NCBI GenBank assembly: GCA_016190895.1
Contig: JACPPR010000030.1
Location: 241 to 64,240 of the forward strand
Reading direction: 5' to 3'
DNA length: 64,000 nucleotides
From: Chloroflexota bacterium
Lineage (GTDB): Bacteria > Chloroflexota > Dehalococcoidia > Dehalococcoidales > UBA2162
Part shown: positions 1 to 64,000 of the stretch, one piece after another
Layout of the letters: each line of letters begins with the position of its first letter
Position numbering within the stretch: the stretch's first letter is position 1
Translations under genes and position numbers: made by a program
Notes under the pieces: model-generated
What the model saw: the letters and a program-made list of their open reading frames with translations, nothing else
The model's database searches: none
Told to the model about the DNA's origin: nothing

Positions 1-530
1 ACTCCCGGGCTGGCTATCAGGCAGTGAATCACCCGTAGCTCGGTCTCGCCGCACACCTTCAACTTTGAGTCCAGCAGCAGGTCGTACGAGCGGCTGATAC
101 TGCCCTCCAGCGAATTCTCGATAGGCACGATGCCGGTGCTGGCTTCGCCCTGCTCGACAGCCCGGAAAACATCATCCAGGCTTTCACAGGGTTTGACCTG
201 GATGGCGGGGCCGAAATATTGGAAGGCGGCCTCTTCACTGTAGGCGCCGCGTTCCCCCTGGAAAGCGACTATCGTGCCTTCCGCGCTCTTGGCCAGGCTG
301 ATTATTTGCCGGTAGATTTTCTCTACGGCGTCCTGGCTGATGCCTTCTTCCTGAGCGATTTCACGGACGTGTTTCAGGACGGCCTGCTCGCGGGCGCCGT
401 CCTCGATTGGCTTGCCCTGCTTGTGCTTTTCCTCCCCGATTTCCTGGGCGATTTTGACTCGCTCGGCAATTGCCCTGACAATCTCGTGGTCGACATCGTC
501 TATTTTTCCGCGTAGTTCCTCCAGGCTCAT
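1..530 (-). CDS. pheA: Chorismate mutase / prephenate dehydratase (P-protein), N-terminal part; gene continues past window start
   Basis: Not in the ORF track because no stop lies inside the window. Manual minus-strand translation from ATG 530-528 gives [36 protein letters not shown]... (chorismate mutase helix), then ...[23 protein letters not shown] (prephenate dehydratase start). ATGA overlap with the aroC stop. The + ORF 219-515 is its antisense shadow. Confidence 0.8.
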
Positions 531-1618
531 CTTATCACCTCCGGAATCAGTCCTGCCCTCATGGCGAAATCGCACAGGGTGACAGCCATCATCGCTTCCA
601 CCACGGGCACGGCTCGGGGTACGATGCAGGCATCGTGTCTGCCCTTAACTTCGAGGCTGGCGTTTTGCGTGCTTCTCAGGTCAACCGTCTCCTGTTTGCT
701 GGCGATGGAGGGGGTCGGCTTGACGGCAACTCTGAGCGTTAGAGGCATGCCATTGCTGATTCCGCCGAGGATGCCGCCGGAATTATTGGTGGCGGTCACT
801 ATTTTGCCATCCCTGACGGTGAACGGGTCGTTATTTTCTGAGCCTTTCTTGCTCGCGGCTGAGAACCCCGCCCCGAACTCCACCCCTTTAACCGCCGGCA
901 CAGCGAAGAGGGCTTTGGCTAAATCCCCTTCGAGCGTGTCCATTACAGGCTCCCCCAGCCCGGCAGGTATGTTGAGGGCGAAGCCTTCGATAACGCCGCC
1001 GAGGCTATCGCTCGACTCTCTGGCTTGCTCGATTAGCCTTAGCATCTCTTTGGCAGCTTCAGGGTCGGCGCACTTCAGCGGGTCTTTTTCGACATTTTTC
1101 CAGATTTCATCAAGCTCTTTCGACTGTGCCCTGACCCCGCCGATTTCAATGGTGTGGGCAAGAATTTCAACGCCGATGTGTTTGAGAAGTTGTTTGGCCA
1201 CCGCTCCCGCCATCACGAATGTAGCCGTAATTCTGCCGGAGAATCTGCCCCCGCCCCGGAAATCGTTGAAGCCGCCGTACTTGACGAAGGCGGTGTAATC
1301 CGCGTGCCCCGGCCTCGGTATGAAGCGGATGCGCTCGTAGGCGCTGGAATCGGCGTCCCGGTTCCAGGTCAAGAGGCAGACGGGCGCGCCGGTGGTGCGG
1401 CCGTTGAAAATGCCGGAGAGAATTTCCACCTTGTCTTCTTCGGCGCGGGTGGTCGATGCCACGCTGCCTCCCGGTCTACGCTTATCAACCTCTTTCTGGA
1501 TATCTTCGAGCGTGATGGGCAATCCGGCCGGGCAGCCATCGATAACCACGCCGACGCACCGCCCGTGGCTCTCCCCGAAGCTTGTCATCGTGAACAGTTT
1601 TCCTAGGCTATTTGCCAT
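527..1618 (-). CDS. aroC: Chorismate synthase
   Basis: 363-aa ORF with [28 protein letters not shown] and GGGRFSGR motifs; operon context. Confidence 0.95.
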
Positions 1619-2870
1619 CTAACTTCACCTCCCCGCCGATGCTTTTCAGGGTACCCCAGTATTCCGGATAGGTCTTCGAAACACATTCGGCGTCTTGAAT
1701 TACGGTGCCGCCTGTCACCACGCCCAGCAGGCTAAAAGCCATAGCGATGCGGTGGTCGCCGCGCGTGTCAATTTCGGCGCCTTTTACGCGCGAACCTGTT
1801 ATGGTCAATTTGTTTTCTTCTTCTACGACCTTGATGCCCATTTTTGTCAGGCCTTCGGCAAGGGCGGAGGGGCGGTCGGATTCTTTGATGCGTGCCCGGG
1901 CGATGCCGGTGAGTTCGCTCGTTCCTTCCGCCGCCGCGGCCAGGACAGCTACCGTCGGCAGCAGGTCAGTGCAATCGGTCAGGTCGGCTTTGAGCGCCTT
2001 GAGTTTCGACTTATGGACTATGACCGAGTCATTCTTGATTATAATGTCAGCCCCCATATCTCTCAGGAAATCGGCGATTGCCTTGTCTCCCTGCAGACTG
2101 GCGGGGTTCAGGTTGGTTACCTCTATTTCGCCGCCCAGCGCCCCCGCCGCCAGCAGGTAGGAGGCTGAAGACCAATCGCCTTCGACAAGATACTTCGCCG
2201 GCTTGTAGCTTTGTTTCTTAATCTTATATTCGCGGAAATCAGGGGAAGCCTCGACTTTGATGCCGAACTTCTCTAGGCTCTCGATTGTCATCTGGACGTA
2301 AGGCTGTGATTCTAGGTGGGTGGTCAGCCTGATGGTCATACTCTCTTCGGCAAAGGGCGAGATGAGCAGCAACGCGGAGACGTACTGGGAGCTGATGTTG
2401 CCAGGCAATTCTGTAGTGCCCCCCCTCAGCCTCCCGCCCCGGACCACGATGGTCTTATCTGCTTCCTGTTTACAATCGATGCCCAGTTGCTGCATTGCCT
2501 GGATGAGCGGGTCGATGGGCCGGCGGGCGAGGGAGGGGGCGGCGGTGAGGTGACAGCGCCCCGGGATGAGCGCGCAGATGGCGGTCATAAACCTGAGCGT
2601 CACGGCGGATTCGCGGCAGAAGAGGTCACCCGAAGGCGCATTGAAATTGCCCCCGCCCACCCGCCAGCCATCTTCGTCTTCGGTGACGCTGACGCCAATC
2701 TTGCCCAACACATCCCTGGCGGCTTCGGTGTCATCTGAGCCGAGGGGATTAACTATCCGGCTTTCGCCCTTAGCCAGGGCGGCGCAAAGCACCCCGCGAA
2801 GCGTGTAGCTTTTGGAGGGCGGGGCGCTTACCCTGCCTTTTATGTCACTTTTTGAAATCGAAGCTTTCAT
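1608..2870 (-). CDS. aroA: 3-phosphoshikimate 1-carboxyvinyltransferase (EPSP synthase)
   Basis: 420-aa ORF with [32 protein letters not shown] and GDHRIAMAF; 11-nt overlap with aroC. Confidence 0.95.
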
Positions 2871-3402
2871 TCTCTTTCAGCCCGGCTATTATTTCTTCAA
2901 CCACGCCCTCGATGTCCAGTTTCGAGGTGTTAATCATAATATCTGCGGAGCGCTCGTAATATGGTTTCCTGAATTGTAGCATATCTTTGATTGTTTGCAG
3001 CGGGTCTTTCACATCGAGCAGCGGACGCTGCCCCTGCTGAAGCGCCGTCCGCTTCAGGATTGTTTGCGCCGAGGCCGTCAGGCAGACTATCACGCCGCGC
3101 TCTCTGAGGCGGTCGATGTTTATCTTGTTAAGAACAACGCCTCCGCCGCAGGCAATCACGGCGTTCTTTTCCATAGCGATTTGCCTCACGGCTTCTATTT
3201 CAAGCTCCCTGAAGGCTATCTCGCCGTCCTCACGGAAAACTTCAGGTATCTTCTTGCCGGCGAGCTGCTCGATAAGCCAGTCCACCTCGAAGAACCGCAT
3301 ATCCAGTTTCTCAGCCAGCCGCCTGCCGACGGCCGTCTTGCCGGTGCCCATGTAGCCTATGAGGGCGATGTTGGTTTTCAATCTGAAATCCCTCTCATCC
3401 AT
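2845..3402 (-). CDS. aroK: Shikimate kinase
   Basis: The track ORF 2845-3564 is inflated at its N-terminus by read-through of an intergenic repeat. Start placed at ATG 3402 (MDERDFRLKTNIALIGYMGTGKTAVGRRLA, Walker A). Overlaps the aroA start by 26 nt. Confidence 0.88.
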   Translation of the reverse strand: MDERDFRLKTNIALIGYMGTGKTAVGRRLAEKLDMRFFEVDWLIEQLAGKKIPEVFREDGEIAFRELEIEAVRQIAMEKNAVIACGGGVVLNKINIDRLRERGVIVCLTASAQTILKRTALQQGQRPLLDVKDPLQTIKDMLQFRKPYYERSADIMINTSKLDIEGVVEEIIAGLKENESFDFKK

Positions 3403-3410
3403 ATCCAGGG

Positions 3411-3491
3411 AAAATCCCTCTGTATCTCTCTTTACGAAAGGGAGAGGCCGGGGCTCTCCCCCTTTGTCAAAGGGGGATAAAAGGGGGATTT
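3411..3491. mobile_element. MITE-like repeat family 1 (TIR AAATCCCYC / GRGGGATTT, internal CCCTTTnnnAAAGGG hairpins), copy a
   Basis: Fills the aroE-aroK spacer. Hairpins at 3427-47 and 3456-78. Confidence 0.8.
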
Positions 3492-3494
3492 GGT

Positions 3495-4358
3495 TTAGGA
3501 ATCTCCCAGAAGCTTTAATGCCTCCGCCTTCATCAACTCCACCGGCGCTTTCTGTCCGGTCCACTTTTCAAAAGCCAAAGCTCCCTGCCAGACGAGCATA
3601 TCGAGGCCGCTGATGGTCTTGCAGCCGGCGGCTTCTGCTTCCCGCAAGAGCCTGGTCTTGACCGGATTATAGACAATGTCATAGACGACTAGCCCCGGTT
3701 TCAGCAACTCGGCGGGCACCGGCGTTTCATCAGATTTCGGACTCATGCCAACCGGTGTGGCGTTGACCAGAATTTCGGTTTTCGCCAAAGTTTTCGCGAG
3801 GTTCCCCGGCGAAAGCTCTAAAGCGGCTACTGAGCTACCGAAAGTCTGCGAAATCCGGTCGGCTAAGTCCTTCGCCCTGTCTTGCTGGCGGTTAAGGATT
3901 ATCAGATTAGCTCCGCGCTCAGCCAGGATGAACGATATGCCTCTCGACGCCCCACCCGCCCCCACCAGCGCGACATTGTTCCCCTTCGGCTCGATGCCAG
4001 ATTCCAGCAACGGCTGGAGAAAGCCGGTGGCGTCTGTATTGTAGCCGGTCAAGACTCCATCATCATTGACGATGGTGTTGGCCGCGCCGATTTTCTCAGC
4101 CAGTGGGTCGAGCCTGTTCAGCAGCTTCATAACAGCCACCTTGTGCGGGATGGTGACATTCAGCCCCCTCATATTCAAAGCCCGCATTCCGGCAATGGCC
4201 TTATCAAGCTCTGTTCCTTTTACCCTGAAGGAGACGTAGACATAGTCCAGCCCGAGCTTCGCGAAGGCGGCGTTGTGCATCGCCGGGGACATCGTGTGCT
4301 CGACCGGGTCGCCGATGAGGCCACAGACCCTCGTTTTACCTGAGATGTTGGTTGTCAT
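3495..4358 (-). CDS. aroE: Shikimate dehydrogenase
   Basis: 287 aa with GLIGDPVEHTMSPAMHNAAF, GYNTDATGF and VGAGGASRG. Confidence 0.93.
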   Translation of the reverse strand: MTTNISGKTRVCGLIGDPVEHTMSPAMHNAAFAKLGLDYVYVSFRVKGTELDKAIAGMRALNMRGLNVTIPHKVAVMKLLNRLDPLAEKIGAANTIVNDDGVLTGYNTDATGFLQPLLESGIEPKGNNVALVGAGGASRGISFILAERGANLIILNRQQDRAKDLADRISQTFGSSVAALELSPGNLAKTLAKTEILVNATPVGMSPKSDETPVPAELLKPGLVVYDIVYNPVKTRLLREAEAAGCKTISGLDMLVWQGALAFEKWTGQKAPVELMKAEALKLLGDS

Positions 4359-5092
4359 TTTCTAACCTTGTCTATAATCGCGATATATTGGGAATCGTTA
4401 TGGTCAATGTATCTACCGACCTGCCATCCCGTCCCATCGAGAATATTTTCCATTTCCTTTTTTGAGACCATAAGGTAGTCGAACCACGGTCCGATATATT
4501 GCTTGTACCTCACTCTAATTCTTATTTGTCCGGACATCCGGCCTTTCCTCCGGTTCGATTCCTGGTAGGCCAGGTGTTCGGGGTTTTCCGTCCGGTAAAC
4601 GTCACGGCTCGAAGTGATTATTCTCCCGTTCTTGGAGGTTATCTTATCGAGTTTCTTTAGCAGCCGTTTTGCGCCCTCGAAACTACCGAACAGCCCGAAG
4701 TTATTGCCCATCATGAGAACTGTATCAAAAATGCCCATCCTGGAGCTTATCTGACTTATAGGTATTATCCTGGCGTCTTTCACTCCCCTCAGTTTACAGA
4801 CCTCGATTGCCAGAGGGGAATTATCTATCGCTGTAACCTCCAGTCCTTTCTCCTGAAGATAGAGAGAACATCTGCCGGCACCTGAGCCTATGTCCAGGGC
4901 TCTACCCCGAGCATATCTCATCGCTTTTCTCTCAGAAGGCACCCAGCCTTTGTATTCGCTAAAGTATGCTTTGGGCCCGCCCGATGTATCAATGTATCTA
5001 TCATCTTTTTCGATGATTTCCGCAGTATCTATCCGTCCTCTAAAATAATCATATACTCCATGCCCAAAGGCATCCTGTTGGTTTGTTAACAT
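4355..5092 (-). CDS. Class I SAM-dependent methyltransferase (substrate unknown) embedded in the shikimate operon
   Basis: 245 aa; motif I ALDIGSGAGR, post-I EVTAIDNS; 4-nt overlap with the aroE start; visibly AT-richer than flanking genes. Confidence 0.75.
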   Translation of the reverse strand: MLTNQQDAFGHGVYDYFRGRIDTAEIIEKDDRYIDTSGGPKAYFSEYKGWVPSERKAMRYARGRALDIGSGAGRCSLYLQEKGLEVTAIDNSPLAIEVCKLRGVKDARIIPISQISSRMGIFDTVLMMGNNFGLFGSFEGAKRLLKKLDKITSKNGRIITSSRDVYRTENPEHLAYQESNRRKGRMSGQIRIRVRYKQYIGPWFDYLMVSKKEMENILDGTGWQVGRYIDHNDSQYIAIIDKVRK

Positions 5093-5135
5093 CTTTTGTC
5101 TCCAAGTTGAAGTCGTTTTCCGCCATTACTGATAG

Positions 5136-5792
5136 TCACGGCGATATCATCCCGTATATTTCTGTCAGTTCTTTTACCGTTATCTGCCCAGGGGCGGATT
5201 CTTTGCCACGCTCGATGGAGGCGTAGGTGAAGTCGGCGCCGGCGAGCGGGCTGAGCACACGGCTGATTCGCCCCTCCTGCCCCATAGCGAAAGAGACTAT
5301 CTTGTTCTCCCGAAACTCGGAGACCAAACGAAGCACCGCCAGGTTATCTTCGAATGCTCTGGCCGTGGTAACTACTTTACAGATATCGGCACCGGCTTTT
5401 AGCTGCTTCTGGACTATCCCCTTCAGTTCTTCGAAGGGCGGCGTTTTCTCCAGGTCGTGGAAGGAAAGGATGCACTTTGCCCGCTTCTTGACCATCGGGA
5501 CGATATTTTCGAGGTTCTTTGTCCTGAGTTCGATATCCACGAACGCGGCCCCAAGCTCGATAGCCAGCAGCAGCGACTCGATGCGCCGTGCTTCGGTGCC
5601 CTGCCATTTACCCCCCTCATCGGGTGTCCGGTTGGTGGCAATCCAGGGCTTCTTCAGTTGCCTGGCCAGCTCTTGCCAGCCGTCGCCAATCATGTCTATT
5701 CGGACCTCGAAGAGGTCGGCTAGAGGCTCGACCTCCTTGACGGCCTTAAGGTCGGTATTGACTATAGCGGCGCAGATTCTTGGTTTATCCAC
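5136..5792 (-). CDS. aroD: 3-dehydroquinate dehydratase, type I
   Basis: 218 aa with FEVRIDM, ILSFHD and VSFAMG context; 8-nt overlap with the aroB stop. Confidence 0.88.
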   Translation of the reverse strand: MDKPRICAAIVNTDLKAVKEVEPLADLFEVRIDMIGDGWQELARQLKKPWIATNRTPDEGGKWQGTEARRIESLLLAIELGAAFVDIELRTKNLENIVPMVKKRAKCILSFHDLEKTPPFEELKGIVQKQLKAGADICKVVTTARAFEDNLAVLRLVSEFRENKIVSFAMGQEGRISRVLSPLAGADFTYASIERGKESAPGQITVKELTEIYGMISP

Positions 5793-6891
5793 TCGTGGTG
5801 ACCTCAGTGGAACCCTTCCAGTCCCTCAGAACCTCTTCTACCAGAGACGGATTTACTTCGTCAGTAATGAGTACCTCACCTATCTTTTTCGGCAGGACGA
5901 ACTTTATCTTGCCCGCGACAATCTTCTTATCGTGCTGCATTGCCTGCATCAGCGCTTTTGCGGGCAGGGAGGGGATGTGGGTGGGCAGGCCGGCGGCGGC
6001 GATGACTGTTTCTAGTCGGTCTAGCTCTTTTGTGCTTAGCTTGCCCAGCCGGTTCGAGATATCTGCCTCAGCCAGCATACCGATGGCAACCGCCTCACCG
6101 TGCCAAATTTTTAGCCCCGAGACCGATTCAATGGCGTGCCCGACAGTATGGCCGTAGTTCAGGATATTTCTCAGCCCGAGGTCAAGCTCGTCTTTCTCCA
6201 CCACTCCGGCTTTGATTGCCGCCGAGCGGGCGACAACTTTTTCCAGCACAGGCTCATCGAGCGCTCGTATTTTAGCCAGGTTCTTCTCAAGATAGCTGAA
6301 AAACTCGCCATCCAGGATTACCCCATGTTTGATTATCTCGGATAGTCCGTCGCTAAGCTCCCGTTTAGACAGGGTTTTCAGGGTGCTGACATCGGAGATG
6401 GTCAGGCGCGGGTGATAGAAAGCCCCGACCATATTCTTCAGCTTGCCGTGATTCACGGCTGTTTTCCCGCCGATGCTGCTGTCCCCCTGTGAGAGCAGGG
6501 TGGTCGGTATTTGTATCAAGGGCACCCCCCGCATATAGGTAGCGGCGACAAAGCCGGTGAGGTCGCCGATGACCCCGCCCCCCAGCGCGAGAATAGGCGT
6601 GTTCCTTTCGGCAAAGAAGTCGGTCAGCTGGTAGTAGAGCCGGCCCGCCGTCTCCAGTGATTTCTGCTCTTCCCCCGGAGGAACATCGATAAGGAGCGCC
6701 TCGAAGCCGCTATCAGTAAGGCTCTGCTTAAGAGCATCGCCGTAGAGTGTCTTCACTCTGGAATCGGTGATGATAACCGCTTTGCCGGTGAAGCCCAGTT
6801 CTCGCAATCGGGCGCCGGTCTGGGACAGCAAACCCGACCCGATAATGATATCGTAGCTATTACGGCTGAGTTTTACAGAGACTTTTTCCAT
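5785..6891 (-). CDS. aroB: 3-dehydroquinate synthase
   Basis: 368 aa with GGGVIGDLTGFVAATYMRGVPLIQIPTT and NYGHTVGHAIE. Confidence 0.94.
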   Translation of the reverse strand: MEKVSVKLSRNSYDIIIGSGLLSQTGARLRELGFTGKAVIITDSRVKTLYGDALKQSLTDSGFEALLIDVPPGEEQKSLETAGRLYYQLTDFFAERNTPILALGGGVIGDLTGFVAATYMRGVPLIQIPTTLLSQGDSSIGGKTAVNHGKLKNMVGAFYHPRLTISDVSTLKTLSKRELSDGLSEIIKHGVILDGEFFSYLEKNLAKIRALDEPVLEKVVARSAAIKAGVVEKDELDLGLRNILNYGHTVGHAIESVSGLKIWHGEAVAIGMLAEADISNRLGKLSTKELDRLETVIAAAGLPTHIPSLPAKALMQAMQHDKKIVAGKIKFVLPKKIGEVLITDEVNPSLVEEVLRDWKGSTEVTTSG

Positions 6892-6932
6892 CCGATTTTA
6901 CCCTGCGTCCATATTATATACTATTCAGCCCT

Positions 6933-6963
6933 AAACGAAAGAACCCTCCGTCTGGGAGGGTTC
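6933..6963 (-). terminator. Intrinsic terminator (attenuator) between the aro leader peptide and aroB
   Basis: Minus strand: GAACCCTCC-cagac-GGAGGGTTC followed by TTTCGTTT; 41 nt upstream of the aroB ATG. Confidence 0.55.
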
Positions 6964-6992
6964 TTTAACTTTTTCAAATCACTGGCTGTCCT

Positions 6993-7082
6993 TTAGCTCA
7001 AAACCTCCCCCGCGGCACATAGCAGTGCCGTAAACGAGAAATAGGTAGTATACATTTTGGGGGCGGCAATTTGAGCTAACAT
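6993..7082 (-). CDS. Candidate aromatic (Tyr/Phe-rich) leader peptide of the aro operon
   Basis: Below the ORF-track size cutoff; read manually. SD AAGGAA lies 6 nt before the ATG. Product is 29 aa, MLAQIAAPKMYTTYFSFTALLCAAGEVLS, with 2 Tyr + 2 Phe codons within 7 codons. It is embedded in alternative-pairing segments upstream of a terminator. Confidence 0.45.
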   Translation of the reverse strand: MLAQIAAPKMYTTYFSFTALLCAAGEVLS

Positions 7083-7105
7083 GGCATTTCCTTAATGTTA
7101 CGTTT

Positions 7106-7134
7106 AATCTAACATAACGCTCTGGCCTTGTCAA
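7106..7134 (-). promoter_or_regulatory. Sigma70-like promoter for the aro leader/operon
   Basis: Minus strand: TTGACA (7134-7129), 17-nt spacer ending in TGT, then TAGATT (7111-7106). Confidence 0.5.
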
Positions 7135-7349
7135 ACCACGCGGAGGCAACTTCTCCATAGTAATAAATTAGGTAGGTTTACGTATTTTGTTATGGGTTCA
7201 AACGCCATAAGATTGGATTATCTCCCTTTCGGCCAAAGTTTACACTGACCCTGAACTTGGGGAAGGGGAACGTGCTCAGGGCAAGCCCTTTCTTTGCAGC
7301 GTAAGTCCGCTGGTAGGGGGAAATAGTACTGAAGAAGGAGGAAACAAAG

Positions 7350-7796
7350 ATGGCCCCACAAGTTTCAGAAATCAGCATTGTTGTTATGGTGCGAGAGTTT
7401 GTGGCCGCATGGAACAAACATGACCTGGAGGCCTTGGCCGATTTTTACTCGGAAAAAATTGTGCGAGAAGGTCGGCATGCCCGGCTGGAGGGGAAAGACG
7501 CATTGAAAAAGTCCTGGGAGCGGGTGCTGCGCGCCTTTCCCGACCTATCTGTCGATTACAGCCATCAATTCGCGGTCGGTACTCACGGGGTGCTTGAGTG
7601 GGTTATGCGGGGTACACATACTGGCACGTATGAGGCGTATACAGGCAATATTTTGCCAACCGGAAAACGGGTAGAGTGGACAGGAGTATCTATCTGGGAG
7701 ACGGACAAGCACGGACTCATAATCCGGGAGCGAATTTACCCGGATACGGCCGGTCTTCTAGAGCAACTGGGTGTCTTGAAGAAAGCGGGCGCTTAG
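7350..7796 (+). CDS. SnoaL-like / ester cyclase family protein
   Basis: 148 aa with FVAAWNKHDLEALADFYS and PTGKRVEWTGVSIWE; strong SD GAAGGAGG upstream. Confidence 0.7.
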   Translation: MAPQVSEISIVVMVREFVAAWNKHDLEALADFYSEKIVREGRHARLEGKDALKKSWERVLRAFPDLSVDYSHQFAVGTHGVLEWVMRGTHTGTYEAYTGNILPTGKRVEWTGVSIWETDKHGLIIRERIYPDTAGLLEQLGVLKKAGA

Positions 7797-7974
7797 GTTA
7801 CGGGCCGCATCCGAGTCGTGTTGCGAGCAATAGATTCAAGATGCATACTCAGCCCATAACCGGTCTTCCATTACCTGACCTCGTGCCCTAGCGCATTTTC
7901 AGACTTGTTCCAAGCGCCGTAGCGGACCTTAACATGCATTTGTTTCCGCTGGTGTCCATTGGAGGTAAAGAGAT

Positions 7975-9441
7975 ATGGCTATAGTCCGCGCTCTCGAAAA
8001 ACTCGAAAAAATCTCTGATACGATATGGGAATTGCCTGTCACCTATAAAGAGGGCATGAGGGTGCCAGCCCGAATCTTCGGCACCGAGCGGTTGATTCGG
8101 GAAATGGACGAGGCGGTCTACGACCAGGTTTCGAACGTAGCTACTCTGCCAGGCATAATAAAATACGCAATGTGCATGCCGGACGGACACTCCGGTTATG
8201 GGTTTCCCATAGGTGGAGTGGCCGCCATGGACTTGAAGACCGGCGTTATCTCTCCCGGAGGTATCGGCTTCGATATCAATTGCGGTATGCGCCTGGTGAC
8301 TACCAACCTGACCTGGGACGATGTGAAGCCTCATTTGACCCGCCTTGTCGACCGGCTTTACCAGCGGGTGCCGGCCGGAGTCGGCAGCACCGGATTCTTG
8401 AAGCTAGCTCCAGCCGAATTTCGTACCATTCTGGAAGAGGGCGCCGGCTGGTGCGTGCGTAGCGGATATGGTTGGGAGGAGGACCTGGAATTAACCGAGG
8501 AAAATGGATGTATCAAGGGGGCGGATGCTTCAGCTGTAAGTCAACAGGCGATTTCCCGAGGCATAAACCAGATTGGGACACTGGGTTCCGGCAATCACTA
8601 TCTGGAAATACAGGTGGCTAATCCGGAGAACATATTCGATAGAGAAATAGCCAGGGCGTTCGGCATCACCATCCCCAACCAGGTAGTTGTGATGTTTCAC
8701 TGCGGCAGCCGCGGATTCGGCCATCAGGTGGCGTCCGATAATCTGCTGGTGTTCCTCAAAGTGATGGAAAGCAAATACGGCATCAAAATCCTAGACCGGG
8801 AACTGGCCAGCGCCCCCTTTGATTCGCCTGAAGGCAAGAAATACTTTGCGGCTATGAAATGCGCTCTGAATATGTCCTTCGCCAACCGCCAGGTCATATT
8901 GCACCGCATCCGGGAGGCTTTTTCGGAGGTCTTCGGCCGTTCGGCGGAAGATATTGGTATGCATATGGTCTATGACGTAGCCCATAATACCGCCAAGCTG
9001 GAACATCATCTAGTAGACGGTAAAGAACGGGAACTGCTCGTCCACCGTAAAGGGGCGACCCGGGCTTTCGGTCCCGGCCTACCCGGATTGCCGGCACGGT
9101 ATCAGCACATCGGTCAGCCTGTAATAATCGGCGGGAGCATGGAGACCGGCTCATACCTGCTGGTGGGGATACCCAGCGGCGCCCAGAGCTTCTTCAGCAC
9201 CTCCCACGGCAGCGGCAGGACGATGAGCCGGACTAAAGCCCGTAAGCTTTGGTTCGGCCAGACACTGCAGAAAGACATGGAAGCGCGGGGCATCTACGTG
9301 CGGACCGCTTCATGGCCGGGATTGGCCGAAGAGGCAGGCGGGGCTTACAAAAGCATCGATGAAGTCGTGGAAGCCACTGAGTTGGCCGGCCTCAGCCGCC
9401 GGGTGGTGCGATTTACGCCTGTGGGGAATATCAAAGGGTAG
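7975..9441 (+). CDS. rtcB: RNA 3'-phosphate ligase RtcB
   Basis: 488 aa with PDGHSGYGFPIGGV, GSGNHYLE and HCGSRGFGHQ. Confidence 0.95.
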   Translation: MAIVRALEKLEKISDTIWELPVTYKEGMRVPARIFGTERLIREMDEAVYDQVSNVATLPGIIKYAMCMPDGHSGYGFPIGGVAAMDLKTGVISPGGIGFDINCGMRLVTTNLTWDDVKPHLTRLVDRLYQRVPAGVGSTGFLKLAPAEFRTILEEGAGWCVRSGYGWEEDLELTEENGCIKGADASAVSQQAISRGINQIGTLGSGNHYLEIQVANPENIFDREIARAFGITIPNQVVVMFHCGSRGFGHQVASDNLLVFLKVMESKYGIKILDRELASAPFDSPEGKKYFAAMKCALNMSFANRQVILHRIREAFSEVFGRSAEDIGMHMVYDVAHNTAKLEHHLVDGKERELLVHRKGATRAFGPGLPGLPARYQHIGQPVIIGGSMETGSYLLVGIPSGAQSFFSTSHGSGRTMSRTKARKLWFGQTLQKDMEARGIYVRTASWPGLAEEAGGAYKSIDEVVEATELAGLSRRVVRFTPVGNIKG

Positions 9442-9487
9442 CCAAAGCGAGCTGTAGAAAGTGCTCGCCGTTCCTGGAGTGTGCGCC

Positions 9488-9919
9488 ATGACCCACCGCT
9501 TTATTGAAGAAGAAGCCACCGCTGATATCGCTTTTGAAGCAACCGGTAAAGACCTCAGGGAAGTTTTCCGCAGTGCGGGAGACGCCGTCATGAACGTTAT
9601 GATTGATAACCTTGACGCTATCCGGCCTCGCGAAAGCAGGGTAATCGAGGCCGATAGTGAGGCGCTCGACCTTCTGCTACTGGATATGCTGCAAAGCCTG
9701 ATTTACTATAAGGATGCCGAGCAGTTGCTGCTGCGCGTGAGACAGATAGAGATTGACAAACTCAACGGAATCTGGCACCTTCGCGCCCTGGGCGAAGGTG
9801 AACGCCTAGACCGGGAGCGGCATCATCAGCGAGCAGATGTGAAGGCCGTCACGTTGCACGATTTCAGACTCGAACAGGTCGATGGTGGCTGGCTAGCCCA
9901 CGTCATCCTGGATATCTAG
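9488..9919 (+). CDS. Archease (RtcB activator)
   Basis: ATG 9488 chosen (MTHRFIEEEATADIAFEATGKDL...); the track ORF begins at GTG 9461. Adjacent to rtcB. Confidence 0.82.
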   Translation: MTHRFIEEEATADIAFEATGKDLREVFRSAGDAVMNVMIDNLDAIRPRESRVIEADSEALDLLLLDMLQSLIYYKDAEQLLLRVRQIEIDKLNGIWHLRALGEGERLDRERHHQRADVKAVTLHDFRLEQVDGGWLAHVILDI

Positions 9920-9974
9920 GTACTAGTACCTAATTGCGAAAGTTCGCGTAAATTAATGCTGGGAGTTTTTATCT

Positions 9975-10004
9975 GGTGGCACAGGCGTCCTCGCCTGTGC
10001 CACC
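9975..10004. repeat. GCACAGGCG-TCCY-CGCCTGTGC hairpin family
   Basis: GGTGGCACAGGCGtcctCGCCTGTGCCACC, after archease. Confidence 0.8.
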
Positions 10005-10050
10005 TCGGTTGATAATTACGCTGACTTATGCAACTAAGTACTTGCGTGGG

Positions 10051-10137
10051 TTTCTAACACTTCGTTAGCAACCCCAACCATACCGACGCAAGTCGGTATC
10101 CAGAGGTGGGGCTTGATTCCGGCTTTCGCCGGAATGG
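10051..10137. repeat. ATACCGAC-hairpin / GATTCCGG-hairpin repeat family
   Basis: TTCGTTAGC..AACCATACCGACgcaaGTCGGTATCCAGAGG...GATTCCGGCtttcGCCGGAATGG. Confidence 0.75.
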
Positions 10138-10176
10138 AACGCAGCAGGCTCATAACGTTATTTCGGATACACCACA

Positions 10177-11325
10177 CTAGTTCGTGCGTCTTCTGGTAAA
10201 CCAGATGAATGCTATTGTTCCCATCAGGCTTGCCACACCGCCGAAATAAAATACCCAGTTGATGTCCAGTAATTGGGCGATGGCGCCCGAGGCGATCGGG
10301 CCGGAAGCCATCCCAATGCTCATCGCCAGAAATAGCATAGACATCATCGAGCCCATGCCGAACCTTCTGCCCTCCTCCACTGTCAAGGCTGAAGAGGCCG
10401 TCGTACAGATTGCCGAACCCAACCCCTGAAAGAGCAGTATCACCAGTAGGGGCCAGAAGCTGCCCGCCAGAGGAATGGCCACCAGAAAGGCAGTGAGCAA
10501 AAGGCTGCCTATCACTGTGAGCGCTCTCCGGCTGAATCTATCGGCGATGAAGCCGATGGGCGGATTAAATAGGGTCACGGCCAGAATGTTCACTGAGAGC
10601 AGTATTCCTATCAGGCTTGTTTTCATGCCAATGGCGCTGGCGAAGATTGGTAGGAAGGTGCCGATACCGCCGAAACCCAGAGCTTGAGCCATCCTGAAGC
10701 TGAAGAGTCCTTTGACCATATTGCTGTCGCTTATCTGTCTCAAAGATATACGAGGCTTTTCGGTCATTTTTCTGGGGCTGACCTTTGGCAGGAAGAAAAA
10801 GGCGATGATGAAGGCTAAAAGGTTAAGACTGCTCATGCTGATGAAAGAAGCGGTCATGCCGAAATGTTCGGATAGGAGCCCGCCGACGAAGGGTCCGAGA
10901 CCGAACCCGCTGAAAAACGTGGCATTACTGTAGCCCATCCACTTCCCCTCTTCGCCCTCCGGAGACAGGTCGCCGACGTATGCTAGGGCAATGGGCGCAA
11001 TCAGCGCTCCGATAGCGCCGTGTACAAAGCGGATGAGAGCTAAAAGGCTGACATCACGCGCCCAGATGTAACTCAATGAAATAATCGAGGCGGCCAGGAA
11101 GCCGGCAGTCAGAAATGCCTTTCTGCCCTTCCTGTCGGACAGTCCGCCGGCAATCGGAACGGCGATACTGTTAGAAATGAATGTTGCTGCGATGACAATG
11201 CCTAACCAGATTCCGGTGGCGCCCATATCCCTGATATAGAGTGGCAGCAGCGGTGAGACTATCCCGTCTCCTAAAGTGGAAGCAAAGACGCTAATCGACA
11301 GGACGAGGAAAATCTTCTTTATCAT
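10177..11325 (-). CDS. MFS transporter
   Basis: About 12 predicted TM segments; MFS motif GGLSDRKGRK between TM2 and TM3. Start is ambiguous: ATG 11325 (MIKKIFLV...) or TTG 11367. Confidence 0.8.
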   Translation of the reverse strand: MIKKIFLVLSISVFASTLGDGIVSPLLPLYIRDMGATGIWLGIVIAATFISNSIAVPIAGGLSDRKGRKAFLTAGFLAASIISLSYIWARDVSLLALIRFVHGAIGALIAPIALAYVGDLSPEGEEGKWMGYSNATFFSGFGLGPFVGGLLSEHFGMTASFISMSSLNLLAFIIAFFFLPKVSPRKMTEKPRISLRQISDSNMVKGLFSFRMAQALGFGGIGTFLPIFASAIGMKTSLIGILLSVNILAVTLFNPPIGFIADRFSRRALTVIGSLLLTAFLVAIPLAGSFWPLLVILLFQGLGSAICTTASSALTVEEGRRFGMGSMMSMLFLAMSIGMASGPIASGAIAQLLDINWVFYFGGVASLMGTIAFIWFTRRRTN

Positions 11326-11378
11326 CGGGTGGTAACGAATTATAACCCTTTGGGCTGGGATGGGCAAACTCGACGATG

Positions 11379-11491
11379 AAATCCCCCTTTTTCAAAGGGG
11401 GATACCTAAAGCGAAAGTGGCCAACGGCAAGGCATCTCCCTTTGTAAAGAGCCTGCCCCGTACTTGATACGGGGGAGATAGAGAGGGATTT
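11379..11491. mobile_element. Family 1 repeat, copy b
   Basis: Shares GGGGGATACCTAAA and GGCATCTCCCTTTGT blocks with copies d and g, and AAAGAGCCTGYCCCGT with copy c. Confidence 0.8.
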
Positions 11492-11507
11492 TCTAACGTC
11501 CCTCCGA

Positions 11508-11536
11508 TTGCACTGCTCGTCCGTGGCTGGTATAAT
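11508..11536 (+). promoter_or_regulatory. Sigma70-like promoter of thrS
   Basis: TTGCAC (11508-13), 17-nt spacer ending in TGG (extended -10), then TATAAT (11531-36). Confidence 0.6.
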
Positions 11537-11561
11537 TGATGCGGTTTTCATAAAGTCAGGC

Positions 11562-11589
11562 AGGGCTTGCCCTGAGCTAGTCGAAGGGG
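11562..11589 (-). repeat. 28-nt GCTCAGGGCAAGCCC-type repeat unit (reverse orientation) in the thrS leader
   Basis: Its reverse complement is 27/28 identical to 33479-33506. The GAAGGGG end doubles as the thrS SD. Confidence 0.8.
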
Positions 11590-11598
11590 TTTTCAGAT

Positions 11599-13362
11599 AT
11601 GGTTAATAGAACAGTTGAAGATGAAAAGCTGGAGACGATGCGCCATTCGGCGTCTCATATTATGGCCGAGGCGGTGCAATCTATCTTTCCCGGCGCCAAA
11701 TTCGCCATCGGTCCGGCTATCGAGAATGGCTTTTATTACGACTTCGATTTGCCTCGCCCGCTGACTCCCGATGACTTGCCTGTCATCGAGGCTAAGATGG
11801 GCGAGATAATCGCTTCGAATACTCCTTTCATCAGAGAGGAGATAACCAGGGAGGAGGCCAGGCAGCTATTCGCAGCTCAGCCCTATAAGCTGGAACTGAT
11901 TAATGAGCTTCCTGAGAACGAGAAGCTAAGCGTTTACCGTCAAGGCTCTTTTCTCGATCTGTGCCGGGGGCCCCACGTCAAGGCCAGCGGAGAGGTAAAA
12001 GCTTTCAAGCTGATTAATATTGCCGGCGCTTACTGGCGGGGTGATGAACACCAGCCCATGCTTCAGCGGATATACGGCGTCGCTTTTGATACTCGGGAAG
12101 CTCTCGAGGAACATCTCGCCCGGCTGGAAGAGGCCAAGAACCGCGACCACCGAAAACTGGGCAGAGAGTTGGAGATATTCATCTTTGATGATGAGGTTGG
12201 GCCCGGTCTGCCGTTGTGGCTACCCAACGGCGGCGCGATGATTGAAGAAATTGAGCGACTGGCAAAGGATGTGGAGTTCGAGCATGGCTATGTGCGCGTC
12301 AAAACTCCTCACCTGGCGAAGGAAGACCTGTTTAAGCACAGCGGGCACCTGCCGTACTACGCTGAAAGTATGTACCCGCCTATGGAGTTGGAAGGGGTGC
12401 GCTATTATATTAAACCAATGAATTGCCCGCTGCACCACAAGATATTTGCCAGCAAAACACGAAGTTACCGCGACCTGCCCCTGCGTATTGCCGAATATGG
12501 TACCTGCTACCGCTACGAAAAATCCGGTGAGCTTCTCGGCCTGCTGCGGGTACGCTCGATGCAGATGAACGACTCCCATATTTACTGCTCGGAAAAGCAG
12601 TTTGACCAGGAGTTCGTTGGCGTCATTTCCCTTTACCTGGAGTACTTTAAGATATTCGGTATCAAGGAATACTATATGCGCTTGAGCACTCATCATCCGA
12701 ACGGCTTGGGCAAGAAGTATGTGAATAACCCGGAGCTGTGGCTGAAGACAGAGGCTATGGTGCGGCAGGCAATGAACAATCACAACGTGCCTTACTACGA
12801 AGTAGCCGATGAGGCCGCATTCTATGGCCCCAAGATCGATGTGCAGATAAAGAGCGCTATCGGGAAAGAGTTCACCCTGGCAACGAACCAGGTGGACTTT
12901 GCCCAGGCGGAACGCTGTGACTTGAAATTTGTTAATGAAAAGGGAGAGGAAGAACGGCCGCTGATTATCCACCGGGCGCCACTCGGCACGCACGAACGCT
13001 TTGTCGGGTTTCTGCTGGAGCATTACGCCGGCGCCTTCCCGGTCTGGCTGGCCCCGGTGCAGGTGACGATAATTCCGGTGGCGGACCGTCATCTGGAATA
13101 TGCCGGCAGACTGGAGTCCGACCTTAGGAGCAGGGATATCCGGGTAAAGATTGATGCCCGGTCGGAAAGGATGAACCCGAAAATCAGGCAGGCGCAGCTC
13201 GAGAAGGTGCCCTATATGGTGGTGATAGGCGATAAAGAGGTGGAAGCGGGTACTGTGTCGGTTCGTCTGCGCAGCGGCGAGCAGTTGCCTCCTCAATCCA
13301 GCGATGCCTTTATTGAAACTGTCAGCCGGATTATCGCCAGCCGGTCGCAAGACCTGAAATAA
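11599..13362 (+). CDS. thrS: Threonine--tRNA ligase (no N-terminal TGS domain)
   Basis: 587 aa. Begins at the editing domain (HSASHIMA); class II core YRYEKSGELLGLLRVRSMQMNDSHIY; anticodon-binding C-terminus. Confidence 0.94.
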   Translation: MVNRTVEDEKLETMRHSASHIMAEAVQSIFPGAKFAIGPAIENGFYYDFDLPRPLTPDDLPVIEAKMGEIIASNTPFIREEITREEARQLFAAQPYKLELINELPENEKLSVYRQGSFLDLCRGPHVKASGEVKAFKLINIAGAYWRGDEHQPMLQRIYGVAFDTREALEEHLARLEEAKNRDHRKLGRELEIFIFDDEVGPGLPLWLPNGGAMIEEIERLAKDVEFEHGYVRVKTPHLAKEDLFKHSGHLPYYAESMYPPMELEGVRYYIKPMNCPLHHKIFASKTRSYRDLPLRIAEYGTCYRYEKSGELLGLLRVRSMQMNDSHIYCSEKQFDQEFVGVISLYLEYFKIFGIKEYYMRLSTHHPNGLGKKYVNNPELWLKTEAMVRQAMNNHNVPYYEVADEAAFYGPKIDVQIKSAIGKEFTLATNQVDFAQAERCDLKFVNEKGEEERPLIIHRAPLGTHERFVGFLLEHYAGAFPVWLAPVQVTIIPVADRHLEYAGRLESDLRSRDIRVKIDARSERMNPKIRQAQLEKVPYMVVIGDKEVEAGTVSVRLRSGEQLPPQSSDAFIETVSRIIASRSQDLK

Positions 13363-13370
13363 TTCAATCT

Positions 13371-13556
13371 TCATTGCGAGGGCACGTTCTTTTCGCTCAG
13401 TGTAAACTCCGCCTCGTGGCAATCTCAAAATCTTAGAGATTGCTTCGCCTTCCGCCTATGGCGGAATGGTCTCGCAATGACAGTGGTGCGTGATTGCCAC
13501 GCCCCGACTCGTTCCGATGCGTCAGAGTGAATAAATCGAGGCTCGCAATGACAGTG
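13371..13556. repeat. ATTGCGAG/CGAAGCAAT repeat family (composite)
   Basis: Lies in the thrS-infC spacer. Contains the reverse-orientation unit AGATTGCTTCGCC..GGTCTCGCAATGAC. Confidence 0.75.
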
Positions 13557-13647
13557 GAAGTGAATTTGATTACTTTCAGCAGATATGATATAGTTTTTTC
13601 ACGAAACATTACGAAACACACCGGTATTCGGGGAGGTAATTTAAGAG

Positions 13648-14238
13648 ATAGTTAGGAAGCAACGCGTTAACACGGAAATCAGGGCCAGGGAAGTTCGCCT
13701 GGTGGGGGAAAAAGGGGAGCAGCTTGGAGTCATGCCTCTGTATCAGGCTCGGGAGATAGCGAGGGCTCAGGGACTTGACCTGGTTGAGGTGGCAGCTACG
13801 GCGGTGCCGCCGGTGTGCCGTCTGCTTGACTACGGGAAATACAAGTATGAGCAGGCCAAGAAAGAACGCGAGGCCAGAAAAAGCCAGAAAATCATCGAGG
13901 TAAGAGAAGTCAGGATACGCCCCAAAATCGGCGACCATGATTTTGAGGCAAAGGCCAGATTGGGCAAGAAGTTACTCGAGGGCGGAGATAAGCTGAAAGT
14001 AACTGTAATGTTCCGGGGGCGCGAGATTTCCCATCCCGATATTGCCCGTAAACTCCTGCAAAGGATGGCCGAACAGTTGAAAGAGGTTTCTACCATCGAG
14101 AGAAACCCGGTTTTCGAGGGCAACAGAATGCACATCATCCTGGCTCCGGTAGCCGCTCCCAAAGCCGCCACACCGAAAGCGGCAAGTAAGGAAAAGGAAA
14201 GCCCTGAAAAAGAAAAAGAAGAGGTAAAAAAGACTTAG
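13648..14238 (+). CDS. infC: Translation initiation factor IF-3, probable non-AUG start
   Basis: The conserved N-terminus RVNTEIRAREVRLVGEKGEQLG lies upstream of the first ATG/GTG (track start GTG 13702). An in-frame stop at 13642-44 leaves ATA 13648 (SD GGGAGG 13631-36) or ATC 13678 as the start. Confidence 0.85.
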   Translation: MVRKQRVNTEIRAREVRLVGEKGEQLGVMPLYQAREIARAQGLDLVEVAATAVPPVCRLLDYGKYKYEQAKKEREARKSQKIIEVREVRIRPKIGDHDFEAKARLGKKLLEGGDKLKVTVMFRGREISHPDIARKLLQRMAEQLKEVSTIERNPVFEGNRMHIILAPVAAPKAATPKAASKEKESPEKEKEEVKKT

Positions 14239-14439
14239 ATGCCAAAGATTAAAACTCACAAGGGGGCGCAAGCCCGTTTCCATATTACAGGCACCGGCAA
14301 ACTGATGCGGATTAAAGGCCCGAAGAGCCACCTGCGCAGTCATAAAGCCAAGCGGGTTAAGGGTCTTTTCGATAGCAAGATTCCGGTAAGCGCCGTCGAT
14401 AGGGCGCGCCTTAAGAGACTCTTACCCTACGGTGTATAA
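14239..14439 (+). CDS. rpmI: 50S ribosomal protein L35
   Basis: MPKIKTHKGAQARFHITGTGK... Confidence 0.95.
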   Translation: MPKIKTHKGAQARFHITGTGKLMRIKGPKSHLRSHKAKRVKGLFDSKIPVSAVDRARLKRLLPYGV

Positions 14440-14482
14440 TAACGCGGGTTTTATCCCGTGCAGATAGAAAAAGGAGATTACC

Positions 14483-14842
14483 TTGCCAAGAGTAAAAAGG
14501 GGCGTTACAGCCCGTCACCGACATGCGAAGATACTGGAGCTAACCAAGGGCCACCGGGCGACCAAACATAGCCTGTATCGCCGCGCCCATGAATCGATGC
14601 TTAAGTCATTGAGCTATGCCTTCGCTCATCGCCGCGAGCGCAAGGGCGATATGAGGCGTCTCTGGATAACCCGGGTCAATGCCGCCAGCCGGGCTAACGG
14701 ACTTACCTACGGTCAATTCATCGAAGGTCTGAAGAAGTCAGGCATCGAGGTTAACCGCAAGATGTTGGCCGATATGGCCGTCAGGGAACCTGCAGCCTTC
14801 GCCAGCCTGGTTACTACGGCTAAAGCTAAAGTAGAGGCATAA
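14483..14842 (+). CDS. rplT: 50S ribosomal protein L20
   Basis: [18 protein letters not shown]...; TTG start after SD AAGGAG. Confidence 0.95.
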
Positions 14843-14901
14843 TGCTGAATATGAAAGTCTCCCTCCGATTTAAGACGAACTTCATGTTTACGGAGCGCTG
14901 A
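14842..14901 (+). CDS. Candidate pheM-like Phe leader peptide
   Basis: Read manually. The ATG overlaps the rplT stop (TAATG); SD-like AGAGG at 14833-37. Product is 19 aa, [19 protein letters not shown], with 3 Phe in 7 codons. It occupies the same position as E. coli pheM. Confidence 0.45.
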   Translation: MLNMKVSLRFKTNFMFTER

Positions 14902-14972
14902 GGCGCTTGGGGGAGGCTTTGACACGGTAAATTAGCTCTTTAAGACTGAATATCCGAAAAAATAATTGCCAG

Positions 14973-14997
14973 AACCCTCCCAACGGAGGGTTTTTTG
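14973..14997 (+). terminator. Intrinsic terminator 25 nt upstream of the pheS ATG
   Basis: AACCCTCC-caac-GGAGGGTT followed by a T-run. Confidence 0.7.
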
Positions 14998-15021
14998 GTA
15001 ATAGAGGCGAAAGGTAAATAG

Positions 15022-16149
15022 ATGTCAGAACAACCGGAACAACTGAAAATAAAGGCGCTGCAAGAACTCGAGGGCGTTACCAGTGCGGATAAACTGGAAC
15101 AATGGCGGGTGCGCTATCTGGGCAGGAAGGGGGAACTGACCCTGATTCTGCGCAGCCTGGCCGAATTGCCTCCCGATGAGAGGAAAACGCTGGGGGCGCG
15201 CGCCAACCAGACCAAGGTCAGTTTGGAAGAGGCGTTGAAACAGAAAGAGCAGGTTATCAAGGAGGCGCAGCTAGTTGCCGCCAAAAAAGGCGGCATAGAT
15301 ATCACCCTGCCCGGCCGCCCTCTCCCGGCCGGCCGCCTGCACCCGATTACTCAAACCCTGCATGAAATTTGCGATATTTTTTCGGCGATGGGCTTTCAGG
15401 TGGTGGAGGGGCCTGAGGCTGAGTGGGACTATTACAACTTCGAGGCGTTGAACATACCTCCGGAACACCCGGCGCGGGACACGCAATCGACATTCTGGAT
15501 TGCTCACGGTACAGGCAACAGGGAAAAGAGCGCTTCAGTCAACACTGGCACAATCGGGGCTGTCTCTCCTTCGGTCAGGTACGAGATGGAGGGTGGGGAA
15601 AAGCCGATGCTGCTGCGCACCCAGACCACTTCGGTCACCGCCCGCACAATTGCCGAGGTCGGCGAAGGGAAGAGGCAATTGCCCATAATGGTGGTCGAGC
15701 CGGGCAAGGTCTACCGCTATGAAGCTACTGATGCCACTCACGGCTGGATGTTATACCAGATTGACGGATTGGTGGTGGACAAGCATATCACGATGGCCGA
15801 CCTGAAGGGCGCTCTCTATGAGTTCGTCCACCGCTATTTCGGGGCTGATAGGAAGGTGCGCTTCCGCGCTGACTACTTCCCCTTCGTCGAGCCGGGCGTT
15901 GAGGTCGCCATTGAATGCGCTATCTGCCGAGGTGATGGCTGCCGGCTTTGCGGCGATAGCGGCTGGATTGAAATTGCGGGTGCTGGTATGACTCATCCTG
16001 ATGTTCTGAGACGGGGAGGTATTGACCCGGATGTTTACACCAGCTTTGCCTTTGGTATGGGTGCCGACCGTACAGTGATGCTGCGTTATGGCGTCGATGA
16101 CATCCGTTTATTCTACGGCAGCGATTTAAGATTTTTGAGGCAATTCTGA
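15022..16149 (+). CDS. pheS: Phenylalanine--tRNA ligase alpha subunit
   Basis: 375 aa with [25 protein letters not shown] and [16 protein letters not shown]. Confidence 0.95.
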
Positions 16150-16168
16150 GAGGACGCTGAAGGGCGCC

Positions 16169-16299
16169 GGTCTCCCCTTTGAAAAAGAGCCTGTCCCGTG
16201 CTCGACACGGGACTAAGGGGGATTTAAGGTCCCAAAATCCCTCTCTTTCTCCCTTTTCCAAAGGGAGATGCCTTATTAGGGGAAGGGTCAGGAGGGATA
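16169..16299. mobile_element. Family 1 repeat, copy c (two abutting partial units)
   Basis: Lies in the pheS-pheT spacer. Confidence 0.7.
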
Positions 16300-16332
16300 G
16301 GTTACAAGTAATTTTAGTAAGTGGTGGGATAA

Positions 16333-18732
16333 ATGAAAATCTCGTTGAAATGGCTAAAAGAATATGTGGATATCGCTCTGCCGGCTGAAGAGCTGGCTCA
16401 TAAGCTGACTATGGCCGGCTTTGAGGTCGAGGGGATGCGGGTCATCGGCGGCGGCTGGGACAACGTCGTTATCGGCAAAATACTGGCGATAAATCCTCAC
16501 CCCAACGCCGACCGCCTTACCCTGCCCACCATAGATTTAGGCACCGAGCAGGTGACCGTGGTCTGCGGGGCGCCTAACCTGAAGGTGGGTGTTAAGGTTT
16601 CCTATGCCCGAGTCGGCGCCCAACTGATAGATGCCCATACCGGCCAGGTAGCCACGCTGAAGGCGGCCAAGATTCGCGGCATCGCCTCTAACGGCATGCT
16701 CTGCTCAGAAAGGGAGCTGGGAATTTCGGATAGCCACACAGGCATCCTGACTTTGCCGGATGACGCTCCTCTTGGCATGCCTCTGGCTGATTACATGGGG
16801 GATGTCATACTGGATGTCACTATCACGCCCAACCGGCCTGATTGCCCCTCCGTCATCGGTATTGCCAGGGAGGTCGCCGCGCTCACCGGCCAAAGCCTGC
16901 ACATCCCTGAAATTAGCTACCAGGAAGCCGGTCCTTCCATAGAAGGGCAGGTAGGCTTGGCAATTAGAGCGCCCGACCTCTGTCCCAGATACTGCGCGAG
17001 CTTGGTCACCGGAGTCAAGCTCGCTGAATCTCCGGTCTGGATGCAGCATCGCCTGCAGGATTGCGGAATGCGCCCGATAAACAACATCGTTGACATCACC
17101 AACTACGTTATGCTGGAATACGGTCAGCCCTTGCACTCCTTCGATTTTGAAAGAATCCGGGGCAAAAAGATTATTGTCCGCCGGGCAAACCACGGCGAAG
17201 TCCTGATAACGCTGGATGGGGTGGAGCGGAAGCTCTCCCCGGATATGCTGGTCATTGCCGATGAAGACCGCGCCGTGGCGGTGGCGGGAGTGATGGGCGG
17301 GGCTAATACGGAAGTGACCGGGAGCACCACCACTATCCTGCTGGAAGCGGCCAGCTTTAATCCGGCCAGTATCCACTATACCGGACGGACGTTGGGTCTG
17401 CCCAGCGAAGCCTGTACGCGCTTCGAGAGGGGCATCAGCGCCGGCATGACGATGCCCGCCCTGAAACGGGCTACCCAATTGCTTGTCGAGCTGTGTGGTG
17501 GGGTGGCGGCTAGAGGCATCGAAGAAGCCTACCCCGGCAAGACGGAGCGGGCGCCGCTTTCGTTATCGGCCGGGGATGTCAACCGGATTCTCGGCTCTGA
17601 TTTTAGCCTTGAGCAGATAAACAACGCCCTGACCTCGCTTGGATTCGAGTGTAAACGAATAGATTCGTCTCTTCTGGTTGCGACACCATACTGGCGCAGC
17701 GATATCCGCCTGACTGTCGACCTTATCGAGGAGGTCGCCCGTGTTATCGGCTACGACCAAATCCCGATGACCATGCCAGTCCAACCCCTGAACAAGCCCG
17801 CCCCGACTCCCATCATCGGCCTGAAGCGCAATGTGAGCCAGATTCTGACAGGGCTCGGCTTCCAGGAGATAATCACCTACTCTCTGACCAGTCTGGAAAC
17901 GATGAATAATTTGTCAGCCGCTGCTCAGCCTGCTGAGCCGTCGCTGCTGCGCCTGGCTAATCCGATGACCTCCGAGCAGGAGTATCTCCGGCCCAGCCTG
18001 AGAGCTAGTTTGCTGGCTGCTGTCGCCGCCAATCGAAGGCACGAGGATAGCGGCATCTGGCTTTTTGAGTTGGGCAAGGTTTACCTGCCCCGAAACAATA
18101 ATTTGCCCGATGAGAGAGAAACGCTCTGTGCTATTATGAGCGGGCCGGCTGTTGAGAAATCCTGGCACGGCGAGGGCCGGGCCCCTGATTTCTTCGAGGC
18201 GAAGGGGGTAGTGGAGAGCTTACTCTGCCGGTTGGGTATCACCGCAAGTTACGAACCGGCCTCAGATGAGAGCCTCAACTCAGCCGAGCAGGCGGCTATA
18301 GTTATGGATGGCGCCAGGGTCGGCGTTCTGGGCAAGTTGCATCCTGATGTTCTGGAGCGGTTTGAAATTACCGAGTCTGCCTATCTCTTTGAAATCGACC
18401 TGCCCGCTCTGCTCCGGTTCGTCGTCGGAGATAAATTGTACCGGCAGATTCCCCGCTTCCCCGCCGTGGTCAGGGACGTGGCGCTGGTAATCGATGCTGA
18501 TGTAGCCCACCAGAGACTAGTAGATATCATCAAGAGCTTCCCCCTGGTTGAGAAGGTCGTCCTTTTCGATGTCTATTCGGGCGGGCAGGTGCCCCAGGGC
18601 AAGAAGTCCCTCGCCTACCGCATTACCTTCCAGTCGCGTGAGCACACCCTGACCGATAGTGAGGTGAATACTGTCCAGCAGCAAATCCTGGAGAGGCTGG
18701 GTGGGGAGTTAGGGGCGGGGTTGAGGGGCTGA
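16333..18732 (+). CDS. pheT: Phenylalanine--tRNA ligase beta subunit
   Basis: 799 aa. N-terminal MKISLKWLKEYV tRNA-binding domain; B3/4, B5 and C-terminal FDX-ACB-like region. Confidence 0.95.
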   Translation: MKISLKWLKEYVDIALPAEELAHKLTMAGFEVEGMRVIGGGWDNVVIGKILAINPHPNADRLTLPTIDLGTEQVTVVCGAPNLKVGVKVSYARVGAQLIDAHTGQVATLKAAKIRGIASNGMLCSERELGISDSHTGILTLPDDAPLGMPLADYMGDVILDVTITPNRPDCPSVIGIAREVAALTGQSLHIPEISYQEAGPSIEGQVGLAIRAPDLCPRYCASLVTGVKLAESPVWMQHRLQDCGMRPINNIVDITNYVMLEYGQPLHSFDFERIRGKKIIVRRANHGEVLITLDGVERKLSPDMLVIADEDRAVAVAGVMGGANTEVTGSTTTILLEAASFNPASIHYTGRTLGLPSEACTRFERGISAGMTMPALKRATQLLVELCGGVAARGIEEAYPGKTERAPLSLSAGDVNRILGSDFSLEQINNALTSLGFECKRIDSSLLVATPYWRSDIRLTVDLIEEVARVIGYDQIPMTMPVQPLNKPAPTPIIGLKRNVSQILTGLGFQEIITYSLTSLETMNNLSAAAQPAEPSLLRLANPMTSEQEYLRPSLRASLLAAVAANRRHEDSGIWLFELGKVYLPRNNNLPDERETLCAIMSGPAVEKSWHGEGRAPDFFEAKGVVESLLCRLGITASYEPASDESLNSAEQAAIVMDGARVGVLGKLHPDVLERFEITESAYLFEIDLPALLRFVVGDKLYRQIPRFPAVVRDVALVIDADVAHQRLVDIIKSFPLVEKVVLFDVYSGGQVPQGKKSLAYRITFQSREHTLTDSEVNTVQQQILERLGGELGAGLRG

Positions 18733-18740
18733 TAGTAGTG

Positions 18741-18823
18741 AAATCCCCCTAATCCCCCTTTTTCAAAGGGGGAGGTTCGAGTGTAGGCATCTCCCTTTGT
18801 CAAAGGGAGAATGAGAGGGATTT
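18741..18823. mobile_element. Family 1 repeat, copy d
   Basis: Lies between convergent pheT and proS. The right TIR overlaps the proS stop. Confidence 0.8.
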
Positions 18824-20513
18824 AACCCACAAGCTCCCTTAGCTTGCTAACCGCCTCCTCCACCCCTACCAACTCCGCCTGTTTTTCCGAGCGGCGTTTG
18901 ACCTCAATGCTGTTCTTTTCCAGCGAGCGCGGGCTGATGGTCACCCGGAAGGGGATGCCCAGCAGGTCGGCATCATTGAACTTTACCCCCGGCGATTCCT
19001 GGCGGTCATCTAAGAGGACTTCTAATCCGGCTGCGGTAAGGTCGGCATACAGCTTCTCGGTTACTTCCGCAACCTTAGAACCTTCCCGGTAGAGTGGGCA
19101 AAGATGAATCTGATATGGGGCGACCGAAGCCGGCCATATGATGCCCTTGTCATCGTGATGGTGCTCGATGATGGCGGCGAGCAGCCGGCTGGGGCCGATG
19201 CCGTAGCAGCCCATGATAATCGGCTTAGACTGGCCGTCTTTGTCTATGAAGCTCGCGCCGAGCTTCGCTGAATAAAACGTGCCCAGCTTGAAGATGTGCC
19301 CAAGCTCCAGGCTGCAGCTGGAGGCCAGCTTGCCGCCGCACCTCGGGCAGGTATCCCCGGCGCGGGCTTTGGCGATATCGGTAATGATGTCCGCCTTGAA
19401 ATCCCGCGGGTAGTTGACGTTCTTGATGTGCGTGGCGGGCTTGTTGCCGCCAGCGATAAAGTTCGTGCCTGAGCTTACTGAATCGTCGGCGATAATCTGA
19501 ATGTCTTTGATGCCCACGGGTGAAGCCGCCCCGGGTACCAGACCGGCTTCCTTCACCTCGTCCTCCGTGGCCATTCGGAGGTCTGTGCAGTGCAGGGCGT
19601 TTTTCAGCTTGGTCTCGTTCACCTCGAGGTCGCCCCGGATAACGCCGAAGACAAAGTTCTTATCCGCCACGTAGAAGACGGCTTTCAGTGTGCGGGAGTG
19701 GGGAACTTTGAGAAAATCGGCGACTTCTTCGATGGTCGCCTTGCCCGGCGTGGCGACTTCCTCGATGGGCAGCAACTCTTCGCTATGCGCTATGCTCTTG
19801 GCGCTCGCCGCCTTCTCGGTGTTGGCGGCGTAGCCGCAGGAACAGTGGATAATCTCATCCTCGCCAGAATCAGTGACGAGCATGAACTCTTTCGATTCTT
19901 TGCCGCCAATAGCCCCGCTATCCGCCTCTACGAGCACGGTAGGCAGGCCGCAGCGGTCGAAGATGTTCTGGTAAGCTACGCGCATCTTCTCGTAGCTGAT
20001 GTCCAGCCCAGCCTCATCGGCATCGAAGCTATAGAGGTCTTTCATGGCGAACTCGCGCGCCCGCACCAGTCCGGCGCGGGGGCGGGGTTCATCGCGGAAC
20101 TTGGTCTGGATTTGGTACAGGAGTTGGGGCAGGTCGCGGTAGCTCTGCACGTTGTATTTCACAAGCTCGGTGATGACCTCTTCGTGAGTTGGCCCCATGG
20201 CAAGCTGGCGGTCACGGCGGTCCTTGAGGGTGAAAAGGATTTGTCCCAGCGCGCCGTGGCGCCCGGTCTGCTGCCAGAGCTCGAGGGGCTGGAGTACGGG
20301 CATCATCAGCTCCTGCCCGCCGGCCTTGTCCATCTCATCGCGGATGATGTTCTCGATTTTGTTCAACGCCCGCAAGGCCAGCGGCAGGTAGGAATAGACG
20401 CCGGCGGCAATCTGGCGTATCATGCCCGCCCTCAAAAGCAGCTGGTGGCTGGCTGTATCCGCCTCGGCGGGGAGCTCTCTCTGGGTTTTACCGAACAGTT
20501 GCGATATGCGCAT
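18822..20513 (-). CDS. proS: Proline--tRNA ligase (bacterial type with INS editing domain)
   Basis: 563 aa, starting MRISQLFGKTQRELPAEAD...; class II motifs; convergent with pheT. Confidence 0.94.
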   Translation of the reverse strand: MRISQLFGKTQRELPAEADTASHQLLLRAGMIRQIAAGVYSYLPLALRALNKIENIIRDEMDKAGGQELMMPVLQPLELWQQTGRHGALGQILFTLKDRRDRQLAMGPTHEEVITELVKYNVQSYRDLPQLLYQIQTKFRDEPRPRAGLVRAREFAMKDLYSFDADEAGLDISYEKMRVAYQNIFDRCGLPTVLVEADSGAIGGKESKEFMLVTDSGEDEIIHCSCGYAANTEKAASAKSIAHSEELLPIEEVATPGKATIEEVADFLKVPHSRTLKAVFYVADKNFVFGVIRGDLEVNETKLKNALHCTDLRMATEDEVKEAGLVPGAASPVGIKDIQIIADDSVSSGTNFIAGGNKPATHIKNVNYPRDFKADIITDIAKARAGDTCPRCGGKLASSCSLELGHIFKLGTFYSAKLGASFIDKDGQSKPIIMGCYGIGPSRLLAAIIEHHHDDKGIIWPASVAPYQIHLCPLYREGSKVAEVTEKLYADLTAAGLEVLLDDRQESPGVKFNDADLLGIPFRVTISPRSLEKNSIEVKRRSEKQAELVGVEEAVSKLRELVG

Positions 20514-20535
20514 TGCTTACTCCGATTAAGCGAAT

Positions 20536-20583
20536 GGTGGGTTACGTCCTTCCGTTGCGAGATGCGGAAGGACGTAACCCACC
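20536..20583. repeat. Perfect 19-bp stem hairpin in the proS 5' region
   Basis: GGTGGGTTACGTCCTTCCG-N10-CGGAAGGACGTAACCCACC. Confidence 0.85.
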
Positions 20584-20711
20584 CTACGGCTTCCGACAAT
20601 CCTTTAACTTGACACTTAGGCAAACGCAGGGTTAAGCTTATTTTAAATAAGTGTGTCAGCAGGTAGGTTAACATTTTGCAAGGCTACACGTCAATAAGAA
20701 GGCTAAAATGA

Positions 20712-20921
20712 ATGGATTTAGTCTACTCAGACCATGCGCTAAAGAGGATGAAGGAGAGGGCTGTTTCTGAAAGTGACGTAGAAACATGCCTTCGAGACCA
20801 CGACATACTTTCTACGGATAGAAATGGTAACCCCAAATACAGTAGACATATTGGAGAAAGATATATCAAGGTTGTCGTAGCTAAAGATGACCATAACTTC
20901 GTAATCACGGTAGAAGACTGA
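20712..20921 (+). CDS. DUF4258-like small toxin-like protein
   Basis: 69 aa with YSDHALKRMKERAVSESDV; low GC; paired with the next ORF. Confidence 0.55.
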   Translation: MDLVYSDHALKRMKERAVSESDVETCLRDHDILSTDRNGNPKYSRHIGERYIKVVVAKDDHNFVITVED

Positions 20922-20942
20922 AAAAACCAGGGGAATCAGCAG

Positions 20943-21182
20943 ATGAAGATGAAAATAGAGCACGATAAAAAAGCGGACGCAATCTATATATATCTTAGCG
21001 ATGCGCCCTATTCCTATGGCAAGAATTTAGACACCGAAAGACGTGTGGACTATGATGCCAATGGCAATCCCAGAGGAATAGAATTGCTGTGTGTAAGCAC
21101 GGGTGTCAATACCGATGGTTTGCCGAATCGGGCTAAAGTTGAAAAACTTCTGAGTGATAGTGGGATAAAGGTCTTTGCCTAG
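20943..21182 (+). CDS. DUF2283-like small protein (putative antitoxin partner)
   Basis: 79 aa with DKKADAIYIYLSD ... DANGNPRGIELL; low GC. Confidence 0.55.
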   Translation: MKMKIEHDKKADAIYIYLSDAPYSYGKNLDTERRVDYDANGNPRGIELLCVSTGVNTDGLPNRAKVEKLLSDSGIKVFA

Positions 21183-21239
21183 ATTGAGCTACCCGTCATT
21201 TCTCTACATTCCGGCGAAGGTTAATTGACGGTCTAGGAG

Positions 21240-21278
21240 AAAATCCCTCTCAATCTCCCTTTGCGAAAGGGAGAGGCC
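21240..21278. mobile_element. Family 1 repeat, half copy e
   Basis: AAAATCCCTCTCAATCTCCCTTTGCGAAAGGGAGAGGCC. Confidence 0.6.
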
Positions 21279-21826
21279 TACCCCTCGTTCTGCCTAATGT
21301 TAATGGCGGCCTTCAGCAGGGCTAGCTCGCCTGGCTCGATATCCATTGCCAGCGCTTCTGCGATGGGGTGGAACTCTACTCCGTGAACGTATTCATCAGC
21401 GATGGTGGCTTTCGGGAAATGTTTGTCCGCCTGAGCGGTGTAGATAAGCCAGATGAAGTCAGGATAGGGGTAGGCATAGCCGGCGGGTTTGGGACCGAGG
21501 TGGTGAAAGTGCATGAAGCCGAGGGGTCGGTTGTCTTTGAGAGTCCAGCCGGTCTCCTCGAGAAGCTCCCGGCGGAGTGTTTCCTCTATGGACTCGCCTT
21601 TTTCGCATCGTCCTCCGGGGGTTATGTAGAACTCATTCTTCCCATTATCCACGACAAGCACCTTATCACCACGAAAAACGATAGCCCGCACGGAACTGAC
21701 GTATTGCGCCGGCGGCTGTTCAGCGTTTTGATAACAAGCGATTTCGAGGGGCATATCGCCCCACTTGGTGGTGCCTTCGGCGAGTAACTTGCCGGAGGCG
21801 AGAAAGGCGGAGAGGTCTGGGTTCAT
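21278..21826 (-). CDS. Nudix hydrolase
   Basis: Nudix box GGRCEKGESIEETLRRELLEETG. Confidence 0.85.
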   Translation of the reverse strand: MNPDLSAFLASGKLLAEGTTKWGDMPLEIACYQNAEQPPAQYVSSVRAIVFRGDKVLVVDNGKNEFYITPGGRCEKGESIEETLRRELLEETGWTLKDNRPLGFMHFHHLGPKPAGYAYPYPDFIWLIYTAQADKHFPKATIADEYVHGVEFHPIAEALAMDIEPGELALLKAAINIRQNEG

Positions 21827-21865
21827 TTTTCAGTCACGTAGTCTATCATTTTGAGGTAAAGGTGC

Positions 21866-22753
21866 TTATTTAGCGTTGCGCCGATGTTCAATAATTTCAT
21901 TACCGAGCTTTTTCCAATCGTCCAGTGTGCTCCAGAGCGTATCCAGTGCCCACAATGAGGCTCCAATGATGAATATGATGAGCACTGAGCCCATACCCTT
22001 CGGGAGAAACTGGAGCATGAATATCAGCACACCAAGTAAGGTGAATGTCAAACCGGTTGCCTTTGCTATCAGGCGCGTATATCTAAACAGTTGGCGCAAT
22101 TTCTCTCGCATACTCGGCCCTCCAAGTGAGAATTTGTCTTGGTTCAAAATTTCTTTGAATGTTCTTGGGAGAATCTGTTCCCTGTCTAGTTCTTGAAGCA
22201 GGTTAATCCCTTCGTTTTCGACGGACTCTCTGTAAAATATTACAGGCGTGCCGTTTTTCTTGAAAGTGTCTAAAGAAAGTCTAGTGTAGCCTTCAAAGTA
22301 ATTAGCAAAATGACCTCGGCGCTCACGCGCTTTCTTGACATACTTATGTAGCCGATACCAACAACGTAATGACGTAGTTCCAGCATAAGCCTCGACTGCT
22401 AAGCTTCTATCAATATATTTCTTGTATACCAGCAATCCCAATATGTTAAATCGGGAAATCAGGTGTTCTATGATTTGCCTTTCTGTTTGATTCCCCGGTT
22501 CCGCATAATCATTGGGTAAACTATAAATGGCGCTGCGAAGTTGTTGCATTGAATCTTCGTCGCGTAGCTCTCTGAACCAGTCCATGGCAATTTGAACTTG
22601 TGTGTTACGTTTTGATTCCCGTATCTGCAATATGGCGACGACTATTCCCAGTGCCAGAACTAGAGTCGCGAGAGCATATACAGCCGTCCAGAATACCAAC
22701 GGTTCCGTCCAAAATACCAGCGGATTGGCTTGTGCGGTAGCAGTGACGTTCAC
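21866..22753 (-). CDS. Hypothetical membrane protein (1 N-terminal + 2 C-terminal TM helices), low GC
   Basis: 295 aa. The GTG start overlaps the ispG stop (GTGA). N-terminal tandem PLVFWTE/PLVFWTA. No family recognised with confidence. Confidence 0.6.
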   Translation of the reverse strand: MNVTATAQANPLVFWTEPLVFWTAVYALATLVLALGIVVAILQIRESKRNTQVQIAMDWFRELRDEDSMQQLRSAIYSLPNDYAEPGNQTERQIIEHLISRFNILGLLVYKKYIDRSLAVEAYAGTTSLRCWYRLHKYVKKARERRGHFANYFEGYTRLSLDTFKKNGTPVIFYRESVENEGINLLQELDREQILPRTFKEILNQDKFSLGGPSMREKLRQLFRYTRLIAKATGLTFTLLGVLIFMLQFLPKGMGSVLIIFIIGASLWALDTLWSTLDDWKKLGNEIIEHRRNAK

Positions 22754-23886
22754 AGCCTTCCCACCTCCCCCATCAGAACGCGAACGAAATCTGCTTCCTG
22801 AACCACCCCGATTTTTTTGCCTTTTTTGAAGAGGATTGCCATGCCTTTGCCGCAGGCGATGCCGATATCGGCATCCATGGCTTCGCCGGGGCCGTTGACG
22901 GCGCAGCCCATGACGGCGACCTTGATAGGCTTGTCAATCTTTAATAGCTCTTTCTCGACTGCTTCGGCGATGGGGATGAGGTCTACCTCGGTGCGGCCGC
23001 AGGAGGGGCAGCTAACCAGCACCGGTCCGTGCTGGCGCAGGTTCAGGCTTTTCAGGATTTCGTAGCCGGCGATGACCTCTTCCTTCGGCGGGGCGGTGAG
23101 GGAAACGCGGATGGTATCCCCGATGCCCATTGCGAGCAGCGTGCCGATGCCGACGGCGCTGCGGATGATGCCCGTGCGGGGCGTGCCCGCCTCCGTGATG
23201 CCGATGTGGAGGGGGTAGGGGATTTTTTCCGCGATGTCTCTGTAAGCTTCTATTGTGGTAGGCACATCGAAGGCTTTCAGGGAGACCTTGATGAGGTCGA
23301 AATCGAGGCTTTCCAGTAGCCGTACCTGCTCCAGGGCGGCCTCGACCATATTGCGAGCGATAGACGATATTGTCATTCCCTGCGAAGGCAGGGAATCCAG
23401 AGGAGGAACGGGAGGGTTGGATTCTCCGGTCAAGCCGGAGAATGACAATTCTGAACTGCCGAGGCTGGCTTTTTTAGGCAAACTACCCGCATTCACCCCG
23501 ATGCGGATGGGGACGCTCCGCTCTTTGGCCGCTTTGACCACTGCTTTGACTCTTTCCGGGTCGCTGATATTGCCGGGGTTAAGGCGCAGGCCGTCCACGC
23601 CCGCCTTGAGCGCGGCCAGAGCCAGGCGGTAATCGAAATGGATATCGGCAATCAGTGGAATTCTGATGCCTTTCTTGATGCCCGCGAGCGCCTCGGCGGC
23701 CTGCATATCCGGCACGGCGACGCGGATTATCTCGCAATCGGCCTCCTCAAGCTCCTTAATCTGGGCGATTGTTGACATAACATCATGGGTATCGGTGTTG
23801 GTCATCGATTGGACGGAGATGGGGGCTGTGCCCCCCACACTAACATCACCAATCTGTATCTGTTTTGAAAGCCTGCGGGAAATCAT
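22750..23886 (-). CDS. ispG: HMBPP synthase (GcpE/IspG) carrying an in-frame 81-nt repeat insert
   Basis: IQIGDVSVGG, VQSMTNTDT, CPSCGRTEVD and MGCAVNGPGEA. Start moved to ATG 23886 (SD GGGGAGGGG). Confidence 0.92.
   Translation of the reverse strand: MISRRLSKQIQIGDVSVGGTAPISVQSMTNTDTHDVMSTIAQIKELEEADCEIIRVAVPDMQAAEALAGIKKGIRIPLIADIHFDYRLALAALKAGVDGLRLNPGNISDPERVKAVVKAAKERSVPIRIGVNAGSLPKKASLGSSELSFSGLTGESNPPVPPLDSLPSQGMTISSIARNMVEAALEQVRLLESLDFDLIKVSLKAFDVPTTIEAYRDIAEKIPYPLHIGITEAGTPRTGIIRSAVGIGTLLAMGIGDTIRVSLTAPPKEEVIAGYEILKSLNLRQHGPVLVSCPSCGRTEVDLIPIAEAVEKELLKIDKPIKVAVMGCAVNGPGEAMDADIGIACGKGMAILFKKGKKIGVVQEADFVRVLMGEVGRL
23369..23449. mobile_element. 81-nt palindromic repeat inserted in frame in ispG
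   Basis: 9-bp perfect TIR ATTGTCATT / AATGACAAT. Internal hairpins ATTCCCTGC-gaa-GGCAGGGAAT and TTCTCCGG-tcaa-GCCGGAGAA. Confidence 0.8.
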
Positions 23887-23896
23887 AGTTCCCCTC

Positions 23897-23950
23897 CCCG
23901 AAAAATCCAAATGTCAAAATCCAAATGCCAAGTAAAGCTCAAAGCTCTAC
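23897..23950. repeat. AT-rich CAAAT/ATTTG word repeat
   Basis: AAATCCAAATGTCAAAATCCAAATGCCAAGTAAAGCTCAAAGC. Confidence 0.6.
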
Positions 23951-23952
23951 CT

Positions 23953-24051
23953 AAATCCCTCCCAGCCTCCCTTTACGAAAGGGAGGTGCCAGATGCTGCC
24001 ATCCTCGTCTCAGGCATCCCTCTTTCGTAAAGAGGGACAGGAGGGAGATTT
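23953..24051. mobile_element. Family 1 repeat, copy f
   Basis: Lies in the ispG-rseP spacer. Confidence 0.8.
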
Positions 24052-24057
24052 GTGACC

Positions 24058-25107
24058 TTACCCGCTAATAATTCTCATAATATCATTGAAAGTGACTGCC
24101 AGGAGAAAGGCCATCAGCAGGAGAAAGCCGATGAGGTGCACCCGGCCTTCGGCTTTGGGCGAAATGCGCTTGCCCCGGCGCAGCCACTCCAGCAGGACGA
24201 AGGCAACTCGGCCGCCATCCAGGGCGGGCAGGGGAAAGATATTGATGATGCCCAGGTTGATGCTGAGGAAGGCGGCAAACTCGAGCAGCGGGCTGAAGCC
24301 GGCCTGAGCTACTTCTCCGGTCAACTGGGCGATGCCCACCGGCCCGGTGACTTCGGCAGGCGCCGTGCCGATAAACATACCGATGATGCCGTTCTTAAAT
24401 AAGGTAAATGTTTCGATAGAGGCGCCGATTCCCATCGGTATCGCCCTCCAGAAAGGCTCGCTGCGGCGGACAATCTTTGCCTCTGAAGTCCTGAGCAGAA
24501 CACCCACCGCTCCCTGCCCTTCCGGGGGTTTCCAGCGAGGTATCACTGCGATGGTTTCTCTGGTAGCATCACTGTGCTGGACGAGCAGGGTAATCTGCTT
24601 GCCCAGATTGAGGTCGATAGCGCGGCTTAAATCGATGTTGCTCTCCAACGGCTTGTTATTAATGCTGAGGATAGTATCTCCCGGTCTGATACCGGCGTTC
24701 AGGGCGGGCGAGTTCGGGGCTACGTCCTCGACTGTCACCTTCCCGCTTACCGTATCGTGGGGTACCATAAAAGCGATGGAGAAGAGGAGCAGGGGCAGCA
24801 ATAAATTCATTATCGAACCGGCGCTGAGCACGAGCAGGCGGGTGGCGATGCTCTTACCGGCCAGGCTGCCCGGCACTTTGGGGTCTTCTTCCCCGGCCAT
24901 TTTGACGAAGCCGCCCAGAGGGATTGCGTTCAGCGAATAGATTGTCCCGCCTCGTTTAATAGAAAGAAGTCTCGGCGGGAAAAAGAGACCGAACTCCTGC
25001 ACCGTCACTCCCCTGGCTTTAGCCGTGGCAAAGTGTCCCAGCTCGTGTGCCAGAACAAGCACTACGATAACTATTATGAAGGCGACCATAGAAATCAATG
25101 CTGTCAT
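24058..25107 (-). CDS. rseP: RIP zinc metalloprotease RseP
   Basis: HELGHF, PDZ domain, NIFPLPALDGG. Confidence 0.9.
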   Translation of the reverse strand: MTALISMVAFIIVIVVLVLAHELGHFATAKARGVTVQEFGLFFPPRLLSIKRGGTIYSLNAIPLGGFVKMAGEEDPKVPGSLAGKSIATRLLVLSAGSIMNLLLPLLLFSIAFMVPHDTVSGKVTVEDVAPNSPALNAGIRPGDTILSINNKPLESNIDLSRAIDLNLGKQITLLVQHSDATRETIAVIPRWKPPEGQGAVGVLLRTSEAKIVRRSEPFWRAIPMGIGASIETFTLFKNGIIGMFIGTAPAEVTGPVGIAQLTGEVAQAGFSPLLEFAAFLSINLGIINIFPLPALDGGRVAFVLLEWLRRGKRISPKAEGRVHLIGFLLLMAFLLAVTFNDIMRIISG

Positions 25108-25160
25108 TTGTTTGTCCTTCGTAATACTACAAATACTACCAATGTCAAATACTACAAATA
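25108..25160. repeat. AT-rich word repeat (TACTACAAATA type)
   Basis: Reverse-complement similarity to 54365-54398. Confidence 0.6.
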
Positions 25161-26285
25161 GTTCAATACCTGCTGTCTCGCCCAGGCGTCAGCTTCGATA
25201 ATCTGTTCCAGATTTGGGCGCGATATGGATTGATGCCCGGACAATGTTTGCTCGACGAGCCGGGCGATATCAGTGAACTTGATTTTCTGAGCGAGGAAAA
25301 GCTCGACGGCTGCCTCGTCGGCGCCACAGAGCACGGCCGGGCAGGTGCCGCCCTGCTTGCCCGCCTCGATAGCCAGCTTGAGACAAGGGAAGCTGTCACA
25401 ATCCGGCGGCTCGAAGGTCAGGCTGGCTGCCTTATCCCAGTCGAGTTTGGGCAGTTGCGGGTTAGCCAGGCGCTCAGGATATGAAAGAGCGAACTGGATA
25501 GGCAGGCGCATATCGGGGTAGCTTAGCTGCGCCTTAATCGAACCGTCGGCAAACTCAACCATCGAGTGTATTATACTCTGAGGGTGGACGAGGACACTAA
25601 TTCTTTCAAATGGCATCTCGAATAGCCAGTGAGCTTCAATTACTTCAAGCCCCTTATTCATCAGGGTGGCCGAGTCAATGGTAATCTTTCTGCCCATTCT
25701 CCAGGATGGGTGTTTGAGAGCCTGCTCGGCGGTGACTTTCTCAAGCTGGGCCAGGGAATAATTGCGGAAGGGCCCGCCGGAGGCAGTCAGGATAAGACGG
25801 GCGGCCGGGGTTGTCTCTCCATTCAGACATTGCCAGATGGCGCTGTGTTCGCTATCGATGGGCAGAATCCGGGCTGAATGCTGCTTTGCCTCGGCGGTGA
25901 CAATCTCCCCGGCCATTACCAGGGCTTCTTTGTTTGCCAGGGCGACAGTCTTGCCGGCCCTGACTGCGGCGAGCGCCGGGAGTAGCCCGGCTTTCCCCGA
26001 GGTGGCGATGACCACGGTATCTACCAGAGGGAGATTCGCCATCGCTTCCGGCGGCAGGATTTCATACCCGGCGCCGGCAATAGAGTGTAGTTTCTGTTCG
26101 TCCTGAAGATAAACGAAGCGTGGTTTGAACTCCTCGATTTGCCGCTTGAGCAGGTCAGAATTGTTGCCGGCGGCGAGGGCGATGACGCGGAAGCGGTGAG
26201 AGAAGGCACGCAGCACCTCAAGCGTTTGCTGCCCGATGGAACCTGTCGAACCCAGGACGGCGAGGTGCTTTACGGAATCAGCCAT
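25152..26285 (-). CDS. dxr: 1-deoxy-D-xylulose 5-phosphate reductoisomerase
   Basis: 377 aa with LGSTGSIGQQTL and typical Dxr core. Confidence 0.94.
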   Translation of the reverse strand: MADSVKHLAVLGSTGSIGQQTLEVLRAFSHRFRVIALAAGNNSDLLKRQIEEFKPRFVYLQDEQKLHSIAGAGYEILPPEAMANLPLVDTVVIATSGKAGLLPALAAVRAGKTVALANKEALVMAGEIVTAEAKQHSARILPIDSEHSAIWQCLNGETTPAARLILTASGGPFRNYSLAQLEKVTAEQALKHPSWRMGRKITIDSATLMNKGLEVIEAHWLFEMPFERISVLVHPQSIIHSMVEFADGSIKAQLSYPDMRLPIQFALSYPERLANPQLPKLDWDKAASLTFEPPDCDSFPCLKLAIEAGKQGGTCPAVLCGADEAAVELFLAQKIKFTDIARLVEQTLSGHQSISRPNLEQIIEADAWARQQVLNYL

Positions 26286-27094
26286 ACAGCATAATAGTAT
26301 ACCACGACTCCAGCAAAGACAAGACTATCCAGGCGGTCGAGCAGTCCGCCGTGTCCCGGCAAGAAGGTGCCTGAATCTTTCACCCCCATATTGCGTTTGA
26401 AGAGGGATTCGGCAAGGTCGCCGAACTGGCCGAAAACGCTGACCAGTAAACCCAGCGCGATTGCCTGTCCCCAGTTCAGGGGCAGGCTCAGGGGTGTCGG
26501 TAATATGAAGAAAAGGCTGACGAGCATGGCGCCGATAGCTCCGGCCACGGCGCCTTCCCGAGTCTTGCCCGGGCTAATATCCGGGGCAAGTTTGTGCCTG
26601 CCCAGAGCCTTGCCGGCGAAGAAAGCCGCCGTGTCGGAAGCGAAGGTGACGAACAGAGTCAGGTAAACCCAGTTTCGGCCGTCGCTCAGGCCTCTCAGCG
26701 CCACCATATACCCCAGCAGCCAGCCGATGTAAAGAATGCCGGCGACCGTCCAGACCCAGCCGGCTATGGCGCCGTCCTTTTGCCTTCGCAGCAATAGCCA
26801 GATAAGCGGCAGCACCACCATGACAGTCAGCAGCAGCCTGATGTCGAGGTAAGATTGGATGACAAGCGGTAATCCCGAATCACGGCTGAGAATAAAGAGG
26901 GCTGTCAAGATCAGCCCGAAGTAGGTGAGAGGCGGCACTTTAGACGCAGCTACAGCTTTATAGAACTCGCGTACGGCCAGGACTCCCCAGGCGGTAATCA
27001 GGATGGTGAACCAGGGCAGAGGCCGGTCGAACCAGACAGCAAGGCTCAGGAGAGGGATGCCCCACAGTGAAGTGATGAGCCTTTTTCTAAGCAT
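26270..27094 (-). CDS. cdsA: Phosphatidate cytidylyltransferase
   Basis: Signature SLFKRNMGVKDSGTFLPGHGGLLDRLDS; multi-TM. Confidence 0.92.
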   Translation of the reverse strand: MLRKRLITSLWGIPLLSLAVWFDRPLPWFTILITAWGVLAVREFYKAVAASKVPPLTYFGLILTALFILSRDSGLPLVIQSYLDIRLLLTVMVVLPLIWLLLRRQKDGAIAGWVWTVAGILYIGWLLGYMVALRGLSDGRNWVYLTLFVTFASDTAAFFAGKALGRHKLAPDISPGKTREGAVAGAIGAMLVSLFFILPTPLSLPLNWGQAIALGLLVSVFGQFGDLAESLFKRNMGVKDSGTFLPGHGGLLDRLDSLVFAGVVVYYYAVWLIP

Positions 27095-27190
27095 TTTGCC
27101 TATTATACCATCTTAAATTCTAAGCACGAAATCCGAAACTCTAAACAAGTTCAAATTTCAAAGCTCAAATGTCAAAAAAATGATATGTCC
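27095..27190. repeat. AT-rich word repeat, left arm
   Basis: CTAAGCACGAAATCCGAAACTCTAAACAAGTTCAAA matches the reverse complement of 56873-56910. CAAAGCTCAAATG is inverted at 27331-43. Confidence 0.65.
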
Positions 27191-27290
27191 AAAATCCTCC
27201 TTCAGTCCCCCTTTACAAAAGGCGATACCTAAAACTGAAGAGGGTCGCAGTAGGCATCTCCCTTTATTAAAAGGAGAAGGAGAGGGATTT
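27191..27290. mobile_element. Family 1 repeat, copy g
   Basis: Lies in the cdsA-uppS spacer, nested between inverted AT-rich arms. Confidence 0.8.
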
Positions 27291-27350
27291 AGCTTTAAGC
27301 ATTTGGATTTCATTTGTAATTTGGATTTTGGCATTTGAGCTTTCGGTGAA
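27291..27350. repeat. AT-rich word repeat, right arm
   Basis: CATTTGGATTTCATTTGTAATTTGGATTTTGGCATTTGAGCTTTC. Confidence 0.65.
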
Positions 27351-28076
27351 TCATAGTCCGCCGAAGCGTCTGTGCCTGCGGCCGTAGGATAATAGCGCTT
27401 TATCGATATCCTTTTCACCAAAATCGGGCCAGAGGACTTCGGTAAAATGGTACTCGCTGTAGGTCGTTTGCCAGAGTAGGAAATTGCTGAGGCGGAATTC
27501 GCAGCCCGTGCGGATGAGCAGGTCGACATCGGGCAGGCCGGCTGTGTAAAGGTAGTTGCCGAACGTCTCTTCGTTGATTTTTTCGGGGGGGACGCCTTCG
27601 GCGATGAGGCGGCGTACCGCGTCCAGTATCTCGGTGCGCGCTCCGTAGTTGAAGGCGACGCTCAGGGTCATCCCGGAATTATTTTTGGTAAGCTCGATGG
27701 CATCGGTGATGGCTAGTTGCAGACTTTTGGGCAGCTCATTAAGCCGGCCGAGGTGGCGGAGCTTGATGCCCGCCCGATGAATTTCCGGGGCAGTTCTCCC
27801 TATAAAGGCCTCGAGTAACTTGAAGAGACCGGTAACTTCGGCTTTAGGGCGGTTCCAGTTTTCCGTAGAGAAGCCGTACAAGGTGACATACTTTATGGGG
27901 TATTCATTAAGGTATTTGACGATGTGGCGCATGTTGTCAGTGCCGGACTGATGGCCGCTAAGTCTGGGCAAGCCACGCTGCTCTGCCCATCTGCCGTTGC
28001 CGTCCGGAACAATAGCGATGTGCTCAGGGAGCCGACTGAATTTCTGAGTCTTTGGTGCGTCAGCCATCATCCTCAC
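27351..28076 (-). CDS. uppS: Undecaprenyl diphosphate synthase
   Basis: IAIVPDGNGRWA and RLSNFLLWQ; GTG start. Confidence 0.93.
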   Translation of the reverse strand: MRMMADAPKTQKFSRLPEHIAIVPDGNGRWAEQRGLPRLSGHQSGTDNMRHIVKYLNEYPIKYVTLYGFSTENWNRPKAEVTGLFKLLEAFIGRTAPEIHRAGIKLRHLGRLNELPKSLQLAITDAIELTKNNSGMTLSVAFNYGARTEILDAVRRLIAEGVPPEKINEETFGNYLYTAGLPDVDLLIRTGCEFRLSNFLLWQTTYSEYHFTEVLWPDFGEKDIDKALLSYGRRHRRFGGL

Positions 28077-28190
28077 GAAACAAGTTCAAATATCAAAATC
28101 CAAAGTTCAAATAAAATCCAAATGTCCTAATGTCAAAATTTCTTGCCAGTATCGTTTGGCCTTTGAGCTTTGGCATTTGGATTTTGTTTA
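28077..28190. repeat. AT-rich word repeat, imperfect palindrome
   Basis: AAAATCCAAAG..AAATCCAAATG / TTTGAGCTTTGGCATTTGGATTTTG. Confidence 0.65.
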
Positions 28191-28748
28191 CTAGACCTGT
28201 CTCAGCTCGGCTTCTTTGTCCAGTCCCACCTTATCGGCGGTGGCTATAAAAGCATCCGTAATTTTCTGTAGCTGGCTCAGGGCGCGCTTATGCTCGTCCT
28301 GTGTTATTTCCTTGCTCTTTTCAGATTCCTTCAGCGTCTCCGTAACCTCACGCCTCAGGTTACGCACTACCACTTTTCGTTCCTCGACACGGCGTCTCAC
28401 CAGCTTGATGAGTTCCTGACGCCGCTCTTCGGAAAGGGGCGGCAAGCTTATCCGGATTATTTTGCCATCGCTGACAGGATTCAACCCCAGGTCGGATGTC
28501 TGGATAGCTTTTTCGATACCGCGGATGGCGCCTGGGTCCCAGGGCTGAATGAGGAGAAGTTTTGCCTCCGGCACGGAAATGCCGGCAACCTGGTTTAATG
28601 GCAGCATAGCGCCGGCGTATTCCACCTTGAGATGCTCTACCAGGGCGGGGCTGGCTCGCCCGCTGCGGATGGTCGCTAAATCCTGCTTCAGGCCATCGAT
28701 AGTCTTCTGCATTTTGTCTTCGATATTTCTTAACGTTTCGCTAGTCAT
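28191..28748 (-). CDS. frr: Ribosome recycling factor
   Basis: Start set at ATG 28748 (MTSETLRNIEDKMQKTIDGLKQDL...). The track ORF extends to 28934 through a repeat. Confidence 0.92.
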   Translation of the reverse strand: MTSETLRNIEDKMQKTIDGLKQDLATIRSGRASPALVEHLKVEYAGAMLPLNQVAGISVPEAKLLLIQPWDPGAIRGIEKAIQTSDLGLNPVSDGKIIRISLPPLSEERRQELIKLVRRRVEERKVVVRNLRREVTETLKESEKSKEITQDEHKRALSQLQKITDAFIATADKVGLDKEAELRQV

Positions 28749-28831
28749 TTTCCCCTCGACTCTGCTCGGGATAAACCCCTCGACTCCCGCTCCTTCGACT
28801 TCGCTCAGGACAAGTCGGGATAAACCCCTCG
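28749..28831. repeat. Repeat-filled frr-pyrH spacer
   Basis: Direct repeat GGGATAAACCCCTCG x2, plus a CTTCGACTTCGCTCAGGACAAG variant of the GCTCAGGGCAAG unit. Confidence 0.6.
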
Positions 28832-30070
<1,239 letters not shown>

Positions 30071-30074
<4 letters not shown>

Positions 30075-30883
30075 GCTGCGGCCTCCTTGTTCGCTTGAGG
30101 TACGGATGCCGGGGGTGTAACCGGATTGACGGCGACGCCGGCCGGGGCAGCCGCCTGCGGAGTCTTGGCTTCTACCTCGGCGGTCACAGGCAAGGCCTGT
30201 CCGGCAATGCCTTCGAGAATGGCATCGGCGACCTTATTACAGATTAGCTTGATAGCTCTAATCGCATCGTCATTGGCCGGTATCGGGTAATCCAACTCCT
30301 CCGGGTTGCAGCTCGTATCGGCTATCGCCACGACAGGAATGCCCATCCGCTTGGCTTCGGCCAGGGCGATTTTCTCCTTCGGCGGGTCGACGATGAAGAG
30401 GACGTCCGGCAGGCTGGTCATCTCTTTGATGCCGCCCAGTTGCTTGTTGAGGCGGGCAATTTCCTTTTCCAGCAGCAGTGCCTCAGTTTTGGGCAAACGG
30501 GCAAATTCGCCCTTGGCTTGCTGGTCTTCCAGACGCACCAGATAATCGATACGGGCCTGGATATTGACAAAATTAGTCAATATGCCGCCAATCCAGCGTT
30601 GAGTGACATAATACATACCGCAGCGCTTGGCGGCTTCTTCGACAGATTCCTGCGCCTGTTTCTTGGTGCCGACGAAAAGGATTTTGCCGCCATCGGCGGC
30701 TACCTGCTTGAGATACTGGCAGGCTTTATCCAGCATGACAGCGGTTTTTTCAAGGTCGATGATGTGGATGCCATCGCGCTTGGTGAAGATATACTTCTTC
30801 ATGGCTGGATGCCAGCGGCTGGTCTGATGACCGAAGTGTGCGCCGGACTCCAAAAGTTGTTTTACAGATACGGTAACTGGCAA
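30071..30883 (-). CDS. rpsB: 30S ribosomal protein S2
   Basis: [17 protein letters not shown]. Start set at TTG 30883, preceded by SD GGGAGAG; the track ORF starts 54 nt further upstream. Confidence 0.93.
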
Positions 30884-30974
30884 ATTTCTACTCTCCCTTT
30901 TATTAGTCAGTTTAGAGTATAGCATACCAGCTAACAAGCGGGCAACAACCTATCACTGAGGGTGTTTAGCAACA

Positions 30975-31010
30975 CGCCGTCATTGCGAGCGTAGCGAAGC
31001 AATGACGGCG
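30975..31010. repeat. ATTGCGAG/CGAAGCAAT family, minimal palindrome
   Basis: CGCCGTCATTGC-N12-GCAATGACGGCG. Confidence 0.75.
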
Positions 31011-31056
31011 TGAGCAGATTGGCGTGGCAGTTATTAAACATCCTCAGGGAGCCAGT

Positions 31057-31085
31057 TTGACAAGCCTCGGTTGAAATACTATTAT
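31057..31085 (+). promoter_or_regulatory. Sigma70-like promoter of ORF 31115
   Basis: TTGACA (31057-62), 17-nt spacer, TATTAT (31080-85). Confidence 0.5.
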
Positions 31086-31114
31086 TGAGCTTACGAAAAG
31101 CTGAGGGTGGTCAG

Positions 31115-31501
31115 ATGCAGATTAAGAAGACGTACCGAGAGGTAAATCCCGAACTGCTCTATAATGAGGTAAAGGATTTCACTGTGAAGCAGGGAGCGGT
31201 CATCGTTGATGCTAAATTGGAAACCTACTCCCTGCCCGATGACTCCTCCTCATTTGTGACGCGCGGCACGCTGACTTTCAAAATGCCTGATGCCTCCGCT
31301 TCTTCCGGTGCCGGAAAGACTGACAAAGAATGCATCAGCGCCCACATTGTCGGCTCGGCCAGAGGCGAAACCAAGCTGCTGCTCGATATCGATGAAAAAC
31401 TCTTCCCCCAGCAGAAGGTGTCCGCCCTGCAGGCTGACCTCGATTTCATACTCGGCTCCTACGAGGTCAAGCCGGGGCAGGAGCCCGCCAGGAACCAGTA
31501 A
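31115..31501 (+). CDS. Hypothetical protein
   Basis: ATG 31115 after SD GAGGGTGG. The track TTG 31085 lies inside the predicted -10. No recognisable family. Confidence 0.55.
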   Translation: MQIKKTYREVNPELLYNEVKDFTVKQGAVIVDAKLETYSLPDDSSSFVTRGTLTFKMPDASASSGAGKTDKECISAHIVGSARGETKLLLDIDEKLFPQQKVSALQADLDFILGSYEVKPGQEPARNQ

Positions 31502-31582
31502 AATTGGTTTTCTCTCCTTTCTCTATGCAAAGTATGGTCTCTTTTTGTGCGGGGTGCTGAGGTGGTGAAAGATTCTACCCAG

Positions 31583-31608
31583 TAGGGGCACGGCATGCCG
31601 TGCCCCTA
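31583..31608. repeat. GC-rich perfect palindrome family TAGGGGCRCRGCATGCYGYGCCCCTA
   Basis: TAGGGGCACGGCATGCCGTGCCCCTA. Confidence 0.85.
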
Positions 31609-31727
31609 TGCCAACGTTTGTCGGCTGGGGTGAATATGGGGTATAATTAATTAAGGTGTTTTACCTGGAATGCGGCAAATTGAACCTTCAAATTGTCCGC
31701 TTGTCTGCCGGGTCGGGACGTAAGTTA

Positions 31728-31756
31728 TTGACATATTAGCTACAATATGTTAGCTT
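31728..31756 (+). promoter_or_regulatory. Promoter-like element of the glutamate synthase/hisHF cluster
   Basis: TTGACA (31728-33), 17-nt spacer ending in TGT, TAGCTT (31751-56). The spacer holds the inverted repeat CATATT-N6-AATATG (31732-49). Confidence 0.4.
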
Positions 31757-31812
31757 AAGAGACGGAAACTCATTACCGCTAACGGGCTGTGCAGAGAGGG
31801 GTTTTGTTCAAT

Positions 31813-32256
31813 ATGAAGCGAGTTTTTATCAAGGAAAAAGTCTGTATGGGCTGTCACCTGTGCGAGGTGTATTGCCAGCAGCAGCACTCCAAATCGAAGG
31901 ACCTGATTAAAGCCTTTAAGACGGAAACCCCTCGTCCGTTACCGAGAGTCAGGATGGAGGCGAAAGGCTCCGTATCCTTCTCCGTGCGCTGCCAGCATTG
32001 CGCCGATGCTCCCTGTACTCAAGCCTGTCTTACCGGCGCTCTCAGCAAAGACCCCGTTACGGGAGTGGTTCTAGTGGATACCGAGAAGTGCGTCGGCTGC
32101 TGGACCTGTATCCTGGTTTGTCCCTTCGGAGCCATCAGGCGGGATGAAGAGCAGGGTAAAGCTGTCAAGTGCGACCTCTGTCGTGGGAGACCAACGCCGG
32201 CCTGCGTGGATAATTGTCCTAATGAGGCGCTGATATTTGCCGAAGCCGAAAGCTGA
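31813..32256 (+). CDS. 4Fe-4S dicluster ferredoxin-type subunit (electron-input module of split glutamate synthase)
   Basis: Cys motifs CMGCHLCEVYC, CQHCADAPC, CVGCWTCILVCP and CDLCRGRPTPACVDNCP. Start at ATG 31813. Confidence 0.8.
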   Translation: MKRVFIKEKVCMGCHLCEVYCQQQHSKSKDLIKAFKTETPRPLPRVRMEAKGSVSFSVRCQHCADAPCTQACLTGALSKDPVTGVVLVDTEKCVGCWTCILVCPFGAIRRDEEQGKAVKCDLCRGRPTPACVDNCPNEALIFAEAES

Positions 32257-32271
32257 TGTGAGAGAGAAGAA

Positions 32272-32898
32272 GTGATTGCGGTAATCGATTACGGCGCCGG
32301 CAATCTGCGCAATGTGGCTAATGCCATCAGCAGGTTGGGCTATGAGCCTAAGATAACCGGTGACCCGGCCGAAGTTTTTAATGCCCAGGCGGTTGTCTTG
32401 CCCGGGGTGGGCGCGGCGGCCGATGCCATGTCTAATCTGGCGAAGCTGAAGCTGGTGCGCCTGATTCGCCGGATTATCGATGAAGATAAGCCTTTTCTGG
32501 GTGTCTGCCTTGGTCTACAGGTGCTCTTTACGGGTACTGAAGAGGGCGGCTGGCACGAGTGTCTCGGCATTATACCGGGAAGCGTGCGGAAACTGCCGGC
32601 CGGGCTGAAGATACCTCATATGGGCTGGAACCAGGTCAGGCAAAAGATGACGCACCCGATTTTTGAGGGTGTGCCGGATGAGGCTAATTTTTACTTCGTG
32701 CATAGCTATTATGCCGAGCCGGAGGACAAATCGTTGGTCGCCGGTGAAACCGATTACGGCATTCCGTTCTGCAGCGTCATCGCCCGGGGAAACCTGGTAG
32801 CAACCCAGTTCCATCCGGAGAAGAGCGGCGAGCTGGGGCTGAAGATTTATGATAATTTCATCAAGCTTGCTCTTGGAGCGAAGGCAGGCCGTAACTAA
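32272..32898 (+). CDS. hisH: Imidazole glycerol phosphate synthase, glutamine amidotransferase subunit
   Basis: IAVIDYGAGNLRNV, GVCLGLQ, QFHPEKS; GTG start. Confidence 0.9.
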   Translation: MIAVIDYGAGNLRNVANAISRLGYEPKITGDPAEVFNAQAVVLPGVGAAADAMSNLAKLKLVRLIRRIIDEDKPFLGVCLGLQVLFTGTEEGGWHECLGIIPGSVRKLPAGLKIPHMGWNQVRQKMTHPIFEGVPDEANFYFVHSYYAEPEDKSLVAGETDYGIPFCSVIARGNLVATQFHPEKSGELGLKIYDNFIKLALGAKAGRN

Positions 32899-32927
32899 TG
32901 CGAGTTTGGAAGTGACGTAAGCAATTT

Positions 32928-33015
32928 CCTCTCCCTTGAGGGGAGAGGTTAGGTGAGGGTGATATGATTCTGTGACCCCTCACCCTTATTCCCTCTCCCG
33001 CAAGGGGAGAGGGAG
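32928..33015. repeat. GGGAGAGG-hairpin repeat family, symmetric double copy
   Basis: CCTCTCCCttgaGGGGAGAGG ... CCCTCTCCCgcaaGGGGAGAGGG, with inner inverted repeat GGTGAGGGTG/CCCCTCACCC. Confidence 0.75.
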
Positions 33016-33034
33016 ATTGGATGGCTGAGAGAAA

Positions 33035-34405
33035 ATGGCTACTAAAAAGATAGAGAAAGTAAAATACCTGATTATCGGGAACTCGGCGGGAGGCATCGGG
33101 GCGGTGGAGGCTATCCGTGAGAAAGACAAGACGGGGACGATTGCCATCATCTCGGACGAGCCTTACCCGGCTTACTCACGGCCGCTCATCTCACCCTATC
33201 TGGCTCACGAGCGCACTCTGGAGAGTATGCTCTACCGCCCGGCTGATTTCTATGAAAAGAATAGCGTCCAGGCTTTTCTGGGCGTCAAAGTGGAGCGGCT
33301 CGACCTGGAGAACCATGCCATCGACCTGGCGGACAAAGGCAGAATCGAGTGGCAGAAGCTCTTGCTGGCTACAGGCGGGGTGCCGATTTTCCCCAAGACC
33401 GAAGGCAGCGACCTGAAAGGCGTCTTTACCTTTACCACCCTGGATGATGCTAAAGTTATCGACAAGTTCCTGGGTAAGCCCCTTCGACAAGCTCAGGGCA
33501 AGCCCTCAAAGAAAAAGGTGAAAGCGGTGGTTATCGGCGGCGGCCTTATCGGGGTCAGCGTCACCGAAGCCCTGGTCAAACGCGGGGTTGCTGTAACCAT
33601 CGTCGAGCTGAGGGAGCGGGTGCTGAATGTCATTCTCGATGAAGTCGCCTCGGCTTTGGCTGATGAAGCCCTGAAGAAGGTCGGCGTTAAGATTGTCACC
33701 GGTCACACGGTAAGTAAAATAACGGGCGATTCGGCGGGCAATGTGGCCGGCGCTATTTTCGATGATGGCAAAGAACTGCCCTGCGATATGGTGATTGTCG
33801 CCATCGGCGTCCAGCCCCGCCTGGAACTGGTGAAAGATACAGGGATAAAGGTGAACCGCGGTATTGTAGTCGACCGTCATATGACTACTTCTAATCCGGA
33901 TGTTTACGCCTGCGGGGATGTCGCCGAGGCTTATGATTTTGTTCTCGGGATAAACCGGCTCACCCCCATATGGCCCAATGCCTATGTCGGGGGCAGAGTC
34001 GCCGGCTTGAATATGGCGGGCGTCCCGACCGATTACCCGGGCGGCACGGCGATGAACTCTTCGCACTACTTCGGCGTTAGCGTTGTCTCGGCAGGGGTAG
34101 TCACTCCCACGGGCGATGGTTATGAGGAACTCAGCGCCCGCAGCGACCATTCTTACAAGAAGGTCCTTGTGAAAGACGGGCTGGTGGTGGGCATGGTCTT
34201 CAGCGGCGACATCGAGAAAGCGGGCATAATTTACAATTTGATAAAAGACAAAGTGAAGGTAGAGGCTTTCAAGCAAACTCTTGTCGCCAGTGATTTCGGT
34301 TTGCTCTCTTTGCCTGAAGAGAGGTGGCGGCCGAAACTGGAATTGCCGGCCAAGGCAGCCCCTTCAGCAGCCTCTGGCAAGAGTGGTTCTCCCACAGGGC
34401 ACTAA
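33035..34405 (+). CDS. FAD-dependent NAD(P)H oxidoreductase (NirB/rubredoxin-reductase/Nox-like)
   Basis: Two Rossmann motifs (IIGNSAGGIGA, VIGGGLIGVSV) and YSRPLIS. Contains a repeat-derived segment at 33479-33506. Confidence 0.82.
   Translation: MATKKIEKVKYLIIGNSAGGIGAVEAIREKDKTGTIAIISDEPYPAYSRPLISPYLAHERTLESMLYRPADFYEKNSVQAFLGVKVERLDLENHAIDLADKGRIEWQKLLLATGGVPIFPKTEGSDLKGVFTFTTLDDAKVIDKFLGKPLRQAQGKPSKKKVKAVVIGGGLIGVSVTEALVKRGVAVTIVELRERVLNVILDEVASALADEALKKVGVKIVTGHTVSKITGDSAGNVAGAIFDDGKELPCDMVIVAIGVQPRLELVKDTGIKVNRGIVVDRHMTTSNPDVYACGDVAEAYDFVLGINRLTPIWPNAYVGGRVAGLNMAGVPTDYPGGTAMNSSHYFGVSVVSAGVVTPTGDGYEELSARSDHSYKKVLVKDGLVVGMVFSGDIEKAGIIYNLIKDKVKVEAFKQTLVASDFGLLSLPEERWRPKLELPAKAAPSAASGKSGSPTGH
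33479..33506 (+). repeat. Same 28-nt repeat unit inside the FAD oxidoreductase CDS
   Basis: CCCCTTCGACAAGCTCAGGGCAAGCCCT, encoding PLRQAQGKP. Confidence 0.8.
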
Positions 34406-34430
34406 TACTGATTAGGCAGGGATGTAGCTA

Positions 34431-35570
34431 ATGGAAGATTTACAAAAGATTAACAATCCTTACGGTGCCGATAAGGTAATCGATTCCTGTTCCATCTTCG
34501 GAATGATGGATACCTCGGGGCGCCGGTTCTCCGGCGAGGACATCACCAAGGCGATTGCCAATATGCACTTCAGGGGCAACGGTCTGGGGGGCGGGCTGGC
34601 TGTCTACGGTATTTATCCCGATTATGCCGACCATTACGCCTTTCATATTATGTACCTGAGCCCGCAGGGACAGCAGCAAACGGAGGCTTTCCTGAAGGAC
34701 AAATTCTACATGGTCAAAGCTGAGGAAGTGCCGATGCGGCCGATTCCGGCGATTGTCAATCCGCCGGCAGTCTGGCGCTACTTCCTCGATGTCAAGCAGG
34801 ACAGGCGCGGCGCTGAATCTGCCGACGACTATGTAGTCGAGCGGGTGATGGATATCAATACCAAGCTGAAAGACAGCTTTGTTTTCTCCAGCGGCAAGAA
34901 TATGGGCGTGTTCAAGGGAGTCGGGTATCCGGAGGAGATATCCGAATACTTCCGTCTGGAAGAATATGAAGGTTATCTCTGGACTGCCCACGGCCGTTTC
35001 CCGACCAACACGCCGGGCTGGTGGGGGGGCGCTCACCCGTTCAGTATTCTCGATTGGACGGTGGTTCACAACGGAGAGATTTCCTCTTACGGCATCAACC
35101 GCCGCTACCTGGAGCAGTTCGGCTATCAGTGCACGATGCAGACCGATACCGAGGTGGTCGCTTACGCTATCGACCTTCTCATTCGCAGGCATAACCTGCC
35201 CATCGAAATAGCGGCCGAGGTGCTGGCGGCGCCCTTCTGGAGCGATATCGAGCGGATGCCGCCGAAGGAGCAGAAGCTGGCCCGCACTCTGCGACAGGTC
35301 TATCCCGGTCTGCTACTGAACGGGCCGTTCACGATAATTATTGCCCACAATGGCGAAATGATCGGCCTTACCGACCGAATCAGGCTGAGACCCCTGACCG
35401 TAGGTGTCAACGGTAACATGATATATCTCTCCTCGGAGGAGGCCGCCATCCGTCTTATCAGTCCCGAGCTTGACGCCGCCTGGATTCCGAGCGGTGGCGA
35501 GCCGATTATCGGCCGGCTGGGAGTCCAGCTAAAACCGGAACCGTCCGTTGTTAGTGGAGCCAGGTTATAA
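34431..35570 (+). CDS. Class II glutamine amidotransferase, GltB domain-1-like subunit
   Basis: [34 protein letters not shown]. Confidence 0.82.
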
Positions 35571-35571
35571 G

Positions 35572-36354
35572 ATGCTGACCAAGAGGATTATCCCCTGTCT
35601 CGATGTGAAAAATGGCCGGGTGGTCAAGGGAGTCAAGTTCCGCGACCACCGTGATGCCGGTGACCCTGTCGAATTGGCTGCCTTCTATAACGAGCAGGGG
35701 GCTGACGAGCTTGTTTTTTATGATATTACCGCCTCCAGTGATGGGCGGGAAATTATGAGAGAGGTAGTAGAGCGCACCGCCGGTCAGGTATTTATTCCGC
35801 TGACTGTGGGTGGCGGGCTGCGCACTGTGGAGGATATCCGGCAGATGTTAGCAGCCGGCGCCGATAAAGTTTCTATCAATACGGCGGCAGTGCTAGACCC
35901 AGATTTTATTACCCGGGGCGCCGAGCGGTTCGGCAACCAGTGTATCGTTCTGGGGATGGATGCCCGGCGTGTTCCGGGGTCGAACCCGACTCGCTGGGAG
36001 GTGTTCACGCATACCGGGGCAGATGGCGGCCGAACTTCCGGCAGGGATGCTGTGGAGTGGGCTATCGAGGCCGTCAAAAAAGGCGCTGGCGAGATAGTTG
36101 TTAATAGCATCGATGCCGATGGCACTCAGGCCGGCTACGACCTGGAGTTGCTCCGGTCCATTTCCGAGGCAGTCAGCGTGCCCGTAGTGGCTAGCGGCGG
36201 CGCCGGACAGCCTGAAGATTTGTATCAAGCCCTGGTCTCCGGTAAAGCCGATGCTGTGCTGGCAGCCACCATCTTTCATTACGGGACTTATTCGATTAAC
36301 GATGTTAAAGAGTACCTGAGGAAAAAACAAATAGCGGTGCGCGCAAGAGGCTAA
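35572..36354 (+). CDS. hisF: Imidazole glycerol phosphate synthase, cyclase subunit
   Basis: [23 protein letters not shown] ... [21 protein letters not shown] 35572 lies 1 nt after the upstream stop. Confidence 0.92.
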
Positions 36355-36359
36355 ATTAA

Positions 36360-36408
36360 GGTAGCGCAGGCGTCCTCGCCTGTGCTTGCAGGCGGGATGC
36401 CTGTAATA
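36360..36408. repeat. Same hairpin family
   Basis: GCGCAGGCGtcctCGCCTGTGC plus a second hairpin, after hisF. Confidence 0.75.
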
Positions 36409-36460
36409 CCGAGAGGTGAAGAAGTAAAAGACCGATTGAGGTTGGGGTGGAGTAGGAATA

Positions 36461-37966
36461 ATGAAAACGTTTTTACCTGCTAAATTCAAAGTAGACAGGA
36501 GCTCAGACCGGTGCATTCAGTGTCAGGTCTGTGTTAACCAGTGCAGCTTCGATGTCCATTATTATGACGCCGAAGACAACGAAGTGCGCAGCCGCGAAGA
36601 GAATTGCGTCGGTTGCCACCGTTGCGCCATCTTCTGCCCGGCCCGCGCCCTGACCATCAGCCGGAACCCGATGGACTATCGGGATAATTTGAACTGGCGT
36701 GGCGAAACTATCGAGGATATCTTCAAACAGGCGGAAACCGGCGGTATGCTTCTGACCGGTATGGGTGACGACAAAGGGCAGCGCATCTACTGGGACCATT
36801 TGGTCTTGAATGCTAGCCAGGTTACCAATCCATCTATCGACCCGCTGCGGGAACCGATGGAGTTGGTCACCTATATCGGGCGCAAACCCGACCGGGTGAC
36901 CATCGACCCGGTGACTCGTGAACTGAAGACGGATTTAGCTCCGCAAATCAAACTGGAAATACCGGTGATGTTTTCGGCGATGTCTTACGGCGCCGTCAGC
37001 CTTAATGTGCAGGAGTCTCTTGCCAGGGCGGCCACCGAGTTCGGCACCCTGTGGAACACGGGCGAGGGCGGGCTTCAATCTAGCCTGTTCAAGTATGGCA
37101 AGAACACCATCGTCCAGGTGGCATCGGGACGTTTCGGAGTGCACTCCGATTACCTAAATGCCGGACAGGTGGTTGAGATAAAGATTGGTCAGGGCGCCAA
37201 GCCCGGTATCGGCGGCCACCTGCCGGGGGAGAAGGTGAGCCTGGATGTTTCACTCACCAGGATGATACCCCAGGGCACCGATGCTCTGTCACCGGCGCCA
37301 CAGCACGATATCTACTCCATCGAGGACCTGGCGCAGTTGGTCTATGCCCTGAAAGAAGCCACCAATTACACCAAACCCATCTCGGTGAAGATTGCTGCCG
37401 TCCACAATGCGGCGGCTATTGCCAGCGGTATGGTCAGAGCTGGCGCCGATATCATTTGTCTTGACGGCCTGAGGGGAGCTACCGGAGCCGCTCCCAAGGT
37501 GATTCGTGACAATGTCGGCATTCCCATCGAGATGGCGCTGGCGGCGGTGGATTCCCGCCTGAGACAGGAAGGTATCCGTAACCAGGCTTCGGTAGTCATT
37601 GCCGGCGGTATTAGAAGCGCCGGTGACGTGGCTAAGGCGATTGCCCTGGGGGCGGACGCTGTTTACATCGGGACGGCGGCTCTGATTGCACTGGGCTGCC
37701 ATGTCTGCCAGCAGTGTCACACAGGCAAATGCGCCTGGGGTATCTGCACCTCCGACCTGGGTCTGACCAAGAGAATCAATCCTGACATCGGCGCCCAGAG
37801 ACTGGTCAATTTGTTGCGCGCCTGGAGTCTGGAGCTGAAAGATATTCTCGGCGGCCTGGGCGTCAATGCCCTGGAAAGCCTGAGGGGCAACCGCTTGCAC
37901 TTGCGGGGCATCGGACTGACTGATACCGAACTGGATATCCTCGGCGTAAAGATGGTAGGAGCTTAG
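36461..37966 (+). CDS. Glutamate synthase FMN-binding (GltB domain 2) subunit with N-terminal 2x[4Fe-4S]
   Basis: CIQCQVCVNQC, CVGCHRCAIFCP, KIGQGAKPGIGGHLPG, LRGATGAAP. Confidence 0.88.
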   Translation: MKTFLPAKFKVDRSSDRCIQCQVCVNQCSFDVHYYDAEDNEVRSREENCVGCHRCAIFCPARALTISRNPMDYRDNLNWRGETIEDIFKQAETGGMLLTGMGDDKGQRIYWDHLVLNASQVTNPSIDPLREPMELVTYIGRKPDRVTIDPVTRELKTDLAPQIKLEIPVMFSAMSYGAVSLNVQESLARAATEFGTLWNTGEGGLQSSLFKYGKNTIVQVASGRFGVHSDYLNAGQVVEIKIGQGAKPGIGGHLPGEKVSLDVSLTRMIPQGTDALSPAPQHDIYSIEDLAQLVYALKEATNYTKPISVKIAAVHNAAAIASGMVRAGADIICLDGLRGATGAAPKVIRDNVGIPIEMALAAVDSRLRQEGIRNQASVVIAGGIRSAGDVAKAIALGADAVYIGTAALIALGCHVCQQCHTGKCAWGICTSDLGLTKRINPDIGAQRLVNLLRAWSLELKDILGGLGVNALESLRGNRLHLRGIGLTDTELDILGVKMVGA

Positions 37967-37967
37967 A

Positions 37968-38729
37968 ATGACAAAAACAGCCGGCAATTCGGTAGTAAAA
38001 ATAGATACCACGGGCATTTTATATAAAGAGCTTAATGCTCGACTGAGGGAGATAGCTTCGGATAGTGTCGAGAAGGTCGAGCTTTACAATGTCTGCGGGC
38101 AGAGATACATCGGCACGGACCTGAACAGGCCGATTCAGATTGATATCTACGGCACGCCTGGCAACGACCTGGGCGCTTTTATGAACGGGCCGAAGATTGT
38201 CGTACACGGCAATGCCCAGGACGGCTGCGGCAACACTATGAATGAGGGCGAAATAATCGTTCACGGACACGCCGGAGATGTCCTCGGCCTATCGGCGCGC
38301 GGTGGCAAAATCTTCGTCCGTGATTACGTCGGTTATCGAGCCGGCATTCATATGAAAGAGTATAAGGAAAAGAAACCGACGCTGGTTATCGGCGGTACTG
38401 CTCAGGATTTTGCCGGTGAGTATATGGCCGGAGGCGTGCTGGTTCTACTAGGTCTGAATCTCGCTGAAGGGGAGAAACACAAGGCAAAATACATCGGCAC
38501 CGGTATGCACGGCGGTGTTATTTACCTTAGGGGCGAGGTCGAGAAGTACCAGTTAGGCCCTGAAGTTGGCGTCGCCGAACTGGATGAGAAGGACAATCAA
38601 GTTCTACGGACGCTGGTCGGTGAGTTCGCCGGCCACTTCGGGTATCCGGCTGACAAGATACTGAACCATAAGTTTATGAAACTGTATCCTCGCTTTCTTC
38701 GCCCTTACGGAAGGCTTTACGCTTATTAA
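37968..38729 (+). CDS. Glutamate synthase GXGXG (GltB C-terminal beta-helix) subunit
   Basis: VHGNAQDGCGNTMNEGEIIVHGHAGDVLG repeats. Confidence 0.85.
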   Translation: MTKTAGNSVVKIDTTGILYKELNARLREIASDSVEKVELYNVCGQRYIGTDLNRPIQIDIYGTPGNDLGAFMNGPKIVVHGNAQDGCGNTMNEGEIIVHGHAGDVLGLSARGGKIFVRDYVGYRAGIHMKEYKEKKPTLVIGGTAQDFAGEYMAGGVLVLLGLNLAEGEKHKAKYIGTGMHGGVIYLRGEVEKYQLGPEVGVAELDEKDNQVLRTLVGEFAGHFGYPADKILNHKFMKLYPRFLRPYGRLYAY

Positions 38730-38762
38730 TCTGAAGGTGCCGGTCATTTGTGGGGGTAGGTT

Positions 38763-39437
38763 ATGCTGCGCCTGCTGATTATAGCCCCGGAAAGTAAGGC
38801 ACTGGCGGAGCTGGCCACCGCCCTGAACCAAAAAGATATTGCCTGTGCAACGGCATCTCCTGACGGTGAAATGACGGAGTTAATCGCCCGTCAATCTCCG
38901 GATTTGGTTATGGTTGAGGTGGGCGGGCGTTTTCCAGATTCAGCCACGTGGGAGCTTATTCACGGAATAAAGCGCGAGCGTTCTCTACCGGTTATCGCTC
39001 TGGTAGCCGGCGAAGTGTCCGAAGAAATCAACGGCTATTTTGAAGTAGATGATTTTCTTGTTCGCCCCTACGATCTCAGCGAACTGCTAATCAGAGCCAA
39101 GCGGCTGCTGCAGAACTGCAAGGCTGTCAGCGGCAGCGAGCTGATTAAGTGTGACGGCCTGGTGATAGACGTGACGAATTGCGATGTGACGGTGGGCGGG
39201 AAAGTCGTCGAGCTTACCTTCAAGGAGTACGAGTTATTGAAGCTGCTGGCGGCGAACCGGGGCCGGGTTTACACCCGTCAGGACTTGCTCAACAAAATCT
39301 GGGGCTATGACTACTACGGCGGTGACAGGACTGTCGATGTCCACGTCAGGCGCCTCAGAAGCAAGATAGAAGGACCCGGTGAGGTCTTCATCGAGACAGT
39401 CAGAAACGTCGGCTACCGGTTTAAGAAAGACGCCTGA
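38763..39437 (+). CDS. OmpR/PhoB-family winged-helix regulator with degenerate (pseudo-)receiver domain
   Basis: The C-terminus is typical (LTFKEYELLKLLAANRGRVYTRQDLL...TVDVHVRRLRSKIE...VRNVGYRF). The receiver lacks the canonical residues: LLIIAPES replaces the DD pocket, PDLVMVEV replaces the phospho-Asp, ALVAG replaces Thr, and VRPY replaces Lys-Pro. Confidence 0.85.
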   Translation: MLRLLIIAPESKALAELATALNQKDIACATASPDGEMTELIARQSPDLVMVEVGGRFPDSATWELIHGIKRERSLPVIALVAGEVSEEINGYFEVDDFLVRPYDLSELLIRAKRLLQNCKAVSGSELIKCDGLVIDVTNCDVTVGGKVVELTFKEYELLKLLAANRGRVYTRQDLLNKIWGYDYYGGDRTVDVHVRRLRSKIEGPGEVFIETVRNVGYRFKKDA

Positions 39438-39483
39438 CATCATCGAAATTCAGGCTCAAAATTCAAAACCTAAAATCCTTCGT

Positions 39484-39540
39484 GTCACTGCGAGGCGAAG
39501 CCCCCGTAATCTACGCGAATCTTAGAGATTAGGATTCGTA
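39484..39540. repeat. ATTGCGAG/CGAAGCAAT family fragment
   Basis: GTCACTGCGAGGCGAAGCC...AATCTTAGAGATT. Confidence 0.55.
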
Positions 39541-39709
39541 TAGATTGCACTACTGCTCTGCTATCATGCCCAATGTGCGGCTATGATGCTCTAAGGAACC
39601 CGGTCCAACCAGCAGGCAGGATTGCCACCGGTCGAATCTAGCTGTGTATTATTAGCAAGTCACCAATCGGTTAGTGGCTCGCCTCAGTACGATAAGGGTG
39701 GAACGATTA

Positions 39710-41014
39710 ATGACTGACGTCAATATTCTAGTCAATGTGATATTAGTATTAGGCGCTGCTGTGGTCGGCGGCGCTTTGGCTCTCCGCCTGAAACAACCTG
39801 TTATCCTTGGATATCTCGTTGCTGGTCTTATCGTAGGACCATTCACTCCTGGTCCGCAAGCCGACTTCGACCAGTTTCGCTTCCTGACGGAGGTCGGTCT
39901 GGGTTTGCTTCTATTTGTGCTTGGGGCCGGCTTGCCTCCTTCGCGATTTCGGGGACTGGGAACTGTCATCGTATTAGGGGGAGCCATCCAAATTACGCTT
40001 GTTAGTGCGCTGGGGTTTCTCTTTATGCTCTGGTTTAGCCTGAGCCTGGCACAGGCGTTCTTGTTGGGTGCCATTCTGGCTCAGTCGAGTAGCGCGGTGA
40101 TAGCAAAGGTTCTCGATGACCGCAACGAGACTGAATCGGTTCACGGACGGATTGCCGTCGGTATGAGTGTCGTTCAGGACCTTTCTTCTCTCCCTCTGCT
40201 ACTCTTGTTGTTGGTCTTCCTCGGGCAAAACGATGTGACGCTTTCATCCTTCATTGTTACCATTGGCGAGGTATTTGGCATCGCCATCTTTATGTATGTC
40301 ATAGGCAAGGTCATCTGGCCCCGGTTTCTGGAGTGGATTGGATACATGGGTTCCGATGAATTGACTATTTTGGTGGCGTTGCTTCTCGCGTTGGGTGGCG
40401 GACTCCTGTTGCAACAGATTGGACTTTCCTTCACACTTGGGGCTTTTCTTGCAGGCCTAGTAATTGCGGAATCTCCTCAACGCCAGGAAGCGGTTTCCAG
40501 GATGTTACCGCTAAGGGATGTCTTCGCCGCCATGTTTTTCGTTTCTATCGGAGCTTTGTTTAATCCGTCTGTACTCTGGCAATTACCCATCCCGCTAATT
40601 GGACTTCTGAGTACTCTGGTCATAGGCAAGGCGCTAATCACGGGCGTCGTGGTCAGGACATTCGGGCAAAGCGCTTCCACTGCCATTCTCACGGGACTGC
40701 TTCTCGCTCAGATTGGCGAGTTCGCGTTTATTTTAGCCAATATCGGGCTGGAACACGGTGCTATCACACAAGAATTATTCTCTCTAATAATAGCTGCAGC
40801 TGTTATCAGCATTTTCATAAATTCGTTGATTTTGGATTCGGCGCCTCCGGTACTTGTAGCATTGGCCAGGATTATGCGATTCAACGCGCTTTTGAAGCAA
40901 CCTCCTGGGTCTGTCACATCGACCTTTAGAAGAGGCCGTTCGATGGCTGACGGGTCAAGGGTTCAAAGCTCATCCTTCCAATCACGGAAGGACAAAACTC
41001 AAAACCATAGCTAA
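39710..41014 (+). CDS. Cation:proton antiporter (CPA2/Kef-type membrane domain only)
   Basis: Multi-TM. ATG 39710 after SD AAGGGTGGA. No TrkA/KTN domain. Confidence 0.8.
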   Translation: MTDVNILVNVILVLGAAVVGGALALRLKQPVILGYLVAGLIVGPFTPGPQADFDQFRFLTEVGLGLLLFVLGAGLPPSRFRGLGTVIVLGGAIQITLVSALGFLFMLWFSLSLAQAFLLGAILAQSSSAVIAKVLDDRNETESVHGRIAVGMSVVQDLSSLPLLLLLLVFLGQNDVTLSSFIVTIGEVFGIAIFMYVIGKVIWPRFLEWIGYMGSDELTILVALLLALGGGLLLQQIGLSFTLGAFLAGLVIAESPQRQEAVSRMLPLRDVFAAMFFVSIGALFNPSVLWQLPIPLIGLLSTLVIGKALITGVVVRTFGQSASTAILTGLLLAQIGEFAFILANIGLEHGAITQELFSLIIAAAVISIFINSLILDSAPPVLVALARIMRFNALLKQPPGSVTSTFRRGRSMADGSRVQSSSFQSRKDKTQNHS

Positions 41015-41118
41015 GAACTCAAAACTCCTTTTTGCAGTTTTGGTATACTGATTTTTCTTTACCTAGTTACTTTTGAGTTGTGGTTTTAACCTTTAAGCTT
41101 TCACTTTTTACCTCTCCT

Positions 41119-41178
41119 GTAACACAGATTTAATCTGTCCGTAACTTACATTTAACCTCTTTGTAATTCCACCGAAAC
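41119..41178 (+). promoter_or_regulatory. Six 11-bp phased pentamer boxes (candidate activator site) upstream of sORF-amt1
   Basis: GTAAC 41119, TTAAT 41130, GTAAC 41141, TTAAC 41152, GTAAT 41163, GAAAC 41174. Confidence 0.6.
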
Positions 41179-41220
41179 AATCGGGCGTTAAGCTAGATAT
41201 AAAACGCAAGGAGGTTACCG

Positions 41221-41343
41221 ATGTCGATTGAAGCAATCCTGGCCGCAGTATCTTTCATTGGGCTTTTCACCGCCTGGGTGATTCTGCCCAGCCGCCTGCA
41301 CAAGCGCCACGCCGCTAGAGAACAGAACGAATCCCTCGAATAG
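41221..41343 (+). CDS. Candidate 40-aa single-TM small protein upstream of amt1
   Basis: Read manually. Strong SD AAGGAGG lies 6 nt before the ATG. Product MSIEAILAAVSFIGLFTAWVILPSRLHKRHAAREQNESLE. Confidence 0.4.
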   Translation: MSIEAILAAVSFIGLFTAWVILPSRLHKRHAAREQNESLE

Positions 41344-41355
41344 CAAAACCTTCAT

Positions 41356-41452
41356 CCTCACCCCGTTCGGCTACGCTCAGGGCAGGCTCTAACCCTCTCC
41401 GACCTCACCCCTGTCCCCTCTCCGCTTGCGGAGAGGGGGAGAAAGAGGAGAG
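41356..41452. repeat. GGGAGAGG-hairpin repeat family
   Basis: Contains CCCCTCTCCGCTTGCGGAGAGGGG, identical to the core at 56192-56215. Confidence 0.75.
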
Positions 41453-41503
41453 GTTGTTTGGGGACGGACACAAGGAATGTTTGGGTTTTGAAAGGAGGAT
41501 TTT

Positions 41504-43009
41504 TTGTTTATGAAAGACCGCTTATCGGACACGATGGAATCAGTGAAATCTACCTTGTCTCCGTTAGCGCCGCTGGTCAAGCGGCGCTGGTTCAAAGGAC
41601 TGGTAATGGCGTTCATTCTGTTCGGGGCTTTCTGGGGATTGCCGGCTATCGCCCGCGCCGCCGACCCGACCGGCACGGATACTTTTAACGCTAATCCCAA
41701 CAGCGCCGTCAATATGGCCTGGACGCTCATCACCGGTTTCCTGGTCTGGTTTATGCAGCTCGGTTTCGCCTTCCTGGGCGCCGGTCTGATTCGCTCCAAG
41801 AATCAGACTAACTACTGGACGAAGAGCTTTATGGATTTTTGTATCGCCTCGCTGGGCTTCTGGGCATTTGGGTTCGCCCTGATGTTCGGAGGCTCGAAGT
41901 TATTTCCCGGCCTAGATGACGGTAATGCGTGGATAGGTTTTTCCGGGTTTTTCCTGAGCGGCGGCGCCTATGATGTCTCGACGATTATGATGTGGTTCTT
42001 CCAGATGGTCTTTGCCGCTACCGCCACGACTATCGTTGCCGGCGCCGTGGCCGAAAGGATGAAGATTTCTGCCTACCTGGCTTACGCCTTTATTATCGGC
42101 GCTCTTATTTATCCTCTCTATGGTAAGTGGATATGGGGTGGCGGGTGGCTGGGCAGCTTAAGTATTGCTGGCGCTGCGGGCGCCAGAGACTTTGCTGGCT
42201 CCAGCGTCGTTCACATGGTCGGCGGATTGGCTGCCCTGATTGGTGCGGCTATGGTCGGACCGAGAATCGGCAGATTCAATAAGGATGGGACGCCCAATAA
42301 CATCAAAGGTCATAACCTGCCTTTTGTCGTTATCGGTACCTTCATCCTTTTCTTCGGCTGGTTCGGTTTTAATCCCGGCAGCACCCTGGCGGCTACCGAC
42401 CTGCGTATCTCGGTCATCGCTGTCAATACTTTCCTGGCCGGCGTTACCGGCGCGGTAGTAGCGCTCTACTGGGTTTTTGCCAAGACCGGCAAGATGGATA
42501 TCATCATGGGCTGCAACGGTAGTCTGGTCGGGCTGGTCGCCGTTACTGCGCCGGCGGCCTATATCGCTCCGTGGGCGGCAGTGCTCATCGGAGCGATAGC
42601 GGTTCCATTCATGTTTGCCACGAATCATGTTGTTGAGCGTGTGCTCAAGGTAGACGATGCCGTAGGCGCCGTCCCGGTGCACCTGGGTGGAGGGATGTGG
42701 GGCATGCTGGCAGTGGGTATTTTCGCCGATGGAACCTATCTAGGGGTCAAGGGACTCATTGCCGGTGAGATAGGCCAGCTAATCCTGCAACTAGTCGCCA
42801 TCGGGACTGTGTTTGTCTGGGTGGGCGTAACGGCCTTCCTTACCTTCTGGGCTATCAGAAAGAGCATCGGTCTGCGGGCTAGCCGTGAAGAAGAGCTGCA
42901 GGGGCTGGATATACCAGAGCACGGCATAGAAGCCTATCCGGCTGATTCCAGTATCACTTTAGGCGGAAGTACTCCTGTTGTTCCAAAGGCGCTCCCGGTT
43001 ACTCGTTAA
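41504..43009 (+). CDS. amt: Ammonium transporter (long form with signal-peptide-like N-terminus)
   Basis: AGSSVVHMVGG and FGWFGFNPGS. Start is TTG 41504 or ATG 41510, after AGGAGG. Confidence 0.92.
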   Translation: MFMKDRLSDTMESVKSTLSPLAPLVKRRWFKGLVMAFILFGAFWGLPAIARAADPTGTDTFNANPNSAVNMAWTLITGFLVWFMQLGFAFLGAGLIRSKNQTNYWTKSFMDFCIASLGFWAFGFALMFGGSKLFPGLDDGNAWIGFSGFFLSGGAYDVSTIMMWFFQMVFAATATTIVAGAVAERMKISAYLAYAFIIGALIYPLYGKWIWGGGWLGSLSIAGAAGARDFAGSSVVHMVGGLAALIGAAMVGPRIGRFNKDGTPNNIKGHNLPFVVIGTFILFFGWFGFNPGSTLAATDLRISVIAVNTFLAGVTGAVVALYWVFAKTGKMDIIMGCNGSLVGLVAVTAPAAYIAPWAAVLIGAIAVPFMFATNHVVERVLKVDDAVGAVPVHLGGGMWGMLAVGIFADGTYLGVKGLIAGEIGQLILQLVAIGTVFVWVGVTAFLTFWAIRKSIGLRASREEELQGLDIPEHGIEAYPADSSITLGGSTPVVPKALPVTR

Positions 43010-43022
43010 CATCAAGAAAGTC

Positions 43023-43055
43023 GGGTACCGCCCCGACATTATCGGGGCGGTACCC
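43023..43055 (+). repeat. Perfect 14-bp stem hairpin after amt1
   Basis: GGGTACCGCCCCGA-catta-TCGGGGCGGTACCC with no T-run. Confidence 0.6.
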
Positions 43056-43200
43056 ACGACCATTAAGCCGGATTCTCCTATCTCAAAGGAAAACAAATGC
43101 TTGAGTTAAGCCAGATTGCAGCAGTTGTTATTTTCGTGGCAATCCTCCATGCCCCGATTGCATCGGGGCACCACGAAGTATGAAAATCGGTCACGAGGAT

Positions 43201-43322
43201 GTCGTCATTCTGGCACGTTCACTTCGTTCAGTGTAAACTCCGGCCAGAATCCACTTCATCACACTCCACTGGATTCCAGCCGGAGTTTACCCCGTACTGC
43301 GATACGGGGCTGGAATGACGGA
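43201..43322. repeat. Composite repeat in the amt1-amt2 spacer
   Basis: Shares CACGTTC..TTCAGTGTAAACTCC with 13383-13410, plus GGATTCC...GGAATGAC ends. Confidence 0.6.
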
Positions 43323-43393
43323 CGGTGGCAGGCTTTTCGTGAGAATGTTTATTGCTATCGTCTACCTTTGGGTTCTGAGTTTTCAGTTTTCTT

Positions 43394-43431
43394 GTAACAT
43401 GTTTTTAACATATCCGTAATATGCTGGAAAC
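43394..43431 (+). promoter_or_regulatory. Four 11-bp phased boxes upstream of amt2
   Basis: GTAAC 43394, TTAAC 43405, GTAAT 43416, GAAAC 43427. Same order as the last four boxes of the amt1 site. Confidence 0.6.
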
Positions 43432-43471
43432 ACTAATGGCATAAGCTGGATGTAAAAGCAAGGAGGAACTT

Positions 43472-44704
43472 ATGCCCATTAATTCCGGTGATACTGCCTG
43501 GATACTGGTTTCGGCAGCCCTGGTGATGCTGATGACGCCGGGGCTGGCTCTTTTCTATGGGGGGATGGTGAGACGGAAGAACGTGCTCTCCACCATGATG
43601 ATGAGCTTCGCCATGCTCGGTCTGGTCGGCATTCTCTGGGTGCTCTATGGGTACAGTTTGAGCTTCGCTCCTGATATAGGTGGCATCATCGGCGGTTTTG
43701 ACTTCTTAGGACTCAAGAATGTCGGGCAGGACCCGTCATCGGTCTATGCCACCACCGTTCCTCACCTGGCCTTTATGATATATCAGGCGATGTTTGCCAT
43801 AATTACCGTCGCCTTATTTACGGGAGCCGTTGTCGACAGGATAAAATTCAGCGCATTGCTTGTCTTTTCGGCTCTGTGGTTGACCCTCATTTACGTTCCG
43901 GTGGCGCACTGGGTGTGGGGCGGCGGGTGGCTGGCGAAGCTGGGCGCCCTCGATTTTGCCGGCGGCACCGTGGTTCATATCAATGCCGGTGTCTCGGCGC
44001 TGGCTTTAGCCCTGCTCCTGGGACCCCGTAAGGGTTTTAAGGACAAGGAGCCTATGGAGGCCCACAATATTCCCTGGGTAATGCTGGGCGCGGGCTTGCT
44101 CTGGTTCGGTTGGTTCGGCTTTAACGCCGGCAGCGCTCTCACGGCTGGCGGGTTGGCTTCCAGCGCATTCGTTGCTACCAATACTGCTGCCGCCAGCGCC
44201 GCTTTCACCTGGATGCTGCTGAGCTGGATTTACCGACGTCCGACGGCTTTGGGAACGGTCACCGGCGCCGTTATCGGACTGGTGGCCATTACTCCTGCGG
44301 CCGGCTTTGTTGCACCGATAATGGGCATTCCCATAGGTATGGGGGCAGCCCTGGTCGGCTATTATGCCATGCTTGTCCGGGCAAAAACGCGGGTGGACGA
44401 TTCTCTGGATGTCCTGGCCTGCCATGGGATGGGGGGTATCTGGGGAGCTTTAGCGACCGGTATTTTTGCCAGCGTCGCTGTCAATTCAGCCGGAGCCGAC
44501 GGCCTGATTTTTGGTAATGCTATGCTGGTCGTCAAACAATTGGTTGCTATCGTCGCCGTTGGAGTCTTTGCCTTCGTCGGCACCTGGATTTTGGGCAAGC
44601 TCGTCGATATCACTATCGGGCTTCGAGTTAGTCCTACTGAAGAAAATCTGGGTCTTGATATATCCCAGCACGGTGAAAGAGCTTATGGAGGGCTTGCACG
44701 ATAA
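43472..44704 (+). CDS. amt: Ammonium transporter
   Basis: 410 aa with DFAGGTVVHINAG and FGWFGFNAGS. Confidence 0.94.
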   Translation: MPINSGDTAWILVSAALVMLMTPGLALFYGGMVRRKNVLSTMMMSFAMLGLVGILWVLYGYSLSFAPDIGGIIGGFDFLGLKNVGQDPSSVYATTVPHLAFMIYQAMFAIITVALFTGAVVDRIKFSALLVFSALWLTLIYVPVAHWVWGGGWLAKLGALDFAGGTVVHINAGVSALALALLLGPRKGFKDKEPMEAHNIPWVMLGAGLLWFGWFGFNAGSALTAGGLASSAFVATNTAAASAAFTWMLLSWIYRRPTALGTVTGAVIGLVAITPAAGFVAPIMGIPIGMGAALVGYYAMLVRAKTRVDDSLDVLACHGMGGIWGALATGIFASVAVNSAGADGLIFGNAMLVVKQLVAIVAVGVFAFVGTWILGKLVDITIGLRVSPTEENLGLDISQHGERAYGGLAR

Positions 44705-44736
44705 TCACCTGAATAACAAACAAAAATATGATTGGT

Positions 44737-44764
44737 GTAGGGGCGCAGCATGCTGCGCCCCTAC
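44737..44764. repeat. Same palindrome family
   Basis: GTAGGGGCGCAGCATGCTGCGCCCCTAC, between amt2 and amt3. Confidence 0.85.
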
Positions 44765-44805
44765 GGAACGGCGGCATGTCTGAAGGTCAAATATTTTATC
44801 TCTTT

Positions 44806-44821
44806 GTAACATGTTCGTAAC
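44806..44821 (+). promoter_or_regulatory. Two GTAAC(AT) direct repeats 11 bp apart upstream of amt3
   Basis: GTAAC at 44806 and 44817. Confidence 0.45.
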
Positions 44822-44871
44822 ATTAGTGGGCTAAACTGCATTTGTAGAATATACAAAGGGAAGGGGAAGTT

Positions 44872-46104
44872 ATGCCCATTAATTCCGGTGATACTGCCTG
44901 GATATTGGTCTCGGCAGCCCTGGTTATGCTCATGACTCCAGGGCTGGCTCTTTTCTACGGGGGGATGGTGCGGCGGAAGAACGTGCTTTCGACTATGATG
45001 ATGAGCTTTGCCATGCTGGGTTTGGTCGGCCTTCTCTGGGTGCTTTATGGCTATAGCCTGAGCTTCGCTCCTGATATGAGTGGCATCATCGGCGGTTTTG
45101 ACTTTATGGGTTTGCGGAACGTTGGACAGGAACCGTCCTCGGTTTATGCCACCACTGTTCCTCACCTGGCCTTTATGATATATCAGGCGATGTTCGCTAT
45201 CATCACTGTCGCCCTCTTCACCGGAGCCGTTGTGGACAGGATAAAGTTCGGCGCTCTGCTGGCGTTCTCAGCCTTGTGGCTGACATTCATCTATACGCCA
45301 GTGGCGCACTGGGTGTGGGGTGGTGGCTGGCTGGCAAAGCTGGGCGTTCTGGACTTCGCCGGCGGCGTGGTAGTTCACATCAATGCCGGTATGTCGGCTT
45401 TGGCTCTGGCTTTGCTGCTGGGTCCCCGCAAGGGTTTTGTTGAAAAGGAACCGATGGAAGCGCACGATATTCCTATGGTGATGCTGGGGGCAGGGTTGCT
45501 CTGGTTCGGCTGGTTCGGCTTCAATGCCGGCAGCGCCTTCACTGCCGGCGGGCTGGCCTCCAGCGCCTTTGTGGCTACGAATACGGCCGGGGCCGCCGCT
45601 GCCTTTACCTGGATGCTGCTTAGCTGGATATACCGCAGACCGACGGCTCTTGGGACAGTCACCGGGGCTGTTATCGGGCTGGCTGCGGTCACTCCGGCCG
45701 CCGGTTTTATCTCGCCGATAATGGGAATACCCATCGGCATCGGGGCGGCGCTGGTTGGGTACTATGCTATGCTTTTCCGGTCGAAATCACGTGTCGATGA
45801 TTCCCTGGATGTTATGGCTGCTCACGGTATGGGTGGTATCTGGGGAGTGCTGGCGACAGGCATATTTGCCAGTGTGGCTGTCAATGCGGCGGGAGCCGAT
45901 GGGCTTATCTTCGGAAACGGAGCGCAGTTACTGAAGCAGATGGCTGGCGTTGTTGCCGTCGGCGGCTTTTCTTTTATCGGGACGCTGATTTTGGGCAAGC
46001 TCGTCGATGCTACTATCGGTCTTAGAGTTACCCGCACTGAAGAGAATTTGGGCCTTGATATATCTCAGCATGGTGAAAGAGCTTATGGAGGGTTGGGAAG
46101 ATGA
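44872..46104 (+). CDS. amt: Ammonium transporter (tandem paralogue of the previous gene)
   Basis: 410 aa; by eye roughly 85-90 percent identical to amt2. Confidence 0.94.
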   Translation: MPINSGDTAWILVSAALVMLMTPGLALFYGGMVRRKNVLSTMMMSFAMLGLVGLLWVLYGYSLSFAPDMSGIIGGFDFMGLRNVGQEPSSVYATTVPHLAFMIYQAMFAIITVALFTGAVVDRIKFGALLAFSALWLTFIYTPVAHWVWGGGWLAKLGVLDFAGGVVVHINAGMSALALALLLGPRKGFVEKEPMEAHDIPMVMLGAGLLWFGWFGFNAGSAFTAGGLASSAFVATNTAGAAAAFTWMLLSWIYRRPTALGTVTGAVIGLAAVTPAAGFISPIMGIPIGIGAALVGYYAMLFRSKSRVDDSLDVMAAHGMGGIWGVLATGIFASVAVNAAGADGLIFGNGAQLLKQMAGVVAVGGFSFIGTLILGKLVDATIGLRVTRTEENLGLDISQHGERAYGGLGR

Positions 46105-46478
46105 AAAAAATAGAAGCTATCATTCGGGAAGAAAGGTTGGAACCTGTCAAACAGGCTCTGGAGGCCGGGGGTTACTTCGCTATGACTGTCACCGAGGTGA
46201 GCGGGCGTGGCGAGCAAAGGGGGCTTACCCTACCCTGGCGAGTCGGAGAGTATCGGGTCGATTTACTGCCTAAACTCAAACTTGAGATTGTCGTTCAGGA
46301 TAAAGAGGTCGATACGATAGTCAAAGCGATTATTGACAATGCCCGGACTGGTGAGATTGGCGATGGTAAGATATTTATCATACCAGTAGAAAACGCAATC
46401 CGCGTCCGCACCAACGAGGATGGCGACAAAGCAATCAATAAAGTAACAAACAATAAGGAGGAAGCAAAGACAAAATGA
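46101..46478 (+). CDS. glnK: PII nitrogen regulatory protein (GlnK-type, amt-linked)
   Basis: TVTEVSGRGEQRG T-loop with conserved Tyr (VGEY) and GDGKIFI. ATGA overlaps on both sides. Confidence 0.92.
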   Translation: MKKIEAIIREERLEPVKQALEAGGYFAMTVTEVSGRGEQRGLTLPWRVGEYRVDLLPKLKLEIVVQDKEVDTIVKAIIDNARTGEIGDGKIFIIPVENAIRVRTNEDGDKAINKVTNNKEEAKTK

Positions 46479-47890
46479 ATTCAACGGAAGTCATAAAGTT
46501 TGCTAAAGAGAAGGGCTGTCAGTTTGTCGACCTCAAGTTCATCGACCTGCCCGGCACCTGGCAGCATTATACTCTGCCTATCAGCGAGCTAAATCAGGAC
46601 CTCTTCGAGGAGGGTAACGGTTTTGACGGTTCTTCGATAAGGGGCTTTCGGCATATCAACGAAAGCGATATGTTGCTGATTCCCGACCCGGCGACGGCTA
46701 TCTGCGACCCGGTACTGGAAGTGCCGACATTGAGCCTGATTTGCGACGTGCGTGACCCGCTCACGGGCAAGGACTACGAGCGTGACCCGCGTAATATCGC
46801 CAAGAAGGCTGAAGCTTATCTGAAGACGACGGGCATTGCCGAGGGTAGTTACTGGGGTCCCGAACTGGAATTTTTCATATTCAACAGCATACGTTTCGAG
46901 CAAAACAGCCATGTCGGCTTCTATGCCATCGATTCCCAGGAGGGCATCTGGAACTCAGGTAATGGCGAGCACAGTAATCTGGGCTACCGCCCCCGTCACA
47001 AGGAAGGCTACTTCCCGGTGCCGCCTACCGACCAGACACACGATATCCGTACTAAAATCGCCCTCAAAATGATGGAGGGTGGTTTGAAGATTGAAAAGCA
47101 TCATCATGAGGTTGCCACTGCCGGACAGGCTGAGTTCGGTATCCGCTTCGATACCCTGACCAGGCAGGCGGATAATGTTATGCTCTACAAGTACATTGCT
47201 AAGAACGTGGCTGTGCAGAATGGCTTTACGGTGACATTCATGCCCAAGCCGCTTTTCCAGGACAATGGTTCAGGAATGCACGTACATCAGAGTCTCTTCA
47301 AGGGCGACAAGAACGTTTTCTACGATGCGAAGGGCTATGCCCTGCTTTCCCAGACGGCTAAACATTATATAGGCGGGCTGCTGGCACATTCACCGGCTTT
47401 GCTGGCGCTCTGCGCTCCGACCACCAACTCTTACCGCCGGCTCGTCCCCGGTTACGAGGCTCCCATCAATCTGGTTTACTCGGCAAGTAACCGCAGCGCC
47501 AGCATTCGTATTCCTCAGTACTCGACCAGTCCGAAGACCAAGAGAATCGAGTACCGCTGCCCGGATTCGAGCAGCAATCCGTATCTGGCCTTCGCCGCCA
47601 TGCTGCTGGCTGGCCTGGATGGCATCAAGAATAAGATTGACCCCGGCGAGCCTATCGACAAGGATATTTATGAGCTTGCGCCGGAAGAAAAGGCCAATAT
47701 CAAGTCAACGCCCGGCTCACTGCTCGAGGTACTGGATGCCCTCCGCGAAGACCATGATTTCCTTCTGAAGGGTGATGTCTTTACCGAGGACCTCATCGAG
47801 ACCTGGATAAACTACAAGAGAAAGAATGAGTATGACCAGGTCGCCCTGCGACCCCATCCCTACGAGTTCCATCTGTACTACGATATTTAG
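46475..47890 (+). CDS. glnA: Glutamine synthetase type I (471 aa)
   Basis: FDGSSIRGF, GSGMHVHQSLF, NSYRRLVPGYEAP. Confidence 0.95.
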   Translation: MNSTEVIKFAKEKGCQFVDLKFIDLPGTWQHYTLPISELNQDLFEEGNGFDGSSIRGFRHINESDMLLIPDPATAICDPVLEVPTLSLICDVRDPLTGKDYERDPRNIAKKAEAYLKTTGIAEGSYWGPELEFFIFNSIRFEQNSHVGFYAIDSQEGIWNSGNGEHSNLGYRPRHKEGYFPVPPTDQTHDIRTKIALKMMEGGLKIEKHHHEVATAGQAEFGIRFDTLTRQADNVMLYKYIAKNVAVQNGFTVTFMPKPLFQDNGSGMHVHQSLFKGDKNVFYDAKGYALLSQTAKHYIGGLLAHSPALLALCAPTTNSYRRLVPGYEAPINLVYSASNRSASIRIPQYSTSPKTKRIEYRCPDSSSNPYLAFAAMLLAGLDGIKNKIDPGEPIDKDIYELAPEEKANIKSTPGSLLEVLDALREDHDFLLKGDVFTEDLIETWINYKRKNEYDQVALRPHPYEFHLYYDI

Positions 47891-47917
47891 ATACGTCGGT
47901 TGACCTGCGTGGTCTGT

Positions 47918-47958
47918 GTATGGGCGACCCGATTCTATCGGGTCGCCCATACGTTTTT
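47918..47958 (+). terminator. Intrinsic terminator after glnA
   Basis: GTATGGGCGACCCGA-ttcta-TCGGGTCGCCCATAC followed by GTTTTT. Confidence 0.75.
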
Positions 47959-48244
47959 CGGCGAGGTGCGGGAGTTAATGATGGTGGGCTTGAGCTGCAG
48001 CGAAGCCTACCCTACTCGGCTGTGTTGACAGCGTCATAGTCCTTGTATGGCTATAATAAAGCATAATCCAGATACTCGCAAGCGGTGCTCGGGTAACACC
48101 ATAGTTAAATTGTGGGCCAACAATCGGGCAGAACGTTGAACGAGTGATTCAATCAACAGCATTAGTCTCCAGCGTGGCCGTTGCCACGGTCGCTCACTGT
48201 TGACAATAAACTCAGTTCCATAATATCATTCTTCAGTAGCGAAG

Positions 48245-48364
48245 ATGACAAACACCGTACAGATCTTAATTGACTATGAGAGAATAGCGTATTCGCTAAA
48301 CAGCGCCGACCTCGTTGTCGTTGTTAGCTGGGGCTTGCGTGCCTCAAACTCAACGACAAGCTAA
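48245..48364 (+). CDS. Candidate Val-run leader peptide of valS
   Basis: Read manually. 39 codons, MTNTVQILIDYERIAYSLNSADLVVVVSWGLRASNSTTS, with GTT GTC GTT GTT at 48314-25. Weak SD. Confidence 0.4.
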   Translation: MTNTVQILIDYERIAYSLNSADLVVVVSWGLRASNSTTS

Positions 48365-48392
48365 ACAAAGACAGAGAGTAAGAGACACGAAG

Positions 48393-48430
48393 CCCGGGAG
48401 AAAGGAAAGACTCCCGGGTTTTTGTTTTTG
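48393..48430 (+). terminator. Strong intrinsic terminator abutting the valS SD
   Basis: CCCGGGAG-N10-CTCCCGGG followed by TTTTTGTTTTTG; ends 38 nt before valS GTG 48469. Confidence 0.8.
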
Positions 48431-48468
48431 CAGAGATGCAAATGAGGCGAGAAGAAGAGGAGGCCAAA

Positions 48469-50913
48469 GTGGGCAACCTATCGAAGCGATACATACCGAT
48501 TGAGAGCGAGCGCACGTGGCGGAAGAATTGGGAGGAAAAGCAGGTTTACCGATTCCAGTCGGCAAGTCGGAGCCCTGTCTATTCTATTGATACTCCTCCG
48601 CCGACTGTGTCAGGCGACCTGCACATGGGGCACTGCTATTCGTACTGCCAGGCCGATTTTTACGCTCGCTTCCATCGAATGAAAGGCTGCAACGTTTTCT
48701 ATCCGATGGGCTGGGATGATAACGGACTTCCGACCGAACGCTTGGTAGAAAAGCGGTTGGGAATCAGGCCGGAGAACGTCGGCCCTGAGGTATTCATCCT
48801 TGAAATCCTCAAAACCAGCCAGGAGCTTGAACACAAGTACAAGAATCTTTGGCAGCGGCTGGGCCTGAGCGTCGACTGGAACCATACGTACAGCACTATA
48901 AGCCCCGAATCGCGCAAAATAGCACAATACTCTTTCATCGACCTCTTCCGGAAAGGGCTAGTTTACCAGGCTTCCTCACCCACCATCTGGTGTCCGGTCT
49001 GCAGGACGGCTATCGCTCAGGCCGAGGTGTCGGACATGCAGCGTAGCTCGCAGTTTGTGACAGTTACTTTCAAACTGGACGATGGTCAACCATTACTTAT
49101 CGCCACCACTCGTCCGGAACTCTTGCCCGCCTGCGTGGCGATATTCGTGAATCCTTTAGACGAGCGCCATCGGCACCTGATAGGGCACAAAGCAATTACC
49201 CCAGTTTTTGGCAAGGAGGTGCCGATATTGGCTGACAAGAAGGCCGACCCCGAAAAAGGCACCGGTATTGTCATGTGCTGCACTTTCGGCGATGCCACCG
49301 ATGTCAAATGGCAACGCGAGCGCCATCTTCCGATAGTCGCCGCAATTGACACCGATGGCAGGCTTGGCAATCAGGCGGGTGCGCTCGTCGGACTAAACGT
49401 CAGTGAAGCACGTCAAGAGGTCATCAAGCTGCTTGCGGACAAAGGTCTCATTACGGACATCAGCCCAACCATTCAAACTGTGAGCGTACATGAAAGATGC
49501 GATACTCCTATCGAATACATTACCACCGAGCAATGGTTCGTAAGGGTATTGGACCAGAAGCAAAGACTCCTGGATGCCGGTAGAGCCATCAACTGGTATC
49601 CGAGCTACATGCTTGCCAGGTACGAGGATTGGGTACAGAATCTGGAGTGGGATTGGTGTATTTCCCGGCAGCGGTATCATGGCGTCCCATTCCCTCTCTG
49701 GTATTGTGCGAGTTGCGGGAGTGTAACACTAGCAGATTCTGGCGATCTTCCGGTCGACCCTCGCATCCAGCCGCCGCCCGCACCCTGCAAATGCGGTCGC
49801 CGGAAGTGGATTCCGGAGGAAAGCGTGATGGATACGTGGGCGACTTCGTCTCTCACTCCACAAATAGCAGGCCGATGGCTTGAACCGGACGGACTCTTCA
49901 ACCAGGTATTCCCGATGTCTCTACGTCCCCAGGCGCATGACATCATTCGGACTTGGACATTCTACACGATCGTCAAGTCGATTTATCATCTGGATACCGT
50001 GCCGTGGAAGGACGTCGCCGTCTCTGGGCACGGACTTTCTCCGGAAGGTAATAAGGTAAGTAAGTCCAAGGATAATAGCGTCGTGGATCCCTTAAGAGTG
50101 CTGGACAAGTACTCTGCCGACGCCGTACGGTATTGGGCGGCCAGCGCCAAACTGGGCGAGAACGCCCTCATCAGCGAAGAAAGGATTGCTGCCGGTCAGA
50201 AGCTGGTGAACAAGCTTTGGAGCGTTTCTGTATTCTCCTACCAGTTCCTGAACGGCTATCGGATTCCGGCGTCTTCGCCAGAGCTCGTGCCAACTGACAA
50301 GTGGGTGCTTTCCCAGCTTCAACGCCTCATCGTAGAGACAACGCAGTCTTTTGCCGACTATGACCACGCCGCAGCCAAAACCAAGGTGGAAGCGTTCTTC
50401 TGGGATATTCTCGCCGACAACTATTTGGAGATGGTCAAGGCCCGATTATACGATGAAGCACAGGGGCTATCCGGAAAACAATCGGCACAATATGCCCTCT
50501 ATAAGGTTTTGTCAGCCCTGAACAAGATGTTCGCGCCATTCCTTCCTTACATCACCGAGGAGATATTCCAATCCCTATTCACCGGTGCCGCCTCTCGTGC
50601 TTCGATTCATACGGAGGCGTGGCCAACCGAAAATAAGGAACTGATTGATGAATCCGCCGAACGTCTGGGTGAGGCTATGGTGGAAATTGCTGTCAACGTT
50701 CGGCGGTACAAATCTCAACAACACCTGGCAATGGGTGCCAGGCTAGACAGGGTCACCATATCCACGGAGGAAGCCGACCTGATAGAACAGCTGAAAAGCT
50801 GCCTCGCTGATATCAGAAGTGTTACCAGAGCAGAAACAGTCGAATTACGACTCGATACTGCGCGGTGCTCGGAAAGCCATGGTAAAGTCGACGTGGCTGT
50901 CGGCTTGCACTAA
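48469..50913 (+). CDS. valS: Valine--tRNA ligase (archaeal-like type, no C-terminal coiled coil)
   Basis: TPPPTVSGDLHMGHCYSY, GWDDNGLPTE, DWCISRQRY, KVSKSKDN. Start set at GTG 48469 after SD GAGGAGG; the track starts at ATG 48436. Confidence 0.88.
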   Translation: MGNLSKRYIPIESERTWRKNWEEKQVYRFQSASRSPVYSIDTPPPTVSGDLHMGHCYSYCQADFYARFHRMKGCNVFYPMGWDDNGLPTERLVEKRLGIRPENVGPEVFILEILKTSQELEHKYKNLWQRLGLSVDWNHTYSTISPESRKIAQYSFIDLFRKGLVYQASSPTIWCPVCRTAIAQAEVSDMQRSSQFVTVTFKLDDGQPLLIATTRPELLPACVAIFVNPLDERHRHLIGHKAITPVFGKEVPILADKKADPEKGTGIVMCCTFGDATDVKWQRERHLPIVAAIDTDGRLGNQAGALVGLNVSEARQEVIKLLADKGLITDISPTIQTVSVHERCDTPIEYITTEQWFVRVLDQKQRLLDAGRAINWYPSYMLARYEDWVQNLEWDWCISRQRYHGVPFPLWYCASCGSVTLADSGDLPVDPRIQPPPAPCKCGRRKWIPEESVMDTWATSSLTPQIAGRWLEPDGLFNQVFPMSLRPQAHDIIRTWTFYTIVKSIYHLDTVPWKDVAVSGHGLSPEGNKVSKSKDNSVVDPLRVLDKYSADAVRYWAASAKLGENALISEERIAAGQKLVNKLWSVSVFSYQFLNGYRIPASSPELVPTDKWVLSQLQRLIVETTQSFADYDHAAAKTKVEAFFWDILADNYLEMVKARLYDEAQGLSGKQSAQYALYKVLSALNKMFAPFLPYITEEIFQSLFTGAASRASIHTEAWPTENKELIDESAERLGEAMVEIAVNVRRYKSQQHLAMGARLDRVTISTEEADLIEQLKSCLADIRSVTRAETVELRLDTARCSESHGKVDVAVGLH

Positions 50914-50980
50914 GAGACTCGATGTCGGTAGGGGGGACAGCACAACCTTACTGCAAACATGTCTGCCGAGAGAACAGTAG

Positions 50981-51050
50981 GCTGACACTGGCTCTAACTT
51001 GTGGTATGATAACGTTGAATCATCCATGGGTTAGGAGGGCCAGTGTCAGC
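50981..51050 (+). promoter_or_regulatory. 12-bp perfect stem enclosing the SD and covering the start codon of glnA2
   Basis: GCTGACACTGGC (50981-92) is the exact reverse complement of GCCAGTGTCAGC (51039-50). GTG start at 51043; SD AGGAGG at 51033-38. Confidence 0.5.
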
Positions 51051-52386
51051 TAAAGATAGGGCTGAATCCTGCGGTTATGTCCTGAAAATGGCCAAGGAGC
51101 ATGATGTCAAGTTCATCAGGCTCTGGTTCACCGATATCCTTGGGGTCCTGAAAAGCTTTGCCATTACTGTAGAAGAGCTTGAAGAGGCTCTGGCCGAGGG
51201 GAAGGGGTTCGATGGCTCTTCTATCGAGGGCTTCGCCCGCATCGATGAAAGCGATATGGTGGCCCTGCCCGACCCGGATACCTTCCGTCTGATTCCCTGG
51301 CGGCCACGGGAACACCACGCCGTCGCCCGTATGTTCTGCGACGTCCTTAAACCGGGCGGGCAGATTTTCGAGGGCGACCCGAGATATGTCCTCAAGAGAA
51401 ATCTGAAACGGGCTGCCGAATTGGGCTATACCTACTACGTCGGCCCCGAGTTGGAGTTTTTCTATTTCAAGAGCGCCAATGCCACTGAGACTCTGGATGC
51501 CGGCGGCTATTTCGACCTGATGCCGTTGGATGTCGCCACCGACCTGAGGCGAGATACGGTTCTCACCCTCGAAGAGATGGGCATCGGCGTCGAGTATTCC
51601 CATCACGAAGTGGCGCCCAGCCAGCATGAAATAGATATGAGGTATACCGATGCCCTGACTATGGCTGATAATGTCATGACCTACCGCCTGGTCGTGAAGC
51701 AAATCGCTCTGCAGCACGGCGTCTACGCCACCTTTATGCCCAAGCCGGTTTTCGGTATCAATGGCAGCGGTATGCACGTTCACCAGTCTCTCTTTAAGGG
51801 TGGCAAGAATGCCTTCTTCGATAGGAAAGACAAATATTACCTGTCTAAATTAGCCAAGGGCTACATTGCTGGCTTGCTGAAACATGCCCCCGAAATCACC
51901 TCTGTTACCAGTCAGTGGGTCAATTCTTACAAGCGGCTGGTGCCTGGCTATGAGGCGCCGGTCTATCTCTCCTGGGCGCGGCGCAACCGTTCTGATTTGA
52001 TTCGAGTTCCCGAGTATAGGCCGGGCCGGGAAAACGCCACGCGCATCGAGTACCGCTCGCCGGACCCGGCTTGCAACCCCTACCTCACCTTCAGTGTTAT
52101 GCTGGCTGCCGGGCTGGATGGGATTGAAAAGGGATTGGAACCGCCTGAGCCGGTCGAAGAAAACGTCTACGAGATGTCCGAAGAGGAAAGAAAAGCGAGA
52201 GGAATAGTGACTTTACCCTCTAGCCTTGCTGAGGCTATCGAGCTGACCGAGAAAAGTGAGTTGGTGAGAAAAGCCCTCGGCGACCATGTTTTCAATGCTT
52301 TTATTGCCAATAAAAAGATAGAGTGGGATAACTACCGCACTCAGGTGACCGAATACGAAATTAAGAGGTACCTGCCTATATTGTAA
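51043..52386 (+). CDS. glnA: Glutamine synthetase type I (447 aa, alpha-like)
   Basis: FDGSSIEGF, GSGMHVHQSLF, NSYKRLVPGYEAP; GTG start. Confidence 0.93.
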   Translation: MSAKDRAESCGYVLKMAKEHDVKFIRLWFTDILGVLKSFAITVEELEEALAEGKGFDGSSIEGFARIDESDMVALPDPDTFRLIPWRPREHHAVARMFCDVLKPGGQIFEGDPRYVLKRNLKRAAELGYTYYVGPELEFFYFKSANATETLDAGGYFDLMPLDVATDLRRDTVLTLEEMGIGVEYSHHEVAPSQHEIDMRYTDALTMADNVMTYRLVVKQIALQHGVYATFMPKPVFGINGSGMHVHQSLFKGGKNAFFDRKDKYYLSKLAKGYIAGLLKHAPEITSVTSQWVNSYKRLVPGYEAPVYLSWARRNRSDLIRVPEYRPGRENATRIEYRSPDPACNPYLTFSVMLAAGLDGIEKGLEPPEPVEENVYEMSEEERKARGIVTLPSSLAEAIELTEKSELVRKALGDHVFNAFIANKKIEWDNYRTQVTEYEIKRYLPIL

Positions 52387-52560
52387 ATCCGAAATTCTAG
52401 TATCGAAATCCGAAACAAATCCAAATTACAAAATCCAAATGCCAAATAAAGCCTAAATGCTTGAATGCCAAGTTCACAAAGGGCGTGGTCATTTTAGCTT
52501 TGATATTTGGCATTTATTTGAACTTTGAGCTTTGGATTTTGAGTTTCGCCGGAGGTCATT
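52387..52560. repeat. AT-rich word repeat, long imperfect palindrome
   Basis: CAAAATCCAAATGCCAAATA ... TATTTGGCATTT ... TTTGGATTTTG. Confidence 0.7.
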
Positions 52561-52563
52561 AAT

Positions 52564-54300
52564 ATGCACCGTCTACGGGTTGGTATGGCTCAGATGAACG
52601 CTACCGTGGGCGATTTTGCCGGTAACACACGGAAGATTCTGGACATTATCTCTCAAGCCAGGGCTTTAGAGGTGGACATGCTCACTTTTCCTGAGCTTGC
52701 CATCTGCGGCTACCCGCCGGAAGACCTGCTTTTCAAGCCCAAGTTTATCGAGGAAAACCTGCGTTTCCTGAACAAAGTCATAGAAGCTTCGGCCGGAATT
52801 ACTCTTGTCGTCGGCTTCGTCGATGCCAAAGAGGATATCTACAACGCAGCGGCAATCGTCCATGATGGCAAGCTGGTCAGCGCTTATCACAAGATTTACC
52901 TGCCTAACTACGGCGTCTTCGATGAAGACCGTTACTTCCGGGCCGGCGCCAGCAGCGAATGCCCGGTGTACACGATCGCCGGAGTGGGCATCGGCATTAA
53001 TATTTGTGAAGATATATGGTACGAAGCAGGGCCGACCTCTATCCAGGCCTATGCCGGGGCCGAGGTAATCGTTAATATCAGCGCCTCGCCGTTTCATTAC
53101 GGCAAAGGAAACGCCCGGGAGAGAATGCTAGCCACCCGCGCCTCGGACAATGTGTCGGTCGTTGTTTTCAACAACCTGGTTGGCGGCCAGGACGAGCTGG
53201 TTTTCGATGGCAACAGCCTTATCCTGGACGAGAAAGGGCAGGTCATTGCCCGCGGCAAGCAGTTCGAGGAAGACCTGATTATAGCCGACCTTGAGATTGA
53301 GTCCGTCTTCAGGACTCGTTTGCATGACCCGCGGTGGCGGAAAGAGAAGCTGCTCGCGGAGCAGAGAGGCGGCGGCATCAGGGTGATGGTATCGGAAGCG
53401 CCCGTCTCGCTCACCAAACCGCCGCTACCAGCGAGACAGGTTATAACCAAACCTCTTCTCGGCGAGGTCTATGACGCCCTCGTGCTCGGCACCCGCGATT
53501 ACGTCCGCAAGAACGGCTTTAAGAAGGTGCTGATGGGACTCTCCGGGGGCATAGATTCCAGTCTGGTGGCAACCATCGCCACCGATGCCCTGGGCAAGGA
53601 CAATGTGGTCGGCATCTCGATGCCTTCCCGGTATTCCTCGGAGGGCAGCGTTACCGATGCCGAGCTTCTGAGCAAGAACCTGGGTATCAAGCTGAAGACC
53701 ATACCCATCGAGGAAATCTTCCAGGCTTACCTGAATACGCTGATGCCTCAATTCGAGGGGAAAGAACCGGACGTTACCGAGGAGAATATCCAGGCCCGTA
53801 TCCGGGGCAATATCCTGATGGCGCTGTCCAACAAGTTCGGCTGGCTGGTGCTGGCTACGGGGAACAAAAGCGAGATGGCTACCGGCTTCACCACCCTTTA
53901 TGGCGATATGGCAGGCGGTTTTTCCGTCATCAAGGATGTCCCAAAAACAATGGGCTACGAGCTTGCCAAGTACCGAAACTCGGTGGCTGGTTATGAGCTG
54001 ATACCCTCGGCTATTATCGGCAAAGCTCCTTCTCCGGAGTTGAAGCCCGAGCAGAAGACTACCGATACTTTGCCGCCTTACCCCCGGCTCGACCCCATCC
54101 TGATGGCATATGTGGAAGAAGACAAGAGCGTCGAGCAGATAATCGCCGCCGGGCATGATGAAGCAACTGTTAGACGCGCGGCGCAGTTGGTTGACAGGAG
54201 CGAGTACAAGCGTCGCCAGGCGCCCCCCGGTGTTAAGATAACCCCCCGGGCCTTCGGCCGGGATAGAAGACTGCCGATTACCAACCGGTTTAAGGGATAA
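52564..54300 (+). CDS. nadE: Glutamine-dependent NAD+ synthetase
   Basis: N-terminal CN-hydrolase (FPELAICGYPPEDL, INICEDIW) plus PP-loop GLSGGIDSS. Confidence 0.93.
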   Translation: MHRLRVGMAQMNATVGDFAGNTRKILDIISQARALEVDMLTFPELAICGYPPEDLLFKPKFIEENLRFLNKVIEASAGITLVVGFVDAKEDIYNAAAIVHDGKLVSAYHKIYLPNYGVFDEDRYFRAGASSECPVYTIAGVGIGINICEDIWYEAGPTSIQAYAGAEVIVNISASPFHYGKGNARERMLATRASDNVSVVVFNNLVGGQDELVFDGNSLILDEKGQVIARGKQFEEDLIIADLEIESVFRTRLHDPRWRKEKLLAEQRGGGIRVMVSEAPVSLTKPPLPARQVITKPLLGEVYDALVLGTRDYVRKNGFKKVLMGLSGGIDSSLVATIATDALGKDNVVGISMPSRYSSEGSVTDAELLSKNLGIKLKTIPIEEIFQAYLNTLMPQFEGKEPDVTEENIQARIRGNILMALSNKFGWLVLATGNKSEMATGFTTLYGDMAGGFSVIKDVPKTMGYELAKYRNSVAGYELIPSAIIGKAPSPELKPEQKTTDTLPPYPRLDPILMAYVEEDKSVEQIIAAGHDEATVRRAAQLVDRSEYKRRQAPPGVKITPRAFGRDRRLPITNRFKG

Positions 54301-54400
54301 ATCAAATAATACCAATACTACCAATAAGTACCAATATTTGAGTAATTCAATATTTGTTGAATTATTTGTAGTATTTGACATTTGTAGTATTGGTAGTATT
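54301..54400. repeat. AT-rich word repeat / palindrome upstream of nrpR
   Basis: AATACCAATACTACC ... ATTCAAtatttgTTGAAT ... GTAGTATTGGTAGTATT. Contains TTGACA at 54375-80. Confidence 0.65.
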
Positions 54401-54405
54401 TTTCT

Positions 54406-55401
54406 ATGGTGCAAAAAATCAGTTCTGACGGGGAAAGGAAGCTCCTGGCGATTCTGAAGGTGCTTAGTGAATCTTCAGAACCGCTCGGTTCGGCCACCAT
54501 CGCCCGCGAGCTTGAGCGCTACGGCATTTACCTGAGCGAGCGCGGGGTCAGGTATAACCTGAAGCTAGCCGATGAGCGCGGCTATACCCAGCCGATGGGC
54601 CGTGACGGGCGGATGATTACCACTCAGGGCTTGCAAGAACTGACGGCGGCGCTGGCTCCCGAGCGGGTTGGTTTCGTCCTCGAAAAACTGGAACTGCTTG
54701 CCTTTCAGACCACTTTCGACCCGGCAAAACGCACCGGCCGGGTGCCGATAAATACCTCGCTCATCGATAAGAGCCAGTTCAAGAAAGCGCTCGCGGTAAT
54801 GGGCGCCGCTTTCAAGGCCGGAATCTGCGTCAGCGACCTGGTGGCTACCGCCTCAGAGGGTGAAAAGCTCGGCTCGGTAGTCGTGCCCCCTGGTAAAATC
54901 GGCCTGGCGACAGTCTGCAGCGCCACCATTAACGGCGTGCTGCTAAAAGCTGGCGTGCCCGTCGAGTCGAAGTTCGGCGGCGTGCTTGAAGTCAGGAAAT
55001 CTCAGCCCAGCCGTTTTGTGGCTATCATCAACTATTCCGGCACCTCGCTCGACCCTTCCGAGCAGTATATCCGCGCCCGGATGACCAGCGTCGGCAAGGT
55101 CATCACTACCGGGAGTGGGCGGCTGCTGGCCAATTTCAGGGAGATGCCGGCCCTATCGAGGGCGCTGGCTGAGGAGAAAATCGCCCAACTCAAGGCGGCG
55201 GGGATTGGTGGGGTCTACGCCCTTGGCAATACCAGCGAGCCGCTCTGCCAGATTCCGGTCGGTCTCAACCGCGTGGGGATGGTGCTGCTGGGCGGCTTGA
55301 ATCCGATAACTCTCGCCGTCGAGGCAGGCATCGAGATTGACAACATCGCCGAAAGCGGGCTGGTTGATTTCGAGCGACTGGTTAGCTTTTGGAAAATTTA
55401 G
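54406..55401 (+). CDS. nrpR: NrpR-like nitrogen regulatory protein (wHTH + one NrpR/DUF128-type domain)
   Basis: 331 aa with LAILKVLSESSEPLGSATIARELERYGIYLSERGVRYNLKLADERGYT..GRDGRMITTQGLQEL and GLATVCSATINGVLLKAG. Family assignment is from memory of COG1693-type proteins. Confidence 0.7.
   Translation: MVQKISSDGERKLLAILKVLSESSEPLGSATIARELERYGIYLSERGVRYNLKLADERGYTQPMGRDGRMITTQGLQELTAALAPERVGFVLEKLELLAFQTTFDPAKRTGRVPINTSLIDKSQFKKALAVMGAAFKAGICVSDLVATASEGEKLGSVVVPPGKIGLATVCSATINGVLLKAGVPVESKFGGVLEVRKSQPSRFVAIINYSGTSLDPSEQYIRARMTSVGKVITTGSGRLLANFREMPALSRALAEEKIAQLKAAGIGGVYALGNTSEPLCQIPVGLNRVGMVLLGGLNPITLAVEAGIEIDNIAESGLVDFERLVSFWKI
55318..55401 (+). repeat. Direct repeat copy 1 (functional 3' end of nrpR)
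   Basis: 77/84 nt identical to 55985-56068, in register including the TAG stop. Confidence 0.9.
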
Positions 55402-55477
55402 GTGGGAAGTGTCATTCTGGAGTCCGACAAGTCGGGACGAAGAATCTCAGGGCGGGGGAGGCATTTCTATTTCAGTT

Positions 55478-55506
55478 TTAGCCTCGTTCTGAAGTTATGT
55501 TATAAT
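55478..55506 (+). promoter_or_regulatory. Promoter-like element of hicBA
   Basis: TTAGCC (55478-83), 17-nt spacer including TGT, TATAAT (55501-06). Confidence 0.5.
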
Positions 55507-55529
55507 CTTATTTGAAGAAGGTGACAGAA

Positions 55530-55736
55530 ATGAAATTCCGTATTGTCCTTGAGTATGACCCGGAGACCAAAAGTTATGCTGCCTACTGCCCGGAATTGCC
55601 GGGGTGTTGCAGCGCTGGCGATACAGAGGAAGAAGCGCTCGAAAACATCAAGGAGGCTATTTCTCTATATCTTGAACCCTCTCCCGTAAAACTGAACCCG
55701 GATGAGAAGGTTTTTGAGGTGGAAGTACCTGTCTGA
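55530..55736 (+). CDS. hicB: HicB-like antitoxin (UPF0150)
   Basis: MKFRIVLEYDPETKSYAAYCPELPGCCSAGDTEEEALENIKEAISLYLE. ATG 55530 lies downstream of the predicted -10. Confidence 0.8.
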   Translation: MKFRIVLEYDPETKSYAAYCPELPGCCSAGDTEEEALENIKEAISLYLEPSPVKLNPDEKVFEVEVPV

Positions 55737-55960
55737 TGCCTCAGAAGCTACCAAGGTTAAGAGCTAGTGAGGTAATCCGAGTCCTTCAACGGCATGATTT
55801 CATTCTTGTTTCACAGCGTGGCAGCCATCAGAAGTGGCGTCATCCGGATACAGGGAATCAGGTTATTGTCCCTTACCACAAAGGGAAACAACTCCCGCTA
55901 GGTACCATCAGAAGCATCATTGAAGGGAGTCACATTCCAGAAAAAGAATTTCGCCCGTAG
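55736..55960 (+). CDS. hicA: HicA-like mRNA interferase toxin
   Basis: LPRLRASEVIRVLQRHDFILVSQRGSHQKWRHPDTGNQVIVPYHKGKQLPLGTIRSII. Its ATG overlaps the hicB stop. Confidence 0.82.
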   Translation: MPQKLPRLRASEVIRVLQRHDFILVSQRGSHQKWRHPDTGNQVIVPYHKGKQLPLGTIRSIIEGSHIPEKEFRP

Positions 55961-55984
55961 CTTCCCCGTGGTTTGGCTTCGGTC

Positions 55985-56068
55985 GTCGAGGCAGGCATCG
56001 AGATTGACAACATCGCCGAAAGCGGGTTGGTTGATTTTGAGCGACTGGTGAGCTTCTGGAGACTGTAG
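55985..56068 (+). pseudogene. Orphan duplicate of the last 27 codons of nrpR
   Basis: Encodes VEAGIEIDNIAESGLVDFERLVSFWRL*, versus ...FWKI* in nrpR. No upstream coding continuity. Confidence 0.85.
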
Positions 56069-56089
56069 AGGGGGGCTTGTTGTCATTCT

Positions 56090-56117
56090 GTAGGGGCACA
56101 GCATGCTGTGCCCCTAC
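56090..56117. repeat. Same palindrome family
   Basis: GTAGGGGCACAGCATGCTGTGCCCCTAC, right after the orphan nrpR fragment. Confidence 0.85.
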
Positions 56118-56149
56118 AGCGCCCGTTCGAGCTTCCCCACGAGTCACGG

Positions 56150-56240
56150 GAGAGTTTGAGAGGGCTTCGCCCTCTCAAGAGAAATCTCTTTCCCCTCTCC
56201 GCTTGCGGAGAGGGGAACACAAGGGGTGAGGTGATCCCCC
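56150..56240. repeat. GGGAGAGG-hairpin repeat family
   Basis: GAGAGGGCttcGCCCTCTC plus CCCCTCTCCGCTTGCGGAGAGGGG. Confidence 0.75.
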
Positions 56241-56242
56241 CC

Positions 56243-56272
56243 TTGACAACCCCTCTGAGCCTATTGTATAGT
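56243..56272 (+). promoter_or_regulatory. Promoter-like element upstream of the Rrf2 gene
   Basis: TTGACA (56243-48), 18-nt spacer, TATAGT (56267-72). A second TATAAT lies at 56294-99. Confidence 0.4.
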
Positions 56273-56316
56273 AAAGTCACTACTTCAGTCACCTATAATA
56301 CTTATTTAAGATATTT

Positions 56317-56760
56317 ATGAAACTTTCTACTCGCGGACAATACGGCGCCAGGCTTCTGCTGGATTTAGCCCTCCATAAGGCGGAGGGGCCGGTCTTATTA
56401 AAAGACATCGCCAGGAGACAGGAGATTCCGCTTGCTTATCTGAAGCATCTGGTGGCTCCGTTAGTGGGCGCGGGAATACTGCGCAGCGCCCGGGGCGCCA
56501 AGGGCGGCCTATTGCTGGCCAAGCCTCCCGAGCAGGTAAAGCTGAGAGAGGTAATCCAGCTCCTCGAAGGCCCAATCAACCCCGTCGAGTGCGTTAATGA
56601 CCCCGCCGTCTGCGGGCGCTCGTCTTCCTGCGCCACCCGAGATGTCTGGGTCGACCTGCAGAAGGCGATGGAGGGGGTCTTAGAGGCGACTACTGTTGCG
56701 AACCTGGTGGAGCGGCACCGTGAGAAAGAACAGCCGGTCGGGGCGATGTACAATATATAA
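56317..56760 (+). CDS. Rrf2-family transcriptional regulator with three-Cys cluster motif
   Basis: MKLSTRGQYGARLLLDLA...; Cys motif CVNDPAVCGRSSSC. Confidence 0.88.
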   Translation: MKLSTRGQYGARLLLDLALHKAEGPVLLKDIARRQEIPLAYLKHLVAPLVGAGILRSARGAKGGLLLAKPPEQVKLREVIQLLEGPINPVECVNDPAVCGRSSSCATRDVWVDLQKAMEGVLEATTVANLVERHREKEQPVGAMYNI

Positions 56761-56935
56761 ATCCTAAATACTAATATCGAAGCACTAAACAAATCCAAAT
56801 TACCAAAGCGCCCAAATGCCAATCAAATGACAAATGACGGAGTTCAGGTGACGAAATATTTTGAGTTTTCGATTTTGAACTTGTTTAGAATTTAGGATTT
56901 CGTGCTTAGAGTTTGGAAATAGCAGAATAAAGTTA
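56761..56935. repeat. AT-rich word repeat, long imperfect palindrome
   Basis: ATCCTAAAT..CGAAGCACTAAACAA is inverted as TTGTTTAGAATTTAGGATTTCGTGCTTAG. Confidence 0.7.
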
Positions 56936-56958
56936 CATAATGATTAAGAGGAGGGAAA

Positions 56959-57924
56959 ATGCAACATAGTCTGAAGAGGGAAGCTAAGCGCCTGGACATG
57001 GATTTCGATGTCCTGAAGAGTGGGGGATTTATCAAGCAGACGCAGGAGGACCTTTTCACGGTCAGGCTGCGCTGCCCCGGGGGGCGGGTGACTTCGCAAC
57101 AGCTGCGTATGGCCGCCGAGATAGCGGACAAATACGGGCAGGGGGAGATTCACAACTCATTCCGCCAATCGATAGAAGTTCCTTATGTGCACCATAAATA
57201 CTTCGACGCCGTCGATGCCGACCTGAAATCGATTAACTGGTCGGTGGCTTCCTGCGGTCCCCGTATCCGGGTGCCGACCGCCTGCGCCGGCTGCACCTAT
57301 AATCCTAACGGCCTGATGGATACTCAGAATATGTGCTTCGAGGTGGACAAAAAATACTTCGGCACGGCGACCACCCATCATAAATTCAAGATTTCCTTTT
57401 CCGGTTGTCCCATCGATTGCGCCCGCACCCGGGAGATGGACTTAGGCTTTCAGGGGATTGTCGAGCCGGAGTTGGATGATGACAAATGCACTAGTTGCGG
57501 ACTGTGCGTGGCAGCCTGCGAAGAGCAATCACTTACTATGGTGAAGGACGGCAAGCCGGTGAGAGACCTGAGCAAGTGCAATTACTGCGGTGACTGCATC
57601 AAAGTCTGCCCGGTGGATGCGATGATTGCCAAGAGGAAGGGCTGGCTCATCCGGGCCGGAGGCAAGCACGGCAAACATCCCATCTACGCTTACGAAGTGG
57701 CTCAGTTTGCCACCAACGAGCAGGGTTATGCCCTGATTGAAAAGACGATGGAATGGTATAAAGCCAATAGTAAAGGTCGAGAACGAATCGGCGCTACCAT
57801 GGGACGGCTGAACCTTGATAGATACCTCACCGAGGTCGTTAAACCGCTTGGACTGGAGGTGATAGAGACCCCTGAGCAGAGACAAAAGTTCTGGGCATCG
57901 GGGAACATGTATCAGAACAAATAG
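56959..57924 (+). CDS. Small sulfite/nitrite-reductase-like hemoprotein with inserted ferredoxin domain
   Basis: PTACAGCTYNPNG and FSGCPIDCA (siroheme/4Fe-4S type), plus CTSCGLCVAACE and CNYCGDCIKVCP. Confidence 0.75.
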   Translation: MQHSLKREAKRLDMDFDVLKSGGFIKQTQEDLFTVRLRCPGGRVTSQQLRMAAEIADKYGQGEIHNSFRQSIEVPYVHHKYFDAVDADLKSINWSVASCGPRIRVPTACAGCTYNPNGLMDTQNMCFEVDKKYFGTATTHHKFKISFSGCPIDCARTREMDLGFQGIVEPELDDDKCTSCGLCVAACEEQSLTMVKDGKPVRDLSKCNYCGDCIKVCPVDAMIAKRKGWLIRAGGKHGKHPIYAYEVAQFATNEQGYALIEKTMEWYKANSKGRERIGATMGRLNLDRYLTEVVKPLGLEVIETPEQRQKFWASGNMYQNK

Positions 57925-57979
57925 TTTAGATTACTAGTGCGTTAACAAATATTAAGAATAATTAATACAGGAGTTAAAG

Positions 57980-58720
57980 GTGGAAGATAAAGTTTTTCAT
58001 GCCAAGGAACTGATTGCCAATGCGATAAAGGAGTACCCGAGAATAGCGGTTGCCTGCTCTTTCGGGAAGGACAGCATGGTCGTCTCTCATATCGCCAGAG
58101 AGGTCGACCCGAATATCAAGATTTTTGCCGTGATGACGCAGTTTAAGCCTCCGGAGACCTTTGAATATCTCAAGAGAATGAACAAAAAGATGGGGCTCGA
58201 TATTACCGTCTATATGGTGGCCGATAGCGTCCCCACGATTCTTCAGGACAAGTCCATCAAAGTTATTCTGTTGCCCAGTAAGGAATTCGAGGGTAAAGCG
58301 GCTGCGACCAGGCAAGCAACCGGAAAAGAAATCTATAAAGTAGACCCCGATGAATGCTGCCGGATACTTAAAGTAGACCCGACCAAAGTGGCTGTCAGCG
58401 GCCTGGATGCATGGATAACCGGTTTGAGAAATACGGAAGGGAGAACCAGGGTGGACTACCAGGAAGTCGAGGAGAAGGGCGGGCTTATCAAGATAAATCC
58501 CATCCTTACCTTCACCGAGACCGATATCTGGAAATATATGGCTACCCGCGGTATCGAGGCTCATCCCTGGTACCGGCTGGACTATCGTTCTCTCGGCTGC
58601 GCCCCCTGCTCCAATCCCGGCGGTGAGAATGAGCGTGACGGCAGGTGGCAGGAGACCAGCAAGTGCGGCGGCGAGTGCGGTATCCACACTCGAATACTGA
58701 AAGAGAAAGTAGCCAGTTAG
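57980..58720 (+). CDS. cysH: APS/PAPS reductase (CysH family, Fe-S type motifs)
   Basis: PP-loop ACSFGKDSMV; ECCRILK and GCAPCS; C-terminal ECGIH; GTG start. Confidence 0.85.
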   Translation: MEDKVFHAKELIANAIKEYPRIAVACSFGKDSMVVSHIAREVDPNIKIFAVMTQFKPPETFEYLKRMNKKMGLDITVYMVADSVPTILQDKSIKVILLPSKEFEGKAAATRQATGKEIYKVDPDECCRILKVDPTKVAVSGLDAWITGLRNTEGRTRVDYQEVEEKGGLIKINPILTFTETDIWKYMATRGIEAHPWYRLDYRSLGCAPCSNPGGENERDGRWQETSKCGGECGIHTRILKEKVAS

Positions 58721-58850
58721 TCTTTTCGGACAATGGCACAGCCGCAGATAATAAGGTGGAAACCAACCCGGATAGCAATTAACGGCAAGTGGTTGCTATC
58801 CGGGTTGGTTATCTCCCCTGAGAACTGAGATAGCTTGAAGGTGGACTGGT

Positions 58851-59093
58851 ATGGCAAATTTTCCGGTCGATACTCCTAGGCGTTCCTGGGTAAAATCCAT
58901 TACCTGGCGCATTATGGGCATCTTTATTCTGGGTGGTATCACCTGGCTCTTTACTCATAGCTGGGAGAAGACGACCTGGATAACGGTTACCTTTCACTCT
59001 ATCAGGCTGGTGCTTTACTATTACCACGAGAGGGTCTGGGAGCGAATAAGCTGGGGCAGGCGGAAACCGGTTCCGGAGGATTACACGATATAG
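58851..59093 (+). CDS. DUF2061 membrane protein
   Basis: SWVKSITWRIMG...LVLYYYHERVWERISWG. Confidence 0.75.
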   Translation: MANFPVDTPRRSWVKSITWRIMGIFILGGITWLFTHSWEKTTWITVTFHSIRLVLYYYHERVWERISWGRRKPVPEDYTI

Positions 59094-59173
59094 AGTGTTC
59101 GGAAAGTGCCGGCAGGTGACACTCCGTGTCATCTGTAGTAATATGTGGTATTAATCGCGATAAGGGTAGTTGT

Positions 59174-60163
59174 ATGGAAAATCGTAAACAAAAAGCCGAC
59201 CATCAGAGAAGGGTTTATTCGGACATAACTCAGCTCATTGCCAACCCGGAGAACCCGACACCACTGGTGAGGCTGAACCGGCTCAATACGGCTAAGAACT
59301 TTCAGATTTATCTCAAGCTGGAAAGGTACAACCCGTTCGGCTCGGTGAAGGACCGAATCGCCTATGCCATGCTGAAGGCGCTGGATACCAAAGGCAAGAC
59401 TCTTGTCGAGCCTTCCTCGGGCAATACCGGCATTGCTCTCGCTGCCGTAGCTAACGCGATGGGCATACCTGTCGAGATAGCCGTCCCGGAGAGAATTCCG
59501 GAAGAAAAAAAGGTGATTTTGAAATTCCTCGGTGCTACGTTGATGGAGGCTGATGACTCTTTGTGTCCCTTGTTTCCGACTGAAGGCGCCCGGGGGTTGG
59601 TCAACGCCTTAATCAAAAGCCCGGCGACTAAAGATACCTACGTCAGTCCCAATCAGTATGAGAATGAGCTTAATGTCGAGGCGCATTACCGGGGCACCGG
59701 CCCAGAGATATGGCAGCAGACCGCAGGCAAGGTGGATTATTTCTTCGCCGGCTTCGGCACTTGCGGCACCATAACGGGCGTAGGCAGATACCTGAAAGAG
59801 CAAAATCCCAAGATAAAGATAATCGGGGTGGAGCCGGCTTCACCGAACCATAAGCTGCCGGGCATGAAGAGAATTACCGGTCTGGCCGAGGAGTATATCC
59901 CCAAAATTCTGGACCGTTCGGTTATCGATGATACCGTGGCGGTAGCCGATGCAGATGCCTATCAGGCGGCGATAAACCTGGCGCGGAAAGACGGCATCAT
60001 GGTCGGGCCGACTACGGGGGCAATACTCCATGTCGCTCTGGAATTTGCCAGGAAAAACCGTGGCTTAGGGGTAGTTATCTCCCCTGACGATGCCTTTAAG
60101 TATACCAGCTTTTACCAGGAAATTCTGAATGCGGGAACTCTGAAAGAAGGGGAAGGAATTTAA
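59174..60163 (+). CDS. Cysteine synthase-like PLP enzyme (CysK/CysM family)
   Basis: FGSVKDR (PLP Lys) and EPSSGNTGIALA. ATG 59174 chosen over track start 59126. Confidence 0.82.
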   Translation: MENRKQKADHQRRVYSDITQLIANPENPTPLVRLNRLNTAKNFQIYLKLERYNPFGSVKDRIAYAMLKALDTKGKTLVEPSSGNTGIALAAVANAMGIPVEIAVPERIPEEKKVILKFLGATLMEADDSLCPLFPTEGARGLVNALIKSPATKDTYVSPNQYENELNVEAHYRGTGPEIWQQTAGKVDYFFAGFGTCGTITGVGRYLKEQNPKIKIIGVEPASPNHKLPGMKRITGLAEEYIPKILDRSVIDDTVAVADADAYQAAINLARKDGIMVGPTTGAILHVALEFARKNRGLGVVISPDDAFKYTSFYQEILNAGTLKEGEGI

Positions 60164-60166
60164 GAT

Positions 60167-60382
60167 ATGGCAGAAACCTTTGATTTGTCGGGCTTCGTTT
60201 GCCCTTTGTCCAAGATAAAAGCTACTCAGGTGCTCAACAATCTGGCTGAGGGTAAAACGGCGACCATCATACTGGGAGATTCCGACTCCTTTAAGAGTGT
60301 CGCTCAGGAACTGAAAGCCAGGGGTATCAAGCCGTCTTTGAAGCAAGATGGCGGTAAGTATCTCCTGACGGTTAACAAATAG
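60167..60382 (+). CDS. TusA/SirA-like sulfur carrier protein
   Basis: 71 aa with FDLSGFVCPLSKIKATQVL (Cys-Pro motif). Confidence 0.78.
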   Translation: MAETFDLSGFVCPLSKIKATQVLNNLAEGKTATIILGDSDSFKSVAQELKARGIKPSLKQDGGKYLLTVNK

Positions 60383-60390
60383 AATGTTAT

Positions 60391-60495
60391 TTTACTATTC
60401 GTTAGGCCGTTTGGCAAACCATACCGACGAAAGTCGGTATCCAGAATGTTAATATCAAAACGGCGCTTCCTGGATTCCGTGTCAGCACGGAATGG
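60391..60495. repeat. Same family as 10051-10137
   Basis: TTCGTTAGG..AACCATACCGACgaaaGTCGGTATCCAGA...GGATTCCGTgtcagCACGGAATGG. Abuts the disrupted tauE 5' end. Confidence 0.75.
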
Positions 60496-60590
60496 AAAGA
60501 GAATCGTAAGCTACGTTAGAGAAATATTTAAGATATCTTTTCGTCTTAGCCTTTGCTTTCATAGCACAACTGATTGATGGTGGGATAGGT

Positions 60591-61301
60591 ATGGGGTTCG
60601 GGGTGAGCCTTACTACCTTACTGCTCTCAATCGGCACCGGGACCGCTCAGGCAAGCGCCGCCGTCCACATAGTGAAGATATTTGCCGGCTTTTTCTCGGG
60701 GGTCTCACATTTCAGGTTGGGCAATTTTGACAAGAGAATCTTTATCTACCTGACTGGCTCCGGAGTCATCGGGGGAGCTATCGGCGCTTATGCTGCGGTA
60801 AAGTTTCAAGAAGTTTCTCTAATCACAACTTTCGTGTCAGGCATCCTATTATTAATGGGGTTGCTGATTATCATCAAATACGCTAGGAAGAAAGAGGGAG
60901 CTCTGGAGCACGAATATGAGACGCCCCACCGAAGACATCTTATTCCTCTTGGCTTGGTCGCTTCTTTCGTCGACGCCATCGGGGGTGGGGGATGGGGTCC
61001 TATCTCTACACCGATTCTAGTGGTCAATAACACGCATCCTGCCAAAGCCATCGGTTCTGTCAACGCTGCCGAGTTCTTTGTCACTCTTTCAATCTCTGCA
61101 ACCTTTCTGTTGACCTTGACCAAATTCGAGTGGACGTTTATCCTTCCGATGATTATCGGCAGTATTATTGCCGCACCGCTGGCGGCGATGATCACAAGAA
61201 AATTACCCCACCGAGCCTTAGGGATTGTCGTTGGCTGTGTGATAATATTCCTGAGTTTGAGGACTATCTTGAAGCTGGCGGGTGTGGGATTCTTATTTTA
61301 G
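60591..61301 (+). CDS. TauE/SafE-family sulfite/anion exporter, 5' end apparently disrupted
   Basis: Multi-TM. The conserved first-TM motif (...LFVLAFAFIAQLIDGGIGMGFGV) continues upstream of the first ATG in frame, with no canonical start back to the TAA at 60507. Confidence 0.7.
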   Translation: MGFGVSLTTLLLSIGTGTAQASAAVHIVKIFAGFFSGVSHFRLGNFDKRIFIYLTGSGVIGGAIGAYAAVKFQEVSLITTFVSGILLLMGLLIIIKYARKKEGALEHEYETPHRRHLIPLGLVASFVDAIGGGGWGPISTPILVVNNTHPAKAIGSVNAAEFFVTLSISATFLLTLTKFEWTFILPMIIGSIIAAPLAAMITRKLPHRALGIVVGCVIIFLSLRTILKLAGVGFLF

Positions 61302-61370
61302 GTTGGGAAGTGATATCCGGTTTATCCTGACCGATTTCCAGGCTGTCCGACCTTCGTTCCGGCCGGCCTT

Positions 61371-61403
61371 GGTAGCACAGGCGTCCCCGCCTGTGCTCGT
61401 ACC
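61371..61403. repeat. Same hairpin family
   Basis: GCACAGGCGtcccCGCCTGTGC, after tauE. Confidence 0.8.
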
Positions 61404-61454
61404 GTAGCCTCTTCGGCCCTAAAGAGGGCTGAGGGGGTGAGGTCAGCAAGTCAG

Positions 61455-62165
61455 CTAATCGGCTGCAATTTTCTTGAACCCGTGAATCAGGGGCACCCGG
61501 TAGAAGCCGAAGACCTCCCGGCTGCGCAGGAAACCCAGGAAAATGATGATGATGCCCAGCAGTTCGAAGACATAGAAGAGCTGGAGGTTGCCGATGGCTC
61601 TCATTATTCCCCCGCCGATAGCCGGCAACAACACACCGAGAGCAATCAGAAGGTTGGATGAGACGCGGTGGGGCAGTATTTTCTTGCGCATGAATACCCA
61701 GGAACTGTATATTGCCCCGCCCACCAGCACCAGCGTGGCAGTATAGCTCAGGTAGCGGGATAAAGCCCGGACGCTTTCTGGTAAGACCCTGCCGGAAAGG
61801 TGCTCCAGACTGCTCAGGTCGATAGGGGTGGTATAGACACGGGCGGCAGCGTAAATCGATACCGCCAGCAATACCGCCATAATGACGTGAGCCAGCCGCC
61901 TCGGGGTAAGCAAGTAAATCGTGCCCATCCCAAGGTAAGCCGCTACCAGAATTGCCCCAAAAAGGTACCACAAGCGGTAAGCGGCCAAACTTATGCCGTT
62001 CGCCTCTGCCCAGAACTCCGCCCCCGTGCTGATAGCGTACATAAGTAAGCCTATCGCCCAGACAAGCTGATAGGGTTTTCTGCGGGCAAAGAACTGGTCC
62101 AGAACAGTTACGGCGAAAATAAGACTGACAATGGCGGATATCAGCGGTATGACGGCAGTACTCAT
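61455..62165 (-). CDS. Hypothetical integral membrane protein (about 7 TM)
   Basis: 236 aa, hydrophobic periodicity, good start context. Preferred over the overlapping 342-aa R/P/G-rich ORF 61264-62292. Confidence 0.65.
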   Translation of the reverse strand: MSTAVIPLISAIVSLIFAVTVLDQFFARRKPYQLVWAIGLLMYAISTGAEFWAEANGISLAAYRLWYLFGAILVAAYLGMGTIYLLTPRRLAHVIMAVLLAVSIYAAARVYTTPIDLSSLEHLSGRVLPESVRALSRYLSYTATLVLVGGAIYSSWVFMRKKILPHRVSSNLLIALGVLLPAIGGGIMRAIGNLQLFYVFELLGIIIIFLGFLRSREVFGFYRVPLIHGFKKIAAD

Positions 62166-62286
62166 ATATTCTCCTTGTTATGCTGGATTTACGGCGGTTT
62201 TTAATAACATAATATAGCACAATATTTTCGGTAAGGAAATACGGCCCGACTTCCCGCAATCCGTGGATTCTCGGAAACGGTTGGCC

Positions 62287-62430
62287 CGTCATTGCGAGAC
62301 CATCCCGACTTTGTCGGGAGGCGAAGCAATCCGTGTGGGGCGAAACCTTCCACCCAGATTGCCACGTCGCTTCACTCCTCGCAATGACACCTCGGTGAGA
62401 TTCTTGGATTCAGACTCACGGATTAGAGAG
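62287..62430 (+). repeat. ~140-nt ATTGCGAG-family element, left copy flanking the UPF0261 gene
   Basis: Alignable end to end with 63808-63962 in the same orientation. Confidence 0.85.
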
Positions 62431-62470
62431 TTCCTGGAGAGCAGCAGCATGGCTTGCCTACCGCATAGGC

Positions 62471-63688
62471 TCACTGTTCGATGATATCAAGGAATTCATT
62501 TGCCACCGCCTGGGCAAATTCATCATCATTGATGTGGGCGTCGATTTCCTTCACTGTAATGGCTCTGTTCAACGAACTTTTTAGAGAATCGATGAACGCC
62601 TCATCGGCTGCGGGGTCGTAAAAAATGTTTCCCACGCGGTCGAGTGAAGAGAAACCGCGCAGAGGAATCAGCACTCTCACCGGCCCGCTAGCCCGGTTCA
62701 GTTTCCTGGCTACTTCCTTGCCAATTACTCTTAGTTCCTCGGCATTTACTCTCGGCAGGGTTGCCTGCGGGTTATGATAAGCGATGGTACTGTTTTTATA
62801 TCGTTCAGGCAGCGTCTCCGGAGCCAGGAAGTTTAAGATATCGATGCAGCCGGGAGTGACAATTTGTGGGATTCCCTTCTCACCGGCGGCTTCAAGGCGG
62901 TGTGGGCCGGCCGAGGCAAGTCCGCCAAAAAGCTCGTTCCCGATTTCGTTTAATCCTAGCTCTATGACACCCTTTACCGAATTGGTTTTAATCAATTCTT
63001 CGAAGGTCTGCCCGCCGACGCCGATAGCGTGAAATATGGCTACCTCGAAGCCCCTGTCTTCAAGAGATGCTTTAACTCTCAGCCCGCAGCCAGTGGACAG
63101 ACCGGTCATGGTCATGAACACCAGCGGTTTCCCAGATTCCTCGGCTTCGGCTGCTCCCACCATACCGATGATGGCGCCGACTGCTGTGCTTAAGGCGCCT
63201 CTGGTCAGCCTGTTCAATCCGGCTATGTCGGCCACCGATGGCATGACGACGATATCCTTGGTTCCTACATAGTTGCGGATGCCCGCCTGAACAATCTTTT
63301 GGGAAGAGAGCATAAACTTGGGCACGCCTATGGGAAGCCCCTTCATCACTGCCGAGGCTACCGCGGAACCCATGCCGCCTCCTATGGAAATGACCCCCCG
63401 AAATTTGCCTGCCCGGTACAAATCTGTGGCGATTTTTATGGCTCCGGCTGTCATAATTTTCGCAGCCGGGCCGGATTCCGGAAGCGCCCTGACTGCCTCG
63501 ATTGTGCTGCCGGCTGCCCTGGCGACTTCATCGGCGGTGATATCGGCAGCGAAGGCAGCTTTCTCCTGGCTGCTGATGTCCATAACCAGAGCGCGGAAGC
63601 CCCTCTTCCGGTCTATCAGTTGTTTTACGTAATCAAGCTCGGGGCCTTTGGTATCCAGTGTCCCGATGCACAGAATAGTCTTTTTCAA
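62471..63688 (-). CDS. UPF0261 / Tm-1-like ATP-binding domain protein
   Basis: 405 aa, starting MKKTILCIGTLDTKGPELDYVKQLI... Confidence 0.75.
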   Translation of the reverse strand: MKKTILCIGTLDTKGPELDYVKQLIDRKRGFRALVMDISSQEKAAFAADITADEVARAAGSTIEAVRALPESGPAAKIMTAGAIKIATDLYRAGKFRGVISIGGGMGSAVASAVMKGLPIGVPKFMLSSQKIVQAGIRNYVGTKDIVVMPSVADIAGLNRLTRGALSTAVGAIIGMVGAAEAEESGKPLVFMTMTGLSTGCGLRVKASLEDRGFEVAIFHAIGVGGQTFEELIKTNSVKGVIELGLNEIGNELFGGLASAGPHRLEAAGEKGIPQIVTPGCIDILNFLAPETLPERYKNSTIAYHNPQATLPRVNAEELRVIGKEVARKLNRASGPVRVLIPLRGFSSLDRVGNIFYDPAADEAFIDSLKSSLNRAITVKEIDAHINDDEFAQAVANEFLDIIEQ

Positions 63689-63807
63689 AACGGCACCTCC
63701 GTCAAGTTTGGAAGGTTTTTCGTGTTTCTATTCTACCCCCAATGACAAGGTGTATCAATACAAATATGATGACTCGCGATCCATCGATTTTCATAACCAG
63801 TCTACCT

Positions 63808-63962
63808 CGTCATTGCGAGACCATTCCGCTGCAGCGGAAGGCGAAGCAATCCGTGAGGGGAGGGGGTTTTACCCCTCCCAGATTGCCACGTCGCTTCGCT
63901 CCTCGCAATGACACCTCGGCGGTGAGATTCCTGAATTCGGACTTACGGATTAAGGATTAAGG
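63808..63962 (+). repeat. ~150-nt ATTGCGAG-family element, right copy
   Basis: CGTCATTGCGAGACCAT.CCG...GGCGAAGCAATCCGTG...CAGATTGCCACGTCGCTTC.CTCCTCGCAATGACACCTCGG. Confidence 0.85.
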
Positions 63963-64000
63963 ATGACTCACTAGGTTGACGAGTATTGGCAGAGATGTTA

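Follow-up and report, generated by a model that had tools for sequence, protein, structure and literature searches.

The DNA analyzed here is a 64-kb stretch of a Chloroflexota (Dehalococcoidia) contig, referred to below as the window, and all of its features given below lie on the forward strand. Its nitrogen genes begin with an operon for a split (archaeal-type) glutamate synthase (positions 31789 to 38729), whose products carry the domains Fer4, GATase, Pyr_redox_2, GATase_2, His_biosynth-like, Glu_synthase, and GXGXG. A gene for an atypical OmpR/PhoB-family regulator (38763 to 39437; 224 amino acids) starts 33 bp past the GXGXG gene; its start codon is ATG, and a ribosome-binding site, GGGGG, lies 6 to 10 nt 5' of that codon. 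Because the scanned portion of the gap (38600 onward) gave no match resembling a promoter or a terminator, the regulator is probably encoded by the last gene of the glt operon. Between it and the first ammonium transporter gene lie a gene for a Na+/H+ exchanger (39674 to 41014) and a 40-codon open reading frame (ORF). Then come amt1 (41504 to 43009; 501 amino acids as listed, with a provisional start codon), amt2 (43472 to 44704; 410 amino acids), and a block from 44872 to 47890 consisting of amt3 (44872 to 46104), the P-II protein gene glnK (46101 to 46478), and glnA (46475 to 47890). The stop and start codons within this block overlap, so amt3-glnK-glnA is a single operon. The first-pass annotation had placed the regulator after the glutamate synthase genes and 5' of amt-glnK-glnA, and this placement holds, with all three amt genes, glnK, and glnA downstream of it. 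No Rfam family and no tRNA was detected in the window, and a riboswitch as the explanation for the long leaders accordingly found no support in the Rfam scan.

Does the regulator have a partner kinase nearby? A domain search of all ORFs of at least 150 amino acids in the window found no HisKA/HATPase_c protein, in keeping with the earlier claim that no histidine kinase is encoded there. No second regulator of the OmpR family was found in the 64 kb either, and no histidine kinase gene is conserved beside the homologues at the loci examined.

The protein consists of a pseudo-receiver (residues 1 to 118; 38763 to 39116) and a winged-helix DNA-binding domain (residues about 126 to 224; 39138 to 39434). 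The canonical character of the C-terminal winged helix, claimed at the outset, is well founded: Trans_reg_C (PF00486) matches residues 146 to 220 at 1.3e-27 (96 bits), and in Foldseek the DNA-binding domains of GlnR, PhoB, and VicR superpose on the AlphaFold2 model with TM scores of 0.84 to 0.91. That model (mean pLDDT 79) has a winged helix and a complete (beta-alpha)5 receiver with strands and helices in order. Foldseek matched it to OmpR/PhoB regulators only, with RitR-type redox-switched regulators among them. Mycobacterium tuberculosis GlnR (8HIH) ranked second and, at 35% identity, was top among the full-length matches, while the DNA-binding-domain entry of Saccharopolyspora erythraea GlnR, 8HIG, gave a TM score of 0.91, a root mean square deviation of 1.5 Å, and 50% identity. 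The receiver itself is divergent. It scores 23.6 bits against Response_reg (PF00072), under the cutoff of 30.2, compared with 103 to 114 bits for the receivers of WalR/YycF/VicR and PhoP/PhoB, and the receiver profile of the family aligns in hhalign with the canonical receiver profile at a probability of 99.3%.

The residues of the phosphorylation quintet were placed independently in three ways, by HMMER with RegX3 as the reference, by MAFFT together with canonical regulators, and by hhalign using a profile of canonical receivers, and all three agree. A8-P9 stands for the E/D-D pair, E52 for the phosphoacceptor Asp, V81 for Thr, and R101-P102 for Lys-Pro. E52 sits at the end of strand beta3 both in the alignments and in the AlphaFold2 model. 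The possibility that a better alignment would reveal an intact acidic pocket was thereby checked, with A8-P9 found each time. It had been claimed that every phosphorylation residue is lost. None of the five canonical residues is indeed kept, but "lost" hides the fact that two of the changes, D to E and K to R, are conservative. With the acidic pocket, the Thr, and the Lys all gone, phosphotransfer of the histidine kinase type to this protein is very unlikely. Rather than a featureless relic, the domain is one of the aspartate-less receivers, in their common Glu form. Glu is the commonest substitute in such receivers and can render them constitutively active (PMC4395418). Among 41 family members, conservation is at least 90% at E52 and also at the cysteines C28, C130, and C140, which mark the subclade of the regulator. 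Judged by its 16 to 24 invariant or nearly invariant positions in the family, the receiver is under purifying selection.

The amt genes are preceded by arrays of direct repeats in an 11-bp phase, with a (T/C)GTAAC-like unit consensus and six, four, and two to three units per promoter. The largest (41118 to 41183; TGTAAC/TTTAAT/CGTAAC/TTTAAC/TGTAAT/CGAAAC) lies 5' of the 40-codon ORF and amt1. Exactly 10 nt past its proximal hexamer (41173 to 41178) is a likely -10 box, TAAGCT (41189 to 41194), while the -35 position reads ATTCCA, with three of six consensus bases. The four-unit array 5' of amt2 (43393 to 43436; TGTAAC/TTTAAC/CGTAAT/GGAAAC) is likewise followed by a putative TAAGCT box (43442 to 43447), with ATATGC at the -35 position. 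At amt3-glnK-glnA (44794 to 44837), a weak TTTTAT unit (44794) precedes strong TGTAAC (44805) and CGTAAC (44816) units, and a 10-nt spacer separates the latter from a putative -10 box, TAAACT (44832 to 44837). These boxes, and hence the site positions at -28 and -39, are predicted rather than mapped. A sigma-70 consensus scan did not call the amt promoters, which is attributed to the absence of a -35 box rather than of promoters.

Pattern searches recovered the phased repeats that had been reported at these promoters, at exactly the same coordinates. The four-unit pattern GTAAY-n6-TTAAY-n6-GTAAY-n6-GAAAC, with up to three mismatches, has three matches (41119, 41141, and 43394; forward strand), all 5' of amt genes, versus 0.00 expected from 100 shuffles. 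The two-unit pattern has eight versus 1.02 expected, six of them in the three amt promoters (including 44806 to 44821); the isolated matches at 7086 and 40493 were taken as chance. A position weight matrix (PWM) built from the amt arrays of the window and related arrays scored the amt promoters at 40.3, 37.5, and 19.6 across the 64 kb, with 11.6 for the best unrelated position. No further array of this kind rose above background in the PWM scan at the glt operon, the second glnA, nadE, nrpR, or the nirA-like gene of the window. The regulon is for this reason predicted to be narrow, unlike the global GlnR regulon.

Regulator and arrays travel together. There are hundreds to thousands of full-length homologues, and the family alignment has a mean column identity of 63% with 42 invariant columns. 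At seven distinct close-family loci, L001, L003, L004, L090, and L091 (56 to 61% identity) and L010 and L011/L013 (41 to 43%), the regulator gene has glt or nrpR genes on one side and amt-glnK-glnA on the other, or else adjoins asnB. For homologues of 57 to 60% identity, every distinct locus examined retains the gene context; these homologues have the array in common with the window as well, and the glutamate synthase gene order recurs in L001, L003, L004, and L091. On loci left out of the matrix, the PWM scored 40.7 (L010), 25.7 (L013), and 14.1 (L011), the arrays lying 37 to 50 bp 5' of amt. A proximal hexamer followed by exactly 10 nt and TAnnnT occurs in 12 of 13 amt promoters. Distant atypical relatives (L008, L009, and L022) adjoin glnA and have phased GAAAC/GTAAC/TTAAT arrays 5' of it. 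A scan of genome contigs, of use for taxonomy and as a source of controls rather than as a census, gave many generic regulators and, among the matches listed, nothing above 44% identity over most of the protein.

The first-pass annotation had drawn a parallel to GlnR, the orphan nitrogen regulator of actinobacteria, and the comparison strengthens it. The references were the structures 8HIH, 8HML, and 8HIG, of which the first two are GlnR (PMC10235972) and the third is GlnR by its PDB description, together with Pfam PF21695 and PF00486. These three entries are the best matches of the regulator by sequence among solved structures. Against chains of DNA-binding domains only, the family profile scores 132.6 bits with GlnR 8HML, followed by YycF (103) and VicR (101), and the identity of this domain is 52 to 58% to GlnR and 27 to 51% to canonical regulators. 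The recognition helix RTVDVHVRRLR is identical in GlnR and the regulator, including the base-contacting residues R186, V190, R193, and R194 (GlnR numbering). GlnR, too, is an orphan without a kinase whose receiver is not used for Asp phosphorylation. It binds GTAAC half-sites with 6 bp between neighboring sites (PMC10235972), and there are four sites at the amtB promoter of M. tuberculosis and six at that of Streptomyces coelicolor (PMC10235972, PMC5826061, PMC10704036); the window arrays share the GTAAC/GAAAC half-sites, the 6-bp spacers, and the counts of four or six at amt promoters. At the GlnR b2 site, which is downstream of -35, the bound protomer makes contact with the beta flap as well as with sigma region 4 (PMC10235972, PMC5826061, PMC10704036). 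The proximal site has the same location in the putative promoters of the window. Finally, actinobacterial GlnR activates amt, glnK, and glnA (PMC10704036), the genes at the window arrays and the targets predicted here from sites and context, and the relatives encoded beside glnA add to the likeness.

There are also differences. GlnR keeps the Asp, which makes dimer contacts, whereas the regulator has Glu, as do at least 90% of its family; atypical relatives farther off do have Asp at this position (89 of 150 representatives). The three conserved cysteines are Val, Leu, and Tyr in GlnR. The host is a member of the Chloroflexota rather than the Actinomycetota, and the gene is embedded in a glt operon beside an NrpR homologue, unlike that of GlnR. 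PF21695 (GlnR_1st) gives 149 to 150 bits with mycobacterial GlnR, whereas the window regulator has no match at an E value of up to 10; 41 family members yielded 13 subthreshold matches (best, 5.8e-5), and intermediate lineages reach 14 to 26 bits, below the cutoff of 27. In hhalign, the family receiver scores 116 with canonical receivers and 36.8 with GlnR receivers. An unrooted neighbor-joining tree separated 61 atypical from 15 canonical regulators; support was about 100% when all columns were used, 98.5% for the receiver columns, and only 17% for those of the DNA-binding domain. A tight canonical cluster would produce this split as well. Given this and the hhalign preference for canonical receivers, the tree was withdrawn as proof that GlnR nests with the family. 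The comparison by phylogeny and profiles suggested in the first-pass annotation gave a divided answer, with the DNA-binding domain nearest to GlnR, no PF21695 match, and a receiver nearer to the canonical type. Since GlnR_1st membership is lacking and the receiver profile lies closer to canonical receivers, the parallel is functional, and common descent of the regulator and GlnR, as judged from these sequences, is plausible but unproven.

Other known systems resemble the regulator in part. In ChxR of Chlamydia trachomatis and other pseudo-receiver regulators (HP1043 and RitR), the phospho-Asp position is also altered, in the Glu type as here (PMC4395418). They act independently of phosphorylation, as expected for the regulator, and bind direct repeats (PMC4395418, PMC12632262). 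RitR has a cysteine switch (PMC12632262), at Cys128, a position different from those of the conserved cysteines here. Unlike the regulator, ChxR, HP1043, and RitR have no nitrogen connection or similar gene context, and their sequence similarity to it is far below that of GlnR or RegX3. WalR/YycF/VicR and PhoP/PhoB have nearly the same recognition helix and 11-bp-phased, TGTAA-like direct repeats, as in the window, and in PhoB-type complexes the proximal protomer contacts sigma region 4. These proteins, unlike the regulator, have an intact quintet, a cognate kinase, and cell wall or phosphate targets.

A further protein in the cluster, an archaeal-type NrpR homologue with HTH_12 and NRD1_2 domains (54406 to 55401), had been absent from the first-pass annotation, and its presence means that the orphan regulator is not the sole candidate nitrogen regulator. 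NrpR is the 2-oxoglutarate-sensing nitrogen repressor of methanogens. It has the same kind of target genes and belongs to an unrelated protein family, making it a partner or a rival of the regulator but not a relative. The nrpR gene is conserved in L001, L003, L004, and L090, and a second copy lies directly 5' of the orphan regulator gene in L003, L004, L090, L011, and L013. Where might NrpR bind? The canonical operator GGAA-N6-TTCC has no promoter match in the window, and as its one match lies inside glnA, below the 1.65 expected, it was rejected as a control element here. An inverted repeat, CGGAAACTCATTACCG (31763 to 31778), is located just 5' of the first glt-operon gene, and CGGYAA-N4-TTRCCG is found at the equivalent place in L001, L003, and L004 (with one mismatch in L004). 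The motif is not enriched across the window (two matches versus 1.6 expected), and CGGAAACTCATTACCG is a possible NrpR-type operator.

How would such a regulator work? We consider it probable, with a fair measure of confidence, that it is a phosphorylation-independent, GlnR-like activator of the OmpR/PhoB type that acts on amt-glnK-glnA. The pseudo-receiver, with Glu at the acceptor site and without acidic pocket, Thr, or Lys, probably keeps the protein in an active-like, oligomerization-competent state. Its winged helices would bind head to tail on two to six direct (T/C)GTAAC-like half-sites 11 bp apart, in arrays that reach from about -61 (or -83) to -23; the promoters appear to have a -10 box and no usable -35. 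The proximal protomer would sit in the interval from -35 to -10, with its neighbor over -35, and the bound regulator would recruit RNA polymerase and turn on the three ammonium transporter genes, glnK, and glnA. As the gene is probably the last of the glt operon, the dose of regulator is probably set by the glt promoter, which may in turn be controlled by the 2-oxoglutarate-sensing NrpR homologue. Both the activating effect and the route by which nitrogen status would reach the regulator are inferred from sequence and context.

The same protein on the same sites could instead be a repressor, with occupancy from -23 to -61 blocking RNA polymerase when nitrogen is sufficient. The proximal units do overlap the -35 region and spacer of the putative promoters, and OmpR/PhoB proteins, GlnR and PhoP included, can repress from such positions (PMC11825685, PMC10704036). 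Repression is nevertheless unlikely, as promoters with no recognizable -35 box that escape a consensus scan are typical of activator dependence, the identical geometry is activating in the GlnR transcription activation complex (PMC10235972), and GlnR is an activator of these same genes. A different doubt concerns the input. Might the regulator still be switched by a signal at its receiver rather than being simply constitutive and dose controlled? The signal could come from a kinase encoded elsewhere, from a change to Glu52, from acetylation or Ser/Thr phosphorylation of the kind seen in Streptomyces GlnR, from the conserved cysteines acting as a thiol switch, or from GlnK or a metabolite that binds the protein. 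The conserved cysteine triad, the RitR-type structural matches, and the purifying selection on the receiver favor such a switch, as does the modification of GlnR on Ser/Thr and Lys (PMC12632262). With kinase-type phosphotransfer so improbable and the conserved neighbors offering no sensor partner except NrpR and GlnK, signal switching is quite unlikely.

Is the orphan regulator the right protein for the arrays? Its role as their binder is predicted, and the half-site is not unique to it: the same PWM gives scores of up to 34 to TGTAAY-n5 arrays that occur at Firmicutes loci encoding canonical WalR-like regulators. The WalR consensus box is itself a repeat of this type (TGTWAH-n5), so the motif alone has no power to identify the binder. 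E. coli PhoB also has the same four base-contacting residues as GlnR and the regulator. With neither half-site nor contacts specific to GlnR, another OmpR-family protein could bind. The arrays might then be bound mainly by an unlinked canonical regulator (WalR/PhoP-like, with a kinase), leaving the orphan another target or a modulating role. Related Dehalococcoidia do encode WalR/PhoP-like regulators with the same recognition helix, each beside a kinase gene (L004, 818 to 1501; L001, 17382 to 18077), and a study on Streptomyces describes competition of PhoP with GlnR at the amtB and glnA promoters (PMC3561978). What makes this reading very improbable is that in several phyla, and in relatives with as little as about 40% identity, the orphan gene is still found next to the arrays, whereas the canonical pairs are not conserved neighbors, and that no kinase and no second regulator of the family turned up among the window ORFs of at least 150 amino acids. 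Lastly, the gene could be a functionless, decaying two-component relic, as a receiver below the Pfam threshold and a shortened 188-amino-acid product from the gene caller (P0001) might suggest. This has next to no probability and is effectively refuted by the conservation data, namely the abundance of full-length homologues, the invariant columns, and the conserved synteny, along with a fold predicted with fair confidence.

Overall, the GlnR-like activator remains the preferred reading. A regulator that has lost its phosphorylation switch and lies among nitrogen genes, together with GlnR-like arrays at the adjoining amt promoters, indicates that GlnR-like nitrogen control probably exists outside the Actinobacteria. 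GlnR-type control is an actinobacterial trait in the literature searched, where no GlnR-like regulator described from Chloroflexi or Dehalococcoidia was found, though one may still exist. To our knowledge, nitrogen regulation in the Chloroflexota is essentially uncharacterized. The Dehalococcoidia, which belong to this phylum, matter for bioremediation and are common both in the subsurface and in marine sediments. The locus offers a concrete candidate regulator-operator pair, with one small protein, three promoters, and defined half-sites and geometry, in a regulator family of hundreds of sequence clusters with conserved synteny. A wider and much more tentative interpretation, which we regard as possible but doubtful, is that GlnR-type control is old and widespread rather than an actinobacterial invention, and that its atypical OmpR-family regulators with phased GTAAC/GAAAC arrays at amt and glnA extend over Chloroflexota, Armatimonadota, Omnitrophota, Acidimicrobiia, and classical Actinomycetes. 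The Dehalococcoidia would then have a constitutive Glu-type variant as a second tier below NrpR, running from NrpR to the glt operon with its regulator and on to amt-glnK-glnA, and the cysteine triad could add redox or metal input. If the activator reading is true, the unusual activation geometry of GlnR, in which a protomer sits between -35 and -10, reaches beyond the Actinobacteria, the regulator would offer a natural case of an Asp-to-Glu pseudo-receiver in which to study how domains of this type stay active, and this bacterial cluster would combine an archaeal-type NrpR with a GlnR-like activator.

The regulator is encoded by a 224-aa ORF (38763-39437, +) with an ATG start and a G-rich ribosome-binding site. 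The winged helix described as canonical in the first-pass annotation is indeed so, with residues 146-220 matching Trans_reg_C strongly (Pfam, 1.3e-27). The receiver scores only 23.6 bits with Response_reg against a cut-off of 30.2, and in NCBIfam the protein falls among PhoB, MtrA, YycF, and similar models, far under all equivalog cut-offs. What has become of the phosphorylation residues, every one of which had been reported lost? Three independent alignments (HMMER against RegX3, MAFFT with canonical regulators, and hhalign against a profile of 13 canonical receivers) agree on the whole quintet: the acceptor Asp is replaced by E52, the Thr by V81, and the Lys-Pro by R101-P102, while the acidic pair, which a better alignment might have revealed to be intact, is A8-P9 in all three. 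An AlphaFold2 model (41 homologues, mean pLDDT 79) retains a complete (beta-alpha)5 receiver and the winged helix, and its Foldseek matches are OmpR/PhoB regulators only. Because the quintet is replaced while the predicted receiver fold is kept, the protein is classed, on sequence and model, among the "aspartate-less receiver" regulators, and within these as a Glu-type member. No other class of such receivers is as common, and the Asp-to-Glu change can bring constitutive activity (PMC4395418). Three cysteines, C28, C130, and C140 (38844-38846, 39150-39152, and 39180-39182), reach at least 90% conservation across the regulator family and mark its subclade, whereas actinobacterial GlnR has Val, Leu, and Tyr there. 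By analogy with RitR, they could form a thiol or metal switch.

In the public annotation, this locus is called as a truncated protein of 188 aa (P0001). It begins at Met37 and drops strand beta1 along with the degenerate acidic pocket; all homologues support the full-length start. Source databases label the relatives as generic response regulators or "PhoP." Thousands are present in databases, the closest named ones being from Chloroflexota and Dehalococcoidales, and a representative search with the family profile gave at least 150 clusters (50% identity) above 190 bits. The family is thus very large. In a separate search of solved structures, GlnR scored 148 bits with the same profile.

The gene begins 33 bp past the last gene of the split glutamate synthase (glt) operon (31789-38729) and lies upstream of the amt genes, the position first assigned to it; the scanned part of the gap before it (38600 onward) holds no promoter-like or terminator-like match. 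The claim that the window encodes no histidine kinase also stands, since a Pfam scan of every ORF from 150 aa upward found none. Following the regulator are a Na+/H+ exchanger gene (39674-41014, +), a 40-codon ORF (MSIEAILAAVSFIGLFTAWVILPSRLHKRHAAREQNESLE; 41221-41343, +), amt1, amt2, and amt3-glnK-glnA, the last three with overlapping stop and start codons. Beyond glnA come, in order, a class I aminoacyl-tRNA synthetase, a second glnA, a glutamine-dependent NAD synthetase, and an NrpR-family regulator. The exchanger gene, which separates the regulator gene from the first amt promoter, looks like a lineage-specific insertion, because every relative examined has the amt promoter directly after the regulator gene, with no exchanger between. 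The 40-codon ORF, directly past the six-unit array of amt1, is preceded by a strong ribosome-binding site (AAGGAGG), and its product has a single hydrophobic helix; it is without a Pfam match and is missing from the relatives examined.

Other features of the region can be described briefly. amt2 (43472-44704) and amt3 (44872-46104) are tandem paralogues (88% amino acid and 80% nucleotide identity) with diverged promoters, four strong units versus two. The leaders of nadE and a nitrite/sulfite-reductase-like gene have in common a 46-bp AT-rich element (…AAACAAATCCAAATTAC…CCAAATGCCAA…; 52384-52429 and 56758-56803, 85% identity between copies). Two GC-rich perfect palindromes recur in intergenic regions, GGGGCRCRGCATGCYGYGCCCC in three copies (31585-31606, 44740-44761, and 56093-56114) and CCTCTCCGCTTGCGGAGAGGGG in two (41417-41438 and 56194-56215), each with 0.00 expected by chance; they are putative REP-like elements or terminator hairpins. 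Small overlapping ORFs at 55530-55736 and 55736-55960 (+) look like a HicB-type antitoxin and HicA-type toxin pair.

The 11-bp direct repeats reported for the amt promoters proved exact in their coordinates. The pattern GTAAY-n6-TTAAY-n6-GTAAY-n6-GAAAC (up to 3 mismatches) has three four-unit matches, at 41119, 41141, and 43394, all on the plus strand, against 0.00 expected, and the two-unit pattern has 8 against 1.02, 6 of them inside the three amt promoters. In 11-bp register, amt1 has six units (TGTAAC/TTTAAT/CGTAAC/TTTAAC/TGTAAT/CGAAAC), amt2 has four, and amt3 has two strong units and a weak one. A position-weight matrix made from these and related arrays scores 40.3, 37.5, and 19.6 at the three promoters and at most 11.6 in the rest of the 64 kb. 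The proximal hexamer is followed after exactly 10 nt by TAnnnT in 12 of 13 promoters from the window and relatives (11 nt in the 13th). With TAnnnT as the -10 box, the units would sit at about -28, -39, -50, and -61, and the promoters would be without a usable -35 box.

How widely is this arrangement found? In all long contigs examined, homologues at 56-61% identity lie in this cluster. L001, L003, L004, and L090 run from the glt operon through the regulator, preceded in some by nrpR, to one or two amt copies, glnK, glnA, nadE, and nrpR; in L091 the glt operon and the regulator are followed by asnB. Dehalococcoidales loci at 41-43% identity (L010, L011, and L013) share the context, and the array upstream of amt recurs in every one of these loci. 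Remoter atypical relatives adjoin glnA or nadE in metagenomic contigs (L008 and L009), Armatimonadota (L012), Chloroflexi (L022), and Omnitrophota (L023, L024, and L075), with phased GAAAC/GTAAC/TTAAT arrays upstream of glnA in L008, L009, and L022. A different element, AGTATGTAGTAMATTTA, is conserved upstream of glnA in L001 (12355-12385) and L004 (13785-13810). In Acidimicrobiia, phased GTTCAC/GGCAAC/GGAAAC units adjoin glnA, lying between two divergent glnA-type genes (L032 about 4329, L038 about 4323, L063 about 3843, and L065 about 4313, minus strand); the proximal unit is followed by 10 nt and an NAnnnT hexamer. Canonical WalR-like loci of Firmicutes have four-unit TGTAAY-n5 arrays, then TATAAT (L080 8458, L025 4145, L040 3403, L085 3267, and L076 8594), and these arrays we take to fit the WalR box. 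The half-site is thus common to WalR-type and GlnR-type regulators.

The cluster also holds an NrpR homologue (54406-55401, +), found in the Pfam scan and missed in the first-pass annotation. NrpR is an archaeal-type 2-oxoglutarate-sensing nitrogen repressor. Relatives carry the gene as well (L003 and L004, both 8984-9997; L090 104-1117; L011 about 4224-5216; L013 about 4987-5982), and in several a second copy ends 3-12 bp ahead of the regulator gene, which suggests that the two proteins are functionally coupled. Just ahead of the first glt-operon gene is an inverted repeat of the form CGGYAA-N4-TTRCCG (31763-31778). It is conserved in relatives at L001 2890-2905, L003 2033-2048, and L004 about 1840 (one mismatch), where it comes right after a TTGACA/-10-like pair. 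It could be an operator of the NrpR homologue, though weakly supported as such because it is not enriched across the window (2 matches against 1.6 expected). The AT-rich nrpR leader (54305-54400) has an inverted repeat, AATACTACCAATA ... TATTGGTAGTATT, and several TACCAATA / GTAGTATT copies, a possible autoregulatory site.

The best sequence matches of the regulator among solved structures are actinobacterial GlnRs: 8HIH, the Mycobacterium tuberculosis GlnR transcription activation complex (PMC10235972), and 8HML and 8HIG, co-crystals of the Saccharopolyspora erythraea GlnR DNA-binding domain with DNA. GlnR recognizes GTAAC half-sites with 6 bp between sites, and the amtB promoter is occupied by four protomers arranged head-to-tail; the protomer at the b2 site, downstream of the -35 element, contacts the beta flap and sigma region 4, a geometry that its authors assign to neither class I nor class II activation (PMC10235972). 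Six sites, more than in any other known promoter, are present at amtB of Streptomyces coelicolor (PMC5826061), and the Mycobacterium smegmatis motif is t/gTAAC-n6-Gc/aAAC (PMC10704036). At the amt promoters of the window, the parallel first drawn with GlnR holds for half-site, spacing, site number, and predicted position. The recognition helix, RTVDVHVRRLR, equals that of GlnR at four base-contacting residues, but this does not discriminate, because Escherichia coli PhoB shares all four.

Membership in the GlnR family proper did not hold up. Actinobacterial GlnRs match GlnR_1st at about 150 bits and leave Response_reg unmatched at E <= 0.01, whereas the regulator leaves GlnR_1st unmatched, with sub-threshold matches in only 13 of 41 family members (Pfam). 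The family receiver is much nearer the canonical one (hhalign, 116 versus 36.8 for GlnR receivers), and GlnR receivers lie at a similar distance from either (35.4 versus canonical). Unrooted neighbor-joining trees (200 bootstraps) put 61 atypical proteins (true GlnR, Acidimicrobiia, the family itself, and members from other phyla) on one side and 15 canonical proteins on the other, with support of about 100% for all columns, 98.5% for the receiver alone, and 17% for the DNA-binding domain alone; this split was not accepted as proof of common descent, because slowly evolving canonical receivers would cluster in an unrooted tree anyway. Relatedness is suggested by the family profile score of the GlnR DNA-binding domain (132.6 bits versus about 101-103 for the next DNA-binding-domain-only chains), by intermediate lineages whose GlnR_1st score equals or exceeds that of Response_reg (maximum 25.9 bits, Armatimonadota L012), and by nitrogen-gene linkage continuous over the whole group.

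How might the regulator act? Quite probably, it is a phosphorylation-independent activator at the arrays. It would oligomerize head-to-tail on the phased units and recruit RNA polymerase to amt promoters lacking a -35 box, and the nitrogen input would most plausibly come as dose control via the glt operon. It might instead be switched directly, through C28, C130, and C140 or other modifications, or it might repress the amt promoters. Alternatively, the protein bound to the arrays could be a different OmpR-family regulator, since WalR-type boxes have the same appearance and PhoP competes with GlnR in Streptomyces (PMC3561978). That the gene is simply decaying is refuted by its conservation.

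An orphan OmpR-type nitrogen regulator is a principle already known from Actinobacteria; the literature searched yielded no account of a GlnR-like regulator from Chloroflexi or Dehalococcoidia. The parallel with GlnR is a clear one with good support, and it can be tested directly. By present definitions the Chloroflexota regulator falls outside GlnR in the strict sense, yet it probably works like GlnR and may be its distant homologue.

Follow-up and report, generated by a model that had tools for sequence, protein, structure and literature searches.

The ammonium transporter (amt) promoters in the 64,000 nucleotides of DNA analysed here (the window), which come from a Chloroflexota (Dehalococcoidia-like) MAG, carry tandem arrays of pentamers that are most likely GlnR-type operator/activator sites, and these would belong to a GlnR-like nitrogen module that lies outside Actinobacteria and uses a pseudo-receiver with Glu in place of Asp. 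We put at roughly three in four the probability that the boxes are head-to-tail sites for the GlnR-like regulator encoded at 38763-39437 and that this regulator activates the amt promoters. The mechanism itself is, in principle, a known one.

The array in front of the sORF-amt1 unit consists of six pentamers on the forward strand, spaced in exact 11-bp register from 41119 to 41178 (Table 1). Re-reading of the sequence placed every one of them where an earlier description of this DNA, prepared from its letters alone (hereafter, the sequence-only reading), had put it. The four proximal boxes recur as an exact repeat upstream of amt2, where the array ends 41 nt 5′ of the start codon, and a recount by eye gave the same figures as that reading: all 20 box positions are identical between amt1 and amt2, as are 4 of the 18 spacer positions. 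The amt3 promoter carries two boxes in the a2/b2 register. An A occupies position 4 in all six boxes at amt1 and likewise in all boxes at amt2 and amt3. The two distal boxes at amt1 read GTAACACAGATTTAAT, which is near the family a1-b1 consensus GTAACAcAgATTTAAC, and such an extra pair is rare, as 1 of 70 related promoters scores at least 8/10 at this location. The sORF that follows the array is preceded by aaggagg (41208-41214) as its Shine-Dalgarno sequence; in related loci, too, an sORF often lies between array and amt.

Table 1 Box arrays, −10 elements and neighbouring genes in the window. Box positions relative to the start assume a start about 7 nt after the −10 element (inferred start).
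Feature	Position	Strand	Remark
Glutamate synthase operon, split, archaeal-type	31789-38729		
OmpR/PhoB-type regulator, pseudo-receiver, GlnR-like, candidate binder	38763..39437	+	Last gene of the glutamate synthase operon
Na+/H+ exchanger	39674-41014		Between regulator gene and array
Box 1 (a3, distal extra pair) GTAAC	41119..41123	+	In register with the other boxes
Box 2 (b3, distal extra pair) TTAAT	41130..41134	+	In register with the other boxes
Box 3 (a1) GTAAC	41141..41145	+	About −60 to −56 from inferred start; opens the four-box core common to amt2
Box 4 (b1) TTAAC	41152..41156	+	About −49 to −45 from inferred start
Box 5 (a2) GTAAT	41163..41167	+	About −38 to −34; takes the −35 position
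Box 6 (b2) GAAAC	41174..41178	+	About −27 to −23; between −35 and −10
Inferred −10 TAAGCT, sORF-amt1 promoter	41189..41194	+	Conserved TAnnnT, +15 from b2
sORF, 40 aa, hydrophobic	41221..41343	+	First gene 3′ of the array
amt1, ammonium transporter, 501 aa	41504..43009	+	Pfam PF00909, E = 3e-116
amt2 four-box array GTAAC-N6-TTAAC-N6-GTAAT-N6-GAAAC	43394..43431	+	Exact repeat of the proximal four amt1 boxes
Inferred −10 TAAGCT, amt2	43442..43447	+	Same +15 spacing from b2
amt2, ammonium transporter, 410 aa	43472..44704	+	Pfam PF00909
amt3 two-box array GTAAC-N6-GTAAC	44806..44821	+	Boxes at 44806 and 44817; a2/b2 register
Inferred −10 TAAACT, amt3-PII-glnA operon	44832..44837	+	Match to composite pattern
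amt3 (44872-46104), PII (46101-46478), glutamine synthetase, glnA (46475-47890)	44872..47890	+	

The gene order around the three arrays comes from Pfam and NCBIfam scans of the gene calls in the window. The regulator gene starts 33 nt after the last gltS gene, and amt3, PII and glnA, whose stop and start codons overlap, likely form an operon. Farther 3′ lie a tRNA synthetase gene, a second glutamine synthetase (GS) gene, an unannotated 578-aa ORF, whose position corresponds to that of the NAD synthase gene in related loci, and, at 54406-55401, an NrpR-like gene. A search against Rfam found no family at the gathering threshold in the window and no more than chance-level matches in the 41000-45000 region.

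Within the window, the arrays are specific to the amt promoters. With up to three mismatches allowed, the four-box pattern matches at amt1 and amt2 and nowhere else in the 64 kb (0.00 expected from 100 shuffles), and a looser score (KWAAY four times, at least 18/20) again singles out these two promoters in the window (0.13 expected). A composite search, in which an a2 box and a b2 box are followed by a −10-like hexamer (box-N6-G[TA]AAC-N9-11-TAnnnT), gives three matches in the window, namely the three amt promoters, at 0.02 expected. No further array was found in the window, be it 5′ of the glutamate synthase operon, of the second GS gene (51043) or of the tRNA synthetase gene. Chance alone would yield 0.01-0.2 such arrays in the window.

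To measure conservation without reference to the DNA pattern, we used orthologous loci that had been fetched by homology to the regulator protein (L081, L084, L085, L207, L208 and, through the genome scan, L002). The gene order gltS-(NrpR-like)-regulator-amt(-amt)-PII-glnA is complete in L081, L084, L085 and L207 and is kept in L208 as far as PII, and every locus fetched in this way has an array 5′ of an amt gene. Across eight promoters obtained without the pattern, the mean pairwise identity is 96% at the 20 box positions and 45% at the 18 spacer positions; by the same method it is 47% in the linker and 81% in the downstream (−10) hexamer. The footprint-like contrast that had been noticed between two promoters of one genome, and for which orthologous amt promoters had been named as the place to look, is therefore seen there as well: boxes are kept while spacers drift, and their conservation over the eight promoters is a true phylogenetic footprint.

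A wider sample was obtained by scanning JGI metagenome contigs with GTAAY-N6-TTAAY-N6-GTAAY-N6-GAAAC, a pattern of about 37 bits for which a handful of chance matches was estimated and which returned at least 120. Among the matches listed, 89 of 120 lie directly 5′ of an amt gene on the same strand, and 93 of 120 have an amt or GS gene as their target (GS four times, one of them via an sORF); one further array precedes a PII-like match and one a homologue of the regulator. The sequence-only reading had put forward enrichment at nitrogen-metabolism genes as a check, and the great majority of these 120 matches are at amt and GS genes. Furthermore, 56 of the 89 amt-linked arrays in this list follow a gene homologous to the regulator at 38763 at a distance below 200 nt. 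Removal of near-duplicates left 70 non-redundant promoters, the amt proteins behind which are 56-94% identical to amt2, with the extended consensus tttGTAACAcAgATTTAACct..ctGTAATaT..tgGAAACAaT...c.g.TA.acT. Conservation can be measured without bias in the columns that the search pattern did not cover, and several of these are strongly conserved in the 70 promoters: the A after box 1 (81%), the AT before box 2 (89% and 84%) and the A right after the GAAAC of b2 (97%).

The same promoters reveal the −10 element. A TAnnnT hexamer begins 15 nt after the G of GAAAC, a spacing that is fixed in 83% of the 70 promoters, with T1, A2 and T6 present in 97%, 86% and 97% of them (1.8, 1.4 and 1.8 bits), respectively. 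At amt1 this hexamer is TAAGCT. The sequence-only reading had taken TATAAA (41198-41203) for the −10 element, and the columns that correspond to it carry almost no information in the 70 promoters; we rejected TATAAA on this ground. It would also place the start within the Shine-Dalgarno sequence. The rest of the promoter shifts accordingly, by about 9 bp: it is GTAAT that occupies the −35 position, and GAAAC, which had been described as overlapping −35, lies between −35 and −10. The resemblance drawn to PhoB/OmpR class II promoters gives way to the layout described for the transcription activation complex of GlnR. Hence, of the earlier description, the tandem, footprint-like and GlnR-like operator stands and the promoter geometry does not, and the corrected −10 improves the match to GlnR.

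Neither the three amt promoters nor the consensus of the 70 promoters, among which ATCTGT and ATATTT are the commonest sequences at the −35 position, have a TTGACA-like hexamer 17 bp 5′ of the −10 element, and a scan for consensus sigma-70 promoters came up empty in all three amt upstream regions. Because they have no usable −35, the three amt promoters look activator-dependent. This bears on the possibility that the same regulator sits on the boxes as a repressor, which would occupy −38 to −23 and block RNA polymerase when nitrogen is sufficient. The a2 and b2 boxes do cover the −35 position and the spacer, a common location for an operator, a protein bound between −35 and −10 might repress just as well, and actinobacterial GlnR represses some of its targets too (PMC10704036). 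However, the activator-dependent look extends from the three promoters to the 70-promoter consensus, the fixed helical phasing of the four boxes to −10 is that of the GlnR activation complex (PMC10235972), and a repressor would not need two more boxes that reach out to −60. We consider repression unlikely and activation by the GlnR-like regulator the better reading of these promoters.

The regulator is a protein of 224 residues with a strong match to the Trans_reg_C domain and a weak match to the receiver domain (Pfam/NCBIfam). A 188-aa NCBI entry matches it at 100% identity, and relatives carry the labels Chloroflexota or Dehalococcoidales. Across the family the winged helix hardly varies, and the position of the phospho-acceptor is occupied by Glu (E52) in 25 of 25 members. 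The remainder of the phosphorylation pocket is gone as well: DD is replaced by A-P/x, T by V/A/S/P and K by R/S. No histidine kinase gene was found next to the regulator gene in the window or in L081-L086, L207 and L208.

In a search of the PDB, the closest solved relatives are the GlnR entries 8HIG, 8HIH and 8HML. The margin is narrow when the full-length family profile is used (146 bits for GlnR vs 142 for RegX3); with the DNA-binding domains alone, GlnR scores 131 bits and the next protein, YycF, 103. The residues with which S. erythraea GlnR reads the bases of GTAAC, R186, V190, R193 and R194 (PMC10235972), align to R189, V193, R196 and R197 of the regulator, and in its family the three arginines are invariant and V193 is V or T. 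These base-contact residues also occur in PhoB-type proteins and are necessary, not sufficient. A residue table of 107 OmpR-family proteins separates a canonical group (DDE / D / LTA / K) from an atypical one that lacks the pocket and carries GG-x-RTVDVH(V/I)RRLR; the latter comprises actinobacterial GlnR, Acidimicrobiia GlnR-like proteins and the Chloroflexota family. Bona fide actinobacterial GlnR proteins in the sample are 58-79% identical to SaeGlnR. A scan of a genome collection with the regulator alignment yielded mostly distant relatives among the matches listed (at most 44% identity over the full length), and these served as the outgroup and the GlnR sample. Neighbour-joining recovers the Chloroflexota family as monophyletic in 100 of 100 bootstraps; together with actinobacterial GlnR, as a separate lineage, it falls into an atypical-receiver clade, set off from canonical PhoB/PhoP/WalR-like regulators, in 60 of 60, in a sample that had been pre-selected with two OmpR-generic peptide patterns and holds no RegX3, MtrA or PrrA. 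Judged by its sequence, the regulator is kin to GlnR, which is also its closest solved relative, and is a possible orthologue of it.

About 25 of the metagenome matches listed are not at amt or GS genes, and several of them, about six in all, precede phosphate genes. These include a gene for a PstS-like binding protein (L112, with a degraded copy in L140 and L203), a PstB-like ATPase (L160), a Na/Pi cotransporter (L172) and a metallophosphoesterase (L173). At eight further loci (L088, L096, L129, L149, L151, L168, L170 and L186) the array is followed by TATAAT and a Nudix/RapZ-like operon, and Firmicute loci near PhoP/WalR-like regulators have GTAAC-type four-repeat arrays about 11 nt from TATAAT. 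Because the same pattern precedes phosphate genes in other organisms, the box sequence alone does not identify the binder: across the loci compared, the pentamer pattern is common to the PhoB/PhoP/WalR/GlnR branch of OmpR proteins and insufficient by itself to name the protein. This agrees with the reported binding of PhoP, and likewise of MtrA, at GlnR target promoters in Streptomyces (PMC2691820, PMC10704036).

The arrays at the amt genes could, by the same token, be Pho-box-like sites for a canonical PhoB/PhoP- (or WalR/MtrA-) type regulator that is encoded elsewhere in the genome and acts instead of the adjacent regulator or in competition with it, which would tie ammonium uptake to phosphate or another signal. 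The identical pattern at PstS-like, PstB-like and Na/Pi-cotransporter genes of other metagenomic organisms, the Firmicute arrays and the Streptomyces precedents all speak for such sites. Nevertheless, amt genes outnumber phosphate genes 89 to about six among the 120 matches listed, more than half of the amt arrays come immediately after the gene of a GlnR-like regulator, and the window contains neither a canonical OmpR-type paralogue nor a pst gene. We regard a distant Pho-type regulator as improbable, slightly more so than repression. Thus, it is gene linkage (56 of the 89 amt arrays among the matches listed) and the identity of the targets, not the sequence of the boxes, that assign the arrays to the adjacent regulator. 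The idea that no protein is involved and that the periodic AA reflects intrinsic curvature of the upstream DNA or a repeat that arose by chance, attractive insofar as DNA can be bent by AA steps in 11-bp phase, has almost nothing left to recommend it, as the G at position 1 and the C/T at position 5 show the same degree of conservation as AA, the distance from array to −10 is fixed, and it is effectively refuted by the chance expectation of about zero matches and by promoter conservation that spans amt proteins just 56-94% identical to amt2.

We propose the following mechanism for the GlnR-like regulator. Each 11-bp unit would accommodate one winged-helix domain, so that four protomers would line up on a1-b1-a2-b2 (41141-41178), from about −60 to −23. 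The bound protomers would make up for the absent −35 element and bring RNA polymerase to TAAGCT (41189-41194), the −10 element. Nitrogen scarcity would in this manner switch on sORF-amt1 and, alike, amt2 and amt3-PII-glnA. [quoted passage not shown]

With no phosphorylatable receiver and no partner kinase, the regulator is probably controlled through its abundance or by another signal. The glutamate synthase operon has a good sigma-70 promoter (TTGACA at 31728-31733, TAGCTT at 31752-31757), 3′ of which lies an inverted repeat of the conserved form GGnA-N6-TnCC, represented in the window by GGAAactcatTACC (31764-31777). The operator of archaeal and bacterial NrpR is GGAA-N6-TTCC, and we take the repeat in the window to resemble it. 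In L084, L085 and L207 an NrpR-like gene is located directly 5′ of the regulator gene. The regulator gene is the last of the glutamate synthase operon, and the NrpR-like operator lies at the promoter of that operon; the arrangement suggests a hypothetical two-tier cascade in which an NrpR-like repressor would set the level of the sensor-less regulator and the latter would activate the amt promoters. A broader and distinctly tentative extension, which we consider possible and would not expect to hold in full, is that GlnR-type control is an older or horizontally shared, Terrabacteria-wide module, of which Chloroflexota (possibly also Armatimonadota and Omnitrophota) may have a sensor-less Glu variant; a 2-oxoglutarate-responsive, NrpR-like repressor might then determine the amount of regulator, which in turn might switch on the amt, PII and glnA promoters as a four-protomer activation complex.

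The literature presents GlnR as the master regulator of nitrogen in Actinobacteria, and our full-text search of a paper library found no paper that links GlnR to Chloroflexi, Dehalococcoidia or Dehalococcoides or that describes a module of the kind proposed here. If the reading proposed here is true, (i) nitrogen regulation would become predictable from sequence in a large, mostly uncultured phylum that includes groups relevant to subsurface and dehalogenating communities, (ii) the motif tttGTAACAcAgATTTAACct..ctGTAATaT..tgGAAACAaT-N7-TAnnnT would be ready for regulon prediction in metagenomes, and (iii) the unusual activation geometry of GlnR, in which a single protomer sits between −35 and −10, would prove evolutionarily widespread and not a mycobacterial peculiarity. 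The family further offers a natural Asp-to-Glu variant for probing the dimerisation and control of orphan receivers, and its usefulness extends to regulon prediction in Chloroflexota and to the evolution of GlnR.

Of the systems that regulate comparable genes, cyanobacterial NtcA also acts at nitrogen-regulated amt/glnA promoters, at a site that begins with GTA, lies 5′ of −10 and takes the place of −35. However, NtcA is a CRP-family dimer that binds the palindrome GTA-N8-TAC, whereas the units described here are four to six direct repeats of the GTA-N8-TTA kind. We ruled out an NtcA-type site for this reason; the neighbouring genes that we examined include no member of the CRP family. A link to NrpR is offered by the NrpR-like gene in the window and by its counterparts that adjoin the regulator gene in related loci. 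The amt boxes are not inverted repeats, however, and the NrpR-like palindrome is found at the promoter of the glutamate synthase operon instead; an NrpR operator at the amt promoters was ruled out, as no GGAA-N6-TTCC comes after GGAAAC.

The Pho box bound by PhoB/PhoP (E. coli PhoB) is closer in form, with head-to-tail direct repeats, an 11-bp periodicity, replacement of the −35 element and similar box sequences. The B. subtilis PhoP box consists of four copies of TT(A/T/C)ACA between −60 and −20, and the cyanobacterial SphR box of CTTAACCT repeats. Those regulators, however, rely on a phosphorylatable receiver of the canonical type and on a PhoR kinase and control phosphate genes, whereas we find a pseudo-receiver and nitrogen genes: DD, D, T and K are absent from the adjacent regulator, and its putative targets are amt genes, which sets it outside the PhoB/PhoP group.

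The closest parallel is actinobacterial GlnR with its boxes at amtB/glnA promoters, as known from S. coelicolor, M. tuberculosis and S. erythraea. Its a and b sites have the consensus GTAAC (gTnAc / GaAAc) and are six bases apart, the M. smegmatis box being t/gTAAC-n6-Gc/aAAC; a typical promoter is arranged as a1-b1-a2-b2, and that of S. coelicolor amtB has three pairs, or six sites; the A at position 4 is irreplaceable; and four protomers bind head to tail (PMC10235972, PMC10704036). The Streptomyces box that the sequence-only reading had quoted, gTnAc-n6-GaAAc-n6-GtnAC-n6-GAAAc, agrees with PMC10704036 (Table 2) and PMC10235972. In the cryo-EM structure, for which an amtB scaffold from −64 to +13 was used, the GlnR protomer on b2 is located downstream of a non-optimal −35 and contacts the β flap and σ region 4 (PMC10235972).

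Several features set the Chloroflexota system apart. Its host is not an actinobacterium, and its regulator is about 45% identical to SaeGlnR over residues 69-219 (measured for L084). The conserved Asp50 that stabilises the GlnR homodimer is the invariant Glu52, a conservative acidic change; Acidimicrobiia GlnR-like proteins vary at this position too. The b1 box is TTAAC instead of GaAAc, the regulator gene ends the glutamate synthase operon beside its targets, and binding to the boxes is predicted. On the other side of the comparison, both regulators combine an OmpR/PhoB-type winged helix, in which the recognition helix RTVDVHVRRLR is identical and the base-contact residues are the same (8HIG, 8HIH, 8HML), with an atypical receiver devoid of DD, T and K, and both are orphans with no partner kinase. 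Both systems have GTAAC/GAAAC-type boxes of 5 nt with a 6-nt spacing and A at position 4, arranged in two or three a-b pairs (four sites at amt2 and six at amt1; amt3 has two boxes only). If the start follows the conserved −10 as assumed, a2 would fall at −35, b2 downstream of a non-optimal −35 and a1 near −60, as in GlnR promoters, and the putative targets, amt, PII and glnA, correspond to the amtB-glnK and glnA genes that GlnR controls.

In related loci fetched via the gene for the GlnR-like, OmpR/PhoB-type regulator, the four-box array lies close behind the regulator stop codon, at a distance of less than 200 nt. Among the listed metagenome matches to GTAAY-N6-TTAAY-N6-GTAAY-N6-GAAAC, 89 are associated with amt, and 56 of these show the same placement. 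Some Chloroflexota relatives (loci L007, at position 10744, L121, L142, L187 and L192) carry the array before glutamine synthetase instead of amt, and at locus L189 it precedes a homologue of the regulator itself. This placement is suggestive of a small regulon whose members vary and in which the regulator may control its own gene.

An identical four-box pattern is found upstream of phosphate-uptake genes encoding PstS-like and PstB-like proteins, a Na/Pi cotransporter and a metallophosphoesterase (L112, L140, L160, L172, L173 and L203). These loci belong to other organisms, some of them high-GC, in which the pattern presumably acts as Pho boxes. A separate conserved element is present in eight further loci (L088, L096, L129, L149, L151, L168, L170 and L186), where the four boxes are followed by a TATAAT-like hexamer (e.g. 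TATAAT, TATGAT) and then by a conserved TTGACCCCCTTTT-like stretch. The element lies about 190–400 nt upstream of a gene for a Nudix hydrolase and/or a RapZ-like P-loop protein (yvcI-yvcJ-like), and the transcript leader is conserved within this group.

Between the array and amt, at least 20 metagenome loci (including L094, L097, L100, L106, L110, L134, L144 and L164) contain a conserved small ORF of about 40–75 amino acids. The ORFs share a motif like (D)IxxIxxLWxxLSPRLxR, to which the window ORF shows only a loose fit; their product may act as a leader peptide or as a small membrane protein that partners Amt. The amt1–amt2 intergenic region (window 43010–43390) contains several long GC-rich hairpins. 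No T-runs accompany them on the + strand, and they may represent terminators or elements of the REP-like type.

Coordinates of features in the window and in related loci
Feature	Position	Details
Small ORF	41221-41343	40 aa, hydrophobic, contains …TAWVILPSRLHKR…
Intergenic hairpin	43022-43056	16-bp stem
Other intergenic hairpins	near 43150-43175; 43235-43300	
Na+/H+ exchanger gene	39674-41014	inserted between regulator and amt1 array
Glutamate synthase operon promoter with inverted repeat	31728-31777	canonical promoter; TTGACA 31728, TAGCTT 31752
GGnA-N6-TnCC repeat	31764-31777	GGAAactcatTACC
NrpR-like gene	54406-55401	PF01995 and winged helix
NrpR-like genes, relatives	L084 8984-9997; L085 8984-9997; L207 104-1117	

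The bacterial nitrogen cluster of the window also contains an NrpR-like gene. In several relatives, such a gene lies directly upstream of that for the GlnR-like regulator, separated from it by 3 nt, and a second NrpR-like copy follows the NAD synthase gene. The GlnR-like regulator is encoded by the final gene of the glutamate synthase operon. Alignment of this operon's promoter (A2) revealed an inverted repeat, GGnA-N6-TnCC, downstream of TAGCTT that is conserved in the window, L081, L084 and L085 and resembles an NrpR operator.

What the first reader, a model, noticed from the sequence alone, without database searches (positions are those of the whole stretch)
43394..43471. Second copy of the phased box array directly upstream of amt2
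GTAAC (43394), TTAAC (43405), GTAAT (43416) and GAAAC (43427) are again in exact 11-bp register. They are followed by TGTAAA (43451-56) at the same distance as TATAAA in the amt1-side copy, then SD AAGGAGG and the amt2 ATG (43472). The boxes are conserved while the spacers have diverged, which argues for selection on the boxes rather than recent duplication alone.
Basis: seen in the sequence. Interest (0 to 1): 0.7.

Follow-up and report, generated by a model that had tools for sequence, protein, structure and literature searches.

The report
GlnR-type activator boxes before amt2
Four 5-bp boxes spaced exactly one DNA turn apart in front of an ammonium-transporter gene are most likely the docking sites of a nitrogen-control activator encoded 4 kb upstream, a system that closely mirrors GlnR of actinobacteria but sits in a Chloroflexi genome where I found no description of it.

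Summary
GTAAC, TTAAC, GTAAT and GAAAC lie at 43394, 43405, 43416 and 43427 in exact 11-bp register, and the same four boxes recur at 41141-41178. None is expected by chance.

The array matches the actinobacterial GlnR cis-element (gTnAc-n6-GaAAC, 2-3 boxes) in sequence and spacing. Its position agrees with the published statement that the proximal b2 site lies downstream of the -35 element.

An orphan OmpR-family regulator is encoded at 38763-39437. It has a degenerate receiver (Glu at the phospho-Asp position; Thr and Lys lost), and its DNA-binding domain is closest to solved GlnR structures.

In about 20 related Dehalococcoidia and Thermodesulfobacteriota genome loci, and in 79 of 93 distinct arrays with enough downstream sequence from a pattern scan of metagenomes, such arrays sit on the coding strand just upstream of amt or glnA (once nifH). 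A homologue of this regulator often ends just upstream.

The last box is followed after exactly 10 nt by a TAnnnT -10 hexamer in 18 of 19 arrays.

Binding and nitrogen response are inferred, not shown. A few pattern hits precede phosphate genes, so Pho-type cross-recognition remains a rival. I rate it a new variant of a known kind, of moderate interest.

The parts
43394..43398 (+). Box 1 (GTAAC), predicted about -60..-56
   Evidence: the position is conserved as G/T-T-A-A-C in related arrays
43405..43409 (+). Box 2 (TTAAC), predicted about -49..-45
43416..43420 (+). Box 3 (GTAAT, a-site type), predicted about -38..-34, overlapping the usual -35 position
   Evidence: G, A, A invariant in 15/15 non-window sites
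43427..43432 (+). Box 4 (GAAAC plus invariant A, b-site type), predicted about -27..-22, downstream of the -35 position
   Evidence: GxAAxA invariant in 15/15 non-window sites; the geometry matches the b2 site in the GlnR transcription activation complex (PMC10235972)
43393..43432 (+). Whole four-box array of the amt2 promoter
   Evidence: Scores 48.7 bits with a matrix trained only on 12 sites from other genomes (their self-scores are 35-52). The maximum in 897 kb of unrelated loci is 23.9.
43442..43447 (+). Predicted -10 hexamer TAAGCT
   Evidence: TAnnnT lies exactly 10 nt after the last box in 18/19 arrays found with a boxes-only matrix. No sigma-70 -35/-10 pair is found here.
43453..43456 (+). 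Predicted transcription start (inferred from the -10 position, not measured)
   Evidence: Inference. The resulting 5' UTR of about 18 nt holds the SD and is unstructured.
43460..43466 (+). Shine-Dalgarno AAGGAGG
43472..44704 (+). amt2, ammonium transporter (410 aa)
   Evidence: Pfam Ammonium_transp 1.6e-127; TIGR00836
41119..41178 (+). Sister array with six in-phase boxes (GTAAC, TTAAT, GTAAC, TTAAC, GTAAT, GAAAC)
   Evidence: The same six-box + small ORF + amt1 layout is seen in metagenome locus L156.
41189..41194 (+). Predicted -10 TAAGCT of the small-ORF/amt1 promoter
41221..41343 (+). 40-aa ORF with a hydrophobic stretch, directly downstream of the six-box array
   Evidence: Translation. 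Homologues lie upstream of amt1-type genes in L026 and L156. No Pfam/NCBIfam hit.
41510..43009 (+). amt1, divergent ammonium transporter (34% identical to amt2)
44806..44837 (+). Two-box site GTAAC-n6-GTAAC-n10-TAAACT before amt3-glnB-glnA
   Evidence: The same two-box layout precedes glnA in Thermodesulfobacteriota loci.
44872..47890 (+). amt3 - P-II (glnB/K) - glnA, overlapping stop/start codons, probable operon
   Evidence: amt3 is 88% identical to amt2
38763..39437 (+). Candidate cognate regulator: orphan OmpR/PhoB-family protein with a pseudo-receiver domain and a GlnR-like winged-helix DNA-binding domain

Best explanation
The four boxes are the operator of an activator-dependent amt2 promoter of the OmpR/PhoB (GlnR-box) type. 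Four protomers of a winged-helix regulator are predicted to bind head-to-tail on one face of the DNA, because the repeat is 11 bp, about one helical turn. The last site ends 10 bp upstream of a TAnnnT -10 hexamer (TAAGCT, 43442-43447) and there is no usable -35. The two promoter-proximal protomers would therefore stand in for the -35 contact and recruit RNA polymerase through sigma region 4 and the beta flap, as solved for actinobacterial GlnR. The most likely binding protein is the orphan regulator encoded at 38763-39437. Its receiver domain has lost the phosphorylation residues, so it must be controlled by abundance, a ligand or a partner protein rather than by a histidine kinase. The same protein would drive three promoters with 6, 4 and 2 boxes (small ORF-amt1, amt2, amt3-glnB-glnA). 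That would give a graded nitrogen-limitation response. What is shown: the array, its statistical significance, its conservation, its fixed geometry and gene context across many genomes, and the regulator's architecture and similarity. What is inferred: which protein binds, that it activates, and that nitrogen status is the signal.
For: (1) Match to the GlnR element. The boxes match the published GlnR cis-element: a site gTnAc and b site GaAAC with 6-nt gaps, two 22-bp boxes, three in Streptomyces amtB, and crystal consensus GTAAC (PMC10235972 and PMC5826061). In the GlnR activation complex the proximal protomer binds b2 downstream of the -35 element, on a scaffold spanning -64 to +13. Here the boxes fall at about -60, -49, -38 and -27 relative to the TSS predicted from the -10.
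(2) Conservation in genomes. Arrays on the coding strand directly upstream of amt or glnA occur in L001-L005, L007, L008, L012, L017-L021, L023 and L025. Boxes are conserved and spacers are not. A matrix trained without the window scores the amt2 array at 48.7 bits, against a maximum of 23.9 in 897 kb of loci that encode ordinary response regulators.
(3) Fixed geometry. TAnnnT lies exactly 10 nt after the last box in 18/19 arrays, with only 2 occurrences at any other offset.
(4) Metagenome context. An exact-pattern scan gave 108 distinct arrays. Of 93 with at least 500 nt downstream, 79 have an amt or glnA homologue starting within 400 nt on the same strand; one hit precedes nifH. Of 87 with at least 800 nt upstream, 45 have a homologue of the regulator ending less than 600 nt upstream.
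(5) The regulator. It has Trans_reg_C plus a sub-threshold Response_reg domain. Its best solved relatives are GlnR entries 8hig/8hih/8hml; the DBD scores 100 bits against 74 for the PhoB DBD and is 56% identical. GlnR's base-contacting residues R186, V190, R193 and R194 are conserved but are also identical in PhoB, so they do not discriminate. The backbone contacts T149, K151 and N212 are conserved and differ in PhoB. The model has a (beta-alpha)5 fold plus a winged helix, and its DBD is closest to SaeGlnR (TM 0.90, 1.6 A). Neither flanking gene encodes a histidine kinase, and none was found among the ORFs scanned in 31.8-58 kb.
(6) No competing signal. There is no canonical -35/-10 pair, no MerR-type GlnR/TnrA box, no NrpR operator and no Rfam element at the site.
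Against: No binding, transcription-start or expression data exist for this organism. The protein-site pairing rests on gene neighbourhood and homology only. The recognition-helix residues are also identical in PhoB, so they do not prove GTAAC specificity. Seven of the 120 metagenome pattern hits precede phosphate-acquisition genes: phosphonate-binding protein, PstS-like protein, phosphoesterase and Na/Pi cotransporter. Canonical Pho regulators in other organisms therefore use near-identical arrays and could cross-bind here. Placement of actinobacterial GlnR with this clade in a DBD-only NJ tree has weak bootstrap support (9% exact, 47% relaxed). The metagenome scan required the boxes and the -10, so only the gene context there is independent evidence. 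A second nitrogen regulator (an NrpR homologue) is encoded in the same window.
Confidence: 0.75

Rival explanations
1. The array is a Pho box. A canonical, phosphorylatable PhoB/PhoP-type regulator encoded elsewhere in the genome binds it and couples ammonium uptake to phosphate status. The neighbouring pseudo-receiver regulator is not the binder, or only competes.
For: The same exact pattern precedes phosphonate-binding, PstS-like, phosphoesterase and Na/Pi-cotransporter genes in 7 of 120 metagenome hits. PhoB shares the recognition-helix residues. The geometry, with the box ending 10 bp before the -10, is also that of E. coli pho boxes (my own knowledge). In Streptomyces, PhoP binds 11-nt direct repeats and the glnA and amtB promoters, competing with GlnR (PMC2275107, PMC2691820, PMC3561978).
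Against: In the window and in 79 of 93 distinct arrays with at least 500 nt downstream the downstream gene is amt or glnA, not a phosphate gene. A homologue of the pseudo-receiver regulator ends just upstream in about half of the cases where enough sequence is available. No pst/pho genes were seen among the ORFs scanned in the window.
Confidence: 0.1
2. The neighbouring regulator does bind the boxes but acts as a repressor or roadblock over the promoter, rather than as an activator.
For: Boxes 3 and 4 cover the -38 to -22 region, where a bound protein could occlude RNA polymerase. Actinobacterial GlnR also represses some targets, for example ald (PMC4140684, listed).
Against: The promoters lack a -35 match. 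They keep a strictly fixed 10-nt distance between the last box and the -10, and a fixed orientation. This is the signature of recruitment-type activation in PhoB and GlnR. A repressor needs no such rigid register.
Confidence: 0.08
3. The similarity of the two copies is only the trace of a recent local duplication or gene conversion of a promoter fragment and has no regulatory meaning.
For: The two copies also share a 26-nt block from the -10 to the SD (TAAGCTnGATnTAAAA(n)GCAAGGAGG) that is not conserved in other genomes.
Against: The spacers are at chance-level identity (4/18) while the boxes are 20/20 identical. The downstream genes are 34% identical. The boxes recur in more than 100 unrelated contigs in the same context.
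Confidence: 0.02
4. The boxes are the operator of another nitrogen regulator: the NrpR homologue at 54406-55401, a MerR-type GlnR/TnrA, NtcA, or an NtrC/sigma-54 system.
For: An NrpR homologue (HTH_12 plus NRD1_2, 1e-79) is encoded 11 kb downstream in the same nitrogen gene island.
Against: The methanogen-type NrpR operator GGAA-n6-TTCC occurs once in the window, inside glnA, which is chance level. TGTNAN7TNACA occurs nowhere in the window. No GTA-n8-TAC and no conserved GG-n10-GC element is present in 43350-43471 (read). All of these regulators use palindromes or sigma-54 elements, not four direct repeats.
Confidence: 0.03

Closest known systems
GlnR boxes of Actinobacteria (amtB, glnA and nas promoters of Streptomyces, Amycolatopsis, Mycobacterium), bound by the orphan OmpR-family regulator GlnR
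   Same: The 5-nt sites have the same consensus (gTnAc / GaAAC; crystal consensus GTAAC) and 6-nt gaps. There are 2 boxes (4 sites) at most targets and 3 boxes (6 sites) at amtB. The repeats are direct and head-to-tail. The promoter-proximal b site lies downstream of the -35 position, with a poor -35. Target genes are amt, P-II and glnA. The regulator is an orphan with an atypical receiver, and its DBD is 56% identical to SaeGlnR with the DNA-contact residues conserved.
   Different: The host is a Chloroflexi (Dehalococcoidia-related) MAG, with relatives in Thermodesulfobacteriota MAGs. The receiver is more degenerate: the Asp50 equivalent is Glu52 (invariant in the 40 closest homologues), and the Thr and Lys are lost in all 119 homologues. 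Overall identity to MtbGlnR is only about 35%. Clade membership is not resolved. The regulator gene lies next to its targets, between the glutamate-synthase genes and amt. Nothing has been tested experimentally.
Pho boxes of PhoB (E. coli) and PhoP (Bacillus, Streptomyces)
   Same: Direct repeats with an 11-bp period are bound head-to-tail by OmpR/PhoB-family winged-helix domains. The array replaces the -35 and ends about 10 bp before the -10. Recognition-helix residues are identical to PhoB. Near-identical arrays precede phosphate genes in other metagenome contigs.
   Different: The targets here are nitrogen-assimilation genes. The neighbouring regulator cannot be phosphorylated in the canonical way and has no partner kinase gene next to it.
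Phosphorylation-independent atypical OmpR-family regulators (for example HP1043 of Helicobacter, PDB 2hqr; RitR of streptococci, PDB 5u8k)
   Same: They have a two-domain OmpR/PhoB fold with a receiver that lacks phospho-signalling residues. Both appear among the structural matches.
   Different: They are not related in function or binding site. Sequence similarity is lower than to GlnR.

Membership tests
GlnR box (cis-element of actinobacterial GlnR) | 5-nt sites of type gTnAc (a) and GaAAC (b) | tested here: met
   GTAAC, TTAAC, GTAAT, GAAAC; definition taken from PMC10235972
GlnR box (cis-element of actinobacterial GlnR) | Sites separated by 6 nt (11-bp register), direct repeats, 4 sites (2 boxes) or 6 sites (3 boxes) | tested here: met
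   Exact 11-bp register: 4 sites at amt2, 6 at 41119-41178, 2 at amt3
GlnR box (cis-element of actinobacterial GlnR) | Located in promoters of nitrogen-assimilation genes (amtB, glnA and others) | tested here: met
   amt2, small ORF-amt1 and amt3-glnB-glnA in the window; amt or glnA downstream of 79/93 distinct metagenome arrays with at least 500 nt downstream; nifH once
GlnR box (cis-element of actinobacterial GlnR) | Promoter-proximal b site downstream of the -35 position, with a weak or absent -35 | tested here: met
   The last box ends 10 nt before a conserved TAnnnT in 18/19 arrays. No -35/-10 pair is found. Positions rest on a predicted, not mapped, TSS.
GlnR box (cis-element of actinobacterial GlnR) | Bound by GlnR protein (EMSA or footprint) | not testable with these tools
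   Needs purified protein
GlnR protein (orphan OmpR/PhoB-subfamily regulator) | Receiver-like N-domain plus winged-helix Trans_reg_C domain | tested here: met
   Pfam PF00486 1.3e-27; PF00072 at 23.6 bits, below the cutoff. The AlphaFold model shows (beta-alpha)5 plus wHTH, pLDDT 80. OmpR-family structural matches.
GlnR protein (orphan OmpR/PhoB-subfamily regulator) | Orphan: no co-localised histidine kinase gene | tested here: met
   Neighbours are a glutamate-synthase GXGXG subunit and a CPA2 antiporter. No kinase was found among the ORFs scanned in 31.8-58 kb. The common synteny gltB-RR-amt is seen in L003-L005, L008 and many metagenome loci.
GlnR protein (orphan OmpR/PhoB-subfamily regulator) | Conserved Asp (Asp50) kept in an otherwise atypical receiver | tested here: not met
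   The position is Glu52 in the window protein (alignments to MtbGlnR and RegX3) and is invariant Glu in the 40 closest homologues. It is E/D/A/V in the wider clade. The negative charge is retained in the window protein.
GlnR protein (orphan OmpR/PhoB-subfamily regulator) | DNA-contact residues of the GlnR DBD (R186, V190, R193, R194; T149, K151, N212) | tested here: met
   All are conserved in the window protein and in 113-119 of 119 homologues. PhoB differs at T149, K151 and N212.
GlnR protein (orphan OmpR/PhoB-subfamily regulator) | Phylogenetic placement within or sister to the actinobacterial GlnR clade | tested here: inconclusive
   In a DBD NJ tree, Sae/Mtb GlnR fall with the 26 pseudo-receiver proteins and none of the 52 other sequences (50 ordinary regulators from the loci plus RegX3 and PhoB). 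Bootstrap support is 9% exact and 47% relaxed.
Pho box / PhoB-PhoP regulon | Precedes phosphate-acquisition genes and is served by a phosphorylatable regulator with a PhoR partner | tested here: not met
   The targets are amt genes. The adjacent regulator lacks the D10, T83 and K105 equivalents. However, 7/120 pattern hits elsewhere precede Pho-type genes.
MerR-type GlnR/TnrA box (Firmicutes) | Inverted repeat TGTNA-n7-TNACA | tested here: not met
   0 matches in the window
NrpR operator (Euryarchaeota) | Palindrome GGAA-n6-TTCC in the promoter | tested here: not met
   One match, inside glnA at 47002, which is chance level

The most novel reading that the evidence does not exclude
A clade of kinase-less, non-phosphorylatable GlnR-like regulators is the master nitrogen activator of Dehalococcoidia-type Chloroflexota and of some Thermodesulfobacteriota. 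These regulators carry Glu in place of the phospho-Asp and have lost the Thr and Lys switch residues. They use the same GTAAC-n6 box code and the same unusual promoter geometry as actinobacterial GlnR, and their regulon reaches amt, glnA and, in some organisms, nifH. On this reading the GlnR system is not an actinobacterial invention. It is either ancient or was transferred between phyla as a regulator-plus-operator module.
Probability: 0.5. Interest if true: 0.65.

Novelty: new variant of a known kind. Interest (0 to 1): 0.55.

Why it matters
Nitrogen control in Dehalococcoidia and related subsurface Chloroflexi is essentially uncharacterised. These organisms matter for organohalide bioremediation and sediment nutrient cycling. 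In the held literature I found no paper linking GlnR-type regulation to these groups.

The locus offers a complete, testable circuit: a regulator gene, three promoters with 6, 4 and 2 sites, and a predicted -10 and transcription start.

If confirmed, it extends the GlnR activation mode to other phyla. In that mode four protomers bind and the proximal one sits downstream of the -35. Confirmation would also provide a natural series of receiver domains that have dispensed with phosphorylation, useful for asking how such regulators sense nitrogen status.

It also gives a position matrix for annotating nitrogen regulons in MAGs. The caveat is that Pho boxes of other bacteria look almost the same.

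Tried and rejected
- Rfam, whole window at gathering threshold, and 47880-48460 at E<=1: no RNA family. A riboswitch or leader explanation for the amt2 upstream region is therefore dropped. The predicted 5' UTR is also unstructured (z = +1.2).
- Sigma-70 consensus scan of 40900-45000: no -35/-10 pair in front of amt2. This fits an activator-dependent promoter.
It is conserved only within this genome, whereas TAnnnT at +10 nt is conserved in 18/19 arrays.
- MerR-type GlnR/TnrA box and NrpR operator: absent or at chance level. NtcA (GTA-n8-TAC) and sigma-54 (GG-n10-GC) motifs were not seen on reading 43350-43471.
- Recent duplication as the sole cause: rejected.
- Full-length structure search: it does not separate GlnR from other OmpR-family proteins. 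Only the DBD-level comparison favours GlnR, and only slightly.
- DBD-only NJ bootstrap: too weak to settle orthology. A first Biopython bootstrap timed out.
- Lee et al. 2012, the Dehalococcoides nitrogen-limitation transcriptome (PMC3294477): not held, so I could not check it for a prior mention of this regulator.
- Dehalococcoidia-trained four-box matrix on the Thermodesulfobacteriota loci: no full arrays before glnA. Reading the sequence showed a two-box version instead.
Full report
OBSERVATION. The sequence is as described. GTAAC is at 43394, TTAAC at 43405, GTAAT at 43416 and GAAAC at 43427, each 11 bp after the previous one. TGTAAA follows at 43451-56, AAGGAGG at 43460-66 and the amt2 ATG at 43472.

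The composite pattern occurs exactly twice in the 64-kb window, at 41141-41178 and 43394-43431. No match appeared in 100 dinucleotide-preserving shuffles, even with three mismatches allowed. A generic scan for four GTAAC-like boxes in 11-bp register finds only these two places, against a shuffle mean of 0.2.

Between the two copies the boxes are 20/20 identical. The three inter-box spacers are 4/18 identical, and the 10 nt after the last box are 3/10 identical.

The upstream copy has six in-phase boxes (41119-41178). It also precedes a 40-aa ORF (41221-41343), not amt1 itself, whose ATG is at 41510. A third, two-box site (GTAAC 44806, GTAAC 44817) precedes amt3.

GENE CONTEXT. Searches give the following map:
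- split archaeal-type glutamate synthase genes, 33035-38729;
- an OmpR-family regulator, 38763-39437;
- a CPA2 antiporter, 39674-41014;
- the small ORF, then amt1, amt2 and amt3;
- P-II (46101-46478) and glnA (46475-47890);
- further downstream, a second glnA, a glutamine-dependent NAD synthase and an NrpR homologue.

amt2 and amt3 are 88% identical tandem paralogues. amt1 is only 34% identical to amt2. The source is a Chloroflexi MAG: an NCBI protein 100% identical to the regulator, aligned over 84% of it, comes from a 70.9-kb contig.

WHAT THE BOXES RESEMBLE. The actinobacterial GlnR cis-element is defined as a sites (gTnAc) and b sites (GaAAC) separated by 6 nt. Most targets have two such boxes and Streptomyces amtB has three. 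The SaeGlnR-DNA crystal used the consensus GTAAC (PMC10235972 and PMC5826061).

In the cryo-EM GlnR activation complex, four protomers bind head-to-tail on a scaffold spanning -64 to +13. The proximal protomer sits on the b2 site downstream of a poor -35 element and touches the beta flap and sigma region 4. The amt2 array has the same site sequences, spacing and number. [quoted passage not shown]

THE CANDIDATE REGULATOR. The protein at 38763-39437 has a strong Trans_reg_C domain and a receiver domain that scores below Pfam's threshold.
- Closest solved relatives. Its best matches are the three GlnR entries 8hig, 8hih and 8hml, whose identity was confirmed in PMC10235972. The isolated GlnR DBD scores 100 bits against 74 for the PhoB DBD. 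DBD identity to SaeGlnR is 56%.
- DNA contacts. The GlnR residues that read the bases (R186, V190, R193, R194) are conserved, but they are also conserved in PhoB. The phosphate-contact residues T149, K151 and N212 are conserved here and in 113-119 of 119 homologues, and they differ in PhoB.
- Receiver domain. The acidic-pocket Asp is Pro. The phospho-acceptor position is Glu52, which is invariant in the 40 closest homologues. The switch Thr is Val and the Lys is Arg. Across 119 homologues the Thr is always V/I/L and the Lys is never Lys. More distant relatives fetched in the same scan (L027, L032, L055) have the full canonical set.
- Structure. The AlphaFold model (pLDDT 80) shows an ordinary (beta-alpha)5 receiver fold plus a winged helix. 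Among DBD-only structures, SaeGlnR is the closest (TM 0.90, 1.6 A).
- Kinase. Neither flanking gene encodes a histidine kinase, and none was found among the ORFs scanned in the surrounding ~26 kb.

COMPARATIVE EVIDENCE, GENOMES. I searched GTDB species representatives with the regulator. The 25 best loci, from Dehalococcoidia/Chloroflexi and Thermodesulfobacteriota/'Deltaproteobacteria' MAGs, nearly always carry amt, P-II, glnA or glutamate-synthase genes beside the regulator.

Four-box arrays lie on the coding strand directly upstream of amt (or glnA) in L001-L003, L005, L007, L008, L012 (two), L017 (two) and L018-L021. Weaker ones occur in L004, L023 and L025. In the aligned sites the box positions carry 1-2 bits each and most spacer positions carry well under 1 bit.

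A matrix built from 12 non-window sites (boxes only) scores the window's amt2 array at 48.7 bits. That is as good as the training sites themselves (35-52). The best score in 897 kb of loci L027-L080, which encode ordinary regulators, is 23.9.

In the Thermodesulfobacteriota loci, glnA is preceded by a two-box version, GTAAT-n6-GTAAC. This is the layout of the window's amt3-glnB-glnA promoter.

THE -10 ELEMENT. I took the 19 arrays found with the boxes-only matrix. A TAnnnT hexamer lies exactly 10 nt after the last box in 18 of them. Only two TAnnnT occurrences are seen at any other offset. For amt2 this hexamer is TAAGCT at 43442-43447. It is at 41189-41194 for the upstream copy, and amt3 has TAAACT at 44832-37.

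The consensus scan finds no -35/-10 pair here.

With TAAGCT as the -10, the start is predicted near 43454. That places the boxes at about -60, -49, -38 and -27, so the last box is downstream of the -35 position, as in the GlnR complex. With TGTAAA as the -10, the transcript would begin inside the Shine-Dalgarno sequence.

COMPARATIVE EVIDENCE, METAGENOMES.
- Of 93 arrays with at least 500 nt downstream, 79 have an amt or glnA homologue starting within 400 nt on the same strand.
- Of 87 arrays with at least 800 nt upstream, 45 have a homologue of the regulator ending within 600 nt, and 57 have one somewhere in the locus.
- One array precedes nifH followed by two P-II genes (L124).
- L156 repeats the window's six-box + small ORF + amt1 layout.
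- L095, whose amt product is 94% identical to amt2 over the fragment present, keeps boxes 1, 2 and 4 and the TAAGCT (box 3 reads GTAAC instead of GTAAT) but has different spacers.

The box sequences in this set are fixed by the query. The independent evidence is the gene context.

CAVEAT FROM THE SAME SCAN. Seven contigs have the pattern in front of phosphate-acquisition genes: a phosphonate-binding protein (L086, L090, L142), a PstS-like protein (L126), a phosphoesterase (L128, L170) and a Na/Pi cotransporter (L172). Pho boxes of other bacteria can therefore be nearly indistinguishable from this array.

This fits what is known of the family. PhoP of Streptomyces binds 11-nt direct repeats and competes with GlnR at the amtB and glnA promoters (PMC2275107, PMC2691820, PMC3561978). 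From memory, Bacillus PhoP sites are TT(A/T/C)ACA repeats with the same period. Cross-regulation by a Pho regulator cannot be excluded.

MECHANISM, AND WHAT IS SHOWN VERSUS INFERRED.
Shown:
- a statistically non-random, phylogenetically conserved, orientation-fixed and distance-fixed array of four direct repeats upstream of amt2;
- a neighbouring orphan OmpR-family gene whose homologues travel with such arrays;
- that protein's loss of phosphorylation residues and its GlnR-like DBD.
Inferred:
- four protomers of this protein bind the boxes head-to-tail;
- they recruit RNA polymerase to a promoter lacking a -35;
- this happens under nitrogen limitation;
- the 6-, 4- and 2-box promoters respond in a graded way, as argued for the three boxes of Streptomyces amtB.
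The input signal is unknown. Because the receiver cannot be phosphorylated canonically, control by regulator abundance, a metabolite or a partner such as P-II or glutamine synthetase is the likely route. That last point is speculation.

COMPARISON AND MEMBERSHIP. As a cis-element the array meets every sequence-level criterion of a GlnR box; binding is untestable here. As a protein, the regulator meets the criteria of architecture, orphan status, atypical receiver and DNA-contact residues.

It fails the conserved-Asp criterion, having Glu instead, and it lies outside Actinobacteria. Its placement with GlnR in a DBD-only NJ tree is only weakly supported. I therefore describe it as working like GlnR and as a GlnR-like variant, not as a demonstrated GlnR orthologue.

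MerR-type GlnR/TnrA boxes, NrpR operators and Rfam elements were tested and not found at the site. NtcA and sigma-54 motifs were looked for only by reading 43350-43471 and were not seen.

NOVELTY AND SCORE. Searches of the held literature for GlnR together with Dehalococcoid*, Chloroflexi or Chloroflexota gave nothing relevant.

The element is a new variant of a known kind. It shares the operator code and promoter logic of actinobacterial GlnR, but it occurs in other phyla and has a more radically degenerate receiver. Interest is moderate at 0.55: a clean, testable regulatory circuit in poorly understood organisms, but not a new principle.

Noticed in passing
window 54406-55401 (+): This ORF is a full-length NrpR homologue (HTH_12 plus NRD1_2, 1e-79), the 2-oxoglutarate-sensing nitrogen repressor known from methanogens. 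It sits in a bacterial (Chloroflexi) nitrogen island next to a second glnA (51043-52386) and a glutamine-dependent NAD synthase (52564-54300). The methanogen operator GGAA-n6-TTCC is not found in any promoter of the window, so its targets are unknown.
   Followed up: partly
window 41221-41343 (+): A 40-aa ORF with a hydrophobic stretch (MSIEAILAAVSFIGLFTAWVILPSRLHKRHAAREQNESLE) lies between the six-box array and amt1. Homologues occupy the same position before amt1-type transporters in L026 and L156. It has no family match and may be a small membrane partner of this transporter subtype.
   Followed up: partly
window 41189-41214 and 43442-43466: The two promoter copies share a 26-nt block from the -10 to the SD (TAAGCTnGATrTAAAA(c)GCAAGGAGG, about 23/26 identical by eye), although the spacers just upstream are at chance identity. 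The block is not conserved in other genomes apart from TAAGCTGGAT in L095. No reason was found for it; candidates are a shared 5'-UTR signal or local gene conversion.
   Followed up: partly
window 44806-44837 (+): A two-box version (GTAAC-n6-GTAAC-n10-TAAACT) precedes amt3-glnB-glnA. Together with the six-box and four-box promoters it forms a 6/4/2 series in one locus. The same two-box layout precedes glnA in Thermodesulfobacteriota MAGs (L006, L007, L009, L011, L014, L022, L024).
   Followed up: yes
window 47891-48435 (+): A 545-nt non-coding gap precedes a class-I aminoacyl-tRNA synthetase gene (48436-50913). It contains a near-consensus promoter (TTGACA-18-TATCAT, 48200-48229). A GC-rich hairpin followed by a T-run lies roughly at 48394-48430 (coordinates read by eye), just before the start codon. 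This looks like a transcription-attenuation leader, yet it matches no Rfam family (including T-box) even at E<=1.
   Followed up: partly
L124 (metagenome contig JXWO01000189.1), array about 5313-5366 after orientation to the array's + strand (the locus as stored has it on the - strand): The same four-box array with a -10 sits 65 nt upstream of nifH, which is followed by two P-II (nifI-like) genes. This suggests the regulon includes nitrogenase in some organisms.
   Followed up: partly
L086/L090/L142, L126, L128/L170, L172: The identical box pattern precedes phosphonate-binding, PstS-like, phosphoesterase and Na/Pi-cotransporter genes in other metagenome contigs. These are probably Pho boxes of unrelated bacteria, and they are a warning against using the motif alone to call nitrogen regulons.
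   Followed up: partly
window 41414-41438, 44736-44764, 43023-43055; copies at 56089-56117 and 56191-56215: Short GC-rich palindromic repeats (REP-like hairpins) recur in intergenic regions of the window. They include the gaps small ORF/amt1, amt1/amt2 and amt2/amt3, and may act as terminators or mRNA stabilisers between the amt genes.
   Followed up: no
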